From Coraliomargaritaceae bacterium (GTDB taxonomy: Bacteria > Verrucomicrobiota > Verrucomicrobiia > Opitutales > Coraliomargaritaceae), in contig CBFHKU010000004.1 of NCBI GenBank assembly GCA_965656495.1, forward strand, positions 1-64,000: DNA of 64,000 nucleotides, in the 5' to 3' direction. Shown here piece after piece: positions 1 through 64,000 of this stretch. How positions within the stretch are numbered: the stretch's first letter is position 1; each line of letters starts with the position of its first letter. The notes beneath the pieces are model-generated. The model saw only the letters and a program-made list of their open reading frames with translations. It did no database searches and had not been told where the DNA came from. A program made the position numbers and the translations under genes.

Positions 1-1621
1 CATAATTACCATATGCCGCGAACCCGTACAGCGCCTCATTGCGGGCATCGCCGATCCAGAGCGTCTGTTCATAAAGCGGGCAATCGGTGTAGGTATCTTC
101 CGCGCAAAGTTTGAGCGTGCGCTCCGATATCTGCCAAATCCGGTCAAGCGCGGGATCGCTCGACTGGAAGATCTGCATCGGCTTGACCGGTGCGGTTGAT
201 TCGATGATGCGCACCGATTTGATTTCGATCGGGGTGGTTTGATTACGCAGGGTCACAAACAGAAATTGTCCGGCGCGGCGCTTCAAGGAAAGGAAGCTAT
301 TCTCCCCCTGCTTCGTGATGTAGCGCAACCCGTTGCGGTTAAACGGCAAGGTGTGCTGGATCGTGCCCTCCGGTGTAATGTATTCCACCGCATTCAGATC
401 AAGAACCACTCCCGCATCCGCCTCGATTGAAAATTCAAAATAGCCGCAGGTCTGCTCGCCGAAGTCATAACAGAGTTCGATATCGCCACTTTCCGACGGC
501 TCAATCCTGTTACCGGAAAGTGCGAACGAATCAAGTGCTTCACGCTTGAAAAATTCGGCGGCCGGATCCTCCATGAAAATCTGCTCCAACGGAATATCGA
601 GCGCGGTAAAACCATTCGGATAACGTTCAGTCATCTGCATCCAACGATCTTGCACCGCTTTCGCTTCTTGCTTTTCAAAACTGGCAAACCAACGGATATC
701 GTTATCGCGGAATCGGCAGTCCTCCGCAATTGAAGCGGTCCATTCGCCCCAACCTCTCAGGCTGAGCCACGGAAAGGGCAAATCCTTGTTATGCCCGTAG
801 AAACTGCGACAGAAAAACTGTATTGAATGCTCCCCTGCCGACAGCGTCACTGCGGCGTCTTCGAGCAATTTCCCGTCGATCGCTACGGTCCACTCCTCGC
901 TGGAGAAATCGACCTCCTGTGCCTCGTCGAGCGACAAGGTGGAGCTCAGCGCGATCGGGCGACTCGTATAGAAGTTCGCCTCGACCCATTCACCGTGAAC
1001 CAACTGTGTGACCGGCACACACCATTGACCGGGGCTCTTCTTGACGATTGCGGCAGCGCGAACTTCCTTCGGCAGACGTATTTCCCGAGTCAACAGTTCG
1101 GTATTGCGCAGAGCCAGCTCGCAGGAGCGCTCCACCTCGAGAGCGGCTTGCCAATCGAGTTCGGTTGCAAGTCGTGCGTCGTATGCTTCGAACGGCTCCA
1201 TCTGAATCGAAATTTTGGGAGTCCATTGTTTCCAAGCCTTTGACGGCGCGGCCAGCCAAGTGGAGTCGGTACCGATCACGCTGCCATCGACCGATATCGC
1301 GGCGCGCAAGCCAGCGGCCTGCGGAATCTGGTGCATGGTGCCAATCCCGAAATAGCGAACGATTATTTCAATCGAGTTGATACCCGGTTTGAGGGCCGTG
1401 GAAATATCGTGCTCGTCATATTGGAAATAATCAGGATATGCGCGTGCCGGTCCGTCGTGAATCCACTGGCCGTTGATGGAGACGCGATACCAACTGTCGG
1501 CAGTAATCTGCAGCGTCGTCCCATCAGCTTCCTGAACGTCGAACTCCTTTTGAAAGAGCACCGTTTGATTATACTCAGTCGTGCGATTCTGCGCGCACCA
1601 AATCCATTTCGAGGTCTTCAT
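1..1621 (-). CDS. Alpha-L-rhamnosidase-like glycoside hydrolase (GH78 family), 5' part; runs off the left edge
   Basis: Absent from the ORF track because no stop codon lies in the window. Manual translation from ATG 1621 gives MKTSKWIW...ITADSWYRVSINGQWIHDGPAR (GH78 N-terminal domain). The same frame near base 1 reads SSDPALDRIWQISERTLKLCAEDTYTDCPLYEQTLWIGDARNEAL, matching the GH78 DCP..E...W.GD motif. The middle was not translated codon by codon. Confidence 0.85.
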   Translation of the reverse strand, partial: MKTSKWIWCAQNRTTEYNQTVLFQKEFDVQEADGTTLQITADSWYRVSINGQWIHDGPARAYPDYFQYDEHDISTALKPGINSIEIIVRYFGIGTMHQIPQAAGLRAAISVDGSVIGTDSTWLAAPSKAWKQWTPKISIQMEPFEAYDARLATELDWQAALEVERSCELALRNTELLTREIRLPKEVRAAAIVKKSPGQWCVPVTQLVHGEWVEANFYTSRPIALSSTLSLDEAQEVDFSSEEWTVAIDGKLLEDAAVTLSAGEHSIQFFCRSFYGHNKDLPFPWLSLRGWGEWTASIAEDCRFRDNDIRWFASFEKQEAKAVQDRWMQMTERYPNGFTALDIPLEQIFMEDPAAEFFKREALDSFALSGNRIEPSESGDIELCYDFGEQTCGYFEFSIEADAGVVLDLNAVEYITPEGTIQHTLPFNRNGLRYITKQGENSFLSLKRRAGQFLFVTLRNQTTPIEIKSVRIIESTAPVKPMQIFQSSDPALDRIWQISERTLKLCAEDTYTDCPLYEQTLWIGDARNEALYGFAAYGNY

Positions 1622-1647
1622 ACTTCAATAGCCAAGTCCTATCTCTA

Positions 1648-1696
1648 CAAAAAGAAAGGGCTGGAGCAAAGGGAAATACCGCTTCACTCCAGCCCT
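1648..1696 (-). terminator. Stem-loop with U-tract between the GH94 and GH78 genes (terminator or mRNA-stabilising hairpin)
   Basis: AGGGCTGGAG (1657-1666) and CTCCAGCCCT (1687-1696) form a perfect 10-bp inverted repeat, followed on the minus strand by TTCTTTTTG. Confidence 0.6.
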
Positions 1697-1708
1697 GAAA
1701 TATTGTGA

Positions 1709-4057
1709 TTAAGCTTCCAGTGTCACTTCAACGACGTGTGATCCACCGTCAACCGGCAGCGGCTTGGTGACATCGTGCGCTGCCCCGTCGATTTTGATCG
1801 ACGCCACCGCTGCACCTGCCTTTTTACCGGCATTACTGATGCGGATATCAAAGCTGGTACCACGGAAGGTGCGCTGCACCGATGCATTTTCCCACGCCGA
1901 TGGCAGACAAGGCTTGATGACCAAGCCATCAAGTGTCCGGCGCACACCGAGCATGTATTCAGTCACGCACTGGTACATCCAGGGCACAGATCCAGTGGTC
2001 CAGGCGTGCTCGCCCATCCCAACACGGTTTTCGCTCGACGGGCCGTAATACCCGTTAAAGAAGACGTTCGGCTGATTCAGAACCGGACGATCCGGATTCC
2101 CGGGCTGAACCGAATTCCACAGCTCATAGGCTTCGTCAGCCATGCCGCGTTCAAGCAAGGCCAGCAACATGAAGGCATTGCCGTGCGTATAAACGCTTGC
2201 GTTTTCTGCCGCTCCCGGGCGGATCGAGCTCAAACGGCCAACATTGTGTACATACTTTGTGTAGGCCGGCGAATTGAGCATCAGTCCCCAACCGGAGTCG
2301 AGGTGATCGCACACGCTCTTCCATGACTGTTCCCAACGATTCTCCGGCACGATTTTACCCAGCTGCGCCCAGCTCTGCATATTTAAGAAGATCTTACCTT
2401 CTTCATTTTGTTCCGAGCCGATCGGGTTTCCGTCATCGTCCAAGGCACAGATATACCACTCGCCGTCCCAGGCATGAGTGTTGATCGCTTCGGCCATCTC
2501 TTGCTGCCAGAGGCGGTATTCCTCAGCATCCTGAGTTTTGCCAACTTTCTCTGCGATATTCGCCAAAATCAAGCAACTGCGACAGAAGGCCATCGAGAGC
2601 CAGACGCTCTCACCGCGCCCTTCACGACAAACGCCCGTGAGCGAGTCGTTCCAGTCGCCGTAAAACACAAGATTTAAACCGTGCGCACCACGGTCTTCGC
2701 GCAGACGCAGCAAGGAACGACGCAGGTGTTCGTAAACCGTCGCTTCACCGTTATCGAAGAACGGAACAACTGTTTCCAAAGTATCAAAATCGCCTGTCTC
2801 AGCGAGGTATTCATGGAAGGCGCCGATCATCCACTGCGAGCTGTCCGCATAGCGAAGGTCGTCAATGGGGTGCCAACCGCGCAAGCCAAACCCGGATTCA
2901 TACTGATGCGCACAAGCCTTGAGCAACTGTTCCAGCGCTGCTTTCGGTTGCTGGATCACCGCACCCTGACACTGCTGAATGATGTCCCGGTAACCTTTAA
3001 AGCCCCAACGAGTCCAAAGCACGCCATAGTCGATCTGCTTCGGGCTCCAAACGTTTACCATATTGTTTAGCACTTCGTCTGGTGTAGTTACCTGCAGATT
3101 CTGCGCGAGAGCGGTTTCCGCCTCGACCAATGCGTCAAAATGAACGTCCGCTTCCAGCGACCCAGTGAGGTATTTTGCAGTCAGCGACTCAATCATTGGT
3201 GCCGCATCGCAGGCACCAATCATGAAGCGAACCTCATCCTGCGCACCCGGCGCAAGAGCCATGTCGACCTGCATGGTGCCAACCGGACTGAACATCGCGC
3301 ACTTGGAGTTGGAGCACTTGCCCTGCTCGACTGCGAGCGGGTTCTGTGTGGTGCGGCGTGGGCCGATTACCGAACCGAGACTCGCGTCCCAACCCTTCGG
3401 TTCGCGGTCGATTGCCAAAAAGCCGTTGTGCCACGGGAGATCCACACCTTCCAAATAGCGCGGTGCATCCATACAAACAAAGAGGGCCCGCTGTTCCGGC
3501 AGGTATTCTGCGATGCGGTGCAACTCCCCGCAGTAGAGGTCTTCCCCATCGCAATTCATTGGCACATAAGTGAACAACTGCATGTTCCGCGCTTTGTCGC
3601 CCGTATTGCGCAGGCGCACGTCCCAAACTTCCACGGGATCCTCACTCGCGGGTACATAGATACGCCATACCGCTTCAATACCGTCGGTCACATTTTCAAT
3701 CACCTGGTAGTTCAGACCCACGCGGCATTCGTAGCGCTCGTATTCCTTATAAACCGGCGCGAAACCGATCGAGAAATACTCACCGCTGTCCGCATCACGC
3801 ACATAAATATAGCGTTCATTTTGAACAATTCTACAGTTGCGTCCAGCCGGCGACATGTGCTTCGCCATCCCGCAATTGCTCTGGTCGAGCATTGTAAGAT
3901 AGTTCGGGTTATAGATCATATTGTGCATGGTCCGATCCGGCTCCGGAGTCGCGATGCTCAATTCTTTACCGTTCGCTTTGTATTCGAAAGGGATCTTTTC
4001 TGCAGACCCGCCAAACTCGGCAGGTATGATTTCGGTTAAGGTGCCACTATCAGCCAT
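1709..4057 (-). CDS. GH94 glycoside phosphorylase (cellobiose/chitobiose phosphorylase-like; substrate unknown)
   Basis: 782 aa with GYRDIIQ, catalytic GDWND, GESVWL, WDGEWY, EEGKIFLNMQSWA, ENASVYTH and WTTGS motifs typical of GH94. Confidence 0.9.
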   Translation of the reverse strand: MADSGTLTEIIPAEFGGSAEKIPFEYKANGKELSIATPEPDRTMHNMIYNPNYLTMLDQSNCGMAKHMSPAGRNCRIVQNERYIYVRDADSGEYFSIGFAPVYKEYERYECRVGLNYQVIENVTDGIEAVWRIYVPASEDPVEVWDVRLRNTGDKARNMQLFTYVPMNCDGEDLYCGELHRIAEYLPEQRALFVCMDAPRYLEGVDLPWHNGFLAIDREPKGWDASLGSVIGPRRTTQNPLAVEQGKCSNSKCAMFSPVGTMQVDMALAPGAQDEVRFMIGACDAAPMIESLTAKYLTGSLEADVHFDALVEAETALAQNLQVTTPDEVLNNMVNVWSPKQIDYGVLWTRWGFKGYRDIIQQCQGAVIQQPKAALEQLLKACAHQYESGFGLRGWHPIDDLRYADSSQWMIGAFHEYLAETGDFDTLETVVPFFDNGEATVYEHLRRSLLRLREDRGAHGLNLVFYGDWNDSLTGVCREGRGESVWLSMAFCRSCLILANIAEKVGKTQDAEEYRLWQQEMAEAINTHAWDGEWYICALDDDGNPIGSEQNEEGKIFLNMQSWAQLGKIVPENRWEQSWKSVCDHLDSGWGLMLNSPAYTKYVHNVGRLSSIRPGAAENASVYTHGNAFMLLALLERGMADEAYELWNSVQPGNPDRPVLNQPNVFFNGYYGPSSENRVGMGEHAWTTGSVPWMYQCVTEYMLGVRRTLDGLVIKPCLPSAWENASVQRTFRGTSFDIRISNAGKKAGAAVASIKIDGAAHDVTKPLPVDGGSHVVEVTLEA

Positions 4058-4060
4058 ATT

Positions 4061-5248
4061 TTATTTCTTTAGTTGAATTAGTTTGTTTACCAGCAAACGG
4101 GCGACACCCATGTCCGTATTACGGACGGTCTCTGGACCAGTAATATCGGGATAGGGTTGCCAGCGCTGTAAAATCCATGTGTCGGGATTGCCACCAGCGG
4201 TGACATACCCGTCAAAATATTCAAGTGTGTTATTTACCGCGGACGCACTACGCTCCGCAGGGTTTTGAGCCTTTTCCTTCTCCAGCGTGGCATTCCCGCC
4301 ACGATAGGATTGATCATCAAAGGCATTAATGATCATGCCGCTGTCAATATCGAGCGACTTAACGATCTCCTCGGCAGCCATAATCCGCCCGAAATCAAGC
4401 CGGTTTTCAGCACGGCCATCATAGCGACAGTCCTGATAACTGAAATCAAGATGTATGTGATCCAGAGCAATCCCGTGCGCGGCGAGCTTTTCCTGTGCCG
4501 TTACGATAAATTCCTCCATGTCGATCGGATAAATGCTACGCGGGTCGGTGGTCGTGTATTTGTCCCCCACTGAAAAATAACCCAGCGATTCAATCATACC
4601 GATTTTCGCATCGGGGAAGGCCTCATGAATCAAGGCCAGCGATTCCACCACTTCATCCATCACCGTGCGCCAATCAGGATCCGAAACATATTTCGCCAGT
4701 GGCTTGGTGCCCTGCAAGCAAAGCCCAACATTCCACATCACCGCGTGGTCAGTGCTCAGAAAATCAACCGTGCCACCCGCATCGACCCAGCGCTGCAAAA
4801 CTTCGATCTCCTCAGCCGCGTATTCCTGACCACTACCTGGACCATACGATTCGGACGTCCAACGCAATGCGCCAATCTCAAAGGCACATTTCAGGCCAGC
4901 TTCACGCGCAAAACTCGCCAGTTGCTTCAGCGCTTCATCGCTGTATTTATTTTCGCTCAACGACTCGATAAACTGCTTAAACACAGCCGTCTCACCATAG
5001 ACCGTCGGCCAGTTATTCGTATCAGTAATCTGCTCTAGAAAGTCATCACGAATACCGCGCGTGACCGTATTTAACGAGCCGGGCCCATACCAAATCCCCA
5101 AGGATTCACTAGATGCCGACACAGTTGCATCCACCGGCTTCGCGTCGCCCGATGATTCGGGCGCACAACCGATGATTACAGCAGCCAGCAAGAGGCTCCC
5201 CATAAATCTGAGGGAAGCGGTGAAGGGTAAATTGAATCGTGAAATCAT
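4061..5248 (-). CDS. Hypothetical lipoprotein, possible TIM-barrel carbohydrate-active protein
   Basis: ORF 4061..5308; likely start ATG 5248 (MISRF...) followed by a hydrophobic stretch and lipobox IIG-C. Stop lies 3 bp before the GH94 start. Confidence 0.7.
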   Translation of the reverse strand: MISRFNLPFTASLRFMGSLLLAAVIIGCAPESSGDAKPVDATVSASSESLGIWYGPGSLNTVTRGIRDDFLEQITDTNNWPTVYGETAVFKQFIESLSENKYSDEALKQLASFAREAGLKCAFEIGALRWTSESYGPGSGQEYAAEEIEVLQRWVDAGGTVDFLSTDHAVMWNVGLCLQGTKPLAKYVSDPDWRTVMDEVVESLALIHEAFPDAKIGMIESLGYFSVGDKYTTTDPRSIYPIDMEEFIVTAQEKLAAHGIALDHIHLDFSYQDCRYDGRAENRLDFGRIMAAEEIVKSLDIDSGMIINAFDDQSYRGGNATLEKEKAQNPAERSASAVNNTLEYFDGYVTAGGNPDTWILQRWQPYPDITGPETVRNTDMGVARLLVNKLIQLKK

Positions 5249-5312
5249 GTAGAAATTTGATTGGGAGTCGTACGATGAACCGGTTCTACGCAGGTAAAAC
5301 GTTAACATATCC

Positions 5313-5684
5313 TCAAGAGGTGGCGCTGCATTGGCCTTTGTCTATATTCGTGTGGTTGGGACCTTGTTTTTTGCAAAAGGATAAGTATGCGTAGAAGAGA
5401 AGTATGCCGATGAATTCAAGAAGGAAGCCTGTCCAAAACCATATCCATTTGTTTAATCCAAGGCTCTCAGATTCGCATTTTAGCCATGCACCGCAGACGA
5501 GTTTAAGAGGAATTGTAAACAGTCCGCACAACAAGGTTATTTTCACAATAGCTGGAAAGGTCTCTTCCATTCCACTTTTGATTAAGAGGTGGTTTGCCAA
5601 GGCTGGAAACACGGTTGGTAAAAACCATGCAAGCACTTGAAATATGCATGCCCAGAGCAAGTACTTCTCGATGTTGTTTTTCAT
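5313..5684 (-). CDS. Small hypothetical membrane protein (about 3 TM segments), AT-rich
   Basis: 123 aa with three hydrophobic segments; visibly lower GC than its neighbours. Confidence 0.6.
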   Translation of the reverse strand: MKNNIEKYLLWACIFQVLAWFLPTVFPALANHLLIKSGMEETFPAIVKITLLCGLFTIPLKLVCGAWLKCESESLGLNKWIWFWTGFLLEFIGILLFYAYLSFCKKQGPNHTNIDKGQCSATS

Positions 5685-5872
5685 TTATATTGGTCCATCA
5701 GTTATAATCACCCAGAATCTACAACCAAATCTTACTAGTTCAAGAAAAACATTTTAGATTGTAATAAATCTATAAACACGACATAGCAGTGTCGTAGCAT
5801 CAAAAATTTCGCAGCGAGCTAGTATCTGCGAATTGAACAGCGCCCCAAAGTCGTGAAATTTCTTAGCTCACA

Positions 5873-7279
5873 TCATGACGCCTCAAACTGCTGTTCAATT
5901 TCTTCAAGCGTACGGCCTTTGGTCTCAGGCACCCTGAGATACATGACGACAAACCCAACAAGGCAGATCGCGCCGTAGAGCCAAAACGTGCCGGATGCAC
6001 CGAGCGCTAAATTAATGGGCTTGAACGAAAGCGTCAGCGCAAAACATGCGATCCACAAGGATGAAACAGCCATGCTCATCGCCGCTCCACGAATCCGGTT
6101 CGGGAAAATCTCGGAGAGCAACACCCATGCAATCGGCGCCAGCGTCATCGCATAGCAAGCGATCGCGACCAACACCACAATGAGCACCGGCAGTCCTTGA
6201 ACACCAAAGTGGTAACACGCGCCCAGGATTGCATAGGTGACCATCAGGCCACCGGCGCCGAGCAGCATCAATGGACGACGGCCCCATTTGTCGACAGTTT
6301 TGATCGCCACAAAAGTGAAGACCAGATTCACCAAGCCGGTAATGACGACATTAAACATCATACCACTGACATCATAGCCTGCAGCTTTAAAAATTTCCTC
6401 GGCGTAATTAAAAATCGAATTGATGCCGCACCACTGCTGGAACACGGCAATAAAAATACCCAGCCCAAGAATCTTAAGCAGTCGTGGATGAAACAGCTCG
6501 GAATAGTGCACCACATTGTGCTCACCCGCCAAGGTTGCTTCAACCTCTGTGATCTCCTTGTCGGCATATGACTCGCCGCCAATTTTGACCAAAATTGCAC
6601 GCGCTGCCTCTCCGCGCGAACGCTTCAACAACCAACGAGGCGATTCGGGAATTACCAAAGCCAATAAAAAAAACAATCCGGCTGGGACTGCCTCAGCCGC
6701 AAACATCCAACGCCAACCCGTCTGCCCACTCCATGAATTTAGAATCACCTCTGTTGAGGCATCCGTCTCCACCGGAGCATTTTGGTAAATCAGATAATTA
6801 ACAATTTGAGCGGCCAATACACCAATGACGATGGTCAGCTGATTAATCGAAACAAACTTCCCGCGCATCGACGCAGGCGAGAGCTCCGCGATATAGATCG
6901 GCGAAACAATGGATGCCAATCCGATACCGATACCGCCGAGGATGCGGGCTAAAATAAAGCTATCATAGCTGTTCGAAAGCGCTGTCCATATCGCCGAGAC
7001 AACAAACATCGAGGCGGCTAGAATCAGTACCTTTTTACGGCCGATGCGATCAGTAATAGCGCCGGAAAGCAGCGCACCCAGCAAGCACCCCACCAGTGCT
7101 GAACTCATCGCCCAGCCTGCCCTCCATGCCTGGTCTTCACCGGTCAATTCGTAGAACGCTTCATAAAATGGCTTCGCGCCACCAATCACCACCCAATCAT
7201 AACCGAATAGCAAACCGCCCATCGCTGCTACGAGGCAGATCATCCAAAGAAACTTTAAATTATAATCCATTTTCATCAT
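5873..7279 (-). CDS. MFS sugar porter (XylE/AraE-like sugar:H+ symporter)
   Basis: GGLLFGYD, DRIGRK, PESPRWL, QQWCGIN, DKWGRR and PETKG sugar-porter motifs; 12-TM pattern. Confidence 0.95.
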   Translation of the reverse strand: MMKMDYNLKFLWMICLVAAMGGLLFGYDWVVIGGAKPFYEAFYELTGEDQAWRAGWAMSSALVGCLLGALLSGAITDRIGRKKVLILAASMFVVSAIWTALSNSYDSFILARILGGIGIGLASIVSPIYIAELSPASMRGKFVSINQLTIVIGVLAAQIVNYLIYQNAPVETDASTEVILNSWSGQTGWRWMFAAEAVPAGLFFLLALVIPESPRWLLKRSRGEAARAILVKIGGESYADKEITEVEATLAGEHNVVHYSELFHPRLLKILGLGIFIAVFQQWCGINSIFNYAEEIFKAAGYDVSGMMFNVVITGLVNLVFTFVAIKTVDKWGRRPLMLLGAGGLMVTYAILGACYHFGVQGLPVLIVVLVAIACYAMTLAPIAWVLLSEIFPNRIRGAAMSMAVSSLWIACFALTLSFKPINLALGASGTFWLYGAICLVGFVVMYLRVPETKGRTLEEIEQQFEAS

Positions 7280-7286
7280 CTTGTCG

Positions 7287-10200
7287 TTATTGGTTTAATA
7301 ATTGAAGCCCCTGATTCGCGAGACGGAGCAGTTTGTTCGCTTGTGCCTGTTTCGCCTGATCGAGATCCTCTTCAAAAACGAGCAACAAAGGCAAGGATGT
7401 CGCGAAGTAATCAATCACAGCCTCCCTCTTTAGTTCACCTTCAGCAAAGGCCTTAAAGTTCTCAAACAAGGCTTTGGCTTCGGCATCGCGGCCCAGTTCA
7501 ATCAACGACAAGCCGCGATAATAAGAGAGCTCCGAATGCTCGGTGACGGCCATCGCTTGAAAGTCCCCCGCCTCCTTGGCACTCGCCTCGAATTGCTCCA
7601 CGGCTTCAGCCCCGCGACCAAGGGCACGCAGCGCCTTACCTGTCCAATAGCTCACATCTGCCTTGGCCTGCAACAAATGATACGCCTCTGCCAGATTCTC
7701 CGGTGGCTGCATCGCTTGCTCGAAATGCTCCAGTGCCACGTCGGGATCTCCTGTCTCCAAAGCCTGCTGCCCCAGTAGTAAATGCGCGCGGGTGTATTGG
7801 CGGAGCACCTTCCCTTCCCCGCCCTCCCACGGATGAAAGCGACGCGCCAGCAAGGTATCCAGCGCTGCCTGTGGTGATCCGGTTTGGTTGTAAAGCTCCG
7901 CCAGGGAAACGGTGCAATCGTCGCGCTCGCCCACCAGTTCGAGTCTGGTGCGAAGGGTTTGCAAACGTGCTTCTGCCGTATCGCCCAACTTCTCCCGGAG
8001 CTGATCCAATTCAGCAAAGAGACGCGCGTCCGAAGGATCAAGCTTCACCGCCGCTTCATAAGCCGCACGCGCAGCCTCACCGTCGCGACGCACATTCCAA
8101 TACGCGATCCCAAGATTTCGGTGCACAGTGGCAAACGTCGGATCCGCCGCCCGCGCGGTTTCCCAGCAAGCAATTGCATCCTCATGACGCTTCTTATCGA
8201 AGTAGTAATTACCCAGCCCATAGGCTGCATTGCGATCCGCACCGCTTTGCTCCAAAGCCCACTCCAACATAAATTGATCCTGTAAACGAGAGGGGAAACA
8301 ATAATCGGCAGCGATCCCGCGTGCGTTATTTAGGAGCGATGTTCTGCCCGTCAGCCATGCCAGAGCATAGTGCGTCAACTGCGACCTTTCGAGCGGGTTT
8401 GGCACCGCAACTTCATGCACTGCATTGCTATGGTGTAATTCCAATAGCTCAATTGCCTCTTCGCGGAATCCACCATCCGCATAATCGTGAACGATATCCA
8501 ACACGGTCTGTGCATCGCTGCGACTCTTGGCGAGAAAACCTTCCACATCGCCCGCTGCATAACGCGCCCAATGATCCAGCGGATCCACTGCTAGTAGATC
8601 AGCCAGCACCTGCGAACCATCGCGCCCCAGCTTGGCTAATACCAACGCCTTGAGCACCTGCGCCTTGTTGTGTTGGCGGTTACTATCCAACACGTCTTCA
8701 CAATGCCGCAGGGCGGTTTCAAAATCACACTGACGGCAATCAAGCAATGCCAGCTCATAGTAGGCGGGTGAGCGCCATGCAGCATTCCAAGTGGACTTAT
8801 AAAGCAAGCTGTAAGCCTCGGTAAAGCGATTCTGAAAACGACGAGTCAGCCCGAGGTAGTAATGCGCCTCTCCGGTATACGGGTTCGGGTGACGGCTGGT
8901 CAGGCGCTCAATTGCTTTTTCAAAATGTACCGCAGCTTCATCGAGTAGGCCTTGATTGAGCTTACGGCGACCATAAGCAATATTGGTGCGCACATCCAAC
9001 GGGTCTCGGCGCAGGATTTCATCCCAATAGATTTCAGGATAACGCGTTGGATGGCGGTATTGCTCCAAGTGTTCAGCAGTCAAATACAATTCTTCGTTGG
9101 TCCCAATGGCATCCGGCATGGGCGGCTCAGTTGCGACTTCGCGATGGCGCTCCAATCCCGAAACATCGACCGGTCGATACGACACCAATCCTTCGACTGA
9201 AAGTTCCAGCCTGTGCAGCGCATCGCCCGCAAACTGGATCGACTGATTCTGCCACGGCGCGTCAGGTGATAAATCCACCCGCTCATCGATCAGCACCTGT
9301 TCCCCCTGGGTCAATAGGATGCGAGCGCCCTTAAACTCACTTGATACCACCGCCCCCAGGTCAAGAGTTCCATCCTCTTTCAAAACGAGGCGCACCGCAG
9401 CGTCCTTTGTCGCATTCTGCACCGGGCCGATCTTCTTATACGGCCACCAGAACTGCGAAAAGGTCTTGGTCTCCCCCGGTTGCAAATAAGTGAAGTCCGG
9501 TTGGTTGTCGGTGTAAACACCCGCCATCAATTCCACGTAGGGGCCGTTTGCGTCCGTCAGTTCGCGATCCCATGCCCAGCCAAATTCGTGATTGCCCCAG
9601 GTCCATTGCTTCTTGCCAGGTGCGATATGCTTATTCGCGACATGGACAAAGCCGCCTTGTGCGTCATAATCATACCCGCCGAAGAAGTTAAAGCTCGTAT
9701 CACAAACCATATAGCTGGTCGGCACCTGAATATTTTTATACCAACTCAGGTCGTTGGCACCCGGGCGGGCGGCATAATCGATGCCGTAATAGTCATTGTT
9801 CGCAATCGGAAACGAACTCTGGGCACGCACCGCATGATCCGCCACATAATGTACATCCGCAGGAAAGAAACTCTGATAATTATCGTGCACCTTGGCGGCA
9901 ACATTGGCCCACCACAGAAAGGTCTGCGTATAAGCTGTGCGGTTATATAAGCGCGCCTTTAGCTCGACCAATGCACTGCCCGCTTGCATACGCATGCCAT
10001 GCATCCCCTTTAAGCGATTCAGCGGATCATGCTCAGACATCCATACGGTTCGTGAACCATCTTCGCCCTCCTCAAGATGCAGGTCGGTCGGCATATACGT
10101 GCCGGGGCGGTGGTGCTGCGGCCAGTTAAATTCAACCCCACCGGATATCCACGGTCCCGCCAAACCTACCAAGGCGGGCTTGATCACATCCTGACGGTAG

Positions 10201-10484
10201 AAAAAGTCGTAGTCGTCATTGACCTTGTCCTGACCGAGAAAAATGCGCCCACCGATTTCGGGAAGCATCACCAAGCGTACATACTCGTTCTCCAGTCGCA
10301 CCGAGTCATAGCTCTGGGCTTTCGGCGTATCGAACACCTTATCAATAAACGGTACGGGATAGACCTTGCCACAGGAACCCTGATAGACGCGCTTCTCAAA
10401 AAAGAGCGGATTCTTCTCCGGTTCGCCCAGTCCATAGGTCGGAATTGCCAGCGGTTCACGTGATGCTTCTACATGCTGCCTCAT
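7287..10484 (-). CDS. DUF5107-domain plus TPR-repeat protein (YphG-like)
   Basis: 1065 aa. N-terminus has LENEY..LPEIGGRI, IKPALVGLAGPWISGGVEFNWPQHHRP and GKKQWTWG; the C-terminal half is TPR-like helical repeats. Confidence 0.85.
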   Translation of the reverse strand: MRQHVEASREPLAIPTYGLGEPEKNPLFFEKRVYQGSCGKVYPVPFIDKVFDTPKAQSYDSVRLENEYVRLVMLPEIGGRIFLGQDKVNDDYDFFYRQDVIKPALVGLAGPWISGGVEFNWPQHHRPGTYMPTDLHLEEGEDGSRTVWMSEHDPLNRLKGMHGMRMQAGSALVELKARLYNRTAYTQTFLWWANVAAKVHDNYQSFFPADVHYVADHAVRAQSSFPIANNDYYGIDYAARPGANDLSWYKNIQVPTSYMVCDTSFNFFGGYDYDAQGGFVHVANKHIAPGKKQWTWGNHEFGWAWDRELTDANGPYVELMAGVYTDNQPDFTYLQPGETKTFSQFWWPYKKIGPVQNATKDAAVRLVLKEDGTLDLGAVVSSEFKGARILLTQGEQVLIDERVDLSPDAPWQNQSIQFAGDALHRLELSVEGLVSYRPVDVSGLERHREVATEPPMPDAIGTNEELYLTAEHLEQYRHPTRYPEIYWDEILRRDPLDVRTNIAYGRRKLNQGLLDEAAVHFEKAIERLTSRHPNPYTGEAHYYLGLTRRFQNRFTEAYSLLYKSTWNAAWRSPAYYELALLDCRQCDFETALRHCEDVLDSNRQHNKAQVLKALVLAKLGRDGSQVLADLLAVDPLDHWARYAAGDVEGFLAKSRSDAQTVLDIVHDYADGGFREEAIELLELHHSNAVHEVAVPNPLERSQLTHYALAWLTGRTSLLNNARGIAADYCFPSRLQDQFMLEWALEQSGADRNAAYGLGNYYFDKKRHEDAIACWETARAADPTFATVHRNLGIAYWNVRRDGEAARAAYEAAVKLDPSDARLFAELDQLREKLGDTAEARLQTLRTRLELVGERDDCTVSLAELYNQTGSPQAALDTLLARRFHPWEGGEGKVLRQYTRAHLLLGQQALETGDPDVALEHFEQAMQPPENLAEAYHLLQAKADVSYWTGKALRALGRGAEAVEQFEASAKEAGDFQAMAVTEHSELSYYRGLSLIELGRDAEAKALFENFKAFAEGELKREAVIDYFATSLPLLLVFEEDLDQAKQAQANKLLRLANQGLQLLNQ

Positions 10485-10567
10485 ATTAAATGCATTCGAT
10501 TGAAAAACGCGCCCTGCCTCTTGAGCGTCGCGTAGTTAAACACAATTCAGCCATTGCGTGAATGCCA

Positions 10568-10604
10568 TATCCGATACTTAATAATGGACTATCCGATCTT
10601 AATA
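10568..10604. promoter_or_regulatory. Candidate AraC-type operator (direct repeat)
   Basis: TATCCGATACTTAATA at 10568 and TATCCGATCTTAATA at 10590 (22-bp spacing), in the divergent promoter region between the DUF5107 gene and the AraC gene. Confidence 0.55.
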
Positions 10605-10620
10605 CCTAAAAGATACCTTC

Positions 10621-11517
10621 ATGCTATCGAGTAACGAAACACGCATTAAAGAGGGCTTCCCGAAGCAGCGCTTGGTAGTGATTCCGCCCACCGTGGTTGA
10701 GCGCTGCCGTTCGTTGCCAATTGTGAATTGTCTTTACGTGACTGACATCGGCGCGTACCCCTCCGCCCCCCATCACTACGTTGAGCGCAAAGAGGGCATT
10801 TCCACTGCCGTACTAATCTATTGTCTCAGCGGTCGAGGCTCAATCGAGATAGACAATTCAATTCAAAAAATTCGACCGGGTCAGCTTGCGATCATTCCAC
10901 CGCACACCCCGCATATCTATCAGGCAGAAAAGCAGGATCCATGGTCAATTTGCTGGATACATTTCTCTGGATCGCAAACGCAGGCAGTGTCGGACAGCCT
11001 CAAACTCACCACACATAAGCCAAGCCTCTTTGTGCCGGATACCCGCATCATACGCGACGCCTTCGAAAACATTTACGCTTGCCTGAATTACCACTATTCC
11101 GACGCCGGACTTCTTGCGATGAGCAGTGAACTACTACGCCTTTTTAGCTTGGCAAAACTCCATCAGGGCTTCCCTCGTATCCAGCGTCAATCCGCCGAAA
11201 AGCGGGTCGTCTCGACACTGGCATTTATGGAGCAGCACCTCGACATGCCGCTTACACTGGATGCGATGGCCGCACACTCAGGCCAATCCCTCCCCTACTT
11301 CACAAAGCTTTTCCGGCAGCGCACGAACCAATCCCCCATGGCTTACTTCATTCAGCTAAAAATTCGCAAAGCCTGCGAACTGCTCGATCAAACCGATTCC
11401 ACCATCCGAGAAATCGCAACTCAGCTCGGCTATGACGACCCCTACTATTTCAGCCGTATCTTCAAAAAGACACAGGGCTGTTCTCCCGCCGCATACCGGC
11501 GATCCGTCAAAGGTTAG
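10621..11517 (+). CDS. AraC-family transcriptional regulator
   Basis: Cupin-like N-terminal domain and C-terminal double HTH (IREIATQLGYDDPYYFSRIFKKTQGCSP). Confidence 0.95.
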   Translation: MLSSNETRIKEGFPKQRLVVIPPTVVERCRSLPIVNCLYVTDIGAYPSAPHHYVERKEGISTAVLIYCLSGRGSIEIDNSIQKIRPGQLAIIPPHTPHIYQAEKQDPWSICWIHFSGSQTQAVSDSLKLTTHKPSLFVPDTRIIRDAFENIYACLNYHYSDAGLLAMSSELLRLFSLAKLHQGFPRIQRQSAEKRVVSTLAFMEQHLDMPLTLDAMAAHSGQSLPYFTKLFRQRTNQSPMAYFIQLKIRKACELLDQTDSTIREIATQLGYDDPYYFSRIFKKTQGCSPAAYRRSVKG

Positions 11518-11696
11518 CCCATAGCTTTCATTATACACCTTAACAAAGGTAGAAGGCCGACTTTATTCACCACACAAATCCGTAAAAGTAATCTACAGAG
11601 CAAGCTATAATACGATTACCTGGAGTTGCACTCACGAAGTTCTGGGGTCGGAGCTCATAAGTTGAAATTTCTTACCCTTTGCTGTATAGTGCAACA

Positions 11697-11875
11697 GCGT
11701 TTATAGTTTAAAGAGGAGGGATGGAGGTGCTCTGAAACTCTGTGTTTTATAGTTTAACGCGGAGAAGCGGAGGATCAGAGATACTCCGAAACTCTGCGTT
11801 TATATTTTTAACGCGGAGGAGCGGAGGATCAGAGGTGCTCTGGATCTCTGCGTTTTATATTTAAACGCGGAGGAG
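11697..11875. repeat. Degenerate tandem repeat, 54-bp period, about 3.5 copies
   Basis: AACGCGGAG recurs at 11756, 11810 and 11864. Approximate unit: TTTATA.TTTAACGCGGAG.AGCGGAGGATCAGAG.T.CTC.GAAACTCTGCG. Confidence 0.85.
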
Positions 11876-11881
11876 GCACCC

Positions 11882-11956
11882 ATTCGCGCAATCGGTGTGA
11901 TTCGTAGTTCTCCTACACGGCCTTCATCCGCTGCTTCGCGGGCCTTCGCGGGCAAT
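11882..11956 (-). repeat. Two dispersed repeat modules shared with the 57.9-58.3 kb array
   Basis: Reverse complement of 11882-11917 (TGTAGGAGAACTACGAATCACACCGATTGCGCGAAT) resembles 57969-58003. Reverse complement of 11935-11956 (ATTGCCCGCGAAGGCCCGCGAA) resembles 58009-58030. Confidence 0.8.
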
Positions 11957-11972
11957 CCCCGGTCTCCCAGCT

Positions 11973-13304
11973 TTAGGCCACTTTTGCTTTTTTGGAGCGG
12001 GTGGTCTTTTTATAATGCAATTTGGGTGTTTGTATTCCCTCGATCACCTTGGCGTTGATGACGACTTTGCTGAGGTTTTCCTCGTGTGGGATTTGATACA
12101 TGACATCGAGCATGAGCCCTTCCATGATGGCGCGGAGGGCGCGGGCGCCGGTCTTTAAGTGAATCGCTTTTTGAGCGATGGCGGCAATGGCATCCTTGGT
12201 AAATTCAAGTTTGGCGCCGTCCATCGCAAAAAGCTTCCGGTATTGCTTCACGAGCGCGTTCTGTGTGTCGAGGAGGATGTGCTGGAGGTCTTCGACCGAA
12301 AGTTCATCGAGCACTGCCACCATGGGGAGACGTCCGATAAACTCGGGGATCATCCCGAATTGGACGAGATCCTCGGGTTGGATCTCGCGGAGGACTTCGC
12401 TGACGGGAACCTCGCTGGTGCGGCGGTTATGGAGGGTGTCAAAACCCATCGCCTTTGAACCGATGCGATTCTGAACGATTTTATCGAGGTCAACGAAGGC
12501 ACCACCGCAAATGAAAAGGATGTTGGCGGTATTGACTTGGATATATTCCTGATTGGGGTGCTTGCGGCCTCCCTGCGGCGGCACATTACAAACGGTGCCT
12601 TCAATGATTTTGAGAAGGGCTTGCTGGACGCCCTCCCCCGAGACATCGCGGGTAATCGAGACGTTGTCGGTCTTGCGGCCGATCTTATCGATCTCATCGA
12701 CGTAAATGATGCCGCATTCGGCGCGGGCGACGTCGTAATTCGCAGCCTGCAGGAGGCGGAGGACAATGTTCTCGACGTCATCACCGACATACCCGGCCTC
12801 GGTCAGGGTGGTGGCATCAACAATCGTAAAGGGTACCCCCAGCGTTTGTGCGAGGGTGCGGGCGAGCAAGGTTTTGCCGGAACCGGTCGGACCGAGCAGG
12901 AGGATGTTGCTCTTTTCCACTTCGACATCCGCCAGTTCTTTGTCCGGTAGAACAAAATCATTTGTGGCATCGATGCGAGCCTCGGACTGGAGCCGCTTGT
13001 AATGATTATAAACCGCGACGGCGAGGGCGCGTTTGGCGTACTGCTGACTGATGACGTGCTCGTCGAGGAACGCCTTTAGGTCGGCAGGTTTTCGTAATTC
13101 GAAAGGGCCTTTATTGGGCTCACTGGCTTCACTTGCCTGCTGAGTTGAAAGTTCATCGCCGATCTCGCGCTCGATGATGGTCTTACAGACCGCGACACAG
13201 GCATCGCAGATGTGGACCCCGGACGGCCCCGCGATCATTTTTCGGGATTCGTTTTGAGCCTTACCACAGAAGGAACAAAAGGTCATGCGGGTTGCCTTAG
13301 CCAT
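11973..13304 (-). CDS. clpX: ATP-dependent Clp protease ATP-binding subunit ClpX
   Basis: CSFC...CDAC zinc finger, [35 protein letters not shown]. Confidence 0.98.
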
Positions 13305-13322
13305 GTCTTATGATGGGGCGGT

Positions 13323-13919
13323 TCAAGCGGGAGGCTTGTTTTGGATGACTTGGTCGACGATGCCGTATGCGAGCGCGTCCTCGGCAGAAAGGTAAAAGTC
13401 GCGGTCGGAATCCGCCTCGATTTCAGCGACGGTTTTCTTGGTGTGTTGGGCGATAAGGGTGTTCATGCGTTCGCGCCAGCGGAGGATTTCGCGGGCGGCG
13501 ATCGAAATATCGGAGGTCTGCCCGGTGGCGCCACCGGAGGGTTGGTGCATGAGGATGCGACTATTGGGCAAAGCGTAGCGCTTGCCGGGGGTGCCTGCCG
13601 CCAAAAGAAGCGTCGCCATACTGGCAGCTTGTCCGACGCAGTAGGTCACGATCTCGCACTCCAGGAAATTCATGGTGTCGTAAATCGCCATGCCATCGGT
13701 GACGCTGCCGCCGGGGGAATTGATGTAAAGACTGATATCCTTTTTGGGATCCTCCATTTGCAGGAAGAGCATTTGCGCAATGACGGCATTTGCGACGAAA
13801 TCGTTTATGGGAGTGCCGATAAAGATGATACGGTCGCGGAGCAATCGACTGTAGATGTCCCAGGCGCGCTCGGTGCGACCCTCGCGTTCATAGACAGTGG
13901 GAAGTGGTACGTAACTCAT
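13323..13919 (-). CDS. clpP: ATP-dependent Clp protease proteolytic subunit
   Basis: [24 protein letters not shown]; lies between tig and clpX. Confidence 0.97.
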
Positions 13920-13983
13920 GATGATAAAATGTCGAAAATGTATGCTTTAGCAAACGCAAAGCGGGATTATGCAAGGGCGACGA

Positions 13984-15315
13984 CTAAGCATCCGCTGCCG
14001 GTGCTTCCACGGTCTCGCGTTCAGCCTTTTCAAGCAGCTTGTCCATGGTTTTACCCATCAGTATGTCCAGACGCATACGATTAATGCGGCTTTGATCCTT
14101 TTGGATTTCCTTGACGAGCTTTTCCGGTTTTTGACCGCTTTGCATGGCTTCCTGCATGATGAGCTGACTAAAATCCTGACTCTCCGCCTTGATCTTTTCC
14201 TTCTCGGCAATCTTGCCAAGGATGATACGTGATTTCATACGATCGACTGCAGCCTTGCTGGCGCCCGCATGCAGCTCCGCCTTGTTTTTCTCAAAGTCGG
14301 CCTCGCTGGCACCCTGCTGCATATTGCGCTGCATGAAATCCCGAAGCAGCGCTTCCGTTTCGTTTTCAACTCCACTCTGAGGAAGCTCCAAATCCACCGC
14401 CTGCAGGAGTTGGTCGGTGATTTGTTGGCGCTCCGCTTGGAAATTTTGTTGTTGTTTCTGGTTCTTGATATTTTCGGAGATTTGGTCACGCAGTTCGGAT
14501 TCGTCCTTTACCTTGAGGGCTTCAAAGAAAGCGGCGTCCATTTCCGGCATGACCTTTTCGCGTACTTCCTCAACCTTGATGGTGTAGTCAACCGATTTCC
14601 CCGAGAGCTCGGCGGGTTCAAAATCCTCCGCATATTCCATCGTGACGGTTTTCTCGTCGCCAGCCTTCATGCCAACCACGCCGTCAATAATGGCGCGCAC
14701 TCCCGGTGATTCCTGCGCTCCAGCCTCTTCCCAAGTGGTCTTCTGGGTACCATACATCGCGGGCAATTCGGGGTGGGATTCGGTCAGCAATTTTCCATCC
14801 AGACTGCCTTCGTAACCACAACGGACGTAGTCACCCGCCGTCGCAGCCTTTTCAACCACCTTGAATTCCGCGCGCTGGCTCAGGATTTGTTCGAGCATGC
14901 GATCAACTTCTGAATCGCTCGCCTCGACCGGTGCGCTGGTCACCTTCAAGCCCTCATAGCTGGGCAATTCAAAAGACGGAATAATATCCACTGTAAACTC
15001 AATGACAGCGTCCTGACCGGCGGCAATTTCGCCCTCCTTCAAATCCACAATGCCATAGACCTCAAAGTCGGCAGTCTGCACGCCGCTTTCATGGGCTTTG
15101 GAAACCACGCGGTTGGCGAGTTCTTTGTTCAAATCCTTGGCATAACGGGTACGCACCATTTTTTCCGGAGCTTTACCGGGGCGGAAGCCGGGGATCTTGG
15201 CCTGACGCTGGAAGTCACGGACCAATTGCGCCTCGAGTTCATTGATTTCCTCGGCAGAAATATGAACAGAGATCGCTTTGCGCGTTGAGTTTATGTCGTT
15301 TGATTCGGTTTTCAC
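13984..15315 (-). CDS. tig: Trigger factor
   Basis: IPGFRPGKAP ribosome-binding motif; canonical tig-clpP-clpX order; GTG start. Confidence 0.95.
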   Translation of the reverse strand: MKTESNDINSTRKAISVHISAEEINELEAQLVRDFQRQAKIPGFRPGKAPEKMVRTRYAKDLNKELANRVVSKAHESGVQTADFEVYGIVDLKEGEIAAGQDAVIEFTVDIIPSFELPSYEGLKVTSAPVEASDSEVDRMLEQILSQRAEFKVVEKAATAGDYVRCGYEGSLDGKLLTESHPELPAMYGTQKTTWEEAGAQESPGVRAIIDGVVGMKAGDEKTVTMEYAEDFEPAELSGKSVDYTIKVEEVREKVMPEMDAAFFEALKVKDESELRDQISENIKNQKQQQNFQAERQQITDQLLQAVDLELPQSGVENETEALLRDFMQRNMQQGASEADFEKNKAELHAGASKAAVDRMKSRIILGKIAEKEKIKAESQDFSQLIMQEAMQSGQKPEKLVKEIQKDQSRINRMRLDILMGKTMDKLLEKAERETVEAPAADA

Positions 15316-15434
15316 GGTTGGATATGGGTGATAGGGCGCTTCATGAGCGCTGGACTTAAAGAAAACCGCGTAGCAAAGGGAAAAGGGAAATTGTGGTCAA
15401 TCCCATATTACGCAGCCCGGACTGGGTGGACGGC

Positions 15435-16007
15435 TCAATCGTGGAGCTTGCGGAATTGGAGGTAGTCCGGTTCCGCCAGCTCAATCAGCTCTGCCCATGG
15501 CTCCAGGGCGGCAAGCGTTTGCGGCACCGCTTCCAGACCGGTATTGAGAACCCCGACCACCACGACGCCGTGCTTGCGGTTAAAATTGCGTAAACGCAGC
15601 CCCAGATCCTCCAGCGCGGGCGAGAGCGCCGCAACATCAACCCCTTCCGCCAGTTCAATCTTCACCTGATCCGCCGCCATGTAATACAGGGACCCACTTT
15701 TGAGATCTTCCACGATGCGGACATAGGGATAGCTGTCGTCAAAATTGATGATCCAAACCCGTTCGCTGGCGGCCTCCTCCTCCGGCAAATATCCAAAACG
15801 AAGCACCCTTCCCTTCAGCATGGAAGGCTCGACCGTTTGCGGGAGCGGCTCCGCGTCAACTGCCGCCGCGGCCTCCATATGAAACGCCCAGGGATCCGCC
15901 ACCACGGCATCCTCGCGAGCGGCGCGCCGCATGAGGATCAAGGAGACGATCGCGAGCCCGATCATGAAGCCGACGAAAAAAACAAAGAGGCGCTCGGTGT
16001 TTTTCAT
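15435..16007 (-). CDS. Hypothetical membrane-anchored protein
   Basis: Likely start ATG 16007 (MKNTERLFVFFVGFMIG...), which overlaps the upstream stop as ATGA; one N-terminal TM helix. Confidence 0.7.
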   Translation of the reverse strand: MKNTERLFVFFVGFMIGLAIVSLILMRRAAREDAVVADPWAFHMEAAAAVDAEPLPQTVEPSMLKGRVLRFGYLPEEEAASERVWIINFDDSYPYVRIVEDLKSGSLYYMAADQVKIELAEGVDVAALSPALEDLGLRLRNFNRKHGVVVVGVLNTGLEAVPQTLAALEPWAELIELAEPDYLQFRKLHD

Positions 16008-16279
16008 TGGGAGATTTGGGTTTGAGCCGTTTGAAACTCGCGGTGCGCGCGCATGGCACACAGCACTATGGCAAGCCCGCCCGCCCACAAACTACTATAT
16101 TTCAAACCATGCAGGAAACCCAGCGCCGCGAGGTGCGCGTAGTCCGGTGAGTCCACAAAAAACAGACCAAACAGCACATGCGACAGGACTCCCAAAGTCG
16201 CGCCGGAAAAGCAAACGAGGCACACGAAGTAGAGCCAGTCCATGAACCAGCGTAATATAACTTTTAAAATCCTGAACAT
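16004..16279 (-). CDS. Small hypothetical membrane protein
   Basis: 91 aa, hydrophobic; TGA overlaps the next ATG (translational coupling). Confidence 0.65.
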   Translation of the reverse strand: MFRILKVILRWFMDWLYFVCLVCFSGATLGVLSHVLFGLFFVDSPDYAHLAALGFLHGLKYSSLWAGGLAIVLCAMRAHREFQTAQTQISQ

Positions 16280-16399
16280 AGGTCTATAAACCCTGACATC
16301 AAAGTGGAATCGACCCGGATAGCAAGTTCACCCGTAATCGAGATTTAACTCAGGTAATTCCGACTTCACATTCAAACACAGTCAATCAAGTTAAGCAAC

Positions 16400-16846
16400 A
16401 TGTTGAATTTCAGCACTCAGATTCGCACGCGATACGTGGAAACCGACCGCATGAATGTCGTCTACCACAGTCATTACTTCGTTTGGTTCGAAACTGCGCG
16501 CATTCAATTACTGGATCACCTCGGCCTGCCCTACCGCGATCTCGAAGCACAAGGCCTCTTCATTCCGGTCCTTGAGGCACAAGCCAGCTACAAAAGCCCC
16601 GCGCATTTTGATGACCGGCTCACCATCGACCTTCAACTCGCCGAACCTCCACGCGCACGCTTCCGCTTCGATTATACCGTGCGCCGCGAATCCACCGTGC
16701 TCACCACCGGCTACACCGTGCACGCCTTCATGGATCCTTCCGGCAAAGCCCTCCGCCCGCCCGACACTTTCCTGCAACGCCTGAAAGGTTTTTCAGCCGC
16801 ACAAACGACCCAGACACCGGACCCTCAATCGCAGTGCGAACGGTAA
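16400..16846 (+). CDS. Acyl-CoA thioesterase (YbgC/4HBT hot-dog family)
   Basis: RYVETDRMNVVYHSHYFVWFETAR and YKSPAHFDD motifs. Confidence 0.9.
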   Translation: MLNFSTQIRTRYVETDRMNVVYHSHYFVWFETARIQLLDHLGLPYRDLEAQGLFIPVLEAQASYKSPAHFDDRLTIDLQLAEPPRARFRFDYTVRRESTVLTTGYTVHAFMDPSGKALRPPDTFLQRLKGFSAAQTTQTPDPQSQCER

Positions 16847-17358
16847 ATCCGGATAATATGCTCCACGATGTCCGCCAGACTGCGACCCTCGGTGCTGATC
16901 GCGGGTCCCGCCTCTAGGTAAACCGATTCGCGTGCGTTCAAGAGTTCGCGAATACGTGCCTCCGGATCCTCCACATTCAAGAGGGGCCGCTTGTTATTGC
17001 GTGCGGTGCGTTCGATAATGGTCTCCACCGAAGCAAATAAACTGACCACCACCCCGCGCGCGCGCAGCAAATCCACCATCCCGGGTTGCACCACCAAACC
17101 ACCACCACAAGCCACCACATGACCGGTCGCCGCATGTCCCGACTCGATAAAAGACCGTTCGTATTCGCGAAAACGCGCCTCCCCTTCCTTTTTGAAAATC
17201 TCAGCAATACTGCACCCCTGCGCTTTTTCGATCGCATGATCGGTGTCAACAAACCGCAAACCCAGCTCACCCGCAAGCCGCCGGCCAATAACAGACTTGC
17301 CAACGCCCATGAATCCCACGAGGTAAAGATTTTTGGATTTGTCGTTCATCCCATTCAT
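16825..17358 (-). CDS. aroK: Shikimate kinase
   Basis: GFMGVGKS P-loop, DTD, GEARFR..E, ACGGG, RPLL. Confidence 0.95.
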   Translation of the reverse strand: MNGMNDKSKNLYLVGFMGVGKSVIGRRLAGELGLRFVDTDHAIEKAQGCSIAEIFKKEGEARFREYERSFIESGHAATGHVVACGGGLVVQPGMVDLLRARGVVVSLFASVETIIERTARNNKRPLLNVEDPEARIRELLNARESVYLEAGPAISTEGRSLADIVEHIIRIYRSHCD

Positions 17359-17464
17359 TGCTCATAGTCTGAGACAGCCCAGCGATTTCAGGCGATCAAA
17401 AAATAACCCTCCATGCATACGCGTACGGATTTAATCACTCTTTCCACCACCGACACCTTAAAAC

Positions 17465-17920
17465 ATGGGAAACCAAGTCTCACGAATCACAGTCAAAGCC
17501 GTCATGCCGACCTCCAGCGGTTGCGCCATCTTTTTAGGCACCGATGCCAAGACCTTTGTGATTTACGTCGATCAGGGCATTGGCACCGCCATTCAGCACG
17601 CCATTAATGATGTGCAATTTGAACGCCCGCAAAGTCATGAGCTCATGATCAGCCTCCTCGATGGGATGGGTGCGGAGGTCGAGCGCACCATCATCAACGA
17701 CGTCGCCGAGAGTACCTTTTACGCCCGCCTCGTGGTTTCAATGGACAACGAATTGAGTCAAAAAATCGTGGAGGTCGATGCCCGCCCGAGCGACTCGATC
17801 ATTCTCGCCCTCCTTGCAGAGAAACCCATCTACGCCACTCAGAAGGTGCTCGATACGGTCGATGACATGAGCCTGATTCTCGAGAAAATCCTCGATCAGA
17901 ACAAGGAGGACGAGAGCTAG
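17465..17920 (+). CDS. Bifunctional nuclease family protein (DUF151)
   Basis: RPQSHEL, FYARL and DARPSDSI motifs. Confidence 0.88.
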   Translation: MGNQVSRITVKAVMPTSSGCAIFLGTDAKTFVIYVDQGIGTAIQHAINDVQFERPQSHELMISLLDGMGAEVERTIINDVAESTFYARLVVSMDNELSQKIVEVDARPSDSIILALLAEKPIYATQKVLDTVDDMSLILEKILDQNKEDES

Positions 17921-17923
17921 TCT

Positions 17924-19006
17924 ATGAGCGAAGGCCCTGCGACCCTTCCGCTTCCGGAAGCGATGATTCCCGGCCAGCCTTGGAGCGCCCTCGCCCCCAT
18001 GCAGGATGTCACCACCCTGCCTTTCATGCGTCTCCTCGGTAAATATGGCCCACCCGATCTTCTCTTTACCGAATATTTCCGCGTACACGGTCACTCCACC
18101 CTTGAGACCTATATCGTCGATTCAATCGAGCGGCACAACACCGGGCGCCCGGTCTTCGCCCAACTTATCGGCGAAAGCCTCCCCGACCTCCAACGCACCG
18201 TCCGCGCGATCCATGCCGCCAAGCTGCCGGTTGCCGGCATCGACCTCAATATGGGTTGCCCCGCCCCCAAGGTTTACAAAAAAAACGTCGGCGGCGGACT
18301 CCTGCGTGACCCCGCAGTGGTGGACCGTATCTTGGGTTGCCTGCGCGAAGCGGTCGAGGGGCGCTTCACGGTCAAGATGCGCATCGGGTTTGAGGACGAC
18401 CGCAACTTCGAGGCGATTCTGAAACTCATCGAGAAACATCAGGTCGACCTCCTGAGCCTGCACGCCCGAACGGTCAAGGAGGCCTACCGCAGCGCCGTTC
18501 ATTACGAGTATATTCAACGGGCGGCGGAAGCCCTTCCCATTCCGGTTCTTGCCAACGGCAACGTCACCTCCGTCAAGAAAGGCCTCTGGGTGCTTGAAAA
18601 TACCGGAGCGGCGGGCCTCATGATCGGGCGTTCCTGCATCCGCAACCCCTGGATCTTTCGCCAACTCCGCGAGCATTTCGCCGGAACCACCGTTTACCGG
18701 CCCACCCTCGCCGATGTCGCTCATTATATCGACGATCTCCATCAAGCCACCACCCAAGCGGATCGCGCCGAACGCCATCACATCAATCACCTCAAAAAAT
18801 TCCTCAACTTCATCGGCCTCGGCGTCGATCCCGAGGGGCGTTTCCTGCACGAAGCGCGCCGCGCCACCACCAAGGCGGAACTCGATACGGTCTGCCAACG
18901 CCATCTCCTCCCCGATGACCTCGCTGAGCAAACTTTCGCCGATGAGCCCCTCAAGGGGCTCGTTGCCCGCCCAAACTGCGAGACTGCGCAGGGTTGCTCG
19001 CTCTAA
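17924..19006 (+). CDS. tRNA-dihydrouridine synthase family protein
   Basis: LAPMQ, IDLNMGCP, VKMRIG, LHART, ANGNV, MIGR. Confidence 0.92.
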   Translation: MSEGPATLPLPEAMIPGQPWSALAPMQDVTTLPFMRLLGKYGPPDLLFTEYFRVHGHSTLETYIVDSIERHNTGRPVFAQLIGESLPDLQRTVRAIHAAKLPVAGIDLNMGCPAPKVYKKNVGGGLLRDPAVVDRILGCLREAVEGRFTVKMRIGFEDDRNFEAILKLIEKHQVDLLSLHARTVKEAYRSAVHYEYIQRAAEALPIPVLANGNVTSVKKGLWVLENTGAAGLMIGRSCIRNPWIFRQLREHFAGTTVYRPTLADVAHYIDDLHQATTQADRAERHHINHLKKFLNFIGLGVDPEGRFLHEARRATTKAELDTVCQRHLLPDDLAEQTFADEPLKGLVARPNCETAQGCSL

Positions 19007-19098
19007 ACCCGTGCCCTCACTTTTTTGAGCGATAGCAGGTAAAATGAATTGCACCCTTATGTGAATACCTCTACCACCTCTACTTTACCTGAGATTTA

Positions 19099-20292
19099 AT
19101 GAATATACACGAGTATCAAGCTAAACGACTCCTCGACGATTACGGCGTCCCGGTCCCCAAAGGCTACGCCGCCCAAACGAGCCGTGAAATTGAAACCGCG
19201 ATTGCCCACTTGGGCGAGAGCCAGAAGATCGTAGTGAAAGCGCAGATCCATGCCGGAGGACGCGGCAAGGGCAGCTTTACCGATGGCTATCAGGGCGGCG
19301 TCAAACTCGTTGAAGGCCGCGAGGCCGCGCTGGAATCCGCCAATCGAATGCTCGACAACACCCTCGTCACCAAACAGACCGGCCCCGCCGGACGCAAGGT
19401 GCAGACTGTATACTTTACCGAAGCCTGCGAGATCCAGCATGAATATTACCTCGCCCTCGTACTGGACCGCGAGACCGCCCAAACCGTTATCATCGCTTCG
19501 ACCGAGGGCGGCATGGACATCGAGGAAGTCGCTGAAAGCAGCCCCGAGAAAATCATCCGCGTCCCGATTTCGACCACCATGGGCCTGCGTCACCACCATT
19601 GCCGACGGGTCGCCTTCGAACTCGGCTTTAGCGGGGACCAAGTGAAGCAATTCGCCCGCCTTCTGACCGGCCTTTACAAACTCTATTGGGAAAACAATGC
19701 CATGTTGGTGGAGATCAACCCGCTCATCACGACCGACCGCGGCGACCTCATGGCACTCGACGCCAAAATGACCTTTGATGGCAACGCCATCTTTCAGCAC
19801 CCGAAAATCCAACAACTCCGCGATCTTAACGAAGAAGATCCCAAGGAAATCGAAGCCTCCAAGCACAACCTCAGTTACATCGCGCTGGACGGCAACATCG
19901 CCTGCCTCGTCAACGGCGCGGGTCTCGCCATGGCGACAATGGACATCATCAAGAGCTTTGGCGGCGAACCCGCCAACTTCCTCGACGTGGGTGGCGGCGC
20001 CAATGAAGACCAGGTCACCGCGGCCTTTAAGATCATACTCTCCGACCCGAAGGTCGAAGGCATCCTCGTCAATATCTTCGGCGGCATCATGAAATGTGAT
20101 GTCATTGCCCGTGGCATCGTGGCCGCCGCCCGTAACGTCGACATCCAAGTCCCCCTCGTGATTCGCCTCGAAGGCACCAACGTCGAAGCGGGCAAGGAGA
20201 TCCTCAAGGAAAGCGGGATCGCCTGCACCCCTGCCGACAGCCTCGCCCATGCGGCAGAAATCATCACCACGCAAGTCAGCGCTAACGCCTAA
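19099..20292 (+). CDS. sucC: Succinyl-CoA synthetase beta subunit
   Basis: [37 protein letters not shown]. Confidence 0.98.
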
Positions 20293-20310
20293 ACGCAGGA
20301 CCCTTTCATT

Positions 20311-21195
20311 ATGAGCATTCTCGTCAACAAAGACACCCGCGTCGTCGTTCAAGGTATCACCGGTAAAACCGGCACCTTCCATACTAAACAATGCCTCGAA
20401 TACGGCACCCAAATCGTGGCAGGCGTTACCCCCGGCAAAGGCGGACAAATATGGGAAGATTCAGTCCCGGTCTGCAATACCATGGCAGAAGCGGTTCGCG
20501 AACACGGCGCCAATGTTTCCGTCATTTATGTGCCACCCGCCTTTGCAGGCGACTCCATCCTCGAAGCGATCGAGGCCGAAATCCCGCTCGTGATCTGCAT
20601 CACCGAGGGCGTCCCCGTGCGCGACATGGCAGAAATCCGCCGCCGCCTCTATTTCAAAAACACCCGCACCCGCCTCATCGGTCCAAATTGCCCGGGCATC
20701 ATCACCCCCGGGGAATGCAAGATCGGCATCATGCCGGGCTACATCCACAAACCCGGGCGGGTCGGAGTGGTTTCACGTTCCGGAACCCTCACCTACGAGG
20801 CAGTCTGGCAACTCACTCAGCGCGGCCACGGTCAAAGCACCTGTATCGGCATTGGCGGTGACCCCATTAATGGCACCTCCCAAACCGACGCGATTCGGAT
20901 GTTCAACGAAGACCCTGATACCGACGCCATTATCATGATTGGTGAAATCGGCGGCAGCGCCGAAGAGGAAGCCTGCGAATACATTAAGGAACACGTCAAA
21001 AAACCCGTTGCCGGATTTATCGCGGGGGCCTCCGCTCCCAAGGGTCGCACCATGGGACACGCCGGCGCGATCGTCTCAGCCAGTGGTGCCGGCACCGCAG
21101 AAGCGAAGTTTGCCGCGATGGAGGACGCCGGAGTCGCGATCGCTCGCAACCCGTCTGAAATCGCCGACGCCCTCCTCACCGTCTACAAGGGTTGA
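20311..21195 (+). CDS. sucD: Succinyl-CoA synthetase alpha subunit
   Basis: [28 protein letters not shown] phospho-His motif. Confidence 0.98.
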
Positions 21196-21263
21196 ATCGC
21201 GCCTACTGCATAAGTTGTTCGCATATATTTGTGTTAATATAAACTCACCCCAACCCCGAAAAC

Positions 21264-23000
21264 ATGGACATCATTGAAGTTAGCCTCTTTATCATCGCCG
21301 TTGTCGGCGTCATTGCCCTTGGAATCTGGAAAAGCCGCGACGAAGAATTGAGCGGCGAAAAAGGCGCGAGCGATTACTTCCTCGCCGGCCGCGGATTGAC
21401 CTGGTGGCTCGTGGGCTTCTCGCTCATCGCCGCCAACATTTCCACCGAGCAATTCGTGGGCATGTCGGGCGCCTCCGCCAACTGGTTGGGCATGGCGATT
21501 GCCTCCTATGAGTGGATCGCGGCAATCACGCTGATCGTGGTGGCGTTCTGGTTCCTGCCCAAATTCCTCAAGGCCGGGCTCTACACCATTCCGGAATTCC
21601 TCCAGTATCGTTTCGACGGCGTCGCGCGTCTCGCCATGGCAATCCCCGCGATCGTGACCCTCGTCTTTGTCACAACCTCCTCCGTGATTTTCTCCGGTGC
21701 GAAATTCGTCTCCGAATACTACAACACCGTCCCGGTTCTCAACAACCTCACCGCGGTGTGCTGGCTCATTGCCGCCTTCGCTGCGATCTATGTCTTCATC
21801 GGGGGCCTCAAAGCCTGCGCCTGGACCGACCTCATCTGGGGCTCGGCGCTCATTCTCGGTGGTGCGATTGTTATGTTCCTTGCCTTCAGTGTCCTTGCAG
21901 AAAAACCTGCCGAGGAATTGATCCTTACCAAAGTCTCCAATTCCGAAGCCACCGTTGAACAAATCGCGGAGGCCGGGGCATGGGAGCGCTTCATATTGCT
22001 CAATGATGGGGTCGATGGCGAAGCGGAGGCGCGTAACGGACCCAATGGATCCGGCGGCAAACTTCATATGGTTCGCCCCAAGGAGGATTCCGACATTCCC
22101 TGGACCGCGCTTTTGATCGGCTTGTGGATTCCCAACTTCTTTTACTGGGGGCTCAACCAATACATCGTGCAGCGGACCCTTGGATCGAAATCCCTCGCAG
22201 AGGGTCAAAAAGGTATCGTCTTTGCGGCGGGGCTTAAATTGCTCATTCCCTTCCTCGTGGTAATTCCCGGAATCCTCGCCTACAACCTCTTTTCCGGCGA
22301 CCTCCTGAACGCCGCCACCGGCGAATACGACTACGACCGCGCCTTCCCGGTGCTGGTGCGCAACCTCATCAAGCCCTTCCCCCTCATCTCCTGGTTTGTG
22401 CTCGCAGCGCTCAGTGGTGCCGTCATCAGCTCCCTCGCCTCCATGCTGAACTCCGCCTCGACCATTGCCACGATGGACCTCTATTCCAAGTTCAGCGGCG
22501 AAAAGAACCCCGCCAAACTCGTCAAAGTCGGTCGCGCATTTGTGGTTCTCTTTGTGATCCTCGCAGGATTTGTCGCGCCAAAGCTCGATAATTTCACCAG
22601 CATCTTTGCCTATATTCAGGAATTCCAGGGCTTCATCTCGCCAGGTATTCTCGCGGTCTTCATCTTCGGATTCTTCTCGCCGCGCACCCCGCGTTATTTT
22701 GGAGCGGTTGGCATTGGTCTCAATGTCGTGTCCTATGCTGGTTTCAAATGGCTCATTGGCCCTTGGCTCGTTTCCAAGGGTTGGTGGTATGCGGAACAAA
22801 TCGCCTTCCTCGATCGCATGGCAATCTGCTTCTTCATTGTCCTGCTCGCAGGGGTTATCCTTACGGTTCTCAAGCCCATGAAGGAACCGGTCGCGATGCC
22901 GGTCAACGATGCCATTGAATTGGAGTCTTCCAGAGGCGCTAAGGCGGTCGGCATTGGCATCGTCATTGCCACCCTCGCCCTTTACGTCTGCTTCTGGTAA
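21264..23000 (+). CDS. Sodium:solute symporter (sugar SSS family)
   Basis: DYFLAGR, SLIAANISTEQFVGMSG, YWGLNQYIVQRTL; polytopic; adjacent to xylose genes. Confidence 0.93.
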   Translation: MDIIEVSLFIIAVVGVIALGIWKSRDEELSGEKGASDYFLAGRGLTWWLVGFSLIAANISTEQFVGMSGASANWLGMAIASYEWIAAITLIVVAFWFLPKFLKAGLYTIPEFLQYRFDGVARLAMAIPAIVTLVFVTTSSVIFSGAKFVSEYYNTVPVLNNLTAVCWLIAAFAAIYVFIGGLKACAWTDLIWGSALILGGAIVMFLAFSVLAEKPAEELILTKVSNSEATVEQIAEAGAWERFILLNDGVDGEAEARNGPNGSGGKLHMVRPKEDSDIPWTALLIGLWIPNFFYWGLNQYIVQRTLGSKSLAEGQKGIVFAAGLKLLIPFLVVIPGILAYNLFSGDLLNAATGEYDYDRAFPVLVRNLIKPFPLISWFVLAALSGAVISSLASMLNSASTIATMDLYSKFSGEKNPAKLVKVGRAFVVLFVILAGFVAPKLDNFTSIFAYIQEFQGFISPGILAVFIFGFFSPRTPRYFGAVGIGLNVVSYAGFKWLIGPWLVSKGWWYAEQIAFLDRMAICFFIVLLAGVILTVLKPMKEPVAMPVNDAIELESSRGAKAVGIGIVIATLALYVCFW

Positions 23001-23008
23001 AAAGGATT

Positions 23009-24151
23009 TCAGGGGTTCGTCCGCGCAGCGCTGGCCTTGCGCCACTGCGTGGGCGATCGTCCCGTGATCCGGCGAAAGACCACCGCCAAACGCTCCGCAT
23101 CGTTAAAGCCGCACAACTCTGCGATCCGCGCAACGGGTTGGTTACTCCTGGAAAGGAGATCCTTGGCACGGTTTACCCGCATCCGGCAGAGCATTTCCCA
23201 GGGCGTGCAACGGTAGTATTCCCGAAACTTGCGCTCCACGGTGCGCCGCGCCAGCCGTAAATCCGCACAGAGCGAGCCCACATTGACCGGTTCGCTCAAA
23301 TGCTCGGAAAGATAGGACATGGCACGGCGGAGGGCGGGGTCGTCAACCACCAAATGACTGGCGGAATGCCGTAGCACCACTGACCCCGGCGCGATTAACA
23401 GGGGATTCGACGGCGGTGCCTCCCCATTCCGCAAACGCTGCATCCACTCCCCCACCAACACACCCAACTGCTCCCAGGGGATCGATACGCTCGACAACAT
23501 CGGGTAACTCAAACCGCAAACCAGTTCGTCATTATTGGCACCAATAACCGCGACCTGTTCCGGAACCGCGAGCTCCAAATTCTGGCAGGCACCACACAAG
23601 AATCGACCCAGCGGATCGTGTACCGCAAAAACCCCCACCGGTTTCGGCAAGGCCGACAACCATTCCAAAAGGGCTTTTCCGGGTTCGATGAATTGCTCAC
23701 TGTAACGCGCATCGGAAAAACCGGCTTCATTAAAGATCGGAACCTTCCTGCCCAAGGCGGTTTGGAAGCCCTCAATGCGTTGTTCCGAATAAGGCGTACC
23801 GTTTCCCAAGCAGGCAAAGCTCTCATAACCCGCCTGCCCAAAAGCATCCGCCGCCTCGCGCCCCACCGCCCAATCATCCACGTCCAAACTGACCGCACCT
23901 GAATATTTCAAATCCGTGTCCGCCACCACCGTTGGTATGCCCAAATCCAAAAGTTGATCGGTCACCTCCGGCAACCATTCCGTAATCAGACCGCTCGGCT
24001 TCATCTCGCGCAAACGTTCACAGAGCATTTCGATCGGGCGGTGAATACTCAGGATCTGGAAATCCTGCCGCCGACGTACATAGGGCATCAGGGACGGAGT
24101 CAGGCGCCGCAAAAACACCTCCGACATTACAATAGCCACCCGCTCGCTCAT
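23009..24151 (-). CDS. XylR-type regulator (LacI-like sensor plus AraC HTH)
   Basis: VPEQVAVIGANND sensor motif and C-terminal AraC HTH; divergent from xylA. Start at ATG 24151 (MSERV) preferred over 24202. Confidence 0.9.
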   Translation of the reverse strand: MSERVAIVMSEVFLRRLTPSLMPYVRRRQDFQILSIHRPIEMLCERLREMKPSGLITEWLPEVTDQLLDLGIPTVVADTDLKYSGAVSLDVDDWAVGREAADAFGQAGYESFACLGNGTPYSEQRIEGFQTALGRKVPIFNEAGFSDARYSEQFIEPGKALLEWLSALPKPVGVFAVHDPLGRFLCGACQNLELAVPEQVAVIGANNDELVCGLSYPMLSSVSIPWEQLGVLVGEWMQRLRNGEAPPSNPLLIAPGSVVLRHSASHLVVDDPALRRAMSYLSEHLSEPVNVGSLCADLRLARRTVERKFREYYRCTPWEMLCRMRVNRAKDLLSRSNQPVARIAELCGFNDAERLAVVFRRITGRSPTQWRKASAARTNP

Positions 24152-24274
24152 CTTTTCAGACTGTAGCAGCTTTTGACGCAAATCAACAGAATTGATACGC
24201 ATTATGCGGTTTTCAGTCCACGCTACCTGCGATACTATCCACCTTTAAACCATTAACTGATCAACTCAATCACC

Positions 24275-25579
24275 ATGCAATACTTCGACTGCGACAAAAT
24301 CCAATACGAGGGCCCCAATTCCAAAAACCCGCTCGCCTTCAAACATTATGACGCGGAGGCGCTCATCGATGGAAAATCCATGAAGGATCACCTACGATTT
24401 GCAGCGCCCTACTGGCACGTCATGCGCAACGTCCTCTCCGACCCCTTTGGCGGCGGCACTGCCCAGATGCCCTGGGATGACGGTTCCGACTCCGTTGAAA
24501 ATGCCCTCAATCGCGTCGACGTCTTCTTTGAATTCCTGAACAAAATCGGGATTGAATACTACTGCTGGCACGACCGCGACATAGCCCCCGAACTCAACGA
24601 TCTCAGTGCCTCCAACGCCGCGCTGGATGCGGTCGTTGCAAAGCTCAAAGCGAAACAAGCCGAAACCGGGGTACAACTGCTTTGGGGTACCGCCTGCCTG
24701 TTCAGTCATCCGCGTTATTCGCAAGGTGGTGCGACCTCGCCAGATGCCGCCGTTTATACCTACGCCGCCGCGCAGGTTAAAAAAGCACTCGAATGCACCA
24801 AAGAACTCGACGGTCTCGGTTACACCTTCTGGGGTGGTCGCGAAGGCTATGCCACCCTCCTCAACACCGACATGAAGCGCGAACTGGATCACCTCGGCGC
24901 CTTCCTTCACATGGCGGTCGATCACGCCAAGAAGATCGGCTTCGACGGCCCCTTCTACATCGAGCCAAAACCCCGCGAGCCCTCCACTCACCAATACGAC
25001 TCCGACGCGGCGGCTTGCCTGAACTTCCTGCGCGAATACGGACTCATGGATCATTTTAAACTCAACATTGAGACCAATCACGCCACCCTCGCCGGTCATA
25101 CCATGGAGCACGAACTCACCGTCAGCGCCAACGCCGGAATGCTCGGCAGTATCGATGCGAACCGTGGTGACGAACTGATCGGTTGGGACACAGACCAATT
25201 CCCCACCGATATCTACCTCACCACCCAAGTGATGCTCTGCGTGCTCAAGATGGGCGGCTTGACCACCGGAGGCCTTAACTTTGACGCCAAACGTCGCCGC
25301 GAATCCCACGAGCCCATCGACCTCATGCACGCCCATATCGGCGGAATGGACGCCTTTGCGCGGGGGCTCAAGATCGCGCACGCCATCCGTGAAGACGGGC
25401 GTCTCGAGCAGTTCGTGAAGGATCGCTATGCGAGCTTCGACAGTGCACTCGGCGCGGAAATCGAATCCGGCAAGTGCAGTTTCGAGACCCTCGAAAAAGC
25501 AGCCCTTGCAAATGGCGAACCCGTCCTCGCCAGCGGTCGTCAGGAAATGCTTGAAAATCTCGTCAACGAATTCCTGTAA
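24275..25579 (+). CDS. xylA: Xylose isomerase (class II)
   Basis: [47 protein letters not shown]. Confidence 0.98.
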
Positions 25580-25602
25580 ACCAAGCTTTCGACGAGCGCG
25601 CT

Positions 25603-27159
25603 ATGTATACCCTTGGACTCGACGCCTCTACTCAGAGTTTTTCCGCGGTGGTCATTGATGCCGCAGAAGGCTCGATCGTGGCAGAGCACGCCATCAACTT
25701 CGGGCAACACCTCCCGCAGTATAACGCGCCGCAGGGTTTTATCCCAAACGGCAAAAACGGCGAGGTGCATGCCGACCCCCGGATGTGGCTCGACGCCTTG
25801 GAACTCCTGCTAGAGGACCTCGGTAAACTATGCGACCTTTCCAAAATCAGCGCAATTTCCGGTGCCGGACAACAACACGGCTCGGTCTATCTCAAGGAGG
25901 ATTGGTTTAGAATACTCTCGGAACTCGATCCCGAAAAGACGCTGGCCGCACAAATCGGGCCATGCCTCTCCCGTGAGACCGCTCCGATCTGGATGGATAG
26001 CTCCACCGGCGAGGAATGTCGCGAAATTGCTGCGGAAGCAGGGGGCGATACTACAGTGTGCGCGCGCTCGGGGTCGATTGCGATCGAGCGTTTCACCGGC
26101 CCGCAAATCCGGCGTTTCTACAAAACCGAACCCGCCGCCTACGACGCCACCGCCCGCATTCATTTGGTCAGTTCCTTTATCGGTTCGGTGCTGTGCGGCA
26201 GCGACACCCCCATTGATACCGGTGATGCCTCAGGCATGAATCTCATGAATTTGGAGCATTGGGACTGGGACCCAAAACTCCTCCACGCCACCGCACCGAA
26301 TCTAGTTGATAAACTGCCACAGGTGAAACCCGCAAAAACGCAGGCGGGCACCCTCTCCCCTTTCTTTACCAAGAAATTCGGTTTAGCCGAAAACATCCCG
26401 GTGACGCTTTTCACCGGAGACAATCCCAGTAGTCTAGTCGGAATGGGCGCCAGCCAGCCGGGCAAAATCGTAGTCTCTCTGGGCACCTCCGACACTTTCT
26501 TCGCGGCGATGCCGGAAGTGGTTGCGGACCCCGATGGCTGCGGTCACGTCTTTGGGAATCCCATGGGCGGCTCGATGTCGCTGCAGTGTTTCGTCAACGG
26601 TTCCCTTGCCCGCGAGGCCGTGAAAGACAAATTTCACTTCGACTGGGATCAATTCACCGCAGCGCTGAAACATACCGAGGCCGGAAACGGTGGGCAGGTC
26701 ATGCTCCCCTTCTTTCGCCCCGAGATCAGTCCGCGGCTGGATCGCGATGAACCGCTCCTCGACGGGGGCGACGCCTTTTGCAATTGGCAGGAAGCGGAAG
26801 CGGCAATACGCGCCTGCGTGGAAGGTCAATTCCTCAACATGAAACGTTGCAGTACGTGGATGCAGCTCCAGCCCGATACCATTTACCTCACCGGTGGCGC
26901 TTCAAAAAATGATGCCATCGCGCAAATCCTTGCCGATGTTTTTCAGGTGCAGGTACAACGCTTGGCGGTCAGCGGTTCAGTCGCCCTTGGTGCGGCAATG
27001 CGCGCCGCCTGCCAGAGTGGTCTGGCGACGCTCGATGAATTGGAGGAACGTTTCTGCGCTCCCCAACCCGATAGCCTCCTGACTCCGAGAGTCGCACCCG
27101 GGCATTACGATATCGCTGCGGAAAAACTCGAAAAGCTCCTGCAGACCGCCGAAGGGTAA
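25603..27159 (+). CDS. xylB: Xylulokinase (FGGY family, eukaryote-like subtype)
   Basis: LGLDASTQS, SGAGQQHGSVY, ERFTGPQIRR, SLGTSDT, TGGAS; directly after xylA. Confidence 0.88.
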   Translation: MYTLGLDASTQSFSAVVIDAAEGSIVAEHAINFGQHLPQYNAPQGFIPNGKNGEVHADPRMWLDALELLLEDLGKLCDLSKISAISGAGQQHGSVYLKEDWFRILSELDPEKTLAAQIGPCLSRETAPIWMDSSTGEECREIAAEAGGDTTVCARSGSIAIERFTGPQIRRFYKTEPAAYDATARIHLVSSFIGSVLCGSDTPIDTGDASGMNLMNLEHWDWDPKLLHATAPNLVDKLPQVKPAKTQAGTLSPFFTKKFGLAENIPVTLFTGDNPSSLVGMGASQPGKIVVSLGTSDTFFAAMPEVVADPDGCGHVFGNPMGGSMSLQCFVNGSLAREAVKDKFHFDWDQFTAALKHTEAGNGGQVMLPFFRPEISPRLDRDEPLLDGGDAFCNWQEAEAAIRACVEGQFLNMKRCSTWMQLQPDTIYLTGGASKNDAIAQILADVFQVQVQRLAVSGSVALGAAMRAACQSGLATLDELEERFCAPQPDSLLTPRVAPGHYDIAAEKLEKLLQTAEG

Positions 27160-27275
27160 AAATTTGAGTCGCATTTGAATATTGCGCTCGTTGTGATTAT
27201 TTAAACGCTTTGACTTTTGCATGCCCGGCTTGCCGGTGAATTGAACCCACAACAGACCCATACCAAGGATATACC

Positions 27276-28586
27276 ATGACTCAAAATACGACTCCCGGAT
27301 TTGGAACACGTGCCCTCCACGCAGGACAAGAACCCGACCCCGCAACCGGATCGCGCGCCGTTCCGATCTATCAAACCACCAGCTATACTTTCCGTGATAC
27401 CGATCACGCCGCGAAACTCTTTAGCCTCGAGGAACTGGGCAACATCTACACCCGCATCATGAACCCTACCACCGACGTGCTTGAAAAACGCGTCGCCGCC
27501 CTCGAAGGCGGGGTAGCGGGACTCGCGCATGCCAGCGGTCAGGCAGCCATCACAAGCGCCATTCTAAACATCGCGCAAGCCGGTGACAATATCGTCTCCG
27601 CTTCCCAACTCTACGGCGGTACTTACAGCTTATTCAAATACACCCTCCCAAAACTCGGCATCGAGGTCCGTTTCGCGGATGCGGAGGATCCCGAAAGCTT
27701 TAAACCGCTCATCGACGATAAGACCAAAGCCATTTACGGTGATTCCGTAGGTAATCCCAAACTCAACATCTTCCCCTTCGAAGCAGTCTCCGCAATCGCC
27801 CGCGAAGCTAAGCTTCCTCTCATCATTGACAACACCGCCGCCTCCCCGGCGGTTTGCCGTCCCCTTGAGCACGGTGCCAACATCGTCATTCACAGTCTCA
27901 CAAAATTCATTGGTGGACACGGAACCAGCATCGGCGGAATGGTCGTTGACGGTGGCAACTTCGACTGGGGCAGCGGACGCTTCAATGAATTCACCGAGCC
28001 CGACAACAGCTATCATGGTCTTGTTCACTGGGATGTCTTCAAATCCTTCCCTCCCGCCGGTGGCGCCAATATCGCCTACATCATGAAAATGCGCCTCCAG
28101 TGGCTTCGCGACACCGGTAACTGTGCCGCGCCCTTCAATTCCTTTCTTCACTTGCAGGGACTCGAGACCCTCCATCTCCGCATGGAGCGCCATTGTGCGA
28201 ATGCCCTAAAAGTCGCGGAATTCCTCAAAGCCCATCCGCAGGTCGCCTGGGTCAACTATCCCGGACTCCCCGAGAGCCCGCACCATGAACCCGCGAAACA
28301 ATATTTCACCGAGGGCAATTTCGGAGCACTCGTTGGCTTTGGCTTGAAAGGTGGACTCGAAGCAGGCCGTACCTTTATCGACAGCCTCGAACTCTTCAGT
28401 CACCTCGCCAATATCGGCGATGCCAAATCCCTCGCGATCCACCCCGCAACCACCACCCACCAACAACTCGATGAGGAACAACAAGCCTCTACCGGTGTGA
28501 CCGCGGATTTTGTCCGTCTCTCGGTTGGAATCGAGGATGCGGTGGATCTCCTCGCGGACCTCGAGCAGGCCCTAGGCAAGGTCTAA
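27276..28586 (+). CDS. metY: O-acetylhomoserine aminocarboxypropyltransferase (sulfhydrylase)
   Basis: [30 protein letters not shown] (PLP Lys), [19 protein letters not shown]. Confidence 0.93.
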
Positions 28587-28730
28587 ACAAGCGACGCTTT
28601 ATCAGCTTGCCGCGCCGGACATCAATCCGGCGTCGGCTTGCGGTTCGTCATAGAGGCGGCGAAAGGCCGCTTATTTCGATGTATGCAACGCAGCGGTCCC
28701 GGCTCCGGGTTCAATGACTGAAGTGACTCG

Positions 28731-31700
28731 TTATTGGGGCACGATTCGCAGGAAGCCACGGCTCCCGCTTGTGCTAATCGATGACTCTTTGATGGTCTTG
28801 TGCCCTTGCGTGGTACTGTTGCTGGTGCTCACCCCAGTTGTAGTCCAACTATTTGGAGTAAGATCGGTACTGGTTTCAGCCGCAACAGCGAGATCATTGC
28901 GATCCGTTACGACGGGATAGGTAATCTTGAGTTGCCCGGAAATAACACGGCTTGTAATCGGACTTACATCGCTCACATAGGGATGGGTGCCGAAGGCGTA
29001 TTCCAACTCGTTCTTGATGCCATCTTTGTCCGGATCCTGACCATCGAGCAACTCGGTGGCCGTACGACCGGGAGCGGCGTACTGGGAGCGCCATGCCGCT
29101 TGGGTCGTAGGATAGCTTGCAGGCGCATCGGAGGCGCTCTCACTCCAGCCGTCTCCACTGTAGGTGCTGTCGTTATCGTTCAGGAGTGCCGAAAGTTCCG
29201 CAATCAATGCGCTGTAGTCAACCCCACCTGAAACAACTGCCAAATTCACAGTTTCCCCGGGATCATTCACGTAATCATAGAGCTCGACAAAGCTGGGTTC
29301 CGTCACGCCCGTATCGATCGTGTGGATGTTTAACTGAGCGGATGTTTCCCCACCGTTGAAGATTGGATAGTTGTTTGCAGTAGTCCGCCACCACTCGGTG
29401 TAGCGATAGCGCTCGGTGCGAATACTGTAACCCATCCCCCAGCCCGAACCGGCGGCGCTCAGAGCGGTGTCACCGGATTTATTCGCCGAAATCGAGCGTT
29501 GATACTGACTGTACGCCGCCTCTTTCCAGGGCTGATTGGGATCTTCCAAGAGCGGCAGGAAACTCGTGCCTTCCAGACTGTGGGAACTGGTCGTTGAGAC
29601 CGGCAAGGAACAGAGATCCAGAAGGGTTGGATAAATATCAACCAATTCCACCGGGGCAGTGGTCGTTGTTCCGGCGGTTCCGAGATTGCTCAAATCCGGA
29701 GTGCTCACTATGAGCGGTACACGGGTCGAAATCTCAAAGTTGTTATGCTTTGCCATGAAGCCGCCGTGATCACCGAGGTGGAATCCGTGGTCGCCCCAGA
29801 CAACAATGATGGTGCTGTTGACGATTGAGTCGCTGGTATTTGAGTCTCCGTTTGGATCTTCCAGCGCGTCCAAGAGTTTGCCCAATTGTGCATCGATAAA
29901 GGAAACACAGGCGAGATAACCGTGAATCAAATGGCGAAGTTCCGCTTGGGTGGGCGCCGGTTCGTTGTGGTCGGCATTAGTCAAACCGGTGGACCCCCAG
30001 GTTCCGGTCAATTCCGGAACGAAATCAGCCGCATCATTAACTGGATCACCCACGCCGTAATCAAACGGTTCGCCACCAAAGGGTGCGGTAAAACGATTCG
30101 TGCCCTGCGGCATGGTGCGCGTGCCATCGTAACCGGTCAAATCTATGATACTGGGATCGTATAAATCCCAATAAGTCTTGGGACAATTGAACGGCAGGTG
30201 CGGCTTTTGAAAACCGACCGCAAGGAAGAACGGCGTACCTGAACTTTGGTATGCTGCGGCGTAGGTCGCGATCCGATTGACACCTTCTTCGGCATTGGCG
30301 CCGTCCTTGTAGTCCGAGTCCGTGATGGGAGAACCGTTCCGTTTGTATTCACCAACATCCGTTGCGGAAATGTTACCATTGCCGGCATCCTCCTGAGCGG
30401 CCTTGTCGTATGTTCCATAAACGGAGCTATTGCTGCCATCTTCGTAATACTTGTGAACTGAACTGCCGGGGTTTTGCCAACCGGCATTCCAGGAAGTGAC
30501 GCCCCAGGTTCCGACGCTATTGTCCTGCTTCACATTAGTCATGCCGTGGAAGACTTTGCCAATGCCATGAACGGTGTAGCTGTTAGCGCCGAACTGTTGC
30601 GGGAGCGTGACTGCATTGGGAACCGTATTGCGGAAAGTCGTTCTCAAATTCCAGCATTTGGTGGTGTCGGGACGTAAGCCGGTCAGCATGGAGGCGCGGG
30701 AAGCGTTACAGATTGCCTGCTGGCAATGGGCATTGAGGAAGGTCACGCTGGAGGCTGCGAGTCGGTCAAAGTTGGGGGTGATGGGCCGGAGGGGATCATC
30801 CTCGCCATAGTGATTCAGCAGGGGTCGCAAGTCGTCGATCGGAATGAAGAGGACGTTGTAACTACCGGTAGCATGGACGCGGGTACGCCCCGTAAGGGCA
30901 GCGCCCTCCAAAATGGAAATGGTGACGGTTTCATTTTCCTGGTTCGCGCCGTCCACCATTTCAACGACCACCGTATAGGATGACTTCGTGGCGTAGACCG
31001 GAGGACTGTTAAAGCTCAGCACCCCGCTGCTGGAAATACTGAAATCCGACGCATCGGCACCGGAAAGGCTGTAAGTGGTATTGCCCGCCTCAAAGCTCGG
31101 TGTGTAGGTAGCCACGGTGGTGCGCATTTCCAAAACTTCATTCGTTGAAGTGCTGGTCGTTGCTCCAACAACTGCTTGAGCGGTAAACTCCTTCACCCCA
31201 ATATTGACGCCTTGTGACGGGTTTGAGCCACGCACTGCATCCAAACGAAAGCCAACCCAGGTAATCCCGTCAAAAGTAGGTGTTGACCCAGAACCAATCG
31301 TACCGGCACCCACCTGTGCATCGTTGGAGCTGGGAGTGAAGCTTGAATACGTCAAACCAGTGGTGGCTTCATACGAAAAGGATGCACCTGACGTGATGGT
31401 TTGCGGATTGGAAATATGGTAACCGGAACTGTCTTTAATCACAATTCGGATCGTGGCAGAAGAAGTGGCATTACTGGCATTCAAGCTACCAAATGAGCCG
31501 CTGATCGTATCATTCGCCGCATCCATTTTAACGGCACCGGAACTCAGCGCGAGGAAGTCGGATTGCTTGAATAGGAAAAGACCCGAGCAAATTTCACCCG
31601 TGGTACCGGCACCGCTATTCCAACGCAAACGAAGCCCACTGCCGCTAACACCATTGGCACCCCATAAACTGTTGCCACCTTCTTCAAATCCGCCATGCAC

Positions 31701-31895
31701 CGGTTGACCGGTATAACCGGAGCTCGTGCTCGAATTTAAAGTTTCGGTCGATTCATTGAAATTCGTATCTGAATCGAGTGAGACATTCGAAGAAATTGAG
31801 GTCGCATTGAAATTGATAATTTGAGCACCTTTGAGGGATACAGAAACAAAGGTGAGTGCAGTGAGCACCAGTAGGTAAACTGAGGTTTTATGCAT
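28731..31895 (-). CDS. Large secreted multidomain sulfatase (iduronate-2-sulfatase-like catalytic domain)
   Basis: Likely start ATG 31895 (MHKTSVY..., signal peptide). Ser/Thr/Gly-rich N-domain, cadherin-like repeat (YSLSGADASDFSIS..G.LSF), DDLRP, CNASR, KPHLPF, GDHG, and a C-terminal DPDKDGIKNELEYAFGTHP...FLRI domain. Confidence 0.9.
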   Translation of the reverse strand: MHKTSVYLLVLTALTFVSVSLKGAQIINFNATSISSNVSLDSDTNFNESTETLNSSTSSGYTGQPVHGGFEEGGNSLWGANGVSGSGLRLRWNSGAGTTGEICSGLFLFKQSDFLALSSGAVKMDAANDTISGSFGSLNASNATSSATIRIVIKDSSGYHISNPQTITSGASFSYEATTGLTYSSFTPSSNDAQVGAGTIGSGSTPTFDGITWVGFRLDAVRGSNPSQGVNIGVKEFTAQAVVGATTSTSTNEVLEMRTTVATYTPSFEAGNTTYSLSGADASDFSISSSGVLSFNSPPVYATKSSYTVVVEMVDGANQENETVTISILEGAALTGRTRVHATGSYNVLFIPIDDLRPLLNHYGEDDPLRPITPNFDRLAASSVTFLNAHCQQAICNASRASMLTGLRPDTTKCWNLRTTFRNTVPNAVTLPQQFGANSYTVHGIGKVFHGMTNVKQDNSVGTWGVTSWNAGWQNPGSSVHKYYEDGSNSSVYGTYDKAAQEDAGNGNISATDVGEYKRNGSPITDSDYKDGANAEEGVNRIATYAAAYQSSGTPFFLAVGFQKPHLPFNCPKTYWDLYDPSIIDLTGYDGTRTMPQGTNRFTAPFGGEPFDYGVGDPVNDAADFVPELTGTWGSTGLTNADHNEPAPTQAELRHLIHGYLACVSFIDAQLGKLLDALEDPNGDSNTSDSIVNSTIIVVWGDHGFHLGDHGGFMAKHNNFEISTRVPLIVSTPDLSNLGTAGTTTTAPVELVDIYPTLLDLCSLPVSTTSSHSLEGTSFLPLLEDPNQPWKEAAYSQYQRSISANKSGDTALSAAGSGWGMGYSIRTERYRYTEWWRTTANNYPIFNGGETSAQLNIHTIDTGVTEPSFVELYDYVNDPGETVNLAVVSGGVDYSALIAELSALLNDNDSTYSGDGWSESASDAPASYPTTQAAWRSQYAAPGRTATELLDGQDPDKDGIKNELEYAFGTHPYVSDVSPITSRVISGQLKITYPVVTDRNDLAVAAETSTDLTPNSWTTTGVSTSNSTTQGHKTIKESSISTSGSRGFLRIVPQ

Positions 31896-32018
31896 AGTAA
31901 TTATTAGTAAACAGCAGTGAAGTATCGCATGCGGCGGTAGTTTCAGCAATGCCACTTCCTGAACCAAAAAAGTAAAATTATGATACTACCCGGCGCTCAG
32001 CCGACTCCCGCTTAAGCC

Positions 32019-33614
32019 CTAAGACTTGGCAGCCTCAATGAAGCGCTGAAAGGCCGCTCGCATCACCTCTATATCCCGTTGATAAGCGGGGTTCATAATC
32101 TCGTTATGCCACTCATGTGGATCACTGCGATGATCATAAAATTCCTCCTCGCCGTTGCGGCAACGGATATAACGGAAATGCTCGGAGCGCAGACTGAAAT
32201 GCTGGTCCTCCACGCGGGCGGGCTGATCCACTTCAAAAGGAATTTTTGAACCGGACGCCGCCACCGAGATGTAAGGGCCATCCCATTCATTCGCGGCCGG
32301 ATCCTCCAGGAGGGAGCGCAGACTGAAGCCATCCAAGTCATAAGCGGAATCCATTCCGGCATAATCGATGCAGGTTGGGTAAAGATCCAGCAAGGCGACG
32401 GGACGGGCACATTCTACGCCTTGCGCCACTCCCGGCCCCGCAATGACGAGCGGAATACGCACACTTTCTTCCCAGGGGGTAAATTTGAAGAGGTACTCCT
32501 TTTCGCCCATGTGGTAGCCGTGGTCGCTGGTAAAAATGATCAAAGTATTGGCGGCATCTTCGCGTGACTCGATTGCCTCGAGGACTTTGCCGACCTGATC
32601 ATCGACAAAGGCGACACAGGCAAGATAGGCCTGCGTCCATTTCCGCAACTGCTCCGCGCCGCCATTCTTCATGATCTTCTGGTATTTGTGCCAGCCCCAG
32701 GGCTCGGAGAGATCTTGCTGGCGCGTTAAAATCTTCGCGCAATCGGCGGCATCATTTTCCAGAATGGGGGTCAGTTCAACGGTCTCCAGAGGAAAGCGAT
32801 CAAAATATTCCTGCGGCGCATACCAGGGGGAATGCGGGCGGGAGAAACCGACTGTCAGGAGAAAAGGAGTAGGATGTTCCCGCCGGAGGAACTCAACCGC
32901 CTCGCGGGCGTGCACCTCATCGGGCATGGGATCGCGGTTGTGCCCTTCGCGATATTGCCAGGGGTGGCCGGTATAAAACATCGACCAACCGTAGCCGGAA
33001 CCATACTCGCTCAAATCCTGAATCGGGCCGAAGCCGTCGCCCCACCCTCCGCTCTCGCGGTGCGCTTCCGGCCACCAGGGCGGCAGGACCCCCTGTCGTT
33101 TGTTCTCGGGTTTACCATCGTTGGGCAGCGGACCGAAATTCGGATGCGAACCGAAGCCGCGAAACCCGTCGGGGTTTTCAAAGATTTCCTTACGCTCATG
33201 CCCGTTGTGATGAATTTTACCGGTGGCAAAATTGCGGTAGCCGTTGCGCGTAAAGGTTTCAAAGAGCGTCGGCTTACCCTCTAGGATGGGATTATTATAC
33301 CAACGGTTTTGATGCTGCTTGCCGCCATAGAGACCGGTCGTCACCGGATGCAGCCCGCTCCATAGGCTAGCCCGGGAAGGCCCGCAGATCGGACTATTGG
33401 AGGCAGCGTTCAGAAAACGCACCCCGCGCGCGGTGAGGCGATCGATATTCGGAGTGTAGGCCTGCGGATGGCCTCCCATCCCGGCGATGGAATCATTGAG
33501 GTCGTCACAAATAATGATGACGATATTCGGTCTTGCAGCAGTTTCCGCGATGAGGGGTATCGCAGAGCAAAGGGCGCTGATACAAAAAATAAAGGTCCGG
33601 TATGATGCGCTCAT
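32019..33614 (-). CDS. Sulfatase (S1 family)
   Basis: Signal peptide; RPNIVIIICDDL, CGPSR, GKIHH, RPHSP, SDHG. Confidence 0.95.
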   Translation of the reverse strand: MSASYRTFIFCISALCSAIPLIAETAARPNIVIIICDDLNDSIAGMGGHPQAYTPNIDRLTARGVRFLNAASNSPICGPSRASLWSGLHPVTTGLYGGKQHQNRWYNNPILEGKPTLFETFTRNGYRNFATGKIHHNGHERKEIFENPDGFRGFGSHPNFGPLPNDGKPENKRQGVLPPWWPEAHRESGGWGDGFGPIQDLSEYGSGYGWSMFYTGHPWQYREGHNRDPMPDEVHAREAVEFLRREHPTPFLLTVGFSRPHSPWYAPQEYFDRFPLETVELTPILENDAADCAKILTRQQDLSEPWGWHKYQKIMKNGGAEQLRKWTQAYLACVAFVDDQVGKVLEAIESREDAANTLIIFTSDHGYHMGEKEYLFKFTPWEESVRIPLVIAGPGVAQGVECARPVALLDLYPTCIDYAGMDSAYDLDGFSLRSLLEDPAANEWDGPYISVAASGSKIPFEVDQPARVEDQHFSLRSEHFRYIRCRNGEEEFYDHRSDPHEWHNEIMNPAYQRDIEVMRAAFQRFIEAAKS

Positions 33615-34792
33615 TATTGCTTCATTTCACGCAAGGCGTGGTAGGCAGGTTTTGCCTCGTAGTCTCTTCCAAAGAGCAAGGGTGCCGCGGTGCGTCCCTT
33701 CACGGGCCAATCATTGATCCATGAATACTGATCGAGCGTCCCCCAAAAGCTCACCCGTTCAATAACATCGCGGTTGCGTAGGAAAAGCTCAAAGATCTCG
33801 CGGTAGCGACGGGCCTGCTGTTTCAAGACGCGCTCCGGCACCCCATCGACATAGGGATTCAAGGCGGGATCCAACTCGCTCTTTTTATCGACGTCCGCGC
33901 CCTGGTAATCATCCAGCAGCGGCAGGATGCCCACATCCAATTCACTGATGCTAACCTTTACGCCGATCCCCGCCATTAGGTCGATTGAGCGCTGCACCTC
34001 CCTTAAATTTGGATATTTCAAATGCCAGTGTCCCTGGAAGCCCACTCCATGCATGGGGATTCCCTTCGATTTCAAATGCAGTACCAGTCCTGCCGCAAAG
34101 CGTGCCTTGGGTTCATCAAACATACTGTAGTCATTATAGAGCAACAAGGCATCGGGATCCGCCTCGTGCGTAAAACGATAAGCCAGTTCAATATAGTCTT
34201 TCCCAATTATCCTCAACCAGGGCGAGTCCCGCAAAAATGCCACCTGTTTTTTTTCACCGGTTTCGGGATCGGTCATCCACTTGGTGTCAATCGCTTCATT
34301 CACCACGTCCCAGTATTGGATCCGTCCCTTATAGCGTCCCACTACCGTGTTGATATGCGTGCGCATCCGCTCGATGAGCACTTCACGGCTCACCTCCGAG
34401 CCGTCCTTGTTTTTAAAGATCCAGTCCGGAACCATCGCGTGCCAGACCAGCGCGTGACCGACGTAATCCATCCCGTGCGCCTCTGCGAAATCGACCGCCG
34501 CGTCCGGACCCTTGAAATCGAAGACCCCTTCCTGCGGCTGCACGAACATCATTTTCATGTTGTTCTCGGAAGTCAGGCAGTTGAATTCACGTGCCAGGAT
34601 TTCCAATTCGCGATCGTCCTGACGATAAGGCGGGTCCTGGGGGTGGAGCCCACCCGCCATGATGTTTCCAATCAGGAAATCATCCTTATAAAGCTCGTGC
34701 AGTGGTGGATTGATGGCGCCTGCCTCAGTCATGGCATTTGCATTGGAGGCAACCAGCAAAGTTGCGAGTGCGGCAGTGATAAGCGTTTTCAT
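33614..34792 (-). CDS. Endo-1,4-beta-xylanase (GH10)
   Basis: Signal peptide; ENNMK, GHALVWH, WDVVNEA (acid/base), YNDY, QGH, ISELDV (nucleophile). Confidence 0.95.
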   Translation of the reverse strand: MKTLITAALATLLVASNANAMTEAGAINPPLHELYKDDFLIGNIMAGGLHPQDPPYRQDDRELEILAREFNCLTSENNMKMMFVQPQEGVFDFKGPDAAVDFAEAHGMDYVGHALVWHAMVPDWIFKNKDGSEVSREVLIERMRTHINTVVGRYKGRIQYWDVVNEAIDTKWMTDPETGEKKQVAFLRDSPWLRIIGKDYIELAYRFTHEADPDALLLYNDYSMFDEPKARFAAGLVLHLKSKGIPMHGVGFQGHWHLKYPNLREVQRSIDLMAGIGVKVSISELDVGILPLLDDYQGADVDKKSELDPALNPYVDGVPERVLKQQARRYREIFELFLRNRDVIERVSFWGTLDQYSWINDWPVKGRTAAPLLFGRDYEAKPAYHALREMKQ

Positions 34793-34797
34793 AGGGA

Positions 34798-36177
34798 TTA
34801 AAGGGATGCACGGTGTTGCTTCAGGATTTGCTGCAGCTTCGCAACGACTTCCCGGTATTTTGGCTGATTGACCACGTTGACATTTTCATCGGGATCGGAG
34901 CGCTGATCGTAAAGCATCTGTGCTCCACTCGTCCATTCGGTATATTGATAACGGTCTGAGCGAACACTCTCGCCGCCGTGGTAACGCCCGAAGATTGCCT
35001 CCTTAAAGGGAGCCTCCGGGTCGCGCATCAAAGGCACGAGGCTTTTGCCCTGCAAGTGATCCGGCGCCTCGACACCCGCCAGTTCACAAAGGGTTGGATA
35101 GATATCGACAAATTCGACCAGCGCTGCGGTGCGCTGCCCCGCCTGCATGCCGGGGGCGCTGATAATGAGTGGAGCATGGAGCGAAGTTTCAAATAGAGCG
35201 TGCTTACACCAGAGGGAATGTTCGCCGAGTTGCCAACCGTGGTCACCCCACAAAATCACAATGGTATTATCGCGCATCTCCAAACGCTCCAATTCATCGA
35301 GCAAGCGCCCGATCATCGCATCGGTATAGGAGACACAGGCGTAATAACCGTGCATAAGGGTGCGGGCAAGTTCATCGGAGAGCGGACCCTCCTTGGGGAT
35401 GCCCCCATACATTCCGCGCAATTCGTGCCATTGATGTATCGCCTCGGCGGGCGCACCCGCCGGAACGTAGGGATTATCGACCAGTTCGATGGCCTCGCGA
35501 TCATAAAGATCCCAATATTTCTTGGGCGCATTAAAGGGCAGGTGCGGCTTGGCGTAACCCGCTGTTATAAAAAACGGAGTGCCCTCGGCTTTGGCGCGGC
35601 GTAAGTCCTCGATGACTTTATTAGTCATCTCACCACCGGAATAGAGATCGTCTGAAACATCCGCAGCTTCGTAGGCGGGCTCCTCGTTTTTCGGCAGATT
35701 TTTATTCTCCGGCAGGAGGTAAATCTTGAAATCACTCGGACGAAAAAATTCACTCCACGAAGCAGTGCTATCATTCCAATCATGATAGATTTTTCCATTA
35801 CCGAGAGCGGTATATCCGGAACGCCGCAACCAGGTCGGGATGTCCGGAATCCCGGCGGCATCCTTGTCGGCACGGGTGTAGTAGGTCACGAAACGATCGG
35901 CAGTGGGATACATTCCGGTCATCAAGCTCGCACGGGAAGCCCCACAGACCGGCACTTGGCAATAGGCACGCTCAAAAACCGTGCCCGATTCCGCGAGGCG
36001 ATCGATGTTCGGCGAGAGCGCTACTTCGCTGCCGTAACACCCAAGCTCGGGCCGCAGATCATCCACCGCAATGAACAAAATATTGGGCTGCTCCCCTCCA
36101 AACAAACCCAGGGGTGCGCATATCGCGAGTGAAGTGAGAATCAGAAAGAAGCGTTTGCGTAGGGTATTTATAATCAT
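34798..36177 (-). CDS. Sulfatase (iduronate-2-sulfatase-like)
   Basis: DDLRPELGCYG, CGASR, KPHLPF, GDHGWQLGEH. Confidence 0.95.
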   Translation of the reverse strand: MIINTLRKRFFLILTSLAICAPLGLFGGEQPNILFIAVDDLRPELGCYGSEVALSPNIDRLAESGTVFERAYCQVPVCGASRASLMTGMYPTADRFVTYYTRADKDAAGIPDIPTWLRRSGYTALGNGKIYHDWNDSTASWSEFFRPSDFKIYLLPENKNLPKNEEPAYEAADVSDDLYSGGEMTNKVIEDLRRAKAEGTPFFITAGYAKPHLPFNAPKKYWDLYDREAIELVDNPYVPAGAPAEAIHQWHELRGMYGGIPKEGPLSDELARTLMHGYYACVSYTDAMIGRLLDELERLEMRDNTIVILWGDHGWQLGEHSLWCKHALFETSLHAPLIISAPGMQAGQRTAALVEFVDIYPTLCELAGVEAPDHLQGKSLVPLMRDPEAPFKEAIFGRYHGGESVRSDRYQYTEWTSGAQMLYDQRSDPDENVNVVNQPKYREVVAKLQQILKQHRASL

Positions 36178-36283
36178 TGGTGACAGCAGTATTAATCCTT
36201 CAATTTAGAGAAAATCAAAAGGTTCGTAAATGGTAAGCTTTGATGCTGTAATACAAATCACCGAAACTCAATGCCCGCCTCCA

Positions 36284-37987
36284 TTAAGGGGCGCCCTCCA
36301 CTACCACTTTCATTGTCGCTTCAACCGGTTCGTTGACCCCATCGGAGACTGTTACCTTTAAAATATTCTCTCCGACATCCCCGGCGCCCGGCGTGCCCTG
36401 AAATCGCCCATAACCGGTGTTGGTCAACTCAATCCATTCGGGCCCCGAAACCTTCGCATAGACGAGTCCATCCTCCTCGGGATCACTGGCGCGGAAATTG
36501 ACATAGGTACTGTAGGCTTCGCCGACCTTGGCAGGTTTCTGTGAGAAGGTACCCGGTCGCCAGGTGGGCGGCTTGTTGTTATTGATCATTTCACTGCCAA
36601 AGACCGAGGCGGCGTAGGCGTCATCCGCCTCGCGAACCTTTTGACGGTGGGTTTTCAAGAGCGCGGAAATCTTGCTCAGGACCGCTGCATATTTGGGGTC
36701 GTCGACCCGGTTGATATTCTCATCGATGTCAATGCGGTGATTGTAAAGCATGCGTCCCCCACTCCGCCATTCGGCGTAGCTCAAGTTACGGGTTTTGACG
36801 GCCTCCCCGCTGTGGTAACGACTGTACACTGCCATCTTGAAGGGCGCCTCCGGATTTTCGAGAAGGGGCCTCAGGCTTCTGCCCTGCAGGTGTGCGGGCG
36901 CTTCGATGCCCGCGAGATCGCAGAGGGTTGGGTAAATATCGACAAACTCGACCAGGGAATTTGATTTTTGCCCGCCCTTATAACCCGGAGCGCTGACGAT
37001 CAGGGGCGCGTTCAGGGAAGTCCTGAAGAGCGCATGCTTGCACCAGAGGGTATGCTCGCCCAATTGCCAGCCATGATCGCCCCACAAGATGACGATGGTG
37101 TTGTCTGCCATCTCAAGACGTTCCAACGCATCGAGCACTTTTCCAATCATGGCATCGGCATAGGAAACGGTGGCATAGTAACCGTGAATGAGATGGAGGG
37201 CGAGCGCATCGGAAACAGGCCCCTCCTGCGGCACGCCACCGTATTGACCCCGCAATTCATTCCACTGGTGCATCGCCTCGCGCGGCGCACCCTCCGGAAC
37301 GAAGTAATTATCCGGCAGGGAAAAATCCTCCCGTTGATAAAGATCCCAATATTTAGAGGGGGCATTAAAGGGCAGGTGCGGCTTGGTGAAACCTGCCGTG
37401 ATAAAGAAAGGGGTACCCGCAGCCTTGGCGCGCTCGAGGTCGCGAATCACCTTGTCCGCGATTTCACCGTCGGGATAGGCATTGTCGGGAACATCCGCTT
37501 TTTCGAAGGGCGGTTGTTGGTTATTGGGCAGCTTGATATTTTCCGCCAATACATAGCGTCGAAAGGTTCCGGGGTGTTCGATCTCGCTCCAGGAGCGCTT
37601 GAAGTCGTCTTTTTGATGATAGATTTTCCCGTTTGAAATCGTGGTATATCCTTGTTCCTTGAGCCAACCGGGGAGGTCATAAATGCCACGCACTTCCGCA
37701 TCGGCCTTCGTGTGGTAACTCAGGAAACGTTGCGGGGTTGGATAGAGCCCGGTCATCAGACTGGCACGCGAGGCACCGCAAACCGGCACCTGACAATAAG
37801 CTTCCTTAAAAACCGTGCCACTCGCTGCGAGGCGGTCGATGTGGGGCGAAACGATCTTGGTGTTGCCATAGCAACCCAACTCGGGCCGCAGGTCATCCAC
37901 CGCGATAAAAAGAATATGCGGTTTTTCGGCAAGGCTTAGACTAGTGATCAGTAAACTGACCCATGCGATGAGAAGCGTGGATTTCAT
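36284..37987 (-). CDS. Sulfatase (iduronate-2-sulfatase-like) with C-terminal Ig/cadherin-like domain
   Basis: Close paralog of 34798..36177 (CGASR) with an extra tail: ASDPEED..GPEWI..GTPGAGDVG...VTVSDG. Confidence 0.95.
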   Translation of the reverse strand: MKSTLLIAWVSLLITSLSLAEKPHILFIAVDDLRPELGCYGNTKIVSPHIDRLAASGTVFKEAYCQVPVCGASRASLMTGLYPTPQRFLSYHTKADAEVRGIYDLPGWLKEQGYTTISNGKIYHQKDDFKRSWSEIEHPGTFRRYVLAENIKLPNNQQPPFEKADVPDNAYPDGEIADKVIRDLERAKAAGTPFFITAGFTKPHLPFNAPSKYWDLYQREDFSLPDNYFVPEGAPREAMHQWNELRGQYGGVPQEGPVSDALALHLIHGYYATVSYADAMIGKVLDALERLEMADNTIVILWGDHGWQLGEHTLWCKHALFRTSLNAPLIVSAPGYKGGQKSNSLVEFVDIYPTLCDLAGIEAPAHLQGRSLRPLLENPEAPFKMAVYSRYHSGEAVKTRNLSYAEWRSGGRMLYNHRIDIDENINRVDDPKYAAVLSKISALLKTHRQKVREADDAYAASVFGSEMINNNKPPTWRPGTFSQKPAKVGEAYSTYVNFRASDPEEDGLVYAKVSGPEWIELTNTGYGRFQGTPGAGDVGENILKVTVSDGVNEPVEATMKVVVEGAP

Positions 37988-38014
37988 TATTTGTTTCAGG
38001 GATTCGTATTTTAA

Positions 38015-39475
38015 TCAATCGGCGTAAATCTTTTGGACGAGTTTTCCGGTATCGAGGAAATGCTTGTAGGGCATGCGGTCATAACTGCGGATTTCCGCCG
38101 CCACTTTGGGGTCGGCGCGATCGGGCCAGGGATTCTTTTTGAGGATTGCCATGATTTCGGCATGCGCAGCGCGTTCCTCTTCGGTTTTCGCATCGCCCAC
38201 CAAAGTGTAGCGCGAGCGGCGGTAATCCCCGTTGGTGCGATAGAGACGTCCCTCGCCTGAACCGTAAACCGGATCGACTGCCTCCAACATCCAGTCCTTG
38301 GTACGCGCCATGCGGGCAGTTGCGATGTAACTCATAATCCATTCACGGTGTGTCGCTTTCGCCCCGCTCAAAAAAGGACGGAGGCTTTTACCGTCAAGGG
38401 CGTGACCACTTGGTAATCGCACACCGGCGTAATCAATTAGAGTTGGGAAAATATCGGAGAACTCAACCAGCTCGCCACTGGAACCACGGGGCTTCACCAG
38501 CCCCGGCCCATCGATAATGAGCGGAACCCGCGGTCCGTCCTCGGTGGCGTGCATCTTCATCCCGTCTTTTGAATCACCGTTGTCCGCCGTAAAAATAACG
38601 ATGGTGTTGTCCCGCACCCCCGCGTCTTCGAGGGCGTCTACAAGGCGCCCCATTGTCGCATCAATATATCGAAACATATCCCCTAAACTGCCGCCTTTAT
38701 TTGTGCCGGGGCGACCGCGAAACGGCATGGTCGGCAATCCGCCACCCGCAATGTCGTGCACGAGGTTCAGCGGATAATACGCCAGGAAAGGCTGATCCCG
38801 TTCGCGCTTGATAAAATCGACGAGGTAATCGGTGAAAATGTCCGGCCCGAAATCTTCGGGACCGGTTTCCTTTAAGCGCCCGTTTTCAATGACACAGGGA
38901 TGCCAGTAGCGCGAGGGAATGCGCGGGGCGTTGGGAAAATTATACCGGCCCTCGTAAAGACCGCTAAAGACTTCGCCGGCGGGGATCGCGCTCGGATGAT
39001 CGGCGCGATGACAAAATTCATCGAAACCGACTGTGCCATCGACCTGCCCGCCCAGCGCCATATTGTTCCCAACCAAAACGGTACGGTAGCCGTTGTCGCG
39101 CAAGGCCTGGGCAAAGGTCAGGTGACGGGTGGTCCAGTTGTAGCGGTCGCTGCTTTTTTCATTGATGCGCAAGTCATTGTGCCAAACCCCGGTTCGGGAG
39201 GCATAGCGCCCGGTCGTCAGGAGGGCGCGCGAGGAGGAACACATCGGGGTTGCCCAGGCAGTCCGAAACATGACCCCGCTTTCCGCGAGCGCATCGATGT
39301 GTGGGGTCTCCGCCGCGCTGGCATCATAACAACTGAAATTGCGGGGACTGAGATCATCGACCACCACGATTAAAAAATTGGGGCGGCTTTCCGTGGCACC
39401 GACCGGCGCGAGACACCACAAAACCGCAACGATAAGGGCATGGAATACGAGATTTGATTTCATGATTGGGAACAA
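38015..39475 (-). CDS. Sulfatase (arylsulfatase-like), variant CSSSR signature
   Basis: RPNFLIVVVDDL, TPHIDALAESG, CSSSRALLTTGRY, ADNG. Confidence 0.9.
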   Translation of the reverse strand: MFPIMKSNLVFHALIVAVLWCLAPVGATESRPNFLIVVVDDLSPRNFSCYDASAAETPHIDALAESGVMFRTAWATPMCSSSRALLTTGRYASRTGVWHNDLRINEKSSDRYNWTTRHLTFAQALRDNGYRTVLVGNNMALGGQVDGTVGFDEFCHRADHPSAIPAGEVFSGLYEGRYNFPNAPRIPSRYWHPCVIENGRLKETGPEDFGPDIFTDYLVDFIKRERDQPFLAYYPLNLVHDIAGGGLPTMPFRGRPGTNKGGSLGDMFRYIDATMGRLVDALEDAGVRDNTIVIFTADNGDSKDGMKMHATEDGPRVPLIIDGPGLVKPRGSSGELVEFSDIFPTLIDYAGVRLPSGHALDGKSLRPFLSGAKATHREWIMSYIATARMARTKDWMLEAVDPVYGSGEGRLYRTNGDYRRSRYTLVGDAKTEEERAAHAEIMAILKKNPWPDRADPKVAAEIRSYDRMPYKHFLDTGKLVQKIYAD

Positions 39476-39478
39476 GGG

Positions 39479-40663
39479 TTAGTGCTGTGTTTGGCTTGAG
39501 AAATAATCCAAGGCGGCGCGGTTCGCCTCCATGACGGCTTCCTGCAGAACGGGATATGCCGAGCCGTCCTCGCGCAGCATCCCCTGCTTCAAAACACCCT
39601 GGTGTTCATTGAAGCGGTCGATATACTGACAGCGATGATAGCCGATGATGTAGGGCCTGGCACTCGCCTCCGCCAAATAATTGCGATACATCGTCGCGAC
39701 TGCTTGCTCGCTCTCTAGTTGCTTCCACATCGTCTTGTCATACTGCGGCGTCGCGAAACTGCATTGATGATCACAAATGAGGATCGGTTTTCCGTATTTC
39801 GCATAGAGCGCATCAAAATATTCTGCCTCAAAACGATCACTGCCGGGCTGAATCGAAAGCACGTCAATATACGGCAAGGCCGCCTCGACCACCACCTCGG
39901 GGTGATCACCCAAAAGATAACGCTCACCAAAAATCAAAACGCCGGGATGCAGACTGCGGGTCGCCTCCCCGATCAATTTATAATGTGCCTGCGCAATGAG
40001 CGCGAGGAATCCCTCGTCCGTGGCAGCTTTGCCCTCGCTCGCACAGTCATCGAGATATTGCTCGTAGCGGATGCGACCCGGTGCATTGGCGGGCAGTTCG
40101 CGAATCGCAATTACCCAATTCGTGCCCCGGGTTCGCAGGGAACGCTCCAAGTCCCACTGCGGGGTGTCCGTCCAATAATACCCGATCAGATTGGGATTGC
40201 CGGGATTGCGGCACATCCAGCGCAGTTGCTTCAACTTCTCCGCCTGCACCTTTGGATCAAAGACATCGGGGTAAAAGAATTCCGCATCGGGAAGGAAATT
40301 GGAATTCCGCTCAAGAAAGGAATCCTCCATGTAGGGCATGCGGGGGTAAATTTCCTGCGGCGAACCATAACCGGCGGTGTTGTAATGCCAGCCTTCCAAG
40401 TCTTCAGCCGCGGCTTCTGAATAACGCGACCAGTCACCCCCGTATGCTTCCGCGAAAATATCGGGCTCGGCAGCTTCCTGCACCGCATTGATGTGATTGA
40501 TCCCCAGCGTGAAAAAGGGCTCGCCCTCCGGATCCAGCAAAACGTGGCGCGCGCCTATTTTGTCCAATCGAAAACGGCCCTCCGCGGCAGAATCGGCCGG
40601 GGCGGATGCATTCGCGGATATGATAGCAGCAGTCATGATGGTATTGAATGATTTGGTTTTCAT
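39479..40663 (-). CDS. GH50/agarase-like TIM-barrel protein with atypical catalytic positions
   Basis: LLDPEGEPFFTLGINHI, NTAG, PNLIGYYWTDTPQW, LIFGERY, KPILICDH and PYIIGYH follow the GH50-like motif order. Confidence 0.65.
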   Translation of the reverse strand: MKTKSFNTIMTAAIISANASAPADSAAEGRFRLDKIGARHVLLDPEGEPFFTLGINHINAVQEAAEPDIFAEAYGGDWSRYSEAAAEDLEGWHYNTAGYGSPQEIYPRMPYMEDSFLERNSNFLPDAEFFYPDVFDPKVQAEKLKQLRWMCRNPGNPNLIGYYWTDTPQWDLERSLRTRGTNWVIAIRELPANAPGRIRYEQYLDDCASEGKAATDEGFLALIAQAHYKLIGEATRSLHPGVLIFGERYLLGDHPEVVVEAALPYIDVLSIQPGSDRFEAEYFDALYAKYGKPILICDHQCSFATPQYDKTMWKQLESEQAVATMYRNYLAEASARPYIIGYHRCQYIDRFNEHQGVLKQGMLREDGSAYPVLQEAVMEANRAALDYFSSQTQH

Positions 40664-41997
40664 TTAAGACGCGCGGTATCGTGTTGCCGAAGTAGCGTTT
40701 CCATTTTCAGGCGCACTGCCGCAAGCTCGGCTCCGCATTCGGTCGCAGCGAGCGGCTTTTCTTCCAGCTCATCCTGAGCGAGGTCGTAAAAATCGCCATT
40801 CCGGTAAAGTTTGTAGCGCTCATTACGCGCAAAGGATACATCCACAACCCCGGGATATCGCCGCTTCATAAAGTTGGGAATTTCATACCAACAATAGATA
40901 AACTCGCGGGGCGCGCCCGCCTTGCCCTCCAACTGCGGCAAGAAGCTCTGTCCGTTGAATCGTTCCATCCCAACAGGTTTAACCCCCGCAAGCTCGCAGA
41001 AGGTCGGAAGGAAATCGCTGAAATCCACAAGGTCGGCGCTCACCGCGCCCTGCACCACCCCAGGACCGGCAACCACTAGTGGTACGTGCGTGCCGGCATT
41101 GGTGGTCTCGCCCTTCCCGCCGCGCACCTTGCGTCCCTTGATTTCCGAGACGGTATTGCCCAGGCTACCGTTGTCGGATGTGAAGAAAATATAAGTCTGC
41201 TCACTCAAACCCGCCGCCGCGACCTGCGCCATCACGCGACCCACCATTTTGTCCGTATATCGCACCATATCGTCAAAATACTCGGGATCCATGCTCCCGC
41301 GTTTCGCGCCGGGGCTCTCGGGGTTCCAGTCCTCCGAGTCCGGATTCGGGACAAAAGGCGAGTGCGGCAAGAGCATGGGATAGTAAACCAGGAAGGGTTC
41401 GTCCTTGTGCGCCTCGATGAATTCCCCGATGAAATCGACGATCAAGTCCGGCCCAAATTCACCGTTGCGATAATCCAGCTCCACTCCGTTCCGTTCCAGT
41501 TGAGGATTCTCATACCGCGTATCGGTCCCGGTCGCATTGCTGAAGTTACTGCGCGTGTGCTGCCAAAGCAGGGACGACTCAAAACCAAAATGTTGCGGCG
41601 CATCACGCGTTTGCCCCAATTGCCATTTGCCCGCGATACAGGTGGCGTAGCCAGCATCCCGCAAAAGATGCGCAAAGGTGGTCTCCCCGCGTTTCAGCTG
41701 CGCAAATCGCGTGTAATTATAAACATTATAACGACCCGTCATGATCTGCACCCGCGAGGGCGTGCACGCCGGATTCGAATAACAATGCTCAAAACACAGC
41801 CCCCGCTCCGCCAAGCGGTCAATATTCGGAGTGGAATAGGATGTCCCCCCGTTGGCGCCAATACATTCATACCCCATATCATCCGCCATTATGAGGATGA
41901 TATTCGGAGGACGCTCAGCGCCAGCCGCGCCAGCCGCGATCAAAACGGCTCCTATGAAAAGAACCATCCGCATCAAAAATATCCAAATCTGTTTCAT
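40660..41997 (-). CDS. Sulfatase (arylsulfatase A-like)
   Basis: Start at ATG 41997 (ATGA overlap with the upstream gene); PNIILIMADDMG, CTPSR, GKWQL, SDNG. Confidence 0.95.
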   Translation of the reverse strand: MKQIWIFLMRMVLFIGAVLIAAGAAGAERPPNIILIMADDMGYECIGANGGTSYSTPNIDRLAERGLCFEHCYSNPACTPSRVQIMTGRYNVYNYTRFAQLKRGETTFAHLLRDAGYATCIAGKWQLGQTRDAPQHFGFESSLLWQHTRSNFSNATGTDTRYENPQLERNGVELDYRNGEFGPDLIVDFIGEFIEAHKDEPFLVYYPMLLPHSPFVPNPDSEDWNPESPGAKRGSMDPEYFDDMVRYTDKMVGRVMAQVAAAGLSEQTYIFFTSDNGSLGNTVSEIKGRKVRGGKGETTNAGTHVPLVVAGPGVVQGAVSADLVDFSDFLPTFCELAGVKPVGMERFNGQSFLPQLEGKAGAPREFIYCWYEIPNFMKRRYPGVVDVSFARNERYKLYRNGDFYDLAQDELEEKPLAATECGAELAAVRLKMETLLRQHDTARLK

Positions 41998-44000
41998 TCG
42001 TAGTGTAGCGCGACCGCGCAGTGACAGGAAAATTGAGGAATCACAACCGAACCGCAGTCCCCCTCCCACGTAATCGGGAGATCAATTCCGTCCGGAACGA
42101 GCCTCGCGTGCGTGATCTTTTCGGGCAAATCAAACCGCAGCGGCACCTCGTGGAGCGGCGGCATGTCTTCAATGATTTCACAATTCCCACGCCGCATCGG
42201 CGGAGCGTAAAGCAAATGCGCGACATAACGCCCCTCCCCCGCTTGATGCAGAAAGGTTAGACGCCCCGCGCTCGGGAGCTTTGCTGCTACCATTGGACGC
42301 CTTCGCAAGCGCTGCAAAACATTGTAGAACAAGTCGCGGTGCAGTCGCGCTCCGTGCTTGAGATACATCCAGTCCAATTCCGGAACAATCGTGATTATAT
42401 TTCCCTTGCGAATGATCGCGGGATGCTCGGCCGGTTCCAACCGATGCGGAGTGTTCTGATGCGAGCAATAATGCTCTGCAGTACGGCTGAAAAAAGGCTC
42501 GTGAAGCTGCGCCAAAACTTCTGCATCTGCATGCGCTTTAAAACGCCGCGCCGGTTTATAATTCAAGAACGGGCTAGCCACCAGACCCTCCGCCAAAGTA
42601 CCCTCCACTGAGAGGTAATCCCGGTCGTAGTTCGCCTCACCTAAATAATCCGCACCGATATCGAGCAAGACCTTGCCTTCCGCATCCAGCGCCCCGCTCC
42701 CCAATACCAGCAAATTGCCCCCCGCCTTCGCAAAGGCGTTCAGGCGGTCGGCCGTCGCCGCATCGAGGCAAGCCGCGCCGGGAATCAGAATGCATTCGTA
42801 TGCACGCAGGTCTTTCGAAAAATTCGCGACCTCGAAGTTGATCTGTTTATCGAGCAGCATTTTGGCAAGGCCCTCGTCATGCGCGGCGCTGAAGCTGCGC
42901 CAAAAACCCAATCGCGCGACCGGTTGCCCACCGATCCCGTAAGCCTCGATTTCCTTAACATAGGCATAGGCTTCCCCGATGTTACGATACGTCGCTGAAT
43001 CCATTTTCCCACTTGGATGCAACTGGTCGCCAAAATTACAAGCGGCACCCCAGGCGATCATCGAGGCGGCCTCATAACGCAAGGCCTCGGGGTGCTTGAA
43101 GCCGCCAAACTCCCCCCACGCGGTGTGGAATTTGCCACTCATCGCGGTTATGCCATAGCCAGCCTGCAGGAAGTATTTCGATTGCAGCGGCAATTTATCA
43201 TACCCGCCCCAAACCGTGGGCAAGTCTTCCAAATCCTGCACGGTGTTGCTTCCAAACATCCGGTGCCGAAAATTCGCGCCGCTCTCAATCGCTGTGGTTC
43301 CGTTAAAGAAAACCTGCGCGGTGGGATGATACCGCGAAATCAATTCCCGCAGTGCCTTGCAATGCCCTTGCATCGTATCGGCAGTGAACCCTTCAACCGC
43401 AGACGCATCCTCGAAATCAATGCCTGCCGCTATCATATCGCGGCGACAGGATTCGCAAAAACAATGCCGCTCCACCTGATAAATATCGAACCAGAAGCCA
43501 TCGCTGACATAGCGTTCACAGAGTTCCTCAACCTGCGCCATAATGTGCTCGTGATAAGCGGTGTTGGCGCAGAGAAACTTCCAGTAAAAATCCGGCAGCG
43601 GATCCTCCGCCTTGGCGTCCCCGGAACGGCTTCCGCTCGTGACATACTGGCCCTCCCGGTCGCGCACGCACCATTCGGGGTGCGCCTCCGCGTCATTCGC
43701 AGACCATCCAAAGGTGTAATAGATCTGGGTCCTGACCCCGATCTCACGACAGGCTTCCAGTTGCGCACCCAGCAAATCAAAATCGAGGTTCGGGTGCATC
43801 CGCCCCACTTTGGTTGGATAGTAGCTCCAACTGTGATGACATTTCGCAAATAGATTGATCGAATCAATATGCCCCACGCGCAGGGCCGCTTGAAAATCCT
43901 CTTTCTTAAATCCCCTCCCAATCTCCATCAAATGCTCGGAGGTGTGAAAATCCAAATGCACTTGGCGGCGACCGGGAGGATATTTTGAAGGGGTTTGCAT
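41994..44000 (-). CDS. GH151-like (alpha-L-fucosidase-type) glycoside hydrolase with GH42-like trimerisation domain
   Basis: RQVHLDFHTSE, FAKCHH..SYYPT, DGFWFDI, KFHTAWGEFGG, GDQLHP; likely start ATG 44000; no signal peptide. Confidence 0.75.
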   Translation of the reverse strand: MQTPSKYPPGRRQVHLDFHTSEHLMEIGRGFKKEDFQAALRVGHIDSINLFAKCHHSWSYYPTKVGRMHPNLDFDLLGAQLEACREIGVRTQIYYTFGWSANDAEAHPEWCVRDREGQYVTSGSRSGDAKAEDPLPDFYWKFLCANTAYHEHIMAQVEELCERYVSDGFWFDIYQVERHCFCESCRRDMIAAGIDFEDASAVEGFTADTMQGHCKALRELISRYHPTAQVFFNGTTAIESGANFRHRMFGSNTVQDLEDLPTVWGGYDKLPLQSKYFLQAGYGITAMSGKFHTAWGEFGGFKHPEALRYEAASMIAWGAACNFGDQLHPSGKMDSATYRNIGEAYAYVKEIEAYGIGGQPVARLGFWRSFSAAHDEGLAKMLLDKQINFEVANFSKDLRAYECILIPGAACLDAATADRLNAFAKAGGNLLVLGSGALDAEGKVLLDIGADYLGEANYDRDYLSVEGTLAEGLVASPFLNYKPARRFKAHADAEVLAQLHEPFFSRTAEHYCSHQNTPHRLEPAEHPAIIRKGNIITIVPELDWMYLKHGARLHRDLFYNVLQRLRRRPMVAAKLPSAGRLTFLHQAGEGRYVAHLLYAPPMRRGNCEIIEDMPPLHEVPLRFDLPEKITHARLVPDGIDLPITWEGDCGSVVIPQFSCHCAVALHYE

Positions 44001-44070
44001 CAATAATGAATATCGCTGAAGCAGATGTAACTCTAAAATATAAGCCAATCAATCTGCCAAAACAAGCGAC

Positions 44071-44103
44071 ACAAATGAAGCCATCATCCTAAAGGATGAA
44101 ACC
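44071..44103 (-). promoter_or_regulatory. Candidate operator ACAA-ATGAAGCC-N13-ATGAAACC (copy 1, upstream of the GH151-like gene)
   Basis: Same half-sites and same 13-nt spacer length as copy 2 at 50907-50939. Confidence 0.7.
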
Positions 44104-44173
44104 GACTCTACCAAGGGTATAAGTTCCTACCTCGAGGGCTAACAGCAAGCCCGTAGAATCAGAAAGGATGCAC

Positions 44174-44908
44174 CTAAAGCGTTATCTCTGCGGAGGGTGT
44201 TACAGGCGGTAATTGCATGAACCCCATCTCCTTGATCGTCACCGTGCTTTGTGTTGACCATTTGCTGTCGGTAAAGAACTTGATTTGCGCGATGCTGCTG
44301 GCGTTGAAATCGGAGATGGTCTTAATCGCGGTGCCGTTGACAAAATAAGTGACGGTGTCGTTATCGAGGTCGAAGTCGATGGTGAAACGCATGGGACGGC
44401 TCTCCTTTAGATCCGCCAAATGCCCGGCATAGTCGAAGCCCTTGCCCTGCCAACCGGTCGCGGAGGTCGCGGAAAAGCGGATCTTCGCATCGGTGCCTTT
44501 CTCGGCGTAGAGGTTCAAACCCGTGATACGGCGATTATTGGCACCGGAGACCTCAAAAGCAATCGAGCCGTCATTACTTGGATCGAGACTCCAGGAAGCA
44601 AATTCTATCACGAGGCGATAACGTCCGCTATTGTAACGAGTCGGGGCATAGTCCTGCGCGGGCACCCGCCGATAAGAACTCCCGGTATTTGACACCACAA
44701 AATGCCCGAGACCATCGGCTTCCATTCCCTTCACTTTGCCAAAATTCCAATTATTGGCATTGGTACCGCTATTTAGAATACCACCCTTTCCATCGTCAAA
44801 TGAGACACCGGCAGTGTCGGTCTCAAAATTCCAGTATTCGAGTTTGGTTTCCCCAAATGAAAGACCAAACGAAGTGCTCAAAGTTAAAAGAAGTAGTTTC
44901 GCTTTCAT
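44174..44908 (-). CDS. Secreted hypothetical protein (beta-rich)
   Basis: 244 aa with signal peptide MKAKLLLLTLSTSFGLSFG. Confidence 0.8.
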   Translation of the reverse strand: MKAKLLLLTLSTSFGLSFGETKLEYWNFETDTAGVSFDDGKGGILNSGTNANNWNFGKVKGMEADGLGHFVVSNTGSSYRRVPAQDYAPTRYNSGRYRLVIEFASWSLDPSNDGSIAFEVSGANNRRITGLNLYAEKGTDAKIRFSATSATGWQGKGFDYAGHLADLKESRPMRFTIDFDLDNDTVTYFVNGTAIKTISDFNASSIAQIKFFTDSKWSTQSTVTIKEMGFMQLPPVTPSAEITL

Positions 44909-44947
44909 GAAATCAAAAGAATGAAATTTGTGGTATAATGAGATCTG

Positions 44948-44974
44948 AAAAAAAAAGCGCAGCCTAAGCCGCGC
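44948..44974 (-). terminator. Rho-independent terminator after the PEP-CTERM gene
   Basis: Minus strand reads GCGCGGC-TTAG-GCTGCGC followed by a run of 9 T. Confidence 0.85.
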
Positions 44975-44998
44975 CGTGATTTAGTGATTTCCAATAGA

Positions 44999-45934
44999 TT
45001 ACTTGCGGCGACGTATCATCACATAACCTAATGCGAGCAAACCAGCAATTATTGAGATAGTTTGCGGCTCGGGAACAATTGCATTTGCCGTAAGCGTAAG
45101 GGAATCAATATTAAAATAATCACCACTTGTTGTTGGATCAGTAGTCCAAGGACCACCCGCTACACCACCCCAAGAACCAAGTGATGGCGATTTTGCTGCA
45201 ATGCGAATACTAGCGATGTCGGACAAACCGGTACCGCTTTGAATTTCGCTGTAACCATGATTCGTATCACCCGCGTATGCAGTCCAGCTACCGTCGGTGA
45301 GATCACCCGTTATCTTCAGGCTGATTCCAGGATTATTACTTCCACCAAAACGACTGGGTGTTTTGGTATTATCGTCATTATCGGTGTCAAAAGCGCCACC
45401 ATTAAGACCTCCAAAAGAACCGCCTTCTGAATTATTGAACGCCTGAACACCACCGTTGTTGGTCGTTTGGTAACCCACAACCACTTCCTCGCTTTGAGCG
45501 GTGTTTCGCAATGAAAACTGAATTCCCTTGCTGGCATCTGATGTGTTGCTGGAATCCCAATTTTGTCGAATATCAAAGGTTGGGATGACGATTTCAAAGG
45601 TGTAAGTACTATAGCCCGTATTTGTGAGGCCACTTGTCAAAGTATATTCACGATGGCCACGTGTGCCCGCTCCTTGGTCAACATACAAAGTAGTGCCTGT
45701 TGATCCGCGCCAGTTTGCAGTATAACCATAATTTAATTTGCCGTTTTGTACTCGCGCTTGAACACCACTGTTCCAGCTGCCTTTAATTGTACCAGCGTCT
45801 TGTATTTGCGAGCCGTTTGACCCGCCAAGGTAAGCACCATTCGTATCATTAAATTGGTAGTCTACAATCGCAGTTTGCGCCAGCGCCGTTGTTGCAGATG
45901 CCAACAATGCAAGAGATAAAGTTCTTAATTTCAT
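44999..45934 (-). CDS. PEP-CTERM sorting-domain surface protein
   Basis: Signal peptide, Gly/Ser/Thr/Asn-rich body, C-terminal VPEPQTISIIAGLLALGYVMIRRRK. Confidence 0.95.
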   Translation of the reverse strand: MKLRTLSLALLASATTALAQTAIVDYQFNDTNGAYLGGSNGSQIQDAGTIKGSWNSGVQARVQNGKLNYGYTANWRGSTGTTLYVDQGAGTRGHREYTLTSGLTNTGYSTYTFEIVIPTFDIRQNWDSSNTSDASKGIQFSLRNTAQSEEVVVGYQTTNNGGVQAFNNSEGGSFGGLNGGAFDTDNDDNTKTPSRFGGSNNPGISLKITGDLTDGSWTAYAGDTNHGYSEIQSGTGLSDIASIRIAAKSPSLGSWGGVAGGPWTTDPTTSGDYFNIDSLTLTANAIVPEPQTISIIAGLLALGYVMIRRRK

Positions 45935-46106
45935 AATAGGGTATGGGGTTGATGAATTGCTTCTATTTCTAATAAGTTACATCATAACCGTTTATTTAAC
46001 AATTGTGTTTTTTGAGTAAAAAATCATAAAATATGAAAATAAGAGTATTGCATAACCCCCTTAAGACCCTTTTATTGGCACCTAATTAGCCCAAACCTCT
46101 ATATAA

Positions 46107-47291
46107 ATGCTCAAAAGAAAACACATCATGCTCCTCTTGGAGTGGTATGACTACCGCATTCACCGCGGGGTTGCGAAAGTGGCACGCCAAAACGGCTGGC
46201 AATTGAATTGCCCCAAGGATCTCGCCGCCAATGAAGGCATCCTTAAGGACTGGAAGGGAGACGGTTGCATTGCCCTTCTCGAAAATGATGGAACCCTCGA
46301 GCATTTTCGGAAACTTAAAATCCCGCTCGTGGACCTCGGCCTGCGCAATCACAAGCTCAAGGTACCTCGCGTTATTACTGACAATGCCGCAATCGGTCGA
46401 CTGGCCGCTGAGCATTTCAGGGATTTTGGGCACCGGGAAGTCTTCGCCATCGATCCGGGCGACAAGGCGATGTATCGGGAACGCTTGGAGGGTTTGCGCA
46501 CGCACCTTGAATCCGATGGCGGTCGAGTGCATGTTTTAAAAAGCTCGGTGGCGATCCAACACGACATCATTCATGAAATGAAGGCACTTGCGGCAGAGCG
46601 CGGCCATGCCCTTCATGAACTTTCACTCGGATTCTTTGCCTATCAGGACACGATGGCCTCCGAGATGATCTCGCTCTGCCTGCGGCATGATTTGAAGGTT
46701 CCCGAAAATGTTGCGGTTTTGGGCGTTGATAACGATGACTTGATCAACAGCGGTCTCATGATGGGGCTGAGCAGTGTGGACAGCGATCAGGAAGGCCTGG
46801 GGGCGGAAGCTGCCCACCTCCTGCAAACCATGCTCGACGACCCCAACAAATCCATTTCAACCAAAATCCACCGCCACAAACCCATTGGGGTAGTGGCGCG
46901 GCGCAGTACCGATTGCTTCGCGGTTCGCAATCCCCTCGTCGCCAGTGCCCTCCACTGGATCCAGAAAAATTATTACAAAGGCATTCAGGCGACCGACGTC
47001 GCGGAAGCGATGGGTGTCACGCAACAGGGTCTCCAAAAAGCCTTTGCCAGTTCCTACAGCCGTTCTCCGGGTCAGGAGATTCGCCATCAACGGGTGCAGG
47101 CGGTGGCACACCTCCTGAGCACTACCAACGCGAAACTGGAGGATATCGCCGCCAATTGCGGCTATTATTCCGTCAACTCCCTCATCAATAGCTTTCGTAG
47201 CACTCACAAGACCACTCCGGGCAAATTCCGCCAACAGAAACGCTCGGAACACGGCATTGGCAACCGCAACCAAACCAAGACCGCGCGATAA
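46107..47291 (+). CDS. XylR-type regulator (LacI-like sensor plus AraC HTH)
   Basis: DNAAIGRLAAEHF, VPENVAVLGVDND, RRSTD, C-terminal AraC HTH. Confidence 0.92.
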   Translation: MLKRKHIMLLLEWYDYRIHRGVAKVARQNGWQLNCPKDLAANEGILKDWKGDGCIALLENDGTLEHFRKLKIPLVDLGLRNHKLKVPRVITDNAAIGRLAAEHFRDFGHREVFAIDPGDKAMYRERLEGLRTHLESDGGRVHVLKSSVAIQHDIIHEMKALAAERGHALHELSLGFFAYQDTMASEMISLCLRHDLKVPENVAVLGVDNDDLINSGLMMGLSSVDSDQEGLGAEAAHLLQTMLDDPNKSISTKIHRHKPIGVVARRSTDCFAVRNPLVASALHWIQKNYYKGIQATDVAEAMGVTQQGLQKAFASSYSRSPGQEIRHQRVQAVAHLLSTTNAKLEDIAANCGYYSVNSLINSFRSTHKTTPGKFRQQKRSEHGIGNRNQTKTAR

Positions 47292-47325
47292 GCAAAGGTT
47301 CGTCCCTGTAATCCTACCGGTTGCC

Positions 47326-48681
47326 CTAGGCTCCCGTGGAGGGCCGGGCATCTGACTCACGCGCCTCAAGGTCGGCGAGCACCTGCGAGAATTTCTCCCC
47401 GTCCAAACGGTAGAACAACAGTGCCACCATACAGGCGAGCGAGAAACCCGCTGGTACGATGTTGAAAAGCCACACGATTGCGGTCTGCGCTGATTCGGTC
47501 AATTCGGTGTTGGCGACATAACCGGAAAAGGAAAGCACGATCGCCGCAAAACTACCGCCGAGCGCCATGCCCGCCTTAAAGGTAAACGAGAAAAAGGCGA
47601 AGGGGATGCCCTCCGAGCGAATCCCGCTTTTCCATTGTCCGTATTCCACCGTGTCGGGGACCATCCCCCATTGGCAAATTGAGCAGAACATCATGGTGGT
47701 GGAAGCCACCATCGAAATACCCGTGAAGAGCATGAAGGAATCGCCCGCCACAAAATGCCGGGTCAGATTTGCAATTACCACCACCGCGCTTCCAAAAATA
47801 AAGATATTCCGTTTCCCGTATTTGCCGGTCAAAAGCGGAGTCAGGACGACTCCTAAAACATTCGCAGGTAACATCCATTGAAAGAAGACCGATTGCAGGT
47901 CGGCATTCCCAAGGATGTATTTAAAGTAATACAAACTCACCGAATTCGCGATGACCCAGATGCAGGTGTTCAGGAACATTGCCAGCGAGAGAATTAACAG
48001 CGACTCGTTCTTCAGGATGATGGGTATGATATCCTTGAGGTGATACTTTTCGGTGGGCGGAGCGAGGCGTTCCTTCGATTTTAAACCCGCGTAGATCAGT
48101 AGCGCGCTGGAGGCAATGGCATAACAGACTGCCAGGGCAAAGAAACCCTCGGCCTCGGTCTCGAAATTCTTTAGGAAGGGACGCGTCCCGATACTGACGA
48201 CGCTCATCGCGATAATGACCGCGAAGAACATGCGCAGGGTGGAAATCCAGGCGCGCTCCTGCTGGTCCTGCGTCATCACCGCAGAGATGGAGGAATAAGG
48301 CAGACCCACCGCGGTAAAGACCATCCCGTGCAGGATATAAGTGACATAGGCATACACCACCTTCATGGAGGGTGAGATGTCCGGAACAAAGAAGCAGGCC
48401 AATAAAAGCAGATTCAGAGGAATCGCACCAAAGAAGACATAGGGACGAAAGCGACCCCAGCGGGTGCGGGTGTGGTCCGCGATATAACCCATAATGGGAT
48501 CATTGACCGCATCCCAAATACGGGCCGCCAAGAAAAGCCCCGCCACGTGCGCCGGAGAAATCCCGAAAACATCCGTATAAAAATAAGCGAGAAAGAACCC
48601 AATGAGTTGGAAGTTCAGATTGATTCCGAGATCTCCAATACTATAATTGAAGAGCTCTGTCTTTTTCAGAGGGCGTAGCAT
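47326..48681 (-). CDS. GPH-family MFS transporter (xyloside/oligosaccharide:cation symporter)
   Basis: ARIWDAVNDPIMG, TRWGRFRPY, PDTVEYG..KSG.R.EG. Confidence 0.93.
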   Translation of the reverse strand: MLRPLKKTELFNYSIGDLGINLNFQLIGFFLAYFYTDVFGISPAHVAGLFLAARIWDAVNDPIMGYIADHTRTRWGRFRPYVFFGAIPLNLLLLACFFVPDISPSMKVVYAYVTYILHGMVFTAVGLPYSSISAVMTQDQQERAWISTLRMFFAVIIAMSVVSIGTRPFLKNFETEAEGFFALAVCYAIASSALLIYAGLKSKERLAPPTEKYHLKDIIPIILKNESLLILSLAMFLNTCIWVIANSVSLYYFKYILGNADLQSVFFQWMLPANVLGVVLTPLLTGKYGKRNIFIFGSAVVVIANLTRHFVAGDSFMLFTGISMVASTTMMFCSICQWGMVPDTVEYGQWKSGIRSEGIPFAFFSFTFKAGMALGGSFAAIVLSFSGYVANTELTESAQTAIVWLFNIVPAGFSLACMVALLFYRLDGEKFSQVLADLEARESDARPSTGA

Positions 48682-48711
48682 AAATGATGGGGTTGGGATT
48701 GGGGTTGGGTG

Positions 48712-50850
48712 CTAAGCGCTGCAACTCGCGACCGTCTCCTCGGCAGCTGCCGGAGCGCCGGATTTCATCGCTGCCGAATCCATCCATAGAATATTGGTCA
48801 CGATGCGCGGATAGTAAAGACTGCCGATCGGTTTGCCCGATGCAAATTGATCGGAACAGGCCTGAAACTTGGATCCATTGATCTCCCAATAGACGTGCGC
48901 CGCATCTGCCCGCGCTTCCTCTCCGTATTGAATGCCGAGGATTTCGCGAACTACATATTGATTCAGGCATATCTTACTCATCCAGGAATTGTCGGCGCTA
49001 CTGGAAAGTTTCCAGCCGCCATCCTCATACAAACAAACTCCCGGCTTCAATACGTAGCCGATGTGCTCCTTCAGCATTTGGATGTACGAGCCGAATTCGC
49101 CCTCCTCCGTAAGCAGATCCCCCAAACCCATCTTCCAGGGATAGATCAAGGCCTCCACCGCCGGAATGATGGCACTCTTGTTCTTTCCGTCCAAAACCGC
49201 CGGTATGAAACCATGCTGCGTGTCAAATGATGCTGTGAGGGTCGAAGCACAACGAACCGCCGCCGCGTGCGCTTCCTTCGCGAGGCCCCTGTCTCCCAAT
49301 TCCGCAAACATCATTTCCAATGCCAGATAGGAAGCCCAGCATTTGCCACCGAGGTACACATTCCGGCGTGCCTGCCCCAGCGAATGATCCAAAGAATCGT
49401 AGGTCGTGATCTCACCCCCACCCTTAGTCCGCGAGCTTTCGAAACTCATCAAGCCGTCCCGTTGCGCCGGATCAGGGTGATCGCGGTTCAACAGACTTTG
49501 CAAACAACGTCCGAGCAAATCCTTGTGCTGCCGGAGGAAATCCGCATCCCCGGTCTGGTTGACATACAGGCCCGCGCATAAAACCCAGTTGGTTAACTGC
49601 TCGCAGGTCATATAAGAGAAACACTTGCGGTCGATCCCCACACACTCATAACAGGAATACTGCGCCGGACTAAAGTGATTCCCCACGCCCATGTCGTGCG
49701 TGAATGAAACCCCGCCCTCGAGCAAGCTCGCGGGATCTTCCGGCGCGAAGACCTGATCTTCGTATTGATAGCGATTGACGAATTGCTCCAGGACATTCCG
49801 CACCGTCCATGGATTCAGCTTCAACTCGAAAAAGATCATATCCACCGTCAAATCGAGGGTGTTCATCATTAAGTATTCGCCCTCGTTGATCACCCACAAA
49901 GGCTTCCCCGATTCGTCGATCAACCACTCGCTGGAGCCGTAGTAACTGCGGGTGGCATGCGCAATCAGGAATTGCTGCGATTCGCTCAAACCACTTGCCA
50001 GTAATTCCGCGTCGCGGTCTGCCGCCAGTTTCAAATACTTCGCCTCGTGCTCAAAGGCATAATCAAACACCTCGTGAATATTGGAAAAGTGGCGTGTGTA
50101 CCAATAACGGGCTTTCAAATTAAAAGTAGCCTGCCCCTCGATGAAGTAGCCCAGGACGATGCGTACTGTTTTCGAAGCACCGGGCTCGACCACAAAGGAA
50201 ATACCCGCCACTGGCCCCAGTGCGAAATTCGGGGTGCGCTGCTCACGCTCAAGGGCCTGCTCTACCCCAAACTCCACAAATTCCGAAACGCCCGCTGTAT
50301 CACTCGCAAAGCCCATGCGTTCACGCGTCACTGCTCCTTTGTACGACCCGTGCTGCGAAAGCGGCGACCAGGGAGTCGATCCCTCCAACGCGAAAAACCC
50401 TTCCCAGGATTCCTCGCTCTCATTGCGAAGCTCCAGTTCCAAAAAAGTGGCGGGCAAACTCGCAAATTTGAGTTCCTCCGCCTCGGAATGAGCCGGGTCC
50501 GGAATTTCGAAAAACGGCGTGCTCACTTTAAAACGTATCCCTTTCGCTTTAAACTGATCCGTCGCCCAATCGTAGCGGCGCTCAATCAAGGATTCATCCA
50601 GAATCGTCAGCCCTTTGTCGGCGGCTTCATCCGGTTTGCTATAGCGCTCCGCCTCGTTCGAAATCCCCTTGTAAAATGGCAGCGTCACCATTTGCCCCGA
50701 AGCGGTCCGATACCCGACAAAAACCGCACTGTCGGCGGGGCTGCCCCGCTCGAGTGCCATGCCACCCTCGGCGCCATGCATTCCAACGGTAAAGGAAGCG
50801 TGCGCTCCCATTGGTGAGTGCTGTGCGTGAAAGGAACTTGAGGGTAACAT
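48712..50850 (-). CDS. Beta-xylosidase (GH52)
   Basis: AQHSPMGAHASFT, WVINEGEYLMMNTLDLTVD, EITTYDSLD.SLGQAR, NSWMSKI, YYPR. Confidence 0.95.
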   Translation of the reverse strand: MLPSSSFHAQHSPMGAHASFTVGMHGAEGGMALERGSPADSAVFVGYRTASGQMVTLPFYKGISNEAERYSKPDEAADKGLTILDESLIERRYDWATDQFKAKGIRFKVSTPFFEIPDPAHSEAEELKFASLPATFLELELRNESEESWEGFFALEGSTPWSPLSQHGSYKGAVTRERMGFASDTAGVSEFVEFGVEQALEREQRTPNFALGPVAGISFVVEPGASKTVRIVLGYFIEGQATFNLKARYWYTRHFSNIHEVFDYAFEHEAKYLKLAADRDAELLASGLSESQQFLIAHATRSYYGSSEWLIDESGKPLWVINEGEYLMMNTLDLTVDMIFFELKLNPWTVRNVLEQFVNRYQYEDQVFAPEDPASLLEGGVSFTHDMGVGNHFSPAQYSCYECVGIDRKCFSYMTCEQLTNWVLCAGLYVNQTGDADFLRQHKDLLGRCLQSLLNRDHPDPAQRDGLMSFESSRTKGGGEITTYDSLDHSLGQARRNVYLGGKCWASYLALEMMFAELGDRGLAKEAHAAAVRCASTLTASFDTQHGFIPAVLDGKNKSAIIPAVEALIYPWKMGLGDLLTEEGEFGSYIQMLKEHIGYVLKPGVCLYEDGGWKLSSSADNSWMSKICLNQYVVREILGIQYGEEARADAAHVYWEINGSKFQACSDQFASGKPIGSLYYPRIVTNILWMDSAAMKSGAPAAAEETVASCSA

Positions 50851-50906
50851 AAGCTATTAAAATAAGCTCAACAAATTATCAAAATACAGCCCTTGAGCCA
50901 AGCACG

Positions 50907-50939
50907 ACAAATGAAGCCTATATTAAAACTAATGAAACC
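50907..50939 (-). promoter_or_regulatory. Candidate operator ACAA-ATGAAGCC-N13-ATGAAACC (copy 2, upstream of GH52)
   Basis: Matches 44071-44103 in both half-sites and spacing. Confidence 0.7.
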
Positions 50940-50994
50940 ACCACATCCGCAGAAACCTTAAAAATGCACGCTTCCTGAGCACTCCCTACTCGCA

Positions 50995-51016
50995 TAAGTT
51001 CAGGATTTTGAACTTA
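50995..51016. promoter_or_regulatory. Perfect 8-6-8 palindrome, candidate operator
   Basis: TAAGTTCA-GGATTT-TGAACTTA, about 75 bp upstream of the small His-rich gene. Confidence 0.4.
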
Positions 51017-51090
51017 CACAACCATATTCAGTTCATCTCCAATAACAAAAAATCATTGCTCAAAAACATTCTCTCACCTACATAAATCAT

Positions 51091-51303
51091 ATGCCATATT
51101 TCTTGACCATCATCGCTCTCATTTTCACGACCAGCCTCGCTCAGGCGCATTCCACTGGCGGGCATCACGAAGGCACTGCAGCCAACACCGTTCATTTCCT
51201 GACCGAGTTCAGCCATTTCGGCCCGGTATTATTAATTGCTGCCCTGCTTGTTATTGCCGGATTCGCCAGTCTGCGCTTCCGGAAATCGGAACGGTCCAAT
51301 TAA
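51091..51303 (+). CDS. Small His-rich membrane protein resembling the HupE/UreJ N-terminus
   Basis: Signal peptide ending AQA-H, mature HSTGGHHEG...VHFLTEFSHF, one TM helix, basic tail. Confidence 0.7.
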   Translation: MPYFLTIIALIFTTSLAQAHSTGGHHEGTAANTVHFLTEFSHFGPVLLIAALLVIAGFASLRFRKSERSN

Positions 51304-51360
51304 ACGCAATCCACGGATGGCGCGTATACTCATGGCCACCGTGATATTAGCGACACCCTC

Positions 51361-52212
51361 ATGAATCCTCTACTGATTCTGGGAGCGGCGGGGGCGGCAT
51401 GCCTCTATGCCACCGGTTCACTGCAAATCAAACGCGGCCTCAACAATGGTGCCAGCCTGCGGCGCACCGTTGCCACCACCAATGTTTTCATGGCGCTTTG
51501 GTCCCTGCCGCTTTTCTTTGTCGCGCGTGGCGATTTTGAGCTCGTCTCCTGGCTCACTGCCATGCTCGCCGGGGTCGCCCTTTTTCTGGGACGCATCCTC
51601 TCCGTCAAAGCCCTTGAAGTAGGTGACCTCTCGATCGTGGGCCCCCTCCTCGGTCTCAAAACCCTCCTCGTCGCGATTTTCTCCTTCGCCACCGGTCAGG
51701 CCGAACTCAACACCTGGCTCTGGACCGCCGCCATAACCGCCACCCTCGGCGTCATTCTCATTCAACGCGGTCCCCGCAAGCTCTCCACGAATCGACGCCA
51801 GGCCGCCGCCTACGCCGCCGGGGCAAGCATCCTTTTCGCAGGCTGTGATATCCTCGTCGTTGAAGCGCGTTCCCAACTCGGTATCGGCTGGCTCTCTCCG
51901 ACCCTTTTTATTACCCTTGCGCTCCTTGTTCCCTGCCTCGGTAAACTCACCCCGCCTGCCCCGGAGGCGCGCAAACCGATGTATCTCGGTTCCGTCATCA
52001 TGGGATTCCAAACGACCTTCGTTATCTTCCTCATCGGCCTCACCGGACAGGCCGTCATGATTAATATTATCTACGCTTCCCGCGCTATCTGGACCGTTGT
52101 TATTGACCGTTTCTATGGACGCGGCGAAGACGTTGCGGCCTTCTTCGTCTGGCGACTCCTCGGTGCCGCCCTGCTGGTCTTCTCGATTATACTGGTTATT
52201 TTTCTCCGCTAG
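51361..52212 (+). CDS. EamA/DMT-family transporter
   Basis: 283 aa, about 10 TM in two repeats; ALEVGDLSIVGPL motif. Confidence 0.8.
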   Translation: MNPLLILGAAGAACLYATGSLQIKRGLNNGASLRRTVATTNVFMALWSLPLFFVARGDFELVSWLTAMLAGVALFLGRILSVKALEVGDLSIVGPLLGLKTLLVAIFSFATGQAELNTWLWTAAITATLGVILIQRGPRKLSTNRRQAAAYAAGASILFAGCDILVVEARSQLGIGWLSPTLFITLALLVPCLGKLTPPAPEARKPMYLGSVIMGFQTTFVIFLIGLTGQAVMINIIYASRAIWTVVIDRFYGRGEDVAAFFVWRLLGAALLVFSIILVIFLR

Positions 52213-53005
52213 ATAAAATTGCGCGGTTCAGCTTCCCTGAAACAAATCCCTCCGCATCGAATTCAACCTCGCGGAAACCCAAGCCCTGAATCGCCGCCGT
52301 CAATTTTTCCCGCTGCGTCTCTAATTGATCCAAGGCATCTGCCTCCACTTCCACCCGCGCGGTCTCGCCATAATGGCGCACGCGGTTGATGCGAAAACCC
52401 GCTTCAGTCAACAGCGCCTCCGCCGCCTCAATCTGACGCAATTTCTCAATCGTTATACGTTCACCATAGGGCACCCGTGAGGATAAACATGGACTCGCGG
52501 GCTTATCCCAGCAAACCAAATTAAAGTGTTCCGCCAGTGCCCGCACCCCCGCTTTGTCCACCCCGCAATCCACCAAAGGCGAGCGCACCTTAAATTCCTC
52601 CGCCGCCGCCAAGCCGGGCCGGTAATCCCCCGTATCATCCGTGTTGGTTCCGTTCAAAACCCACCAGTCCGGATAATCCCCCGCCAACCCAAGCATTTCA
52701 TCGTAAAGGGTGTGCTTGCAAAAATAACAACGGTTGGTCGGATTCTCGAAATAATTGGGGTTCTCCATTTCGGCAGTCGCAATCACCCGGAGCGGCAAAT
52801 CCATCCCGCCCGCAAAATTTTTTGCGGCTTCCAGATCCGACAATTTTAAACTCGGAGACGCCGAGATCACCGCAAGGACGCGCTCCTTTCCCAAAAAATG
52901 CCGCGCCAAATACGCTACCAGCGAACTGTCCACCCCACCGGAAAAAGCCACCAAGGCACCGGGACATTGCCCATACCAAGCCTTGAGTGCTTCCAGCGCT
53001 TTCAT
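52196..53005 (-). CDS. larE: NPN cofactor sulfur transferase LarE (PP-loop)
   Basis: AFSGGVDS, NRCYFCK, GTNTDD..DYRPG, KPASPCLSSR. Confidence 0.93.
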   Translation of the reverse strand: MKALEALKAWYGQCPGALVAFSGGVDSSLVAYLARHFLGKERVLAVISASPSLKLSDLEAAKNFAGGMDLPLRVIATAEMENPNYFENPTNRCYFCKHTLYDEMLGLAGDYPDWWVLNGTNTDDTGDYRPGLAAAEEFKVRSPLVDCGVDKAGVRALAEHFNLVCWDKPASPCLSSRVPYGERITIEKLRQIEAAEALLTEAGFRINRVRHYGETARVEVEADALDQLETQREKLTAAIQGLGFREVEFDAEGFVSGKLNRAILSSGEK

Positions 53006-53077
53006 GTTGTTTTGCTAAGACCCATTAACCAATCTGTCAACTTGCCCTCACCACCCTTTTAATTAAAAAGAACCCCT

Positions 53078-54301
53078 ATGCGTATTTTGCACTACCATTG
53101 CCCCGCCGGAATCAGCGGCGATATGAATCTCGCTGCAATGGTGGCGCTCGGCGTAGACCCCGCCGCCCTCGAAGCCGAACTGCGCAAACTCCCCTATACC
53201 GGTTGGTCGCTCCAATTCGAAACCACTCAACGCGGCGGCATCAGCGGCCTCAGCTGCAAGGTCATCCTCGATCACGATCACGACCACCAGCACAGTCACG
53301 ACTACGAATCCGGGCACTCCCATCACCGTACCTATCGCGAAATTCGCGAGGCCATCGAATCCAGCGCCCTCGCGGCGCCCATCCAAAAGGATGCCCTCGC
53401 CTGCTTTGGCGCCCTCGCGGAAGCGGAGGCGGCCGTGCATGGCATTGAACCGGAAGCGGTGCACTTCCATGAAGTCGGGGCCCTCGATTCCATTATCGAT
53501 ATCGTAGGTGCCGCCATCGCCTGGCATTTGCTCGGCATCGACCGCATTGCCTGCTCCACCCTCGAGGTCGGGGGAGGCACCGTAAAATGCGCCCACGGCG
53601 TCATGCCGGTCCCCGCGCCCGCCACCGCTCGACTCCTCGAAGGCGTCCCCTTCACATCCGGAGCCACCGACCAGGAATGCACCACCCCGACCGGTGCCAC
53701 CCTCCTCATCGGCAAAGCCTGCGCCTTCGGAACCCGCCTGCAAGGCACCCAAGTCAAAACCGCCATCGCGACCGGACACCGCGACGACCCCAATCTCCCC
53801 AACGCCCTCTACCTCTCCCTCTTTGAAACAGCCGGGGAAAGCCCCGCCCTCGAATCCACTGAAACGATCTGGGAACTCGCCGCCAACATCGATGACATGA
53901 CCGCAGAGGCCATCGCATTTCTCTGCGAGACGATCCTGGAGGCGGGCGCAGTGGATTGTTGGCAAAGCCCCGCCACCTTCAAAAAGGGCCGCCTCGGTTC
54001 CATTGTCCACGCCCTTGTCGCCGCCGAACAAATCCAATCGGTCGAAGCCTGCTTCTTTAAACATAGCCGGACCCTTGGCGTGCGCCGCAAACCCTGGGAA
54101 CGTTCCATCCTTCAACGCGAAATCCAATCCCTCGAAACCCCCTTCGGTTCGGTCCGCGTTAAAACCGCACAAGGTCCCGATGGTTCGACCCACCGGAAAA
54201 TCGAATACGAGGACTGCGCCCGTATCGCCCGCGAGCAAAAAGAATCCCTCGAATGGGTCCACGCCCAAATCGATCCCCTCCTTGACGAACCTCAATCCTA
54301 A
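53078..54301 (+). CDS. larC: NPN cofactor nickel insertase LarC (single fused ORF)
   Basis: GISGDM, His-rich linker, AEA.VHG, VHFHEVGALDSIIDIVG, HGVMPVPAPAT, TTPTGA, NIDD, KKGR, EYED. Confidence 0.95.
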   Translation: MRILHYHCPAGISGDMNLAAMVALGVDPAALEAELRKLPYTGWSLQFETTQRGGISGLSCKVILDHDHDHQHSHDYESGHSHHRTYREIREAIESSALAAPIQKDALACFGALAEAEAAVHGIEPEAVHFHEVGALDSIIDIVGAAIAWHLLGIDRIACSTLEVGGGTVKCAHGVMPVPAPATARLLEGVPFTSGATDQECTTPTGATLLIGKACAFGTRLQGTQVKTAIATGHRDDPNLPNALYLSLFETAGESPALESTETIWELAANIDDMTAEAIAFLCETILEAGAVDCWQSPATFKKGRLGSIVHALVAAEQIQSVEACFFKHSRTLGVRRKPWERSILQREIQSLETPFGSVRVKTAQGPDGSTHRKIEYEDCARIAREQKESLEWVHAQIDPLLDEPQS

Positions 54302-54304
54302 GCC

Positions 54305-55036
54305 ATGAAAGCACGCGAAATCCTCGAACAAGTCCAACGCGGCGAACTCGACCTCGACGCCGCCCTCGCCGAATTGCAGGGCTTTGAAGATCTCGGCCAC
54401 AGCCGCGTCGACCTCGCCCGCGAGCAACGCAACGGGGCCCCCGAGGTGATCTACGGTGAAGGAAAAACCGCCGACCAAATCCGTGAAATCATGCAAAGCA
54501 TGGCAAAGCGGGAACAGAATACCCTCGTGACCCGCCTCGATCCCGCCAGCGCTGAGGCGCTGCGCCAAACCTTTCCGGATGCCAACTATTGCCCGCAGGC
54601 ACGAATCCTCACGCGCCTCCATTCCGCCCCGGCGCCCGCCGCTACAAAAATCGCCCTCGTCTGCGCCGGTACCTCCGACCTGCCCGTTGCCGAGGAAGCA
54701 CGCCTCACCGCCGAATTTTACGGCAACCCCGTTGAAACAATCTACGACGCCGGAGTCGCTGGTCTCCATCGCCTCCTTGCCAGCGTTGATACGATCCGGG
54801 CCTGCCGCGTCGTCATCGTGGTGGCGGGCATGGAAGGCGCCCTCCCCAGCGTGGTGGGCGGACTCGTGGATGCCCCCGTTATCGCAGTCCCCACCAGCGT
54901 CGGTTACGGCTCCAGTTTTGAAGGCCTCTCCGCCCTCCTCGGGATGCTCAATTCCTGCGCGAGCGGACTGAGCGTTGTCAATATCGACAACGGATTCGGC
55001 GCGGGCTTCCTCGCCAACCGTATCAATCGGCTTTAG
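54305..55036 (+). CDS. larB: NPN cofactor carboxylase/hydrolase LarB
   Basis: PEVIYGEGKT, AGTSDLPVAEEA, DAGVAGLHRL, AGMEGALPSVV, PTSVGYG, NSC, VVNIDNGFGA. Confidence 0.96.
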   Translation: MKAREILEQVQRGELDLDAALAELQGFEDLGHSRVDLAREQRNGAPEVIYGEGKTADQIREIMQSMAKREQNTLVTRLDPASAEALRQTFPDANYCPQARILTRLHSAPAPAATKIALVCAGTSDLPVAEEARLTAEFYGNPVETIYDAGVAGLHRLLASVDTIRACRVVIVVAGMEGALPSVVGGLVDAPVIAVPTSVGYGSSFEGLSALLGMLNSCASGLSVVNIDNGFGAGFLANRINRL

Positions 55037-56037
55037 GCATTGTGCTGCCTGCGGTGACAGCAGTCCGCCTCGTAGTGTTTCGCGCCGTGCTGCAGCGCAG
55101 CGTAGTCCGGTGAATCCGGCGCATCATTCACCGCAAAGCGCGCGCGTTCCTCGGCCTTGAAGGGTTGCGCCGCACAACCGGCTACCGCCTGATCGACGTA
55201 TTCTACCTTGTCTGCTCCGACCACGTGACAGCAGACCTGCGGATAACTCAAAGAATACTGCAAGACTTCCTGGGCATTGGTCGTTTCGTGCAGATGGGTG
55301 CGACGGCTCCCGCCAAATCCCTTCATGCCCAAGACCGCGATTTCATGCTTTTCACACAAGGGCATGATTTCGTTTTCAAAAGCGCGGGATTGCAAAGCAC
55401 CCACCACCGAGACCGGCATCAGCGTCGCGTCCCATTGATAACCCCCCTCAATAATATCGCGATGAACCTTGGGATCGGTGTGACCCGTAAACCCGGTGTA
55501 GCGAATCTTGCCCTGCTGCTTCGCCAACTCCAGCGCTTCGATCGCGCCCTCTTTGCGATAAGCATCATGGGCATCGTCCTTGCTCACATGATGCAGCATC
55601 CATAGATCCAAGTGATCCGTCTTCAGGCGGCGCAGGGAATCCTCCAGCATCCGCATTGCACCCGCCACATCCGGGGTGTAATGATCACTGTGGTAATTGC
55701 AAAATTTCGTCATCAGGAAGATCTCGTCCCGCCTCCCCTTCAACGCTTCACCCATGTATTCCTCAGCTTTCCCGCCATGGTAATCCCAGGCATTCTCAAA
55801 GAAATTCACCCCCAGATCCAGCGCGCGGTGCGCGATCGCATTGGCCTCTTTTTGCGAGCCCGCCATATACAGCGTGTGCCCTCCGAAACCCACCACCGTC
55901 AACATGTCGGCGTGGCGGCCAAATTTCCGCTTCGGAATCACCACCTTAGCGGCGGCTTCCGCCCAGGCCGTGCTGCTCTTTAAAGCCGCAGCCGATCCAA
56001 GTGAAAATTTGAGGAAGTTGCGACGTGAAAGACTCAT
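55033..56037 (-). CDS. Tat-exported aldo/keto-reductase-fold protein
   Basis: Start ATG 56037, MSLSRRNFLK (twin-arginine) ...AWA; GFGGH, FFENAWDY, LMTK, SLRRLKTDHLDLWMLH, GFTGH. Confidence 0.9.
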   Translation of the reverse strand: MSLSRRNFLKFSLGSAAALKSSTAWAEAAAKVVIPKRKFGRHADMLTVVGFGGHTLYMAGSQKEANAIAHRALDLGVNFFENAWDYHGGKAEEYMGEALKGRRDEIFLMTKFCNYHSDHYTPDVAGAMRMLEDSLRRLKTDHLDLWMLHHVSKDDAHDAYRKEGAIEALELAKQQGKIRYTGFTGHTDPKVHRDIIEGGYQWDATLMPVSVVGALQSRAFENEIMPLCEKHEIAVLGMKGFGGSRRTHLHETTNAQEVLQYSLSYPQVCCHVVGADKVEYVDQAVAGCAAQPFKAEERARFAVNDAPDSPDYAALQHGAKHYEADCCHRRQHNA

Positions 56038-56203
56038 GACTTTTGGGGTGTTGACTGAAATGCTGCGTGTTGCCGATATTAACAACTTGAGAATGTCCAA
56101 AACATAGCTTGGAACCATCCGATTTCAAGCATGGATGCTCCAAATACCCCATGTCTGGAATCCAAACCGACCGCGACCCCGGAAGCGCATCCGAGCCAAG
56201 CCT

Positions 56204-56875
56204 TTAAGGTTGCACGAAGACAAACAAAGTCTTTTCCCCGACTACCATACCCGAGGAATTCAACGCCCTGACCACCACTTTTTCCCGCATTCCCGCACCG
56301 TAAGCGACCGGTTCCACCATCAACACATACTGCCCCGACTTTTGTGAATCGGGCGCGGCCTTTACCTGCAAAACCTCCCCATTGAAGCCCAGCGCACCCA
56401 GCTTCACCGCATGATCGGGATGCAACTGTACCCGCACCTCCCGTGGCCCCACCGCCCCGCGCTTCCAATAAAGGATTTCCGGCTGCAACTGCATCGCCTC
56501 CACAATATTCACCGCTAATTTCAAATACGCCACCGGTTCCGGCATCCCCTCGAGAAAAACCCGCAGCACACTCTCATTCCGCCCCTGCCGTTTACCCTTC
56601 TCGAAAACCGCCGCCACAACCGTCGATTCCCCCGCAGCCAGCACCCGCTTCGCCGGCAAAGCAGCCGTGCAACCACAACTGCTCTCCACCCGATTAAACC
56701 GCAACTCCGCAGCGCCCGTGTTCCTGACGCGGTATTCCACCCGCACCTCCGCATCCCCCGGCCCCATTTCCACTTCCGTCTCAGTCCGTTCCCATTCCAA
56801 TTCCACTTCTGGCGCAGCCGATGCCAGACCCGCAAGAACTAGGACCATCAAAAGCATCCATCCATACCGCTTCAA
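56204..56875 (-). CDS. DUF1573-domain secreted protein
   Basis: Signal peptide; NTG..L....VESSCGCT motif. Confidence 0.85.
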   Translation of the reverse strand: MKRYGWMLLMVLVLAGLASAAPEVELEWERTETEVEMGPGDAEVRVEYRVRNTGAAELRFNRVESSCGCTAALPAKRVLAAGESTVVAAVFEKGKRQGRNESVLRVFLEGMPEPVAYLKLAVNIVEAMQLQPEILYWKRGAVGPREVRVQLHPDHAVKLGALGFNGEVLQVKAAPDSQKSGQYVLMVEPVAYGAGMREKVVVRALNSSGMVVGEKTLFVFVQP

Positions 56876-57312
56876 CGCTCCACCTCGCCTTCAATCCCCC
56901 GCTCACCATCCCAACAAATCAAAATCACCGCCCCCAGGAGCAACAGACCGTTCCGTACCAACAAAACCGCATAAGGCGCCATCAAACCCATCGATCCAAA
57001 ACATCCACAGTCAACCTCCAGACCCCGTAGCCACGCGCTCAGGTGCAGACCCATAAAGCACAACAAAAGCAGACCGATCACCCAGGCACTCCCCCGCCGC
57101 ACACCCGGAAACAAGAGACCCAGCCCCGCCCACAATTCCAGCCAGGGCAAACCCAACGCCACCCAGCGCGCCCAGTCCGCTCCCACCACCTGATAGGATT
57201 CCACCGCCGTTGCAAACGCCAGCGGATCGCGCAACTTCGATGCCGCCGCCCACACAAACGCCACCCCCAGCACCACCCGCAAAAGCAAGCCTATCCAAAA
57301 CCTCGGCTTCAT
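56872..57312 (-). CDS. MauE/DoxX-family redox-associated membrane protein
   Basis: R..LG..F..A...KL.DP..F, LPWLEL, DCGCFG, RN; start ATG 57312 (ATGA overlap). Confidence 0.88.
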   Translation of the reverse strand: MKPRFWIGLLLRVVLGVAFVWAAASKLRDPLAFATAVESYQVVGADWARWVALGLPWLELWAGLGLLFPGVRRGSAWVIGLLLLCFMGLHLSAWLRGLEVDCGCFGSMGLMAPYAVLLVRNGLLLLGAVILICWDGERGIEGEVER

Positions 57313-57740
57313 TCCTGCAAGGCCTCCCAGCCACCCTTCAACCAATAAACCTCCGCTCCCGTCACCGCTTCCCGCAAACGCATTGCCAATCGCTTACTCG
57401 ACCCACAGCCCGCCTCCGCGCAATACACCACCATCACCCTCGGTTCCTCCAGCCAAACCATCATCAATTCCATCACCCCCGTTCCCCAATTCGTTTCATT
57501 CAAATGAATCGCACCCGGTTCATGCCCCTCCGCATACTCAGCCGCAGTCCGCGCATCCACCCACAGCACCGCCTGCCCCCGCGCCGCCGACACTGAAATC
57601 TCCTCCTTGTCCACCCATTCACCCGCCGCCCACGGCACCGGTGACCAGCCCACTAAAACCGACAACACACTGCCCCCCAAAGTCAGTAGCAACAAGATCC
57701 AGCATTGGCGCACAATCAACATCCACCCAGCCTGAACCAT
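57309..57740 (-). CDS. Membrane-anchored rhodanese-like protein
   Basis: VDAR..EY..GH.PGAI, VVYCAEAGCGSS, LKGGWEA. Confidence 0.88.
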   Translation of the reverse strand: MVQAGWMLIVRQCWILLLLTLGGSVLSVLVGWSPVPWAAGEWVDKEEISVSAARGQAVLWVDARTAAEYAEGHEPGAIHLNETNWGTGVMELMMVWLEEPRVMVVYCAEAGCGSSKRLAMRLREAVTGAEVYWLKGGWEALQE

Positions 57741-57844
57741 TTAGCGCAAAAAACAAACCACGAATGAAACAAAAGAGGCGCACGTTGCAAGTTGTGGGTT
57801 GTTGGATCGGCACCGTGAAGGCTCAATGGACATCTTCTACTTTT

Positions 57845-58420
57845 CCGGCAGAGCCGGGAACCGCTTATCTTCGCTTATAAACACTAATATTTTTATCGTA
57901 TTGTTTTTAGCATTAGTGGATATAAGCGCCCATTAGCGGTCGCCAGCTAAGCTGGCCTCAGGGCAGATTGTAGGAAACTACGAATCACGCCGATCACGCG
58001 AATAAAGCATTGCCCGCGAAGGTACGCGAAGGGGAGCTGAAAGGTTAGGAAATGAAACCACGAACGACACGAAAAACACGAACCCGACTGAGCCGGGAAC
58101 CACTGATCTTCGCTTATAAACACCAATATTTTTATCGTATTGTTTTTAGCATTAGTGGATATAAGCACCCATTAGTGGTCGCCAGCTAAGCTGGCCTAAG
58201 GGCAGATTATAGGAAACTACGAATCACGCCGATCACGCGAATAAAGCATTGCCCGCGAAGAGGAGCAGGAAGGTTGGGAAATGGAACCACGAACGACACA
58301 AAAACCACGAACCCGGCAGAGCCGGGAACCGCTTATCTTTGCTTATAAACACTAATATTTTTGCTTTAAGGATAAGCGAAAATTAGCGCCCATTAGCGGT
58401 CGCCAGCTAAGCTGGCCTCA
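57845..58420. repeat. Tandem array of composite units of about 230-240 bp (2.5 copies) with internal palindromes
   Basis: Units start at 57845, 58084 and 58313 (CCG.C.GAGCCGGGAACC). Each has a long imperfect inverted repeat and the hairpin GCCAGC-TAA-GCTGGC. Confidence 0.92.
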
Positions 58421-58435
58421 GTGCAGCGCACCGGA

Positions 58436-58701
58436 AAACGTCCGACATCGAACCCCGAACGCTGAAGCGATTTAGTGGTGGGAAGGTATGAAGGTGGAAA
58501 AGTGGGAATGTTTGAAATATGCTGCATCACCACTCCGTGTACTCGCTGCCTCTGTGGTGAGTTCGATGTTCAGCGTTCGATGCTCAATGTTCAAAGTTCC
58601 CTAACCTTCCAACCACTAAATCCCTTCAACGTTCAATGTTCGATGTTCAATGTTCAAAGTTCCCTAACCTTCCCACTTTCCCACCTTCCCACTTTCCCAC
58701 C
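58436..58701. repeat. Interleaved inverted arms of heptamer and octamer short tandem repeats
   Basis: Heptamer arm AACGTCC-GACATCG-AACCCCG-AACGCTG faces (GTTCGAT/GTTCAAT)n at 58561-58662. Octamer arm GTGGGAAG..GTGGAAAA-GTGGGAA faces (TTCCCACT/TTCCCACC)n at 58670-58701. Confidence 0.85.
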
Positions 58702-58869
58702 CCTAAAACGGCATCACTGGTACACATGCTATTGCTTGGCGCGTGGGTTACTTTGATGCTGTGCCCACGGGGTGAGTTGATTTTTTGAAAAAAGGACTGA
58801 GCGTTTTCTTGAGGAGTGTGAAAGCCTTGGATTGACGCGGGGGTGTTTTGGGCGTTTAACACCCTTTTA

Positions 58870-59613
58870 ATGAGTGCCAGTGATTCCGAAAAACCCAAAC
58901 CGAAATATAAACGTATCGTTCTGAAGCTGAGCGGTGAAGTCCTGCGAAATACGGAGGACGGCGAACCGATCAGTCCGGCGATTTTGACGGAAATATGCAC
59001 GGAGGTTAAAAAGGTTTACGATATCGGGGTGCAGGTCGGTCTGGTGATCGGCGGTGGAAATATTTTCCGGGGCCTGAGTGGTTCGGAGTTGAAGGGGGTG
59101 GATCGCACCACCGGTGATTATATGGGGATGCTGGCGACCGTGATCAACGGCCTGGCGATCATGGATTGCCTCGAGAAAATGGGGGTGACGGTGCGTCTGC
59201 AGAGTGCGATCCCGATGGATAAACTGGCGGAACCTTTCATTGTGCGTCGTGCCACGCGGCATTTGGAACGCGGACGGGTCGTGATTTTCGCGGGGGGCAC
59301 CGGGAATCCGTATTTTTCAACCGACACCTGCGCGGCCTTGCGGGCGAGTGAAATCGGGGCGAATATGCTGATGAAAGCCACGAAGGTGGACGGCATATAC
59401 GACAAGGATCCGGCGAAGCACAAGGACGCGGTGAAATACGAAAGCCTGCGCTACATCGACGCGCTGCGCGAGCAGTTGAACGTAATGGATTCGACGGCCT
59501 TCTCGCTCTGCATGGAAAACAAGATGCCGGTCTTGGTCTTCAGTATGCGCGAACCCGGCTCGATTTACCGCGCCGTGATGGGCGAGTCGATCGGCACGCG
59601 GGTCGACGATTAG
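58870..59613 (+). CDS. pyrH: Uridylate kinase
   Basis: [36 protein letters not shown]; start ATG 58870. Confidence 0.97.
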
Positions 59614-59660
59614 GAATTTCCCAAACCCTACCCTTTTTAAATATTAACCGATAAGTAATC

Positions 59661-60218
59661 ATGGAACCCAAAGAAATCCTCGCCGCACTCAAAGCCGATC
59701 TGGAAAAGGCCATCGAGTATACCTTAAGTCAATTTGGCAGCCTCCACACCGGCAAGGCCAGTCCGGCGATGCTGGACAGTGTGAAGGTGGACGCCTACGG
59801 GAGCACGGTCTCGCTGAAGGAAGTGGCGGCCGTCACGACCCCCGACGCCCGCACTATCATGGTGCAACCCTGGGACAAGAGCGTGGTGCGCGAGGTCGAA
59901 AAAGGGATCATCGATGCGAACCTCGGATTCAATCCGCTGGTGGACGGCGGCATCCTGCGGGTACCGGTACCGGAATTGACCGGTGAGCGCCGCGCAAACC
60001 TCGCCAAGCAGGCGGGCGGGATGGCGGAAGACGGCCGCGTGCGGGTCCGGCAGGCGCGTCGCGACGCCCTCGACCTCCTGAAAGCCGCCAAAGAGGACGG
60101 TCTCTCGGAGGATGATGTGAAACGCCACGAGAAGGACATCCAAAACGAGCACGACGCGTTCATTGCCAAAATCAATGAACAATTGGCGAAGAAGGAGGCG
60201 GATTTAAAATCGGTCTAA
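59661..60218 (+). CDS. frr: Ribosome recycling factor
   Basis: HTGKASP, QPWDKS, LGFNP, PELTGERR; follows pyrH. Confidence 0.96.
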   Translation: MEPKEILAALKADLEKAIEYTLSQFGSLHTGKASPAMLDSVKVDAYGSTVSLKEVAAVTTPDARTIMVQPWDKSVVREVEKGIIDANLGFNPLVDGGILRVPVPELTGERRANLAKQAGGMAEDGRVRVRQARRDALDLLKAAKEDGLSEDDVKRHEKDIQNEHDAFIAKINEQLAKKEADLKSV

Positions 60219-60252
60219 GGCGGGTCACGCCATTGGCATTGGCATAGTTATT

Positions 60253-61335
60253 TTGAACGCTTTCTCACAGTCAAAACGGGTCGTCATCAAACTGGGCACC
60301 GGCGTGCTCACCTCCGGGATTGGGCAACTCGACACGACGCGCATTGCGACCCTGTGCCGGCAAGTGGGGCAACTGCGGGAGCAGGGCATGGAAGTGGTGC
60401 TGGTGAGTTCCGGCTCGATTGGATTGGGCATGGGGAAACTCGGTCTGGAGACCCGTCCCAAGGATTTGGCGACCTTGCAGGCCTGCGCTTCGATCGGGCA
60501 AACCATTCTGATCAATACCTGGCAGCAGGGCTTTGACCCGCAGGGCCTGACGGTGGCGCAAATACTTTTGACGCGGGAGGACTTGCGGACCCGTCACCGC
60601 CACAATGCCATTTGCAACACCCTCGAGCAATTGCTGCAGCGCGGGATCGTTCCGGTGGTGAACGAAAACGACACCGTCAGCGCGAGCGAAATCCAATTTG
60701 GCGACAACGACACCCTCTCGGCGCTGGTGGCAAGCGTGATGCATGCCGACCGGCTCTGCATCCTTTCCAACATTCCCGGACTGATGGATCTGGAGCATGG
60801 CGGTGCGGTGATTCCGGAAGTGCCCACGATCACGCCTGAAATCGAGGCGATGGCGAAGGGCACCCAACAAACGACCTCGGTGGGTGGAATGGTCAGCAAA
60901 CTCTCCGCCGCCAAGATCGCACAACGCGCGGGCTGTGGTGTTATTATCACGAGTGGCGAGAACGACCGCCTGGTCGATCAACTCCTGGCGGGCGAAGCGG
61001 TGGGGACATTCTTTCCGCCCAGCGAAAAACCGGTTCAGGCTCACAAACGCTGGATTGCGATTCTGGATCAGGTAAATGGCACCCTCTGCATTGATGCCGG
61101 TGCCGCTGAGGCAGTCCAAAACGGGGGCAAAAGCCTGCTCGCAGTTGGCATTGTTGAATGCGAGGGCGAGTTTGAAGCCGGGGATCTGGTACATGTCGAG
61201 GATGCGGACGGCAAGGGAATCGCTCAGGGCCTCAGCCGAATCGGTCGCCCGAGTCTGCAAACGATGCTGGACGAGGGAAAGACCAGCGCCGAAGTGGTGA
61301 TTCACCGCGACGAGTTGGTCCTGCTGGGCCAATAA
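60253..61335 (+). CDS. proB: Glutamate 5-kinase with PUA domain
   Basis: VIKLGT, VSSGS, NENDTV, FGDNDTLSA, GGMVSK, SLLAVG, IHRD. Confidence 0.96.
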   Translation: MNAFSQSKRVVIKLGTGVLTSGIGQLDTTRIATLCRQVGQLREQGMEVVLVSSGSIGLGMGKLGLETRPKDLATLQACASIGQTILINTWQQGFDPQGLTVAQILLTREDLRTRHRHNAICNTLEQLLQRGIVPVVNENDTVSASEIQFGDNDTLSALVASVMHADRLCILSNIPGLMDLEHGGAVIPEVPTITPEIEAMAKGTQQTTSVGGMVSKLSAAKIAQRAGCGVIITSGENDRLVDQLLAGEAVGTFFPPSEKPVQAHKRWIAILDQVNGTLCIDAGAAEAVQNGGKSLLAVGIVECEGEFEAGDLVHVEDADGKGIAQGLSRIGRPSLQTMLDEGKTSAEVVIHRDELVLLGQ

Positions 61336-61412
61336 GAACGCTTCCAGCCGATATGAACGGCTGAGAATCAGCGGCTGCCTACTGCGTGGTTTCAATTGCA
61401 ACAAACTGGCAC

Positions 61413-61848
61413 ATTCGTGCTTATTCGTTTCTATTCGTGGTTACCTTCAGTGTTCGGTGTTTAATGTTCGAGGTTCAATGTTCGAGATTCAGCGTTCGGC
61501 TATCGCGCTACTGCTTTTCAAGCCACGAAAAGCGACAGGATTGTCGCTTCCACGTTTAATCTTATTCGTTTCTATTCGTAGTTAACCTTCGGCGTTCGAC
61601 CTCCCCGACTGCTTTCCGACCGCACGAAAAGCGACAGGATTGTCGCTTCCACGTTTAATCTTATTCGTTTCTATTCGTGGTAAACCTTCAACGTTCGGTG
61701 TTCAATGTTCGAGGTTCAGCGTTCGGCTATCGCGCTACTGCTTTCCGATACCACGAAAAGCGACAGGATTGTCGCTTCCACGTTTAATCCCATTCGTGCT
61801 TATTCGTTTCTATTCGTGGTTAAGCTTCAGCGTTCGGCTATCGCGCTA
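61413..61848. repeat. Composite tandem array of 10-mer-periodic module, heptamer run and REP-like palindrome
   Basis: TTATTCGTTTCTATTCGT(G/A)G x4; variable heptamer runs (TTCAGCG/TTCGGTG/TTCAATG/TTCGAGG); identical AAGCGACA-GGAT-TGTCGCTT-CCAC x3 at 61530, 61629 and 61758. Confidence 0.92.
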
Positions 61849-63906
61849 GCGTTTCCGTTTTTTTGGAAGACCGGCGGCGTTGTATATCCCGGAGCGTTTG
61901 CGGCCTTTTTTGGATTTCCCGGCAGGAGACGGCGCTTGATCGGCGCCACCTTGTAGTTGTTCGATCTGGTCGCGGATGATGGCGGCTTTTTCGAAGGCGA
62001 GGTTGCGGGCGGCCTCCAGCATTTCCTCCTCCAGTTCCGCAATCACGGCGGCGCGATCGCGTCCATCGCCCTCCTCCACCAAATCGTTGGCATCGGTTTC
62101 CTCGTCGTATTTTTTACCGGGGGCTTGCAGACTTTCGTCGAGCCCGCGCTCCACACTGCGGGGGATGATCTTGTGTTCGGTATTATAGGCCAACTGTTTC
62201 TCGCGGCGGTAGGCGGTGGTGTCGAGGGTTTGACGAATCGAATCGGTAATAACATCGGCGTAGAGCAGGACGCGGCCCTTGACATGCCGCGCGGCACGGC
62301 CCGCGGTCTGAATCAAACTGGTGGCACTGCGGAGGAAGCCCTCCTTGTCGGCATCGAGGATCGCCACAAGGGCCACTTCCGGGAGGTCGAGCCCCTCGCG
62401 GAGCAAATTCACCCCCACCAATACATCGAAATCGCCCTTGCGGAGCCGACGCAGAATTTCAACCCGTTCAATCGCATCGATATCACTGTGGAGGTATTCA
62501 ACCTTGAGGCCCGCTTCGCGCAGGTATTCCGAGAGGTCCTCGGACATGCGCTTGGTGAGGGTCGTGATGAGGGTTCGCTCGCCGGCGGCAGTGGCATCGC
62601 GCACCGCCCCCATCACATCCTCGACCTGACCCTTGATGGGGCGGATCTCGAGTTCCGGATCCAGGAGTCCGGTGGGACGAATGACCTGCTCCGCGACGGT
62701 TTTGGAGACTTCCATTTCATGCTTCGCGGGGGTCGCGGAAACATAGATCGTCTGCCCCGTGATGGATTCAAATTCCTCAAAGGTTTGGGGGCGGTTATCG
62801 AGGGCGGAGGGCAAGCGGAAGCCGTAATCGACGAGGCGTTCCTTGCGGGCGCGGTCGCCATTATACATGGCGCGCACCTGCGGGAGCGTGGCGTGGCTTT
62901 CATCGACAAAAAGGAGGAAATCATCCGGGAAGAAATCCACGAGGCAAAAGGGTCGCTCGCCGGGTTTGCGGTCGGCGAGGTAACGGGAATAATTCTCGAT
63001 GCCGGTGCAGAAGCCCATCTCCTGAAGCAATTCGATATCATACTCGGTTCGCATTTTGATGCGCTGCGCTTCGAGGAGGCGGTTTTCCGACTCGAACCAC
63101 GCGACCCGTTGGTCGAGTTCGGCACGGATCCCCTGAATCGCTTTTTTGATTTTATCCTTGGGGGTGACATACTGCGTGGCGGGGTATAGATGGAATTGCT
63201 CAAGGGCGGCACCGGTCTCCCCGGTGAGGGGATCCAGTTCGCGAATGGATTCGATCTCATCGCCCCAGAAGTCGATTCGGATGGCGGTCTCGAGATAGGC
63301 GGGGAAGACATCCACGACATCGCCCCGCGCCCGGAAGGTGCAGCGTTTGAAATCGATGTCGTTGCGGTTGTAGAGGATTTCAACGAGGCGTTCGAGGAGG
63401 TCGTCGCGGGAGATTTCCATTCCGGGGGTGAGCGGGAGCATCATGTCCTTAAAATCCTCGGGCGAACCGAGGCCATAGATGCAGGAGACCGATGCCACCA
63501 CGATAACGTCGCGACGGCTTATGAGGGAGGAGGAGGCCGCGATGCGCAGGCGTTCAATCTCCTCATTGATGGAGGAGTCCTTCTCGATATAGGTATCGGT
63601 TTGCGGGATGTATGCCTCGGGTTGGTAGTAGTCGTAATAACTGACGAAATACTCGACGGCGTTGTCGGGAAAGAAGGCTTTGAATTCAGAGTAGAGTTGG
63701 GCGGCGAGGGTTTTGTTATGGGAGATAATGAGGGCGGGTCGCTGGAGTTCCTGAATGACGTTTGCCATCGTAAAGGTTTTGCCGGATCCGGTCACCCCCA
63801 GGAGGGTTTGGCGCGCCTGCCCTGCCCTTGCGCCCTGCACAAGGGTTTGGATCGCCTCGGGTTGATCCCCCTGCGGTGAGTATGCACTTTGTAATTTAAA
63901 CTCCAC
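61846..63906 (-). CDS. uvrB: Excinuclease ABC subunit B
   Basis: [35 protein letters not shown]-terminal UVR domain; likely GTG start at 63906. Confidence 0.98.
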
Positions 63907-64000
63907 CCAACTGAGGGTGTCGAGCAAACGGGGTTCTGCAAGCGGAAGCCGTGAAAATAACGGCGGGGTTGGACAATTCAAGGCGATGCCCTATCTTTGC

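Follow-up and report, generated by a model that had tools for sequence, protein, structure and literature searches.

A predicted Tat-exported, NphT-type aldo-keto reductase as the probable client of the nickel-pincer cofactor in a LarA-less marine Verrucomicrobium

NphT from Alicyclobacillus cellulosilyticus (PDB 9YEB) is a hydride transferase with the fold of an AKR (aldo-keto reductase) that depends on NPMN, the nickel-pincer mononucleotide, which it holds through a covalent tether to Lys200 and through His144 as a nickel ligand, and with which it disproportionates aldoses (Semersky et al., Nat Chem 2026, PMC13524815). The published chemistry of this fold comprises disproportionation and transhydrogenation, and the family is characterized by covalent NPMN (+450 Da) and hydride transfer independent of NAD(P) (PMC13524815). 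The cofactor cavity of NphT is small, with no room for an AMP moiety, and Asp47 also contacts the cofactor, a D47A variant keeping <10% activity; the paired histidine and lysine are absent from canonical AKRs, and 40% of the AKRs linked to lar genes have the histidine without the lysine (PMC13524815).

The window analysed here is a stretch of 64,000 nucleotides from the genome of a Coraliomargaritaceae bacterium, a marine mesophilic Verrucomicrobium whose assembly of 2,062,385 bases in 31 contigs is 99.36% complete. It carries larE, larC and larB, the three genes of nickel-pincer synthesis, where the original prediction had placed them and all above curated cut-offs (Table 1). LarE shows the PP-loop motif SGGVDS at residue 22 together with the cysteines Cys93, Cys96 and Cys173; this CXXC-C set suggests a LarE of the [4Fe-4S] type under the rule given in PMC9283937. 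In LarC, the LarC1 and LarC2 parts are fused in a single protein (TIGR00299 185.1 bits, cut-off 90; NF052512 127.9 bits, cut-off 50). As larB starts 4 bases past the end of larC, the two are probably co-transcribed, and larE is divergent from larC. No signal peptide was found on LarB, LarE or LarC, and no NicO nickel transporter was found in the host genome. An EamA/DMT-family transporter gene converges on larE with a 17-base overlap, adjoins larE in seven of the loci compared and stands beside it also in genome G054, whose AKR is 1 Mb away. This transporter accompanies the lar genes in the bacterial family of the host and is an uncertain member of the system.

Table 1. Features of the lar locus and of the adjoining AKR gene, with positions in the window
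Feature	Position	Strand	Basis
EamA/DMT-family membrane transporter	51361..52212	+	PF00892 30.8 bits
larE, ATP-dependent sulfur insertase	52196..53005	-	TIGR00268 286.8 bits, cut-off 150
larC, nickel-inserting cyclometallase	53078..54301	+	PF01969 419.8 bits
larB, NaAD carboxylase/hydrolase	54305..55036	+	NF033503 305.3 bits, cut-off 175
NphT-like AKR, 334 aa, presumed nickel-pincer client	55033..56037	-	PF00248, 9yeb_A alignment, AF2 fold
Codon of Lys239, in GMKGFGG, equivalent to cofactor-tethering NphT Lys200	55321..55323	-	profile alignment
Codon of His186, in GFTGH, equivalent to nickel-coordinating NphT His144	55480..55482	-	9yeb_A alignment (ITGH)
Twin-arginine signal peptide, residues 1-26 (MSLSRRNFLK...STAWA)	55960..56037	-	motif and conservation

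Beyond larB lies the gene for the AKR. Its open reading frame spans 55033-56118 on the minus strand and, because homologues are 329-340 aa long, its true start is the ATG at 56037, as had been proposed, together with the overlap of its stop codon (TAA, 55033-55035) and that of larB (TAG, 55034-55036), which our analysis confirms. The two genes face each other, and the AKR is therefore transcribed apart from larCB. Such convergence, and the tight packing that is common in a 2-Mb genome, speak against reading the neighbour as a client. The protein matches PF00248 with 112.4 bits over profile positions 3-198 of 291 only, and its C-terminal cofactor-binding part has therefore diverged, an indirect hint at a cofactor cavity as small as that of NphT. 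The AF2 model (pLDDT 87.4, pTM 0.84) has the AKR (alpha/beta)8 fold, and its top Foldseek matches are all AKRs, with E values down to 3.8e-19 and the NADP-binding AKR11C1 and AKR14A1 as the best, in a library that ends on 2026-04-08 and does not include 9YEB. By sequence, NphT (9yeb_A) is the second-best PDB match after 1ynp, with a phmmer E value of 1.6e-21 (80 bits, residues 36-212) and a profile E value of 5.3e-29.

In the profile alignment, 9yeb_A pairs from its residue 4 onward with the AKR from residue 34 onward (the chain numbering is that of the paper plus 3), and the equivalences with NphT include His186 with His144, Thr184 with Thr142, Lys239 with Lys200, Met238 with Ile199, Tyr86 with Tyr52, Lys111 with Lys75 and His149 with His106. 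The last aligned residues are iavlGmk on VGLMTIK; they reach chain position 203, Lys200 of the paper, so that Trp218, Tyr219 and Gly248 of NphT fall beyond the end of the alignment at AKR Lys239. Among 121 sequences with at least 50% identity to the window AKR, His186, Lys239, Tyr86, Lys111 and His149 are invariant (121/121). The catalytic tetrad is completed by Glu81, which sits in the place of NphT Asp47 and is Glu in 65 and Asp in 56 of the relatives, a conservative substitution that nonetheless weighs against an NphT-type assignment. The tetrad residues, the extra histidine His54 in GFGGH and His186 in GFTGH agree with those picked out in the original prediction; the C-terminal tail is rich in His and Cys and is not conserved.

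We then considered which proteins of the host could use the cofactor. A domain search of the whole host genome, less 8,000 withheld bases, gave 0 matches to the LarA domains PF09861 and PF21113, so that the absence of LarA first seen in the window extends to the genome, and these domains were found in 0/25 genomes of the bacterial family of the host. No member of the OCD (ornithine-cyclodeaminase) family scored above the cut-off in the host genome, and the AKR is the sole one of the three known client folds present there. The other full-length AKR (C2:181625) has the canonical GISNY/FSPLAQG pattern and neither the His nor the Lys of the motif, which makes the motif specific to the window AKR, and a further AKR of 414 aa (G000:C2:38266) has S-T-H without the lysine. 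As the window AKR alone in this streamlined genome bears both cofactor-binding residues, larB, larC and larE may be kept mainly for it.

This association was surveyed in a sample of 401 genomes from the phylum, of which 59 had an AKR match at E <= 1e-20 and 46 had an AKR with both the His and the Lys. LarB was present in all of these 46, a count that overstates the independence of the co-occurrence because relatives share common descent, and in 191 of 342 genomes that gave no AKR match at this threshold, whereas both genomes (n=2) with motif-less AKRs only had no LarB. Within the family of the host, LarB was found in 16/26 genomes, and 16/16 of those have a His+Lys AKR; the 10 LarB-less genomes are also without an AKR match. 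In four genera (g2, g4, g8 and g9) the presence and absence of the AKR and of LarB vary together. The AKR adjoins lar genes in 14 of the 17 sample genomes that bear an orthologue, and such adjacency inside one bacterial family may reflect inheritance, not selection. Both are present yet unlinked in G054, with the loci 1 Mb apart, and in G306, on separate contigs; LarB is encoded elsewhere in the genome for four of five further genomes with an unlinked AKR orthologue, and none was found in G405, which has an unlinked orthologue and is of unknown completeness. The co-occurrence with LarB persists where the linkage is lost.

The N-terminus of the AKR has the exact twin-arginine consensus S-R-R-x-F-L-K (SRRNFLK at residues 4-10), after which come a stretch of mild hydrophobicity and AWA at residues 24-26, with cleavage likely before Glu27. 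The arginine pair and Phe8 are each kept in 117/117 homologues ungapped in this region, down to 50% identity. The two Tat HMMs narrowly miss their cut-offs (PF10518 22.5 against 22.7 bits, TIGR01409 15.7 against 16.7 bits), and PF10518 matches 35/62 family members at E <= 0.01. The host encodes TatC (PF00902, 161 bits, G000:C9:72989-73621), and similar RR N-termini are present on 14 other ORFs of its genome and, across the phylum, on many paralogous His+Lys AKRs. The Tat pathway moves folded, cofactor-loaded proteins.

Taken together, the NphT motif, the co-occurrence with LarB and the lack of LarA and OCD proteins support the core of the original prediction, namely a Tat-exported AKR that works with the nickel-pincer cofactor in place of NAD(P)H. 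We consider it probable that this nickel-pincer locus serves such an AKR, of the NphT type, and not LarA. In such a system, LarB, LarE and LarC would make the nickel-pincer mononucleotide in the cytoplasm from nicotinic acid adenine dinucleotide, and the folded AKR would be loaded there, before export, with Lys239 forming a covalent thioamide link and His186 supplying the fourth nickel ligand. The holo-protein would then cross the inner membrane via Tat and lose its signal after Ala26. In the NAD(P)H-free periplasm, its presumed final location, the bound cofactor could shuttle hydride between carbonyl and alcohol substrates, with Tyr86 as the putative acid/base, assisted by Lys111, His149 and Glu81. 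As with NphT, the reaction may be redox-neutral, with aldoses or other aldehydes undergoing disproportionation or transhydrogenation. Of the chemistry first proposed, disproportionation agrees with what is published for NphT, whereas epimerisation has no precedent in the AKR fold. The suggestion that the substrates are sugars released by the adjacent polysaccharide locus did not find support, because AKR orthologues elsewhere occupy unrelated gene contexts.

Several other readings of these data have to be weighed. The AKR could use the cofactor and yet remain cytoplasmic or sit at the membrane's inner face, the arginine pair not being a working Tat signal; the sub-threshold scores of both Tat HMMs, the match of PF10518 to little more than half of the relatives and the lack of a signal peptide on NphT itself would fit this. 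A non-functional extension is disfavoured by so conserved a signal, complete with its hydrophobic stretch and A-W-A, and the presence of TatC and the RR motifs on many His+Lys paralogues of the phylum also count against it, and we regard cytoplasmic retention as unlikely. It is somewhat less likely again that the protein binds NPAD, the pincer cofactor in its adenine-dinucleotide form, or holds its cofactor non-covalently, and perhaps catalyses another reaction such as epimerisation. PMC13524815 leaves open the binding of NPAD by some AKR homologues and likewise what NphT itself acts on physiologically; the tethering lysine is nevertheless present and invariant here, which suggests that NPMN is bound covalently, as by NphT. 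The acid/base set, centred on a single Tyr, is also like that of NphT, and epimerisation is unreported for this fold.

That the protein depends on NAD(P)(H) like any ordinary AKR, crosses the membrane through Tat with a tightly bound nicotinamide cofactor, as does the glucose-fructose oxidoreductase of Zymomonas, and lies near larB by a chance of packing would accord with the NADP-binding 1ynp and 4aub among the top PDB matches in sequence and fold, with the convergent arrangement that forms no operon and with the otherwise varying neighbourhoods of the orthologues. We consider this very improbable, given a His+Lys pair that is invariant here and missing both from canonical AKRs (PMC13524815) and from the canonical AKR of the host, the contrast in LarB between genomes with His+Lys AKRs (46/46) and those with motif-less AKRs only (0/2), and the divergence of the C-terminal part beyond the Pfam match. 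The lar genes might instead serve another client, either the His-only AKR or a protein of unrecognised fold, with the exported AKR unrelated to them. The 414-aa protein is a candidate of the kind that makes up the lysine-less share of lar-linked AKRs (PMC13524815), and in family f11 17/31 genomes have LarB with neither LarA nor an AKR match, so that further kinds of client must exist. A second client would, however, supplement and not supplant the first, and the invariant His and Lys of the window AKR and its strict co-occurrence with LarB would be left unexplained; we hold this to be the most remote of the readings considered.

Which enzymes depend on the nickel-pincer cofactor where it is made in the absence of LarA had been an open question for a decade. 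The original prediction had suspected that AKR-fold nickel-pincer enzymes might already be described, and NphT (PMC13524815) is such an enzyme; with this answer for the AKR fold in June 2026, the locus no longer opens that question, and the window AKR is probably a periplasmic member of a known family. It provides a clear natural case, a small and near-complete genome in which a sole gene combines the His and the Lys of a known client, within a phylum sample where His+Lys AKRs track LarB without exception and many carry RR signals. The conserved Tat signal implies periplasmic nickel-pincer chemistry and the export of a covalent organometallic cofactor, neither of which we found in print, our literature search having returned no paper that links the nickel-pincer with Tat or the periplasm. 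It is conceivable, and we put it forward tentatively, as somewhat less than an even chance, that the AKR is the first case of a nickel-pincer enzyme at work outside the cytoplasm, combining a covalent Ni-C cofactor, Tat export and a nicotinamide-free hydride shuttle in the periplasm. If true, the RR-bearing His+Lys and His-only paralogues would form a large unexplored repertoire of periplasmic nickel enzymes, and marine polysaccharide-degrading Verrucomicrobia would possess a self-contained periplasmic hydride shuttle; a shuttle that retains its cofactor would be an attractive NAD(P)-free biocatalyst, and abundant polysaccharide degraders would have an overlooked need for nickel, of relevance to the marine carbon cycle.

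Compared with NphT, the window AKR shares the TIM-barrel, the nickel-ligand His, the tethering Lys, the threonine (Thr142/Thr184) and the catalytic Tyr/Lys/His, and both are encoded near larB, larC and larE in a genome region without LarA. It is, however, a distant homologue and not an orthologue: it has a 26-residue twin-arginine signal where NphT has none, Glu for Asp47 and a non-conserved His/Cys-rich tail, and its gene converges with the lar genes whereas that of NphT is in line with them, in a thermophilic Firmicute as opposed to a marine mesophilic Verrucomicrobium. LarA of the Lactobacillus plantarum lar operon shares the same cofactor, the LarB/LarE/LarC pathway and the Lys thioamide and His-Ni bonds (PMC13524815). 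It differs in its unrelated fold and in catalysing an intramolecular racemisation or epimerisation of 2-hydroxyacids with two histidines. Canonical NADP-binding AKRs, the best structural and sequence matches of the window AKR, have the same fold and catalytic tetrad, but bind a dissociable dinucleotide in the cytoplasm and, as in the host's own canonical AKR, have Ser-Asn or Ser-Ser in place of Thr-Gly-His and Ser-Pro-Leu in place of Met-Lys-Gly. A further parallel is the glucose-fructose oxidoreductase of Zymomonas mobilis, which is exported by Tat with bound NADP. Although it has a Gfo/Idh/MocA Rossmann fold and another cofactor, it resembles the system proposed here in a non-dissociable hydride carrier loaded in the cytoplasm, in export in the folded state and in redox-neutral sugar chemistry in the periplasm.

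The open reading frames predicted for larE, larC, larB and the AKR (aldo-keto reductase) were all confirmed in position, and the three lar products were recognized by their family models. The larC and larB genes run divergently from larE, the product of which carries SGGVDS at residue 22 and the CXXC-C cysteine set (Cys93, Cys96 and Cys173); a Thermotoga LarE with the same CXXC-C pattern is reported to bind a [4Fe-4S] cluster and to be catalytic rather than sacrificial (PMC9283937). Homologues of the AKR are 329–340 residues long, which places its start at the ATG of position 56037 (MSLSRRNFLK) and not at the beginning of the full open frame. Its TAA stop codon overlaps the TAG of larB and, the two genes being convergent, a common transcript is not possible. 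The AKR has its close homologues in marine Opitutia/Puniceicoccaceae-like Verrucomicrobiota, in the vicinity of the bin UBA7350.

Features of the window, with strand and supporting matches
Feature	Coordinates	Strand	Evidence or remark
Six sulfatases, GH10 xylanase, GHL6-type hydrolase	28731-44048	-	
GH52 beta-xylosidase, GPH symporter, AraC-type regulators	47326-50850	-	
EamA/DMT transporter	51361-52212	+	17-base overlap with larE
larE	52196-53005	-	TIGR00268 286.8 bits, cut-off 150
568-aa ORF	53063-54769	-	antisense to larC and larB
larC	53078-54301	+	PF01969 419.8 bits; LarC1 and LarC2 models both match
larB	54305-55036	+	NF033503 305.3 bits, cut-off 175
AKR stop codon TAA	55033-55035	-	
larB stop codon TAG	55034-55036	+	
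AKR	55033-56037	-	334 aa
AKR, full open frame	55033-56118	-	
AKR C-terminal tail	55036-55090	-	residues ~317-334
Rhodanese, MauE/DoxX, DUF1573	56204-57740	-	upstream of AKR, same strand

Three further features of this region were noted. The EamA/DMT transporter gene that converges on larE adjoins it throughout the bacterial family, including genome G054 (locus L080), where the AKR lies 1 Mb away, and homologues with 48–51% identity occur near the AKR at loci L009 and L015 with no lar genes close by; this transporter might carry nickel, precursor or product. The 568-aa frame, which has a Gly/Ala/Glu-rich translation, lies over two well-supported genes; almost certainly it is no real gene but an artefact of GC-rich DNA. 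The rhodanese–MauE/DoxX–DUF1573 trio was rejected as part of an operon with the AKR and placed outside the nickel-pincer system, because it is conserved in the nearest relatives only (loci L001, L003, L004 and L016), and it has the look of a thiol/redox module of its own.

The original prediction had cautioned that AKR-fold enzymes using the nickel-pincer cofactor might already be in print, and this proved correct (Semersky et al., Nat Chem 2026, PMC13524815). According to that paper, mining of LarC neighbourhoods devoid of LarA revealed 427 instances of AKRs co-occurring with lar genes, and NphT from Alicyclobacillus cellulosilyticus was characterized and crystallized (PDB 9YEB). Lys200 of NphT is covalently linked to the nickel-pincer mononucleotide (+450 Da) and His144 is a nickel ligand, with the AKR tetrad retained (Asp47, Tyr52, Lys75 and His106); the cofactor cavity is too small for AMP and no activity was seen with NAD(P)(H). 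NphT carries out disproportionation of arabinose, galactose and ribose, yielding lactone and alditol, as well as transhydrogenation between substrates. Homologues with the His/Lys motif numbered 798, and 40% of the lar-linked AKRs had the His without the Lys, a class suggested to bind the cofactor non-covalently (PMC13524815). The subfamily of the window AKR may already figure among these 427 AKRs or 798 homologues; in the part of the supplementary files that was searched, none of the name stems Verrucomicrobi, Opitut, Lentimonas, Cerasicoccus, Puniceicocc and Coraliomargarit/Akkermansia occurs.

Among all PDB sequences, 9yeb_A was the second-best match to the window AKR, with E values of 1.6e-21 for the single sequence and 5.3e-29 for a 62-sequence profile, and the NADP-binding AKR11C1 (1ynp) ranked above it. 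The chain numbering of 9yeb_A runs 3 ahead of that of PMC13524815 (the aligned His of LH at chain position 109 is His106), and the following equivalences are based on this offset. Thr184-Gly-His186 (GFTGH) corresponds to NphT Thr142-Gly-His144 and Met238-Lys239 (GMKGFGG) to Ile199-Lys200; in addition, Tyr86, Lys111, His149 and Glu81 correspond to Tyr52, Lys75, His106 and Asp47 respectively, and Gly53 and His54 sit at Ala20 and Ala21, the backbone amides of which touch the cofactor in NphT (PMC13524815). The alignment stops at Lys239, so that NphT Trp218, Tyr219 and Gly248 fall outside the aligned part. When the query was compared with the 120 homologues that matched it best, all of 50% identity or more, His186, Lys239, Tyr86, Lys111 and His149 were invariant (121/121), and position 81 varied between Glu (65 sequences) and Asp (56 sequences). 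The AlphaFold model was confident (pLDDT 87.4, pTM 0.84) and Foldseek identified it as an AKR barrel; the PDB set searched ended on 2026-04-08 and does not include 9YEB, and the comparison with NphT was by sequence alignment. Epimerisation, which the original prediction had allowed for, is without precedent in the AKR fold and was not supported. The His/Cys-rich C-terminal tail, HGAKHYEADCCHRRQHNA, had low pLDDT and was unconserved in homologues; it could be metal-binding or mere drift.

Two other client folds are known, LarA and ornithine cyclodeaminase (OCD), the latter cited in PMC13524815 as a second client, which takes the cofactor in its dinucleotide form. The lack of LarA noticed in the window extended to the whole genome (2,062,385 bases in 31 contigs, 99.36% complete, 8,000 bases left out), in which neither Lar_N (PF09861) nor LarA_C (PF21113) gave any match. 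Lar_N is present in 180 genomes of the 401-genome phylum sample, but all 25 fellow members of the organism's family lack it. The OCD family gave two 18.5-bit Rossmann-level matches, under the 24-bit cut-off; this fold too is missing from the genome, and both were set aside. The NicO nickel transporter family was not found there either, and the only full-length canonical AKR (contig C2, 181625) has GISNY and FSPLAQG at the motif sites, with neither the His nor the Lys.

The 401 genomes were searched with the AKR protein and the LarB model, and AKR matches listed at E≤1e-20, found in 59 genomes, were scored at the two motif columns. LarB was present in all 46 genomes with a His+Lys AKR, in nine of the ten with a His-only AKR (G283 being the exception), in neither of the two with motif-less AKRs only (G007 and G033), and was absent from the one genome (G048) in which a truncated ORF left the motif unscorable; the other 342 genomes had LarB in 191 cases. 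Of the 26 genomes in the organism's family, its own among them, LarB occurs in 16, each of which also encodes a His+Lys AKR: an orthologue of the window AKR in 15 and a paralogue in G057; the ten without LarB gave no AKR match. In genera g2, g4, g8 and g9, AKR and LarB are jointly present or jointly absent, and the LarB/His+Lys pattern extends over many families, although the counts overstate the statistics since relatives are not independent. The AKR abuts larB in 14 of the 17 genomes with an orthologue in the strict sense (E≤1e-111, identity of 54% or more). Of the remainder, the two genes are 1 Mb apart in G054 and on separate contigs in G306; the last genome is G005. Among public loci, adjacency to lar genes was seen in 8 of 15 informative cases, the seven without it having AKR identities of 54–73%; LarB was encoded elsewhere in four of five genomes examined with an unlinked AKR and was absent from G405 (completeness unknown). 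Co-occurrence thus persists beyond linkage, which points to function and not to hitch-hiking.

The sulfatase–GH10 and GH52–symporter gene groups constitute a utilisation locus for a sulfated or xylan-like polysaccharide, from which the original prediction derived sugar substrates for the AKR; further sugar genes are also present in the window. Annotation of eight contexts in which the orthologue is unlinked or distant (genomes G054, G306 and G005; loci L006, L009, L010, L012 and L014) revealed housekeeping, tRNA synthetase, efflux pump, sulfatase and regulator genes. No recurring partner gene was found among these unrelated contexts, so the adjacent GH52, transporter and sulfatase genes were rejected as pointers to the substrate, and the proposed link is unsupported.

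Other AKRs and LarB-positive genomes were also observed. A second atypical AKR in this genome, outside the window (contig C2, 38266-38709; locus L086), is 414 aa long and extended at its C-terminus. Its nickel-ligand site reads S-T-H and its tether site lacks the lysine, so that it may be a member of the His-only class. A separate phylum-wide clade (loci L055, L060, L061, L064, L069, L070, L072 and L073) has S-F/I-H and M-E-P-L, i.e. the His and no Lys, and several members have RRDFL or RREFL N-termini; LarB is present in eight of the nine sample genomes with M-E-P-L or close variants (M-G/T-P), G283 lacking it. In family f11 (genus g44), LarB is found in 17 of 31 genomes, and Lar_N and AKR matches at E≤1e-20 in none, a pattern shared by G330, G375 and G399 from the organism's own order; such genomes likely contain a nickel-pincer client of some other, unrecognised kind, or else an AKR that has diverged strongly.

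The N-terminus of the window AKR fits S-R-R-x-F-L-K exactly, and a stretch of weak hydrophobicity and then A-W-A come after it; RR and Phe8 are each present in 117 of 117 ungapped homologues. Matches to the signal models were marginal (PF10518, 22.5 bits against a cut-off of 22.7; TIGR01409, 15.7 against 16.7), and PF10518 matched 35 of 62 relatives at E≤0.01. RR motifs also occur in the phylum on many AKR paralogues, of both the His+Lys and the His-only type. The genome encodes TatC and 14 further ORFs with similar N-termini (RR-x-F-[LIVM]), most of 410–500 aa, the typical size of exported Gfo/Idh/MocA-type oxidoreductases; on this basis, Tat would appear to be the export route of many cofactor enzymes in this organism. 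The N-termini of LarB, LarC and LarE have no signal peptide. We infer that the cofactor would be made in the cytoplasm and tethered to the folded barrel, for which Tat, and not Sec, would be the fitting export route. PMC13524815 makes no mention of Tat, periplasm or signal peptide, and our search, which left most subscription journals outside, found no paper combining nickel-pincer with twin-arginine or periplasm. Judged from its sequence, the window AKR would thus belong to a known kind of enzyme, that of NphT, and we rate its predicted exported form as the new aspect.
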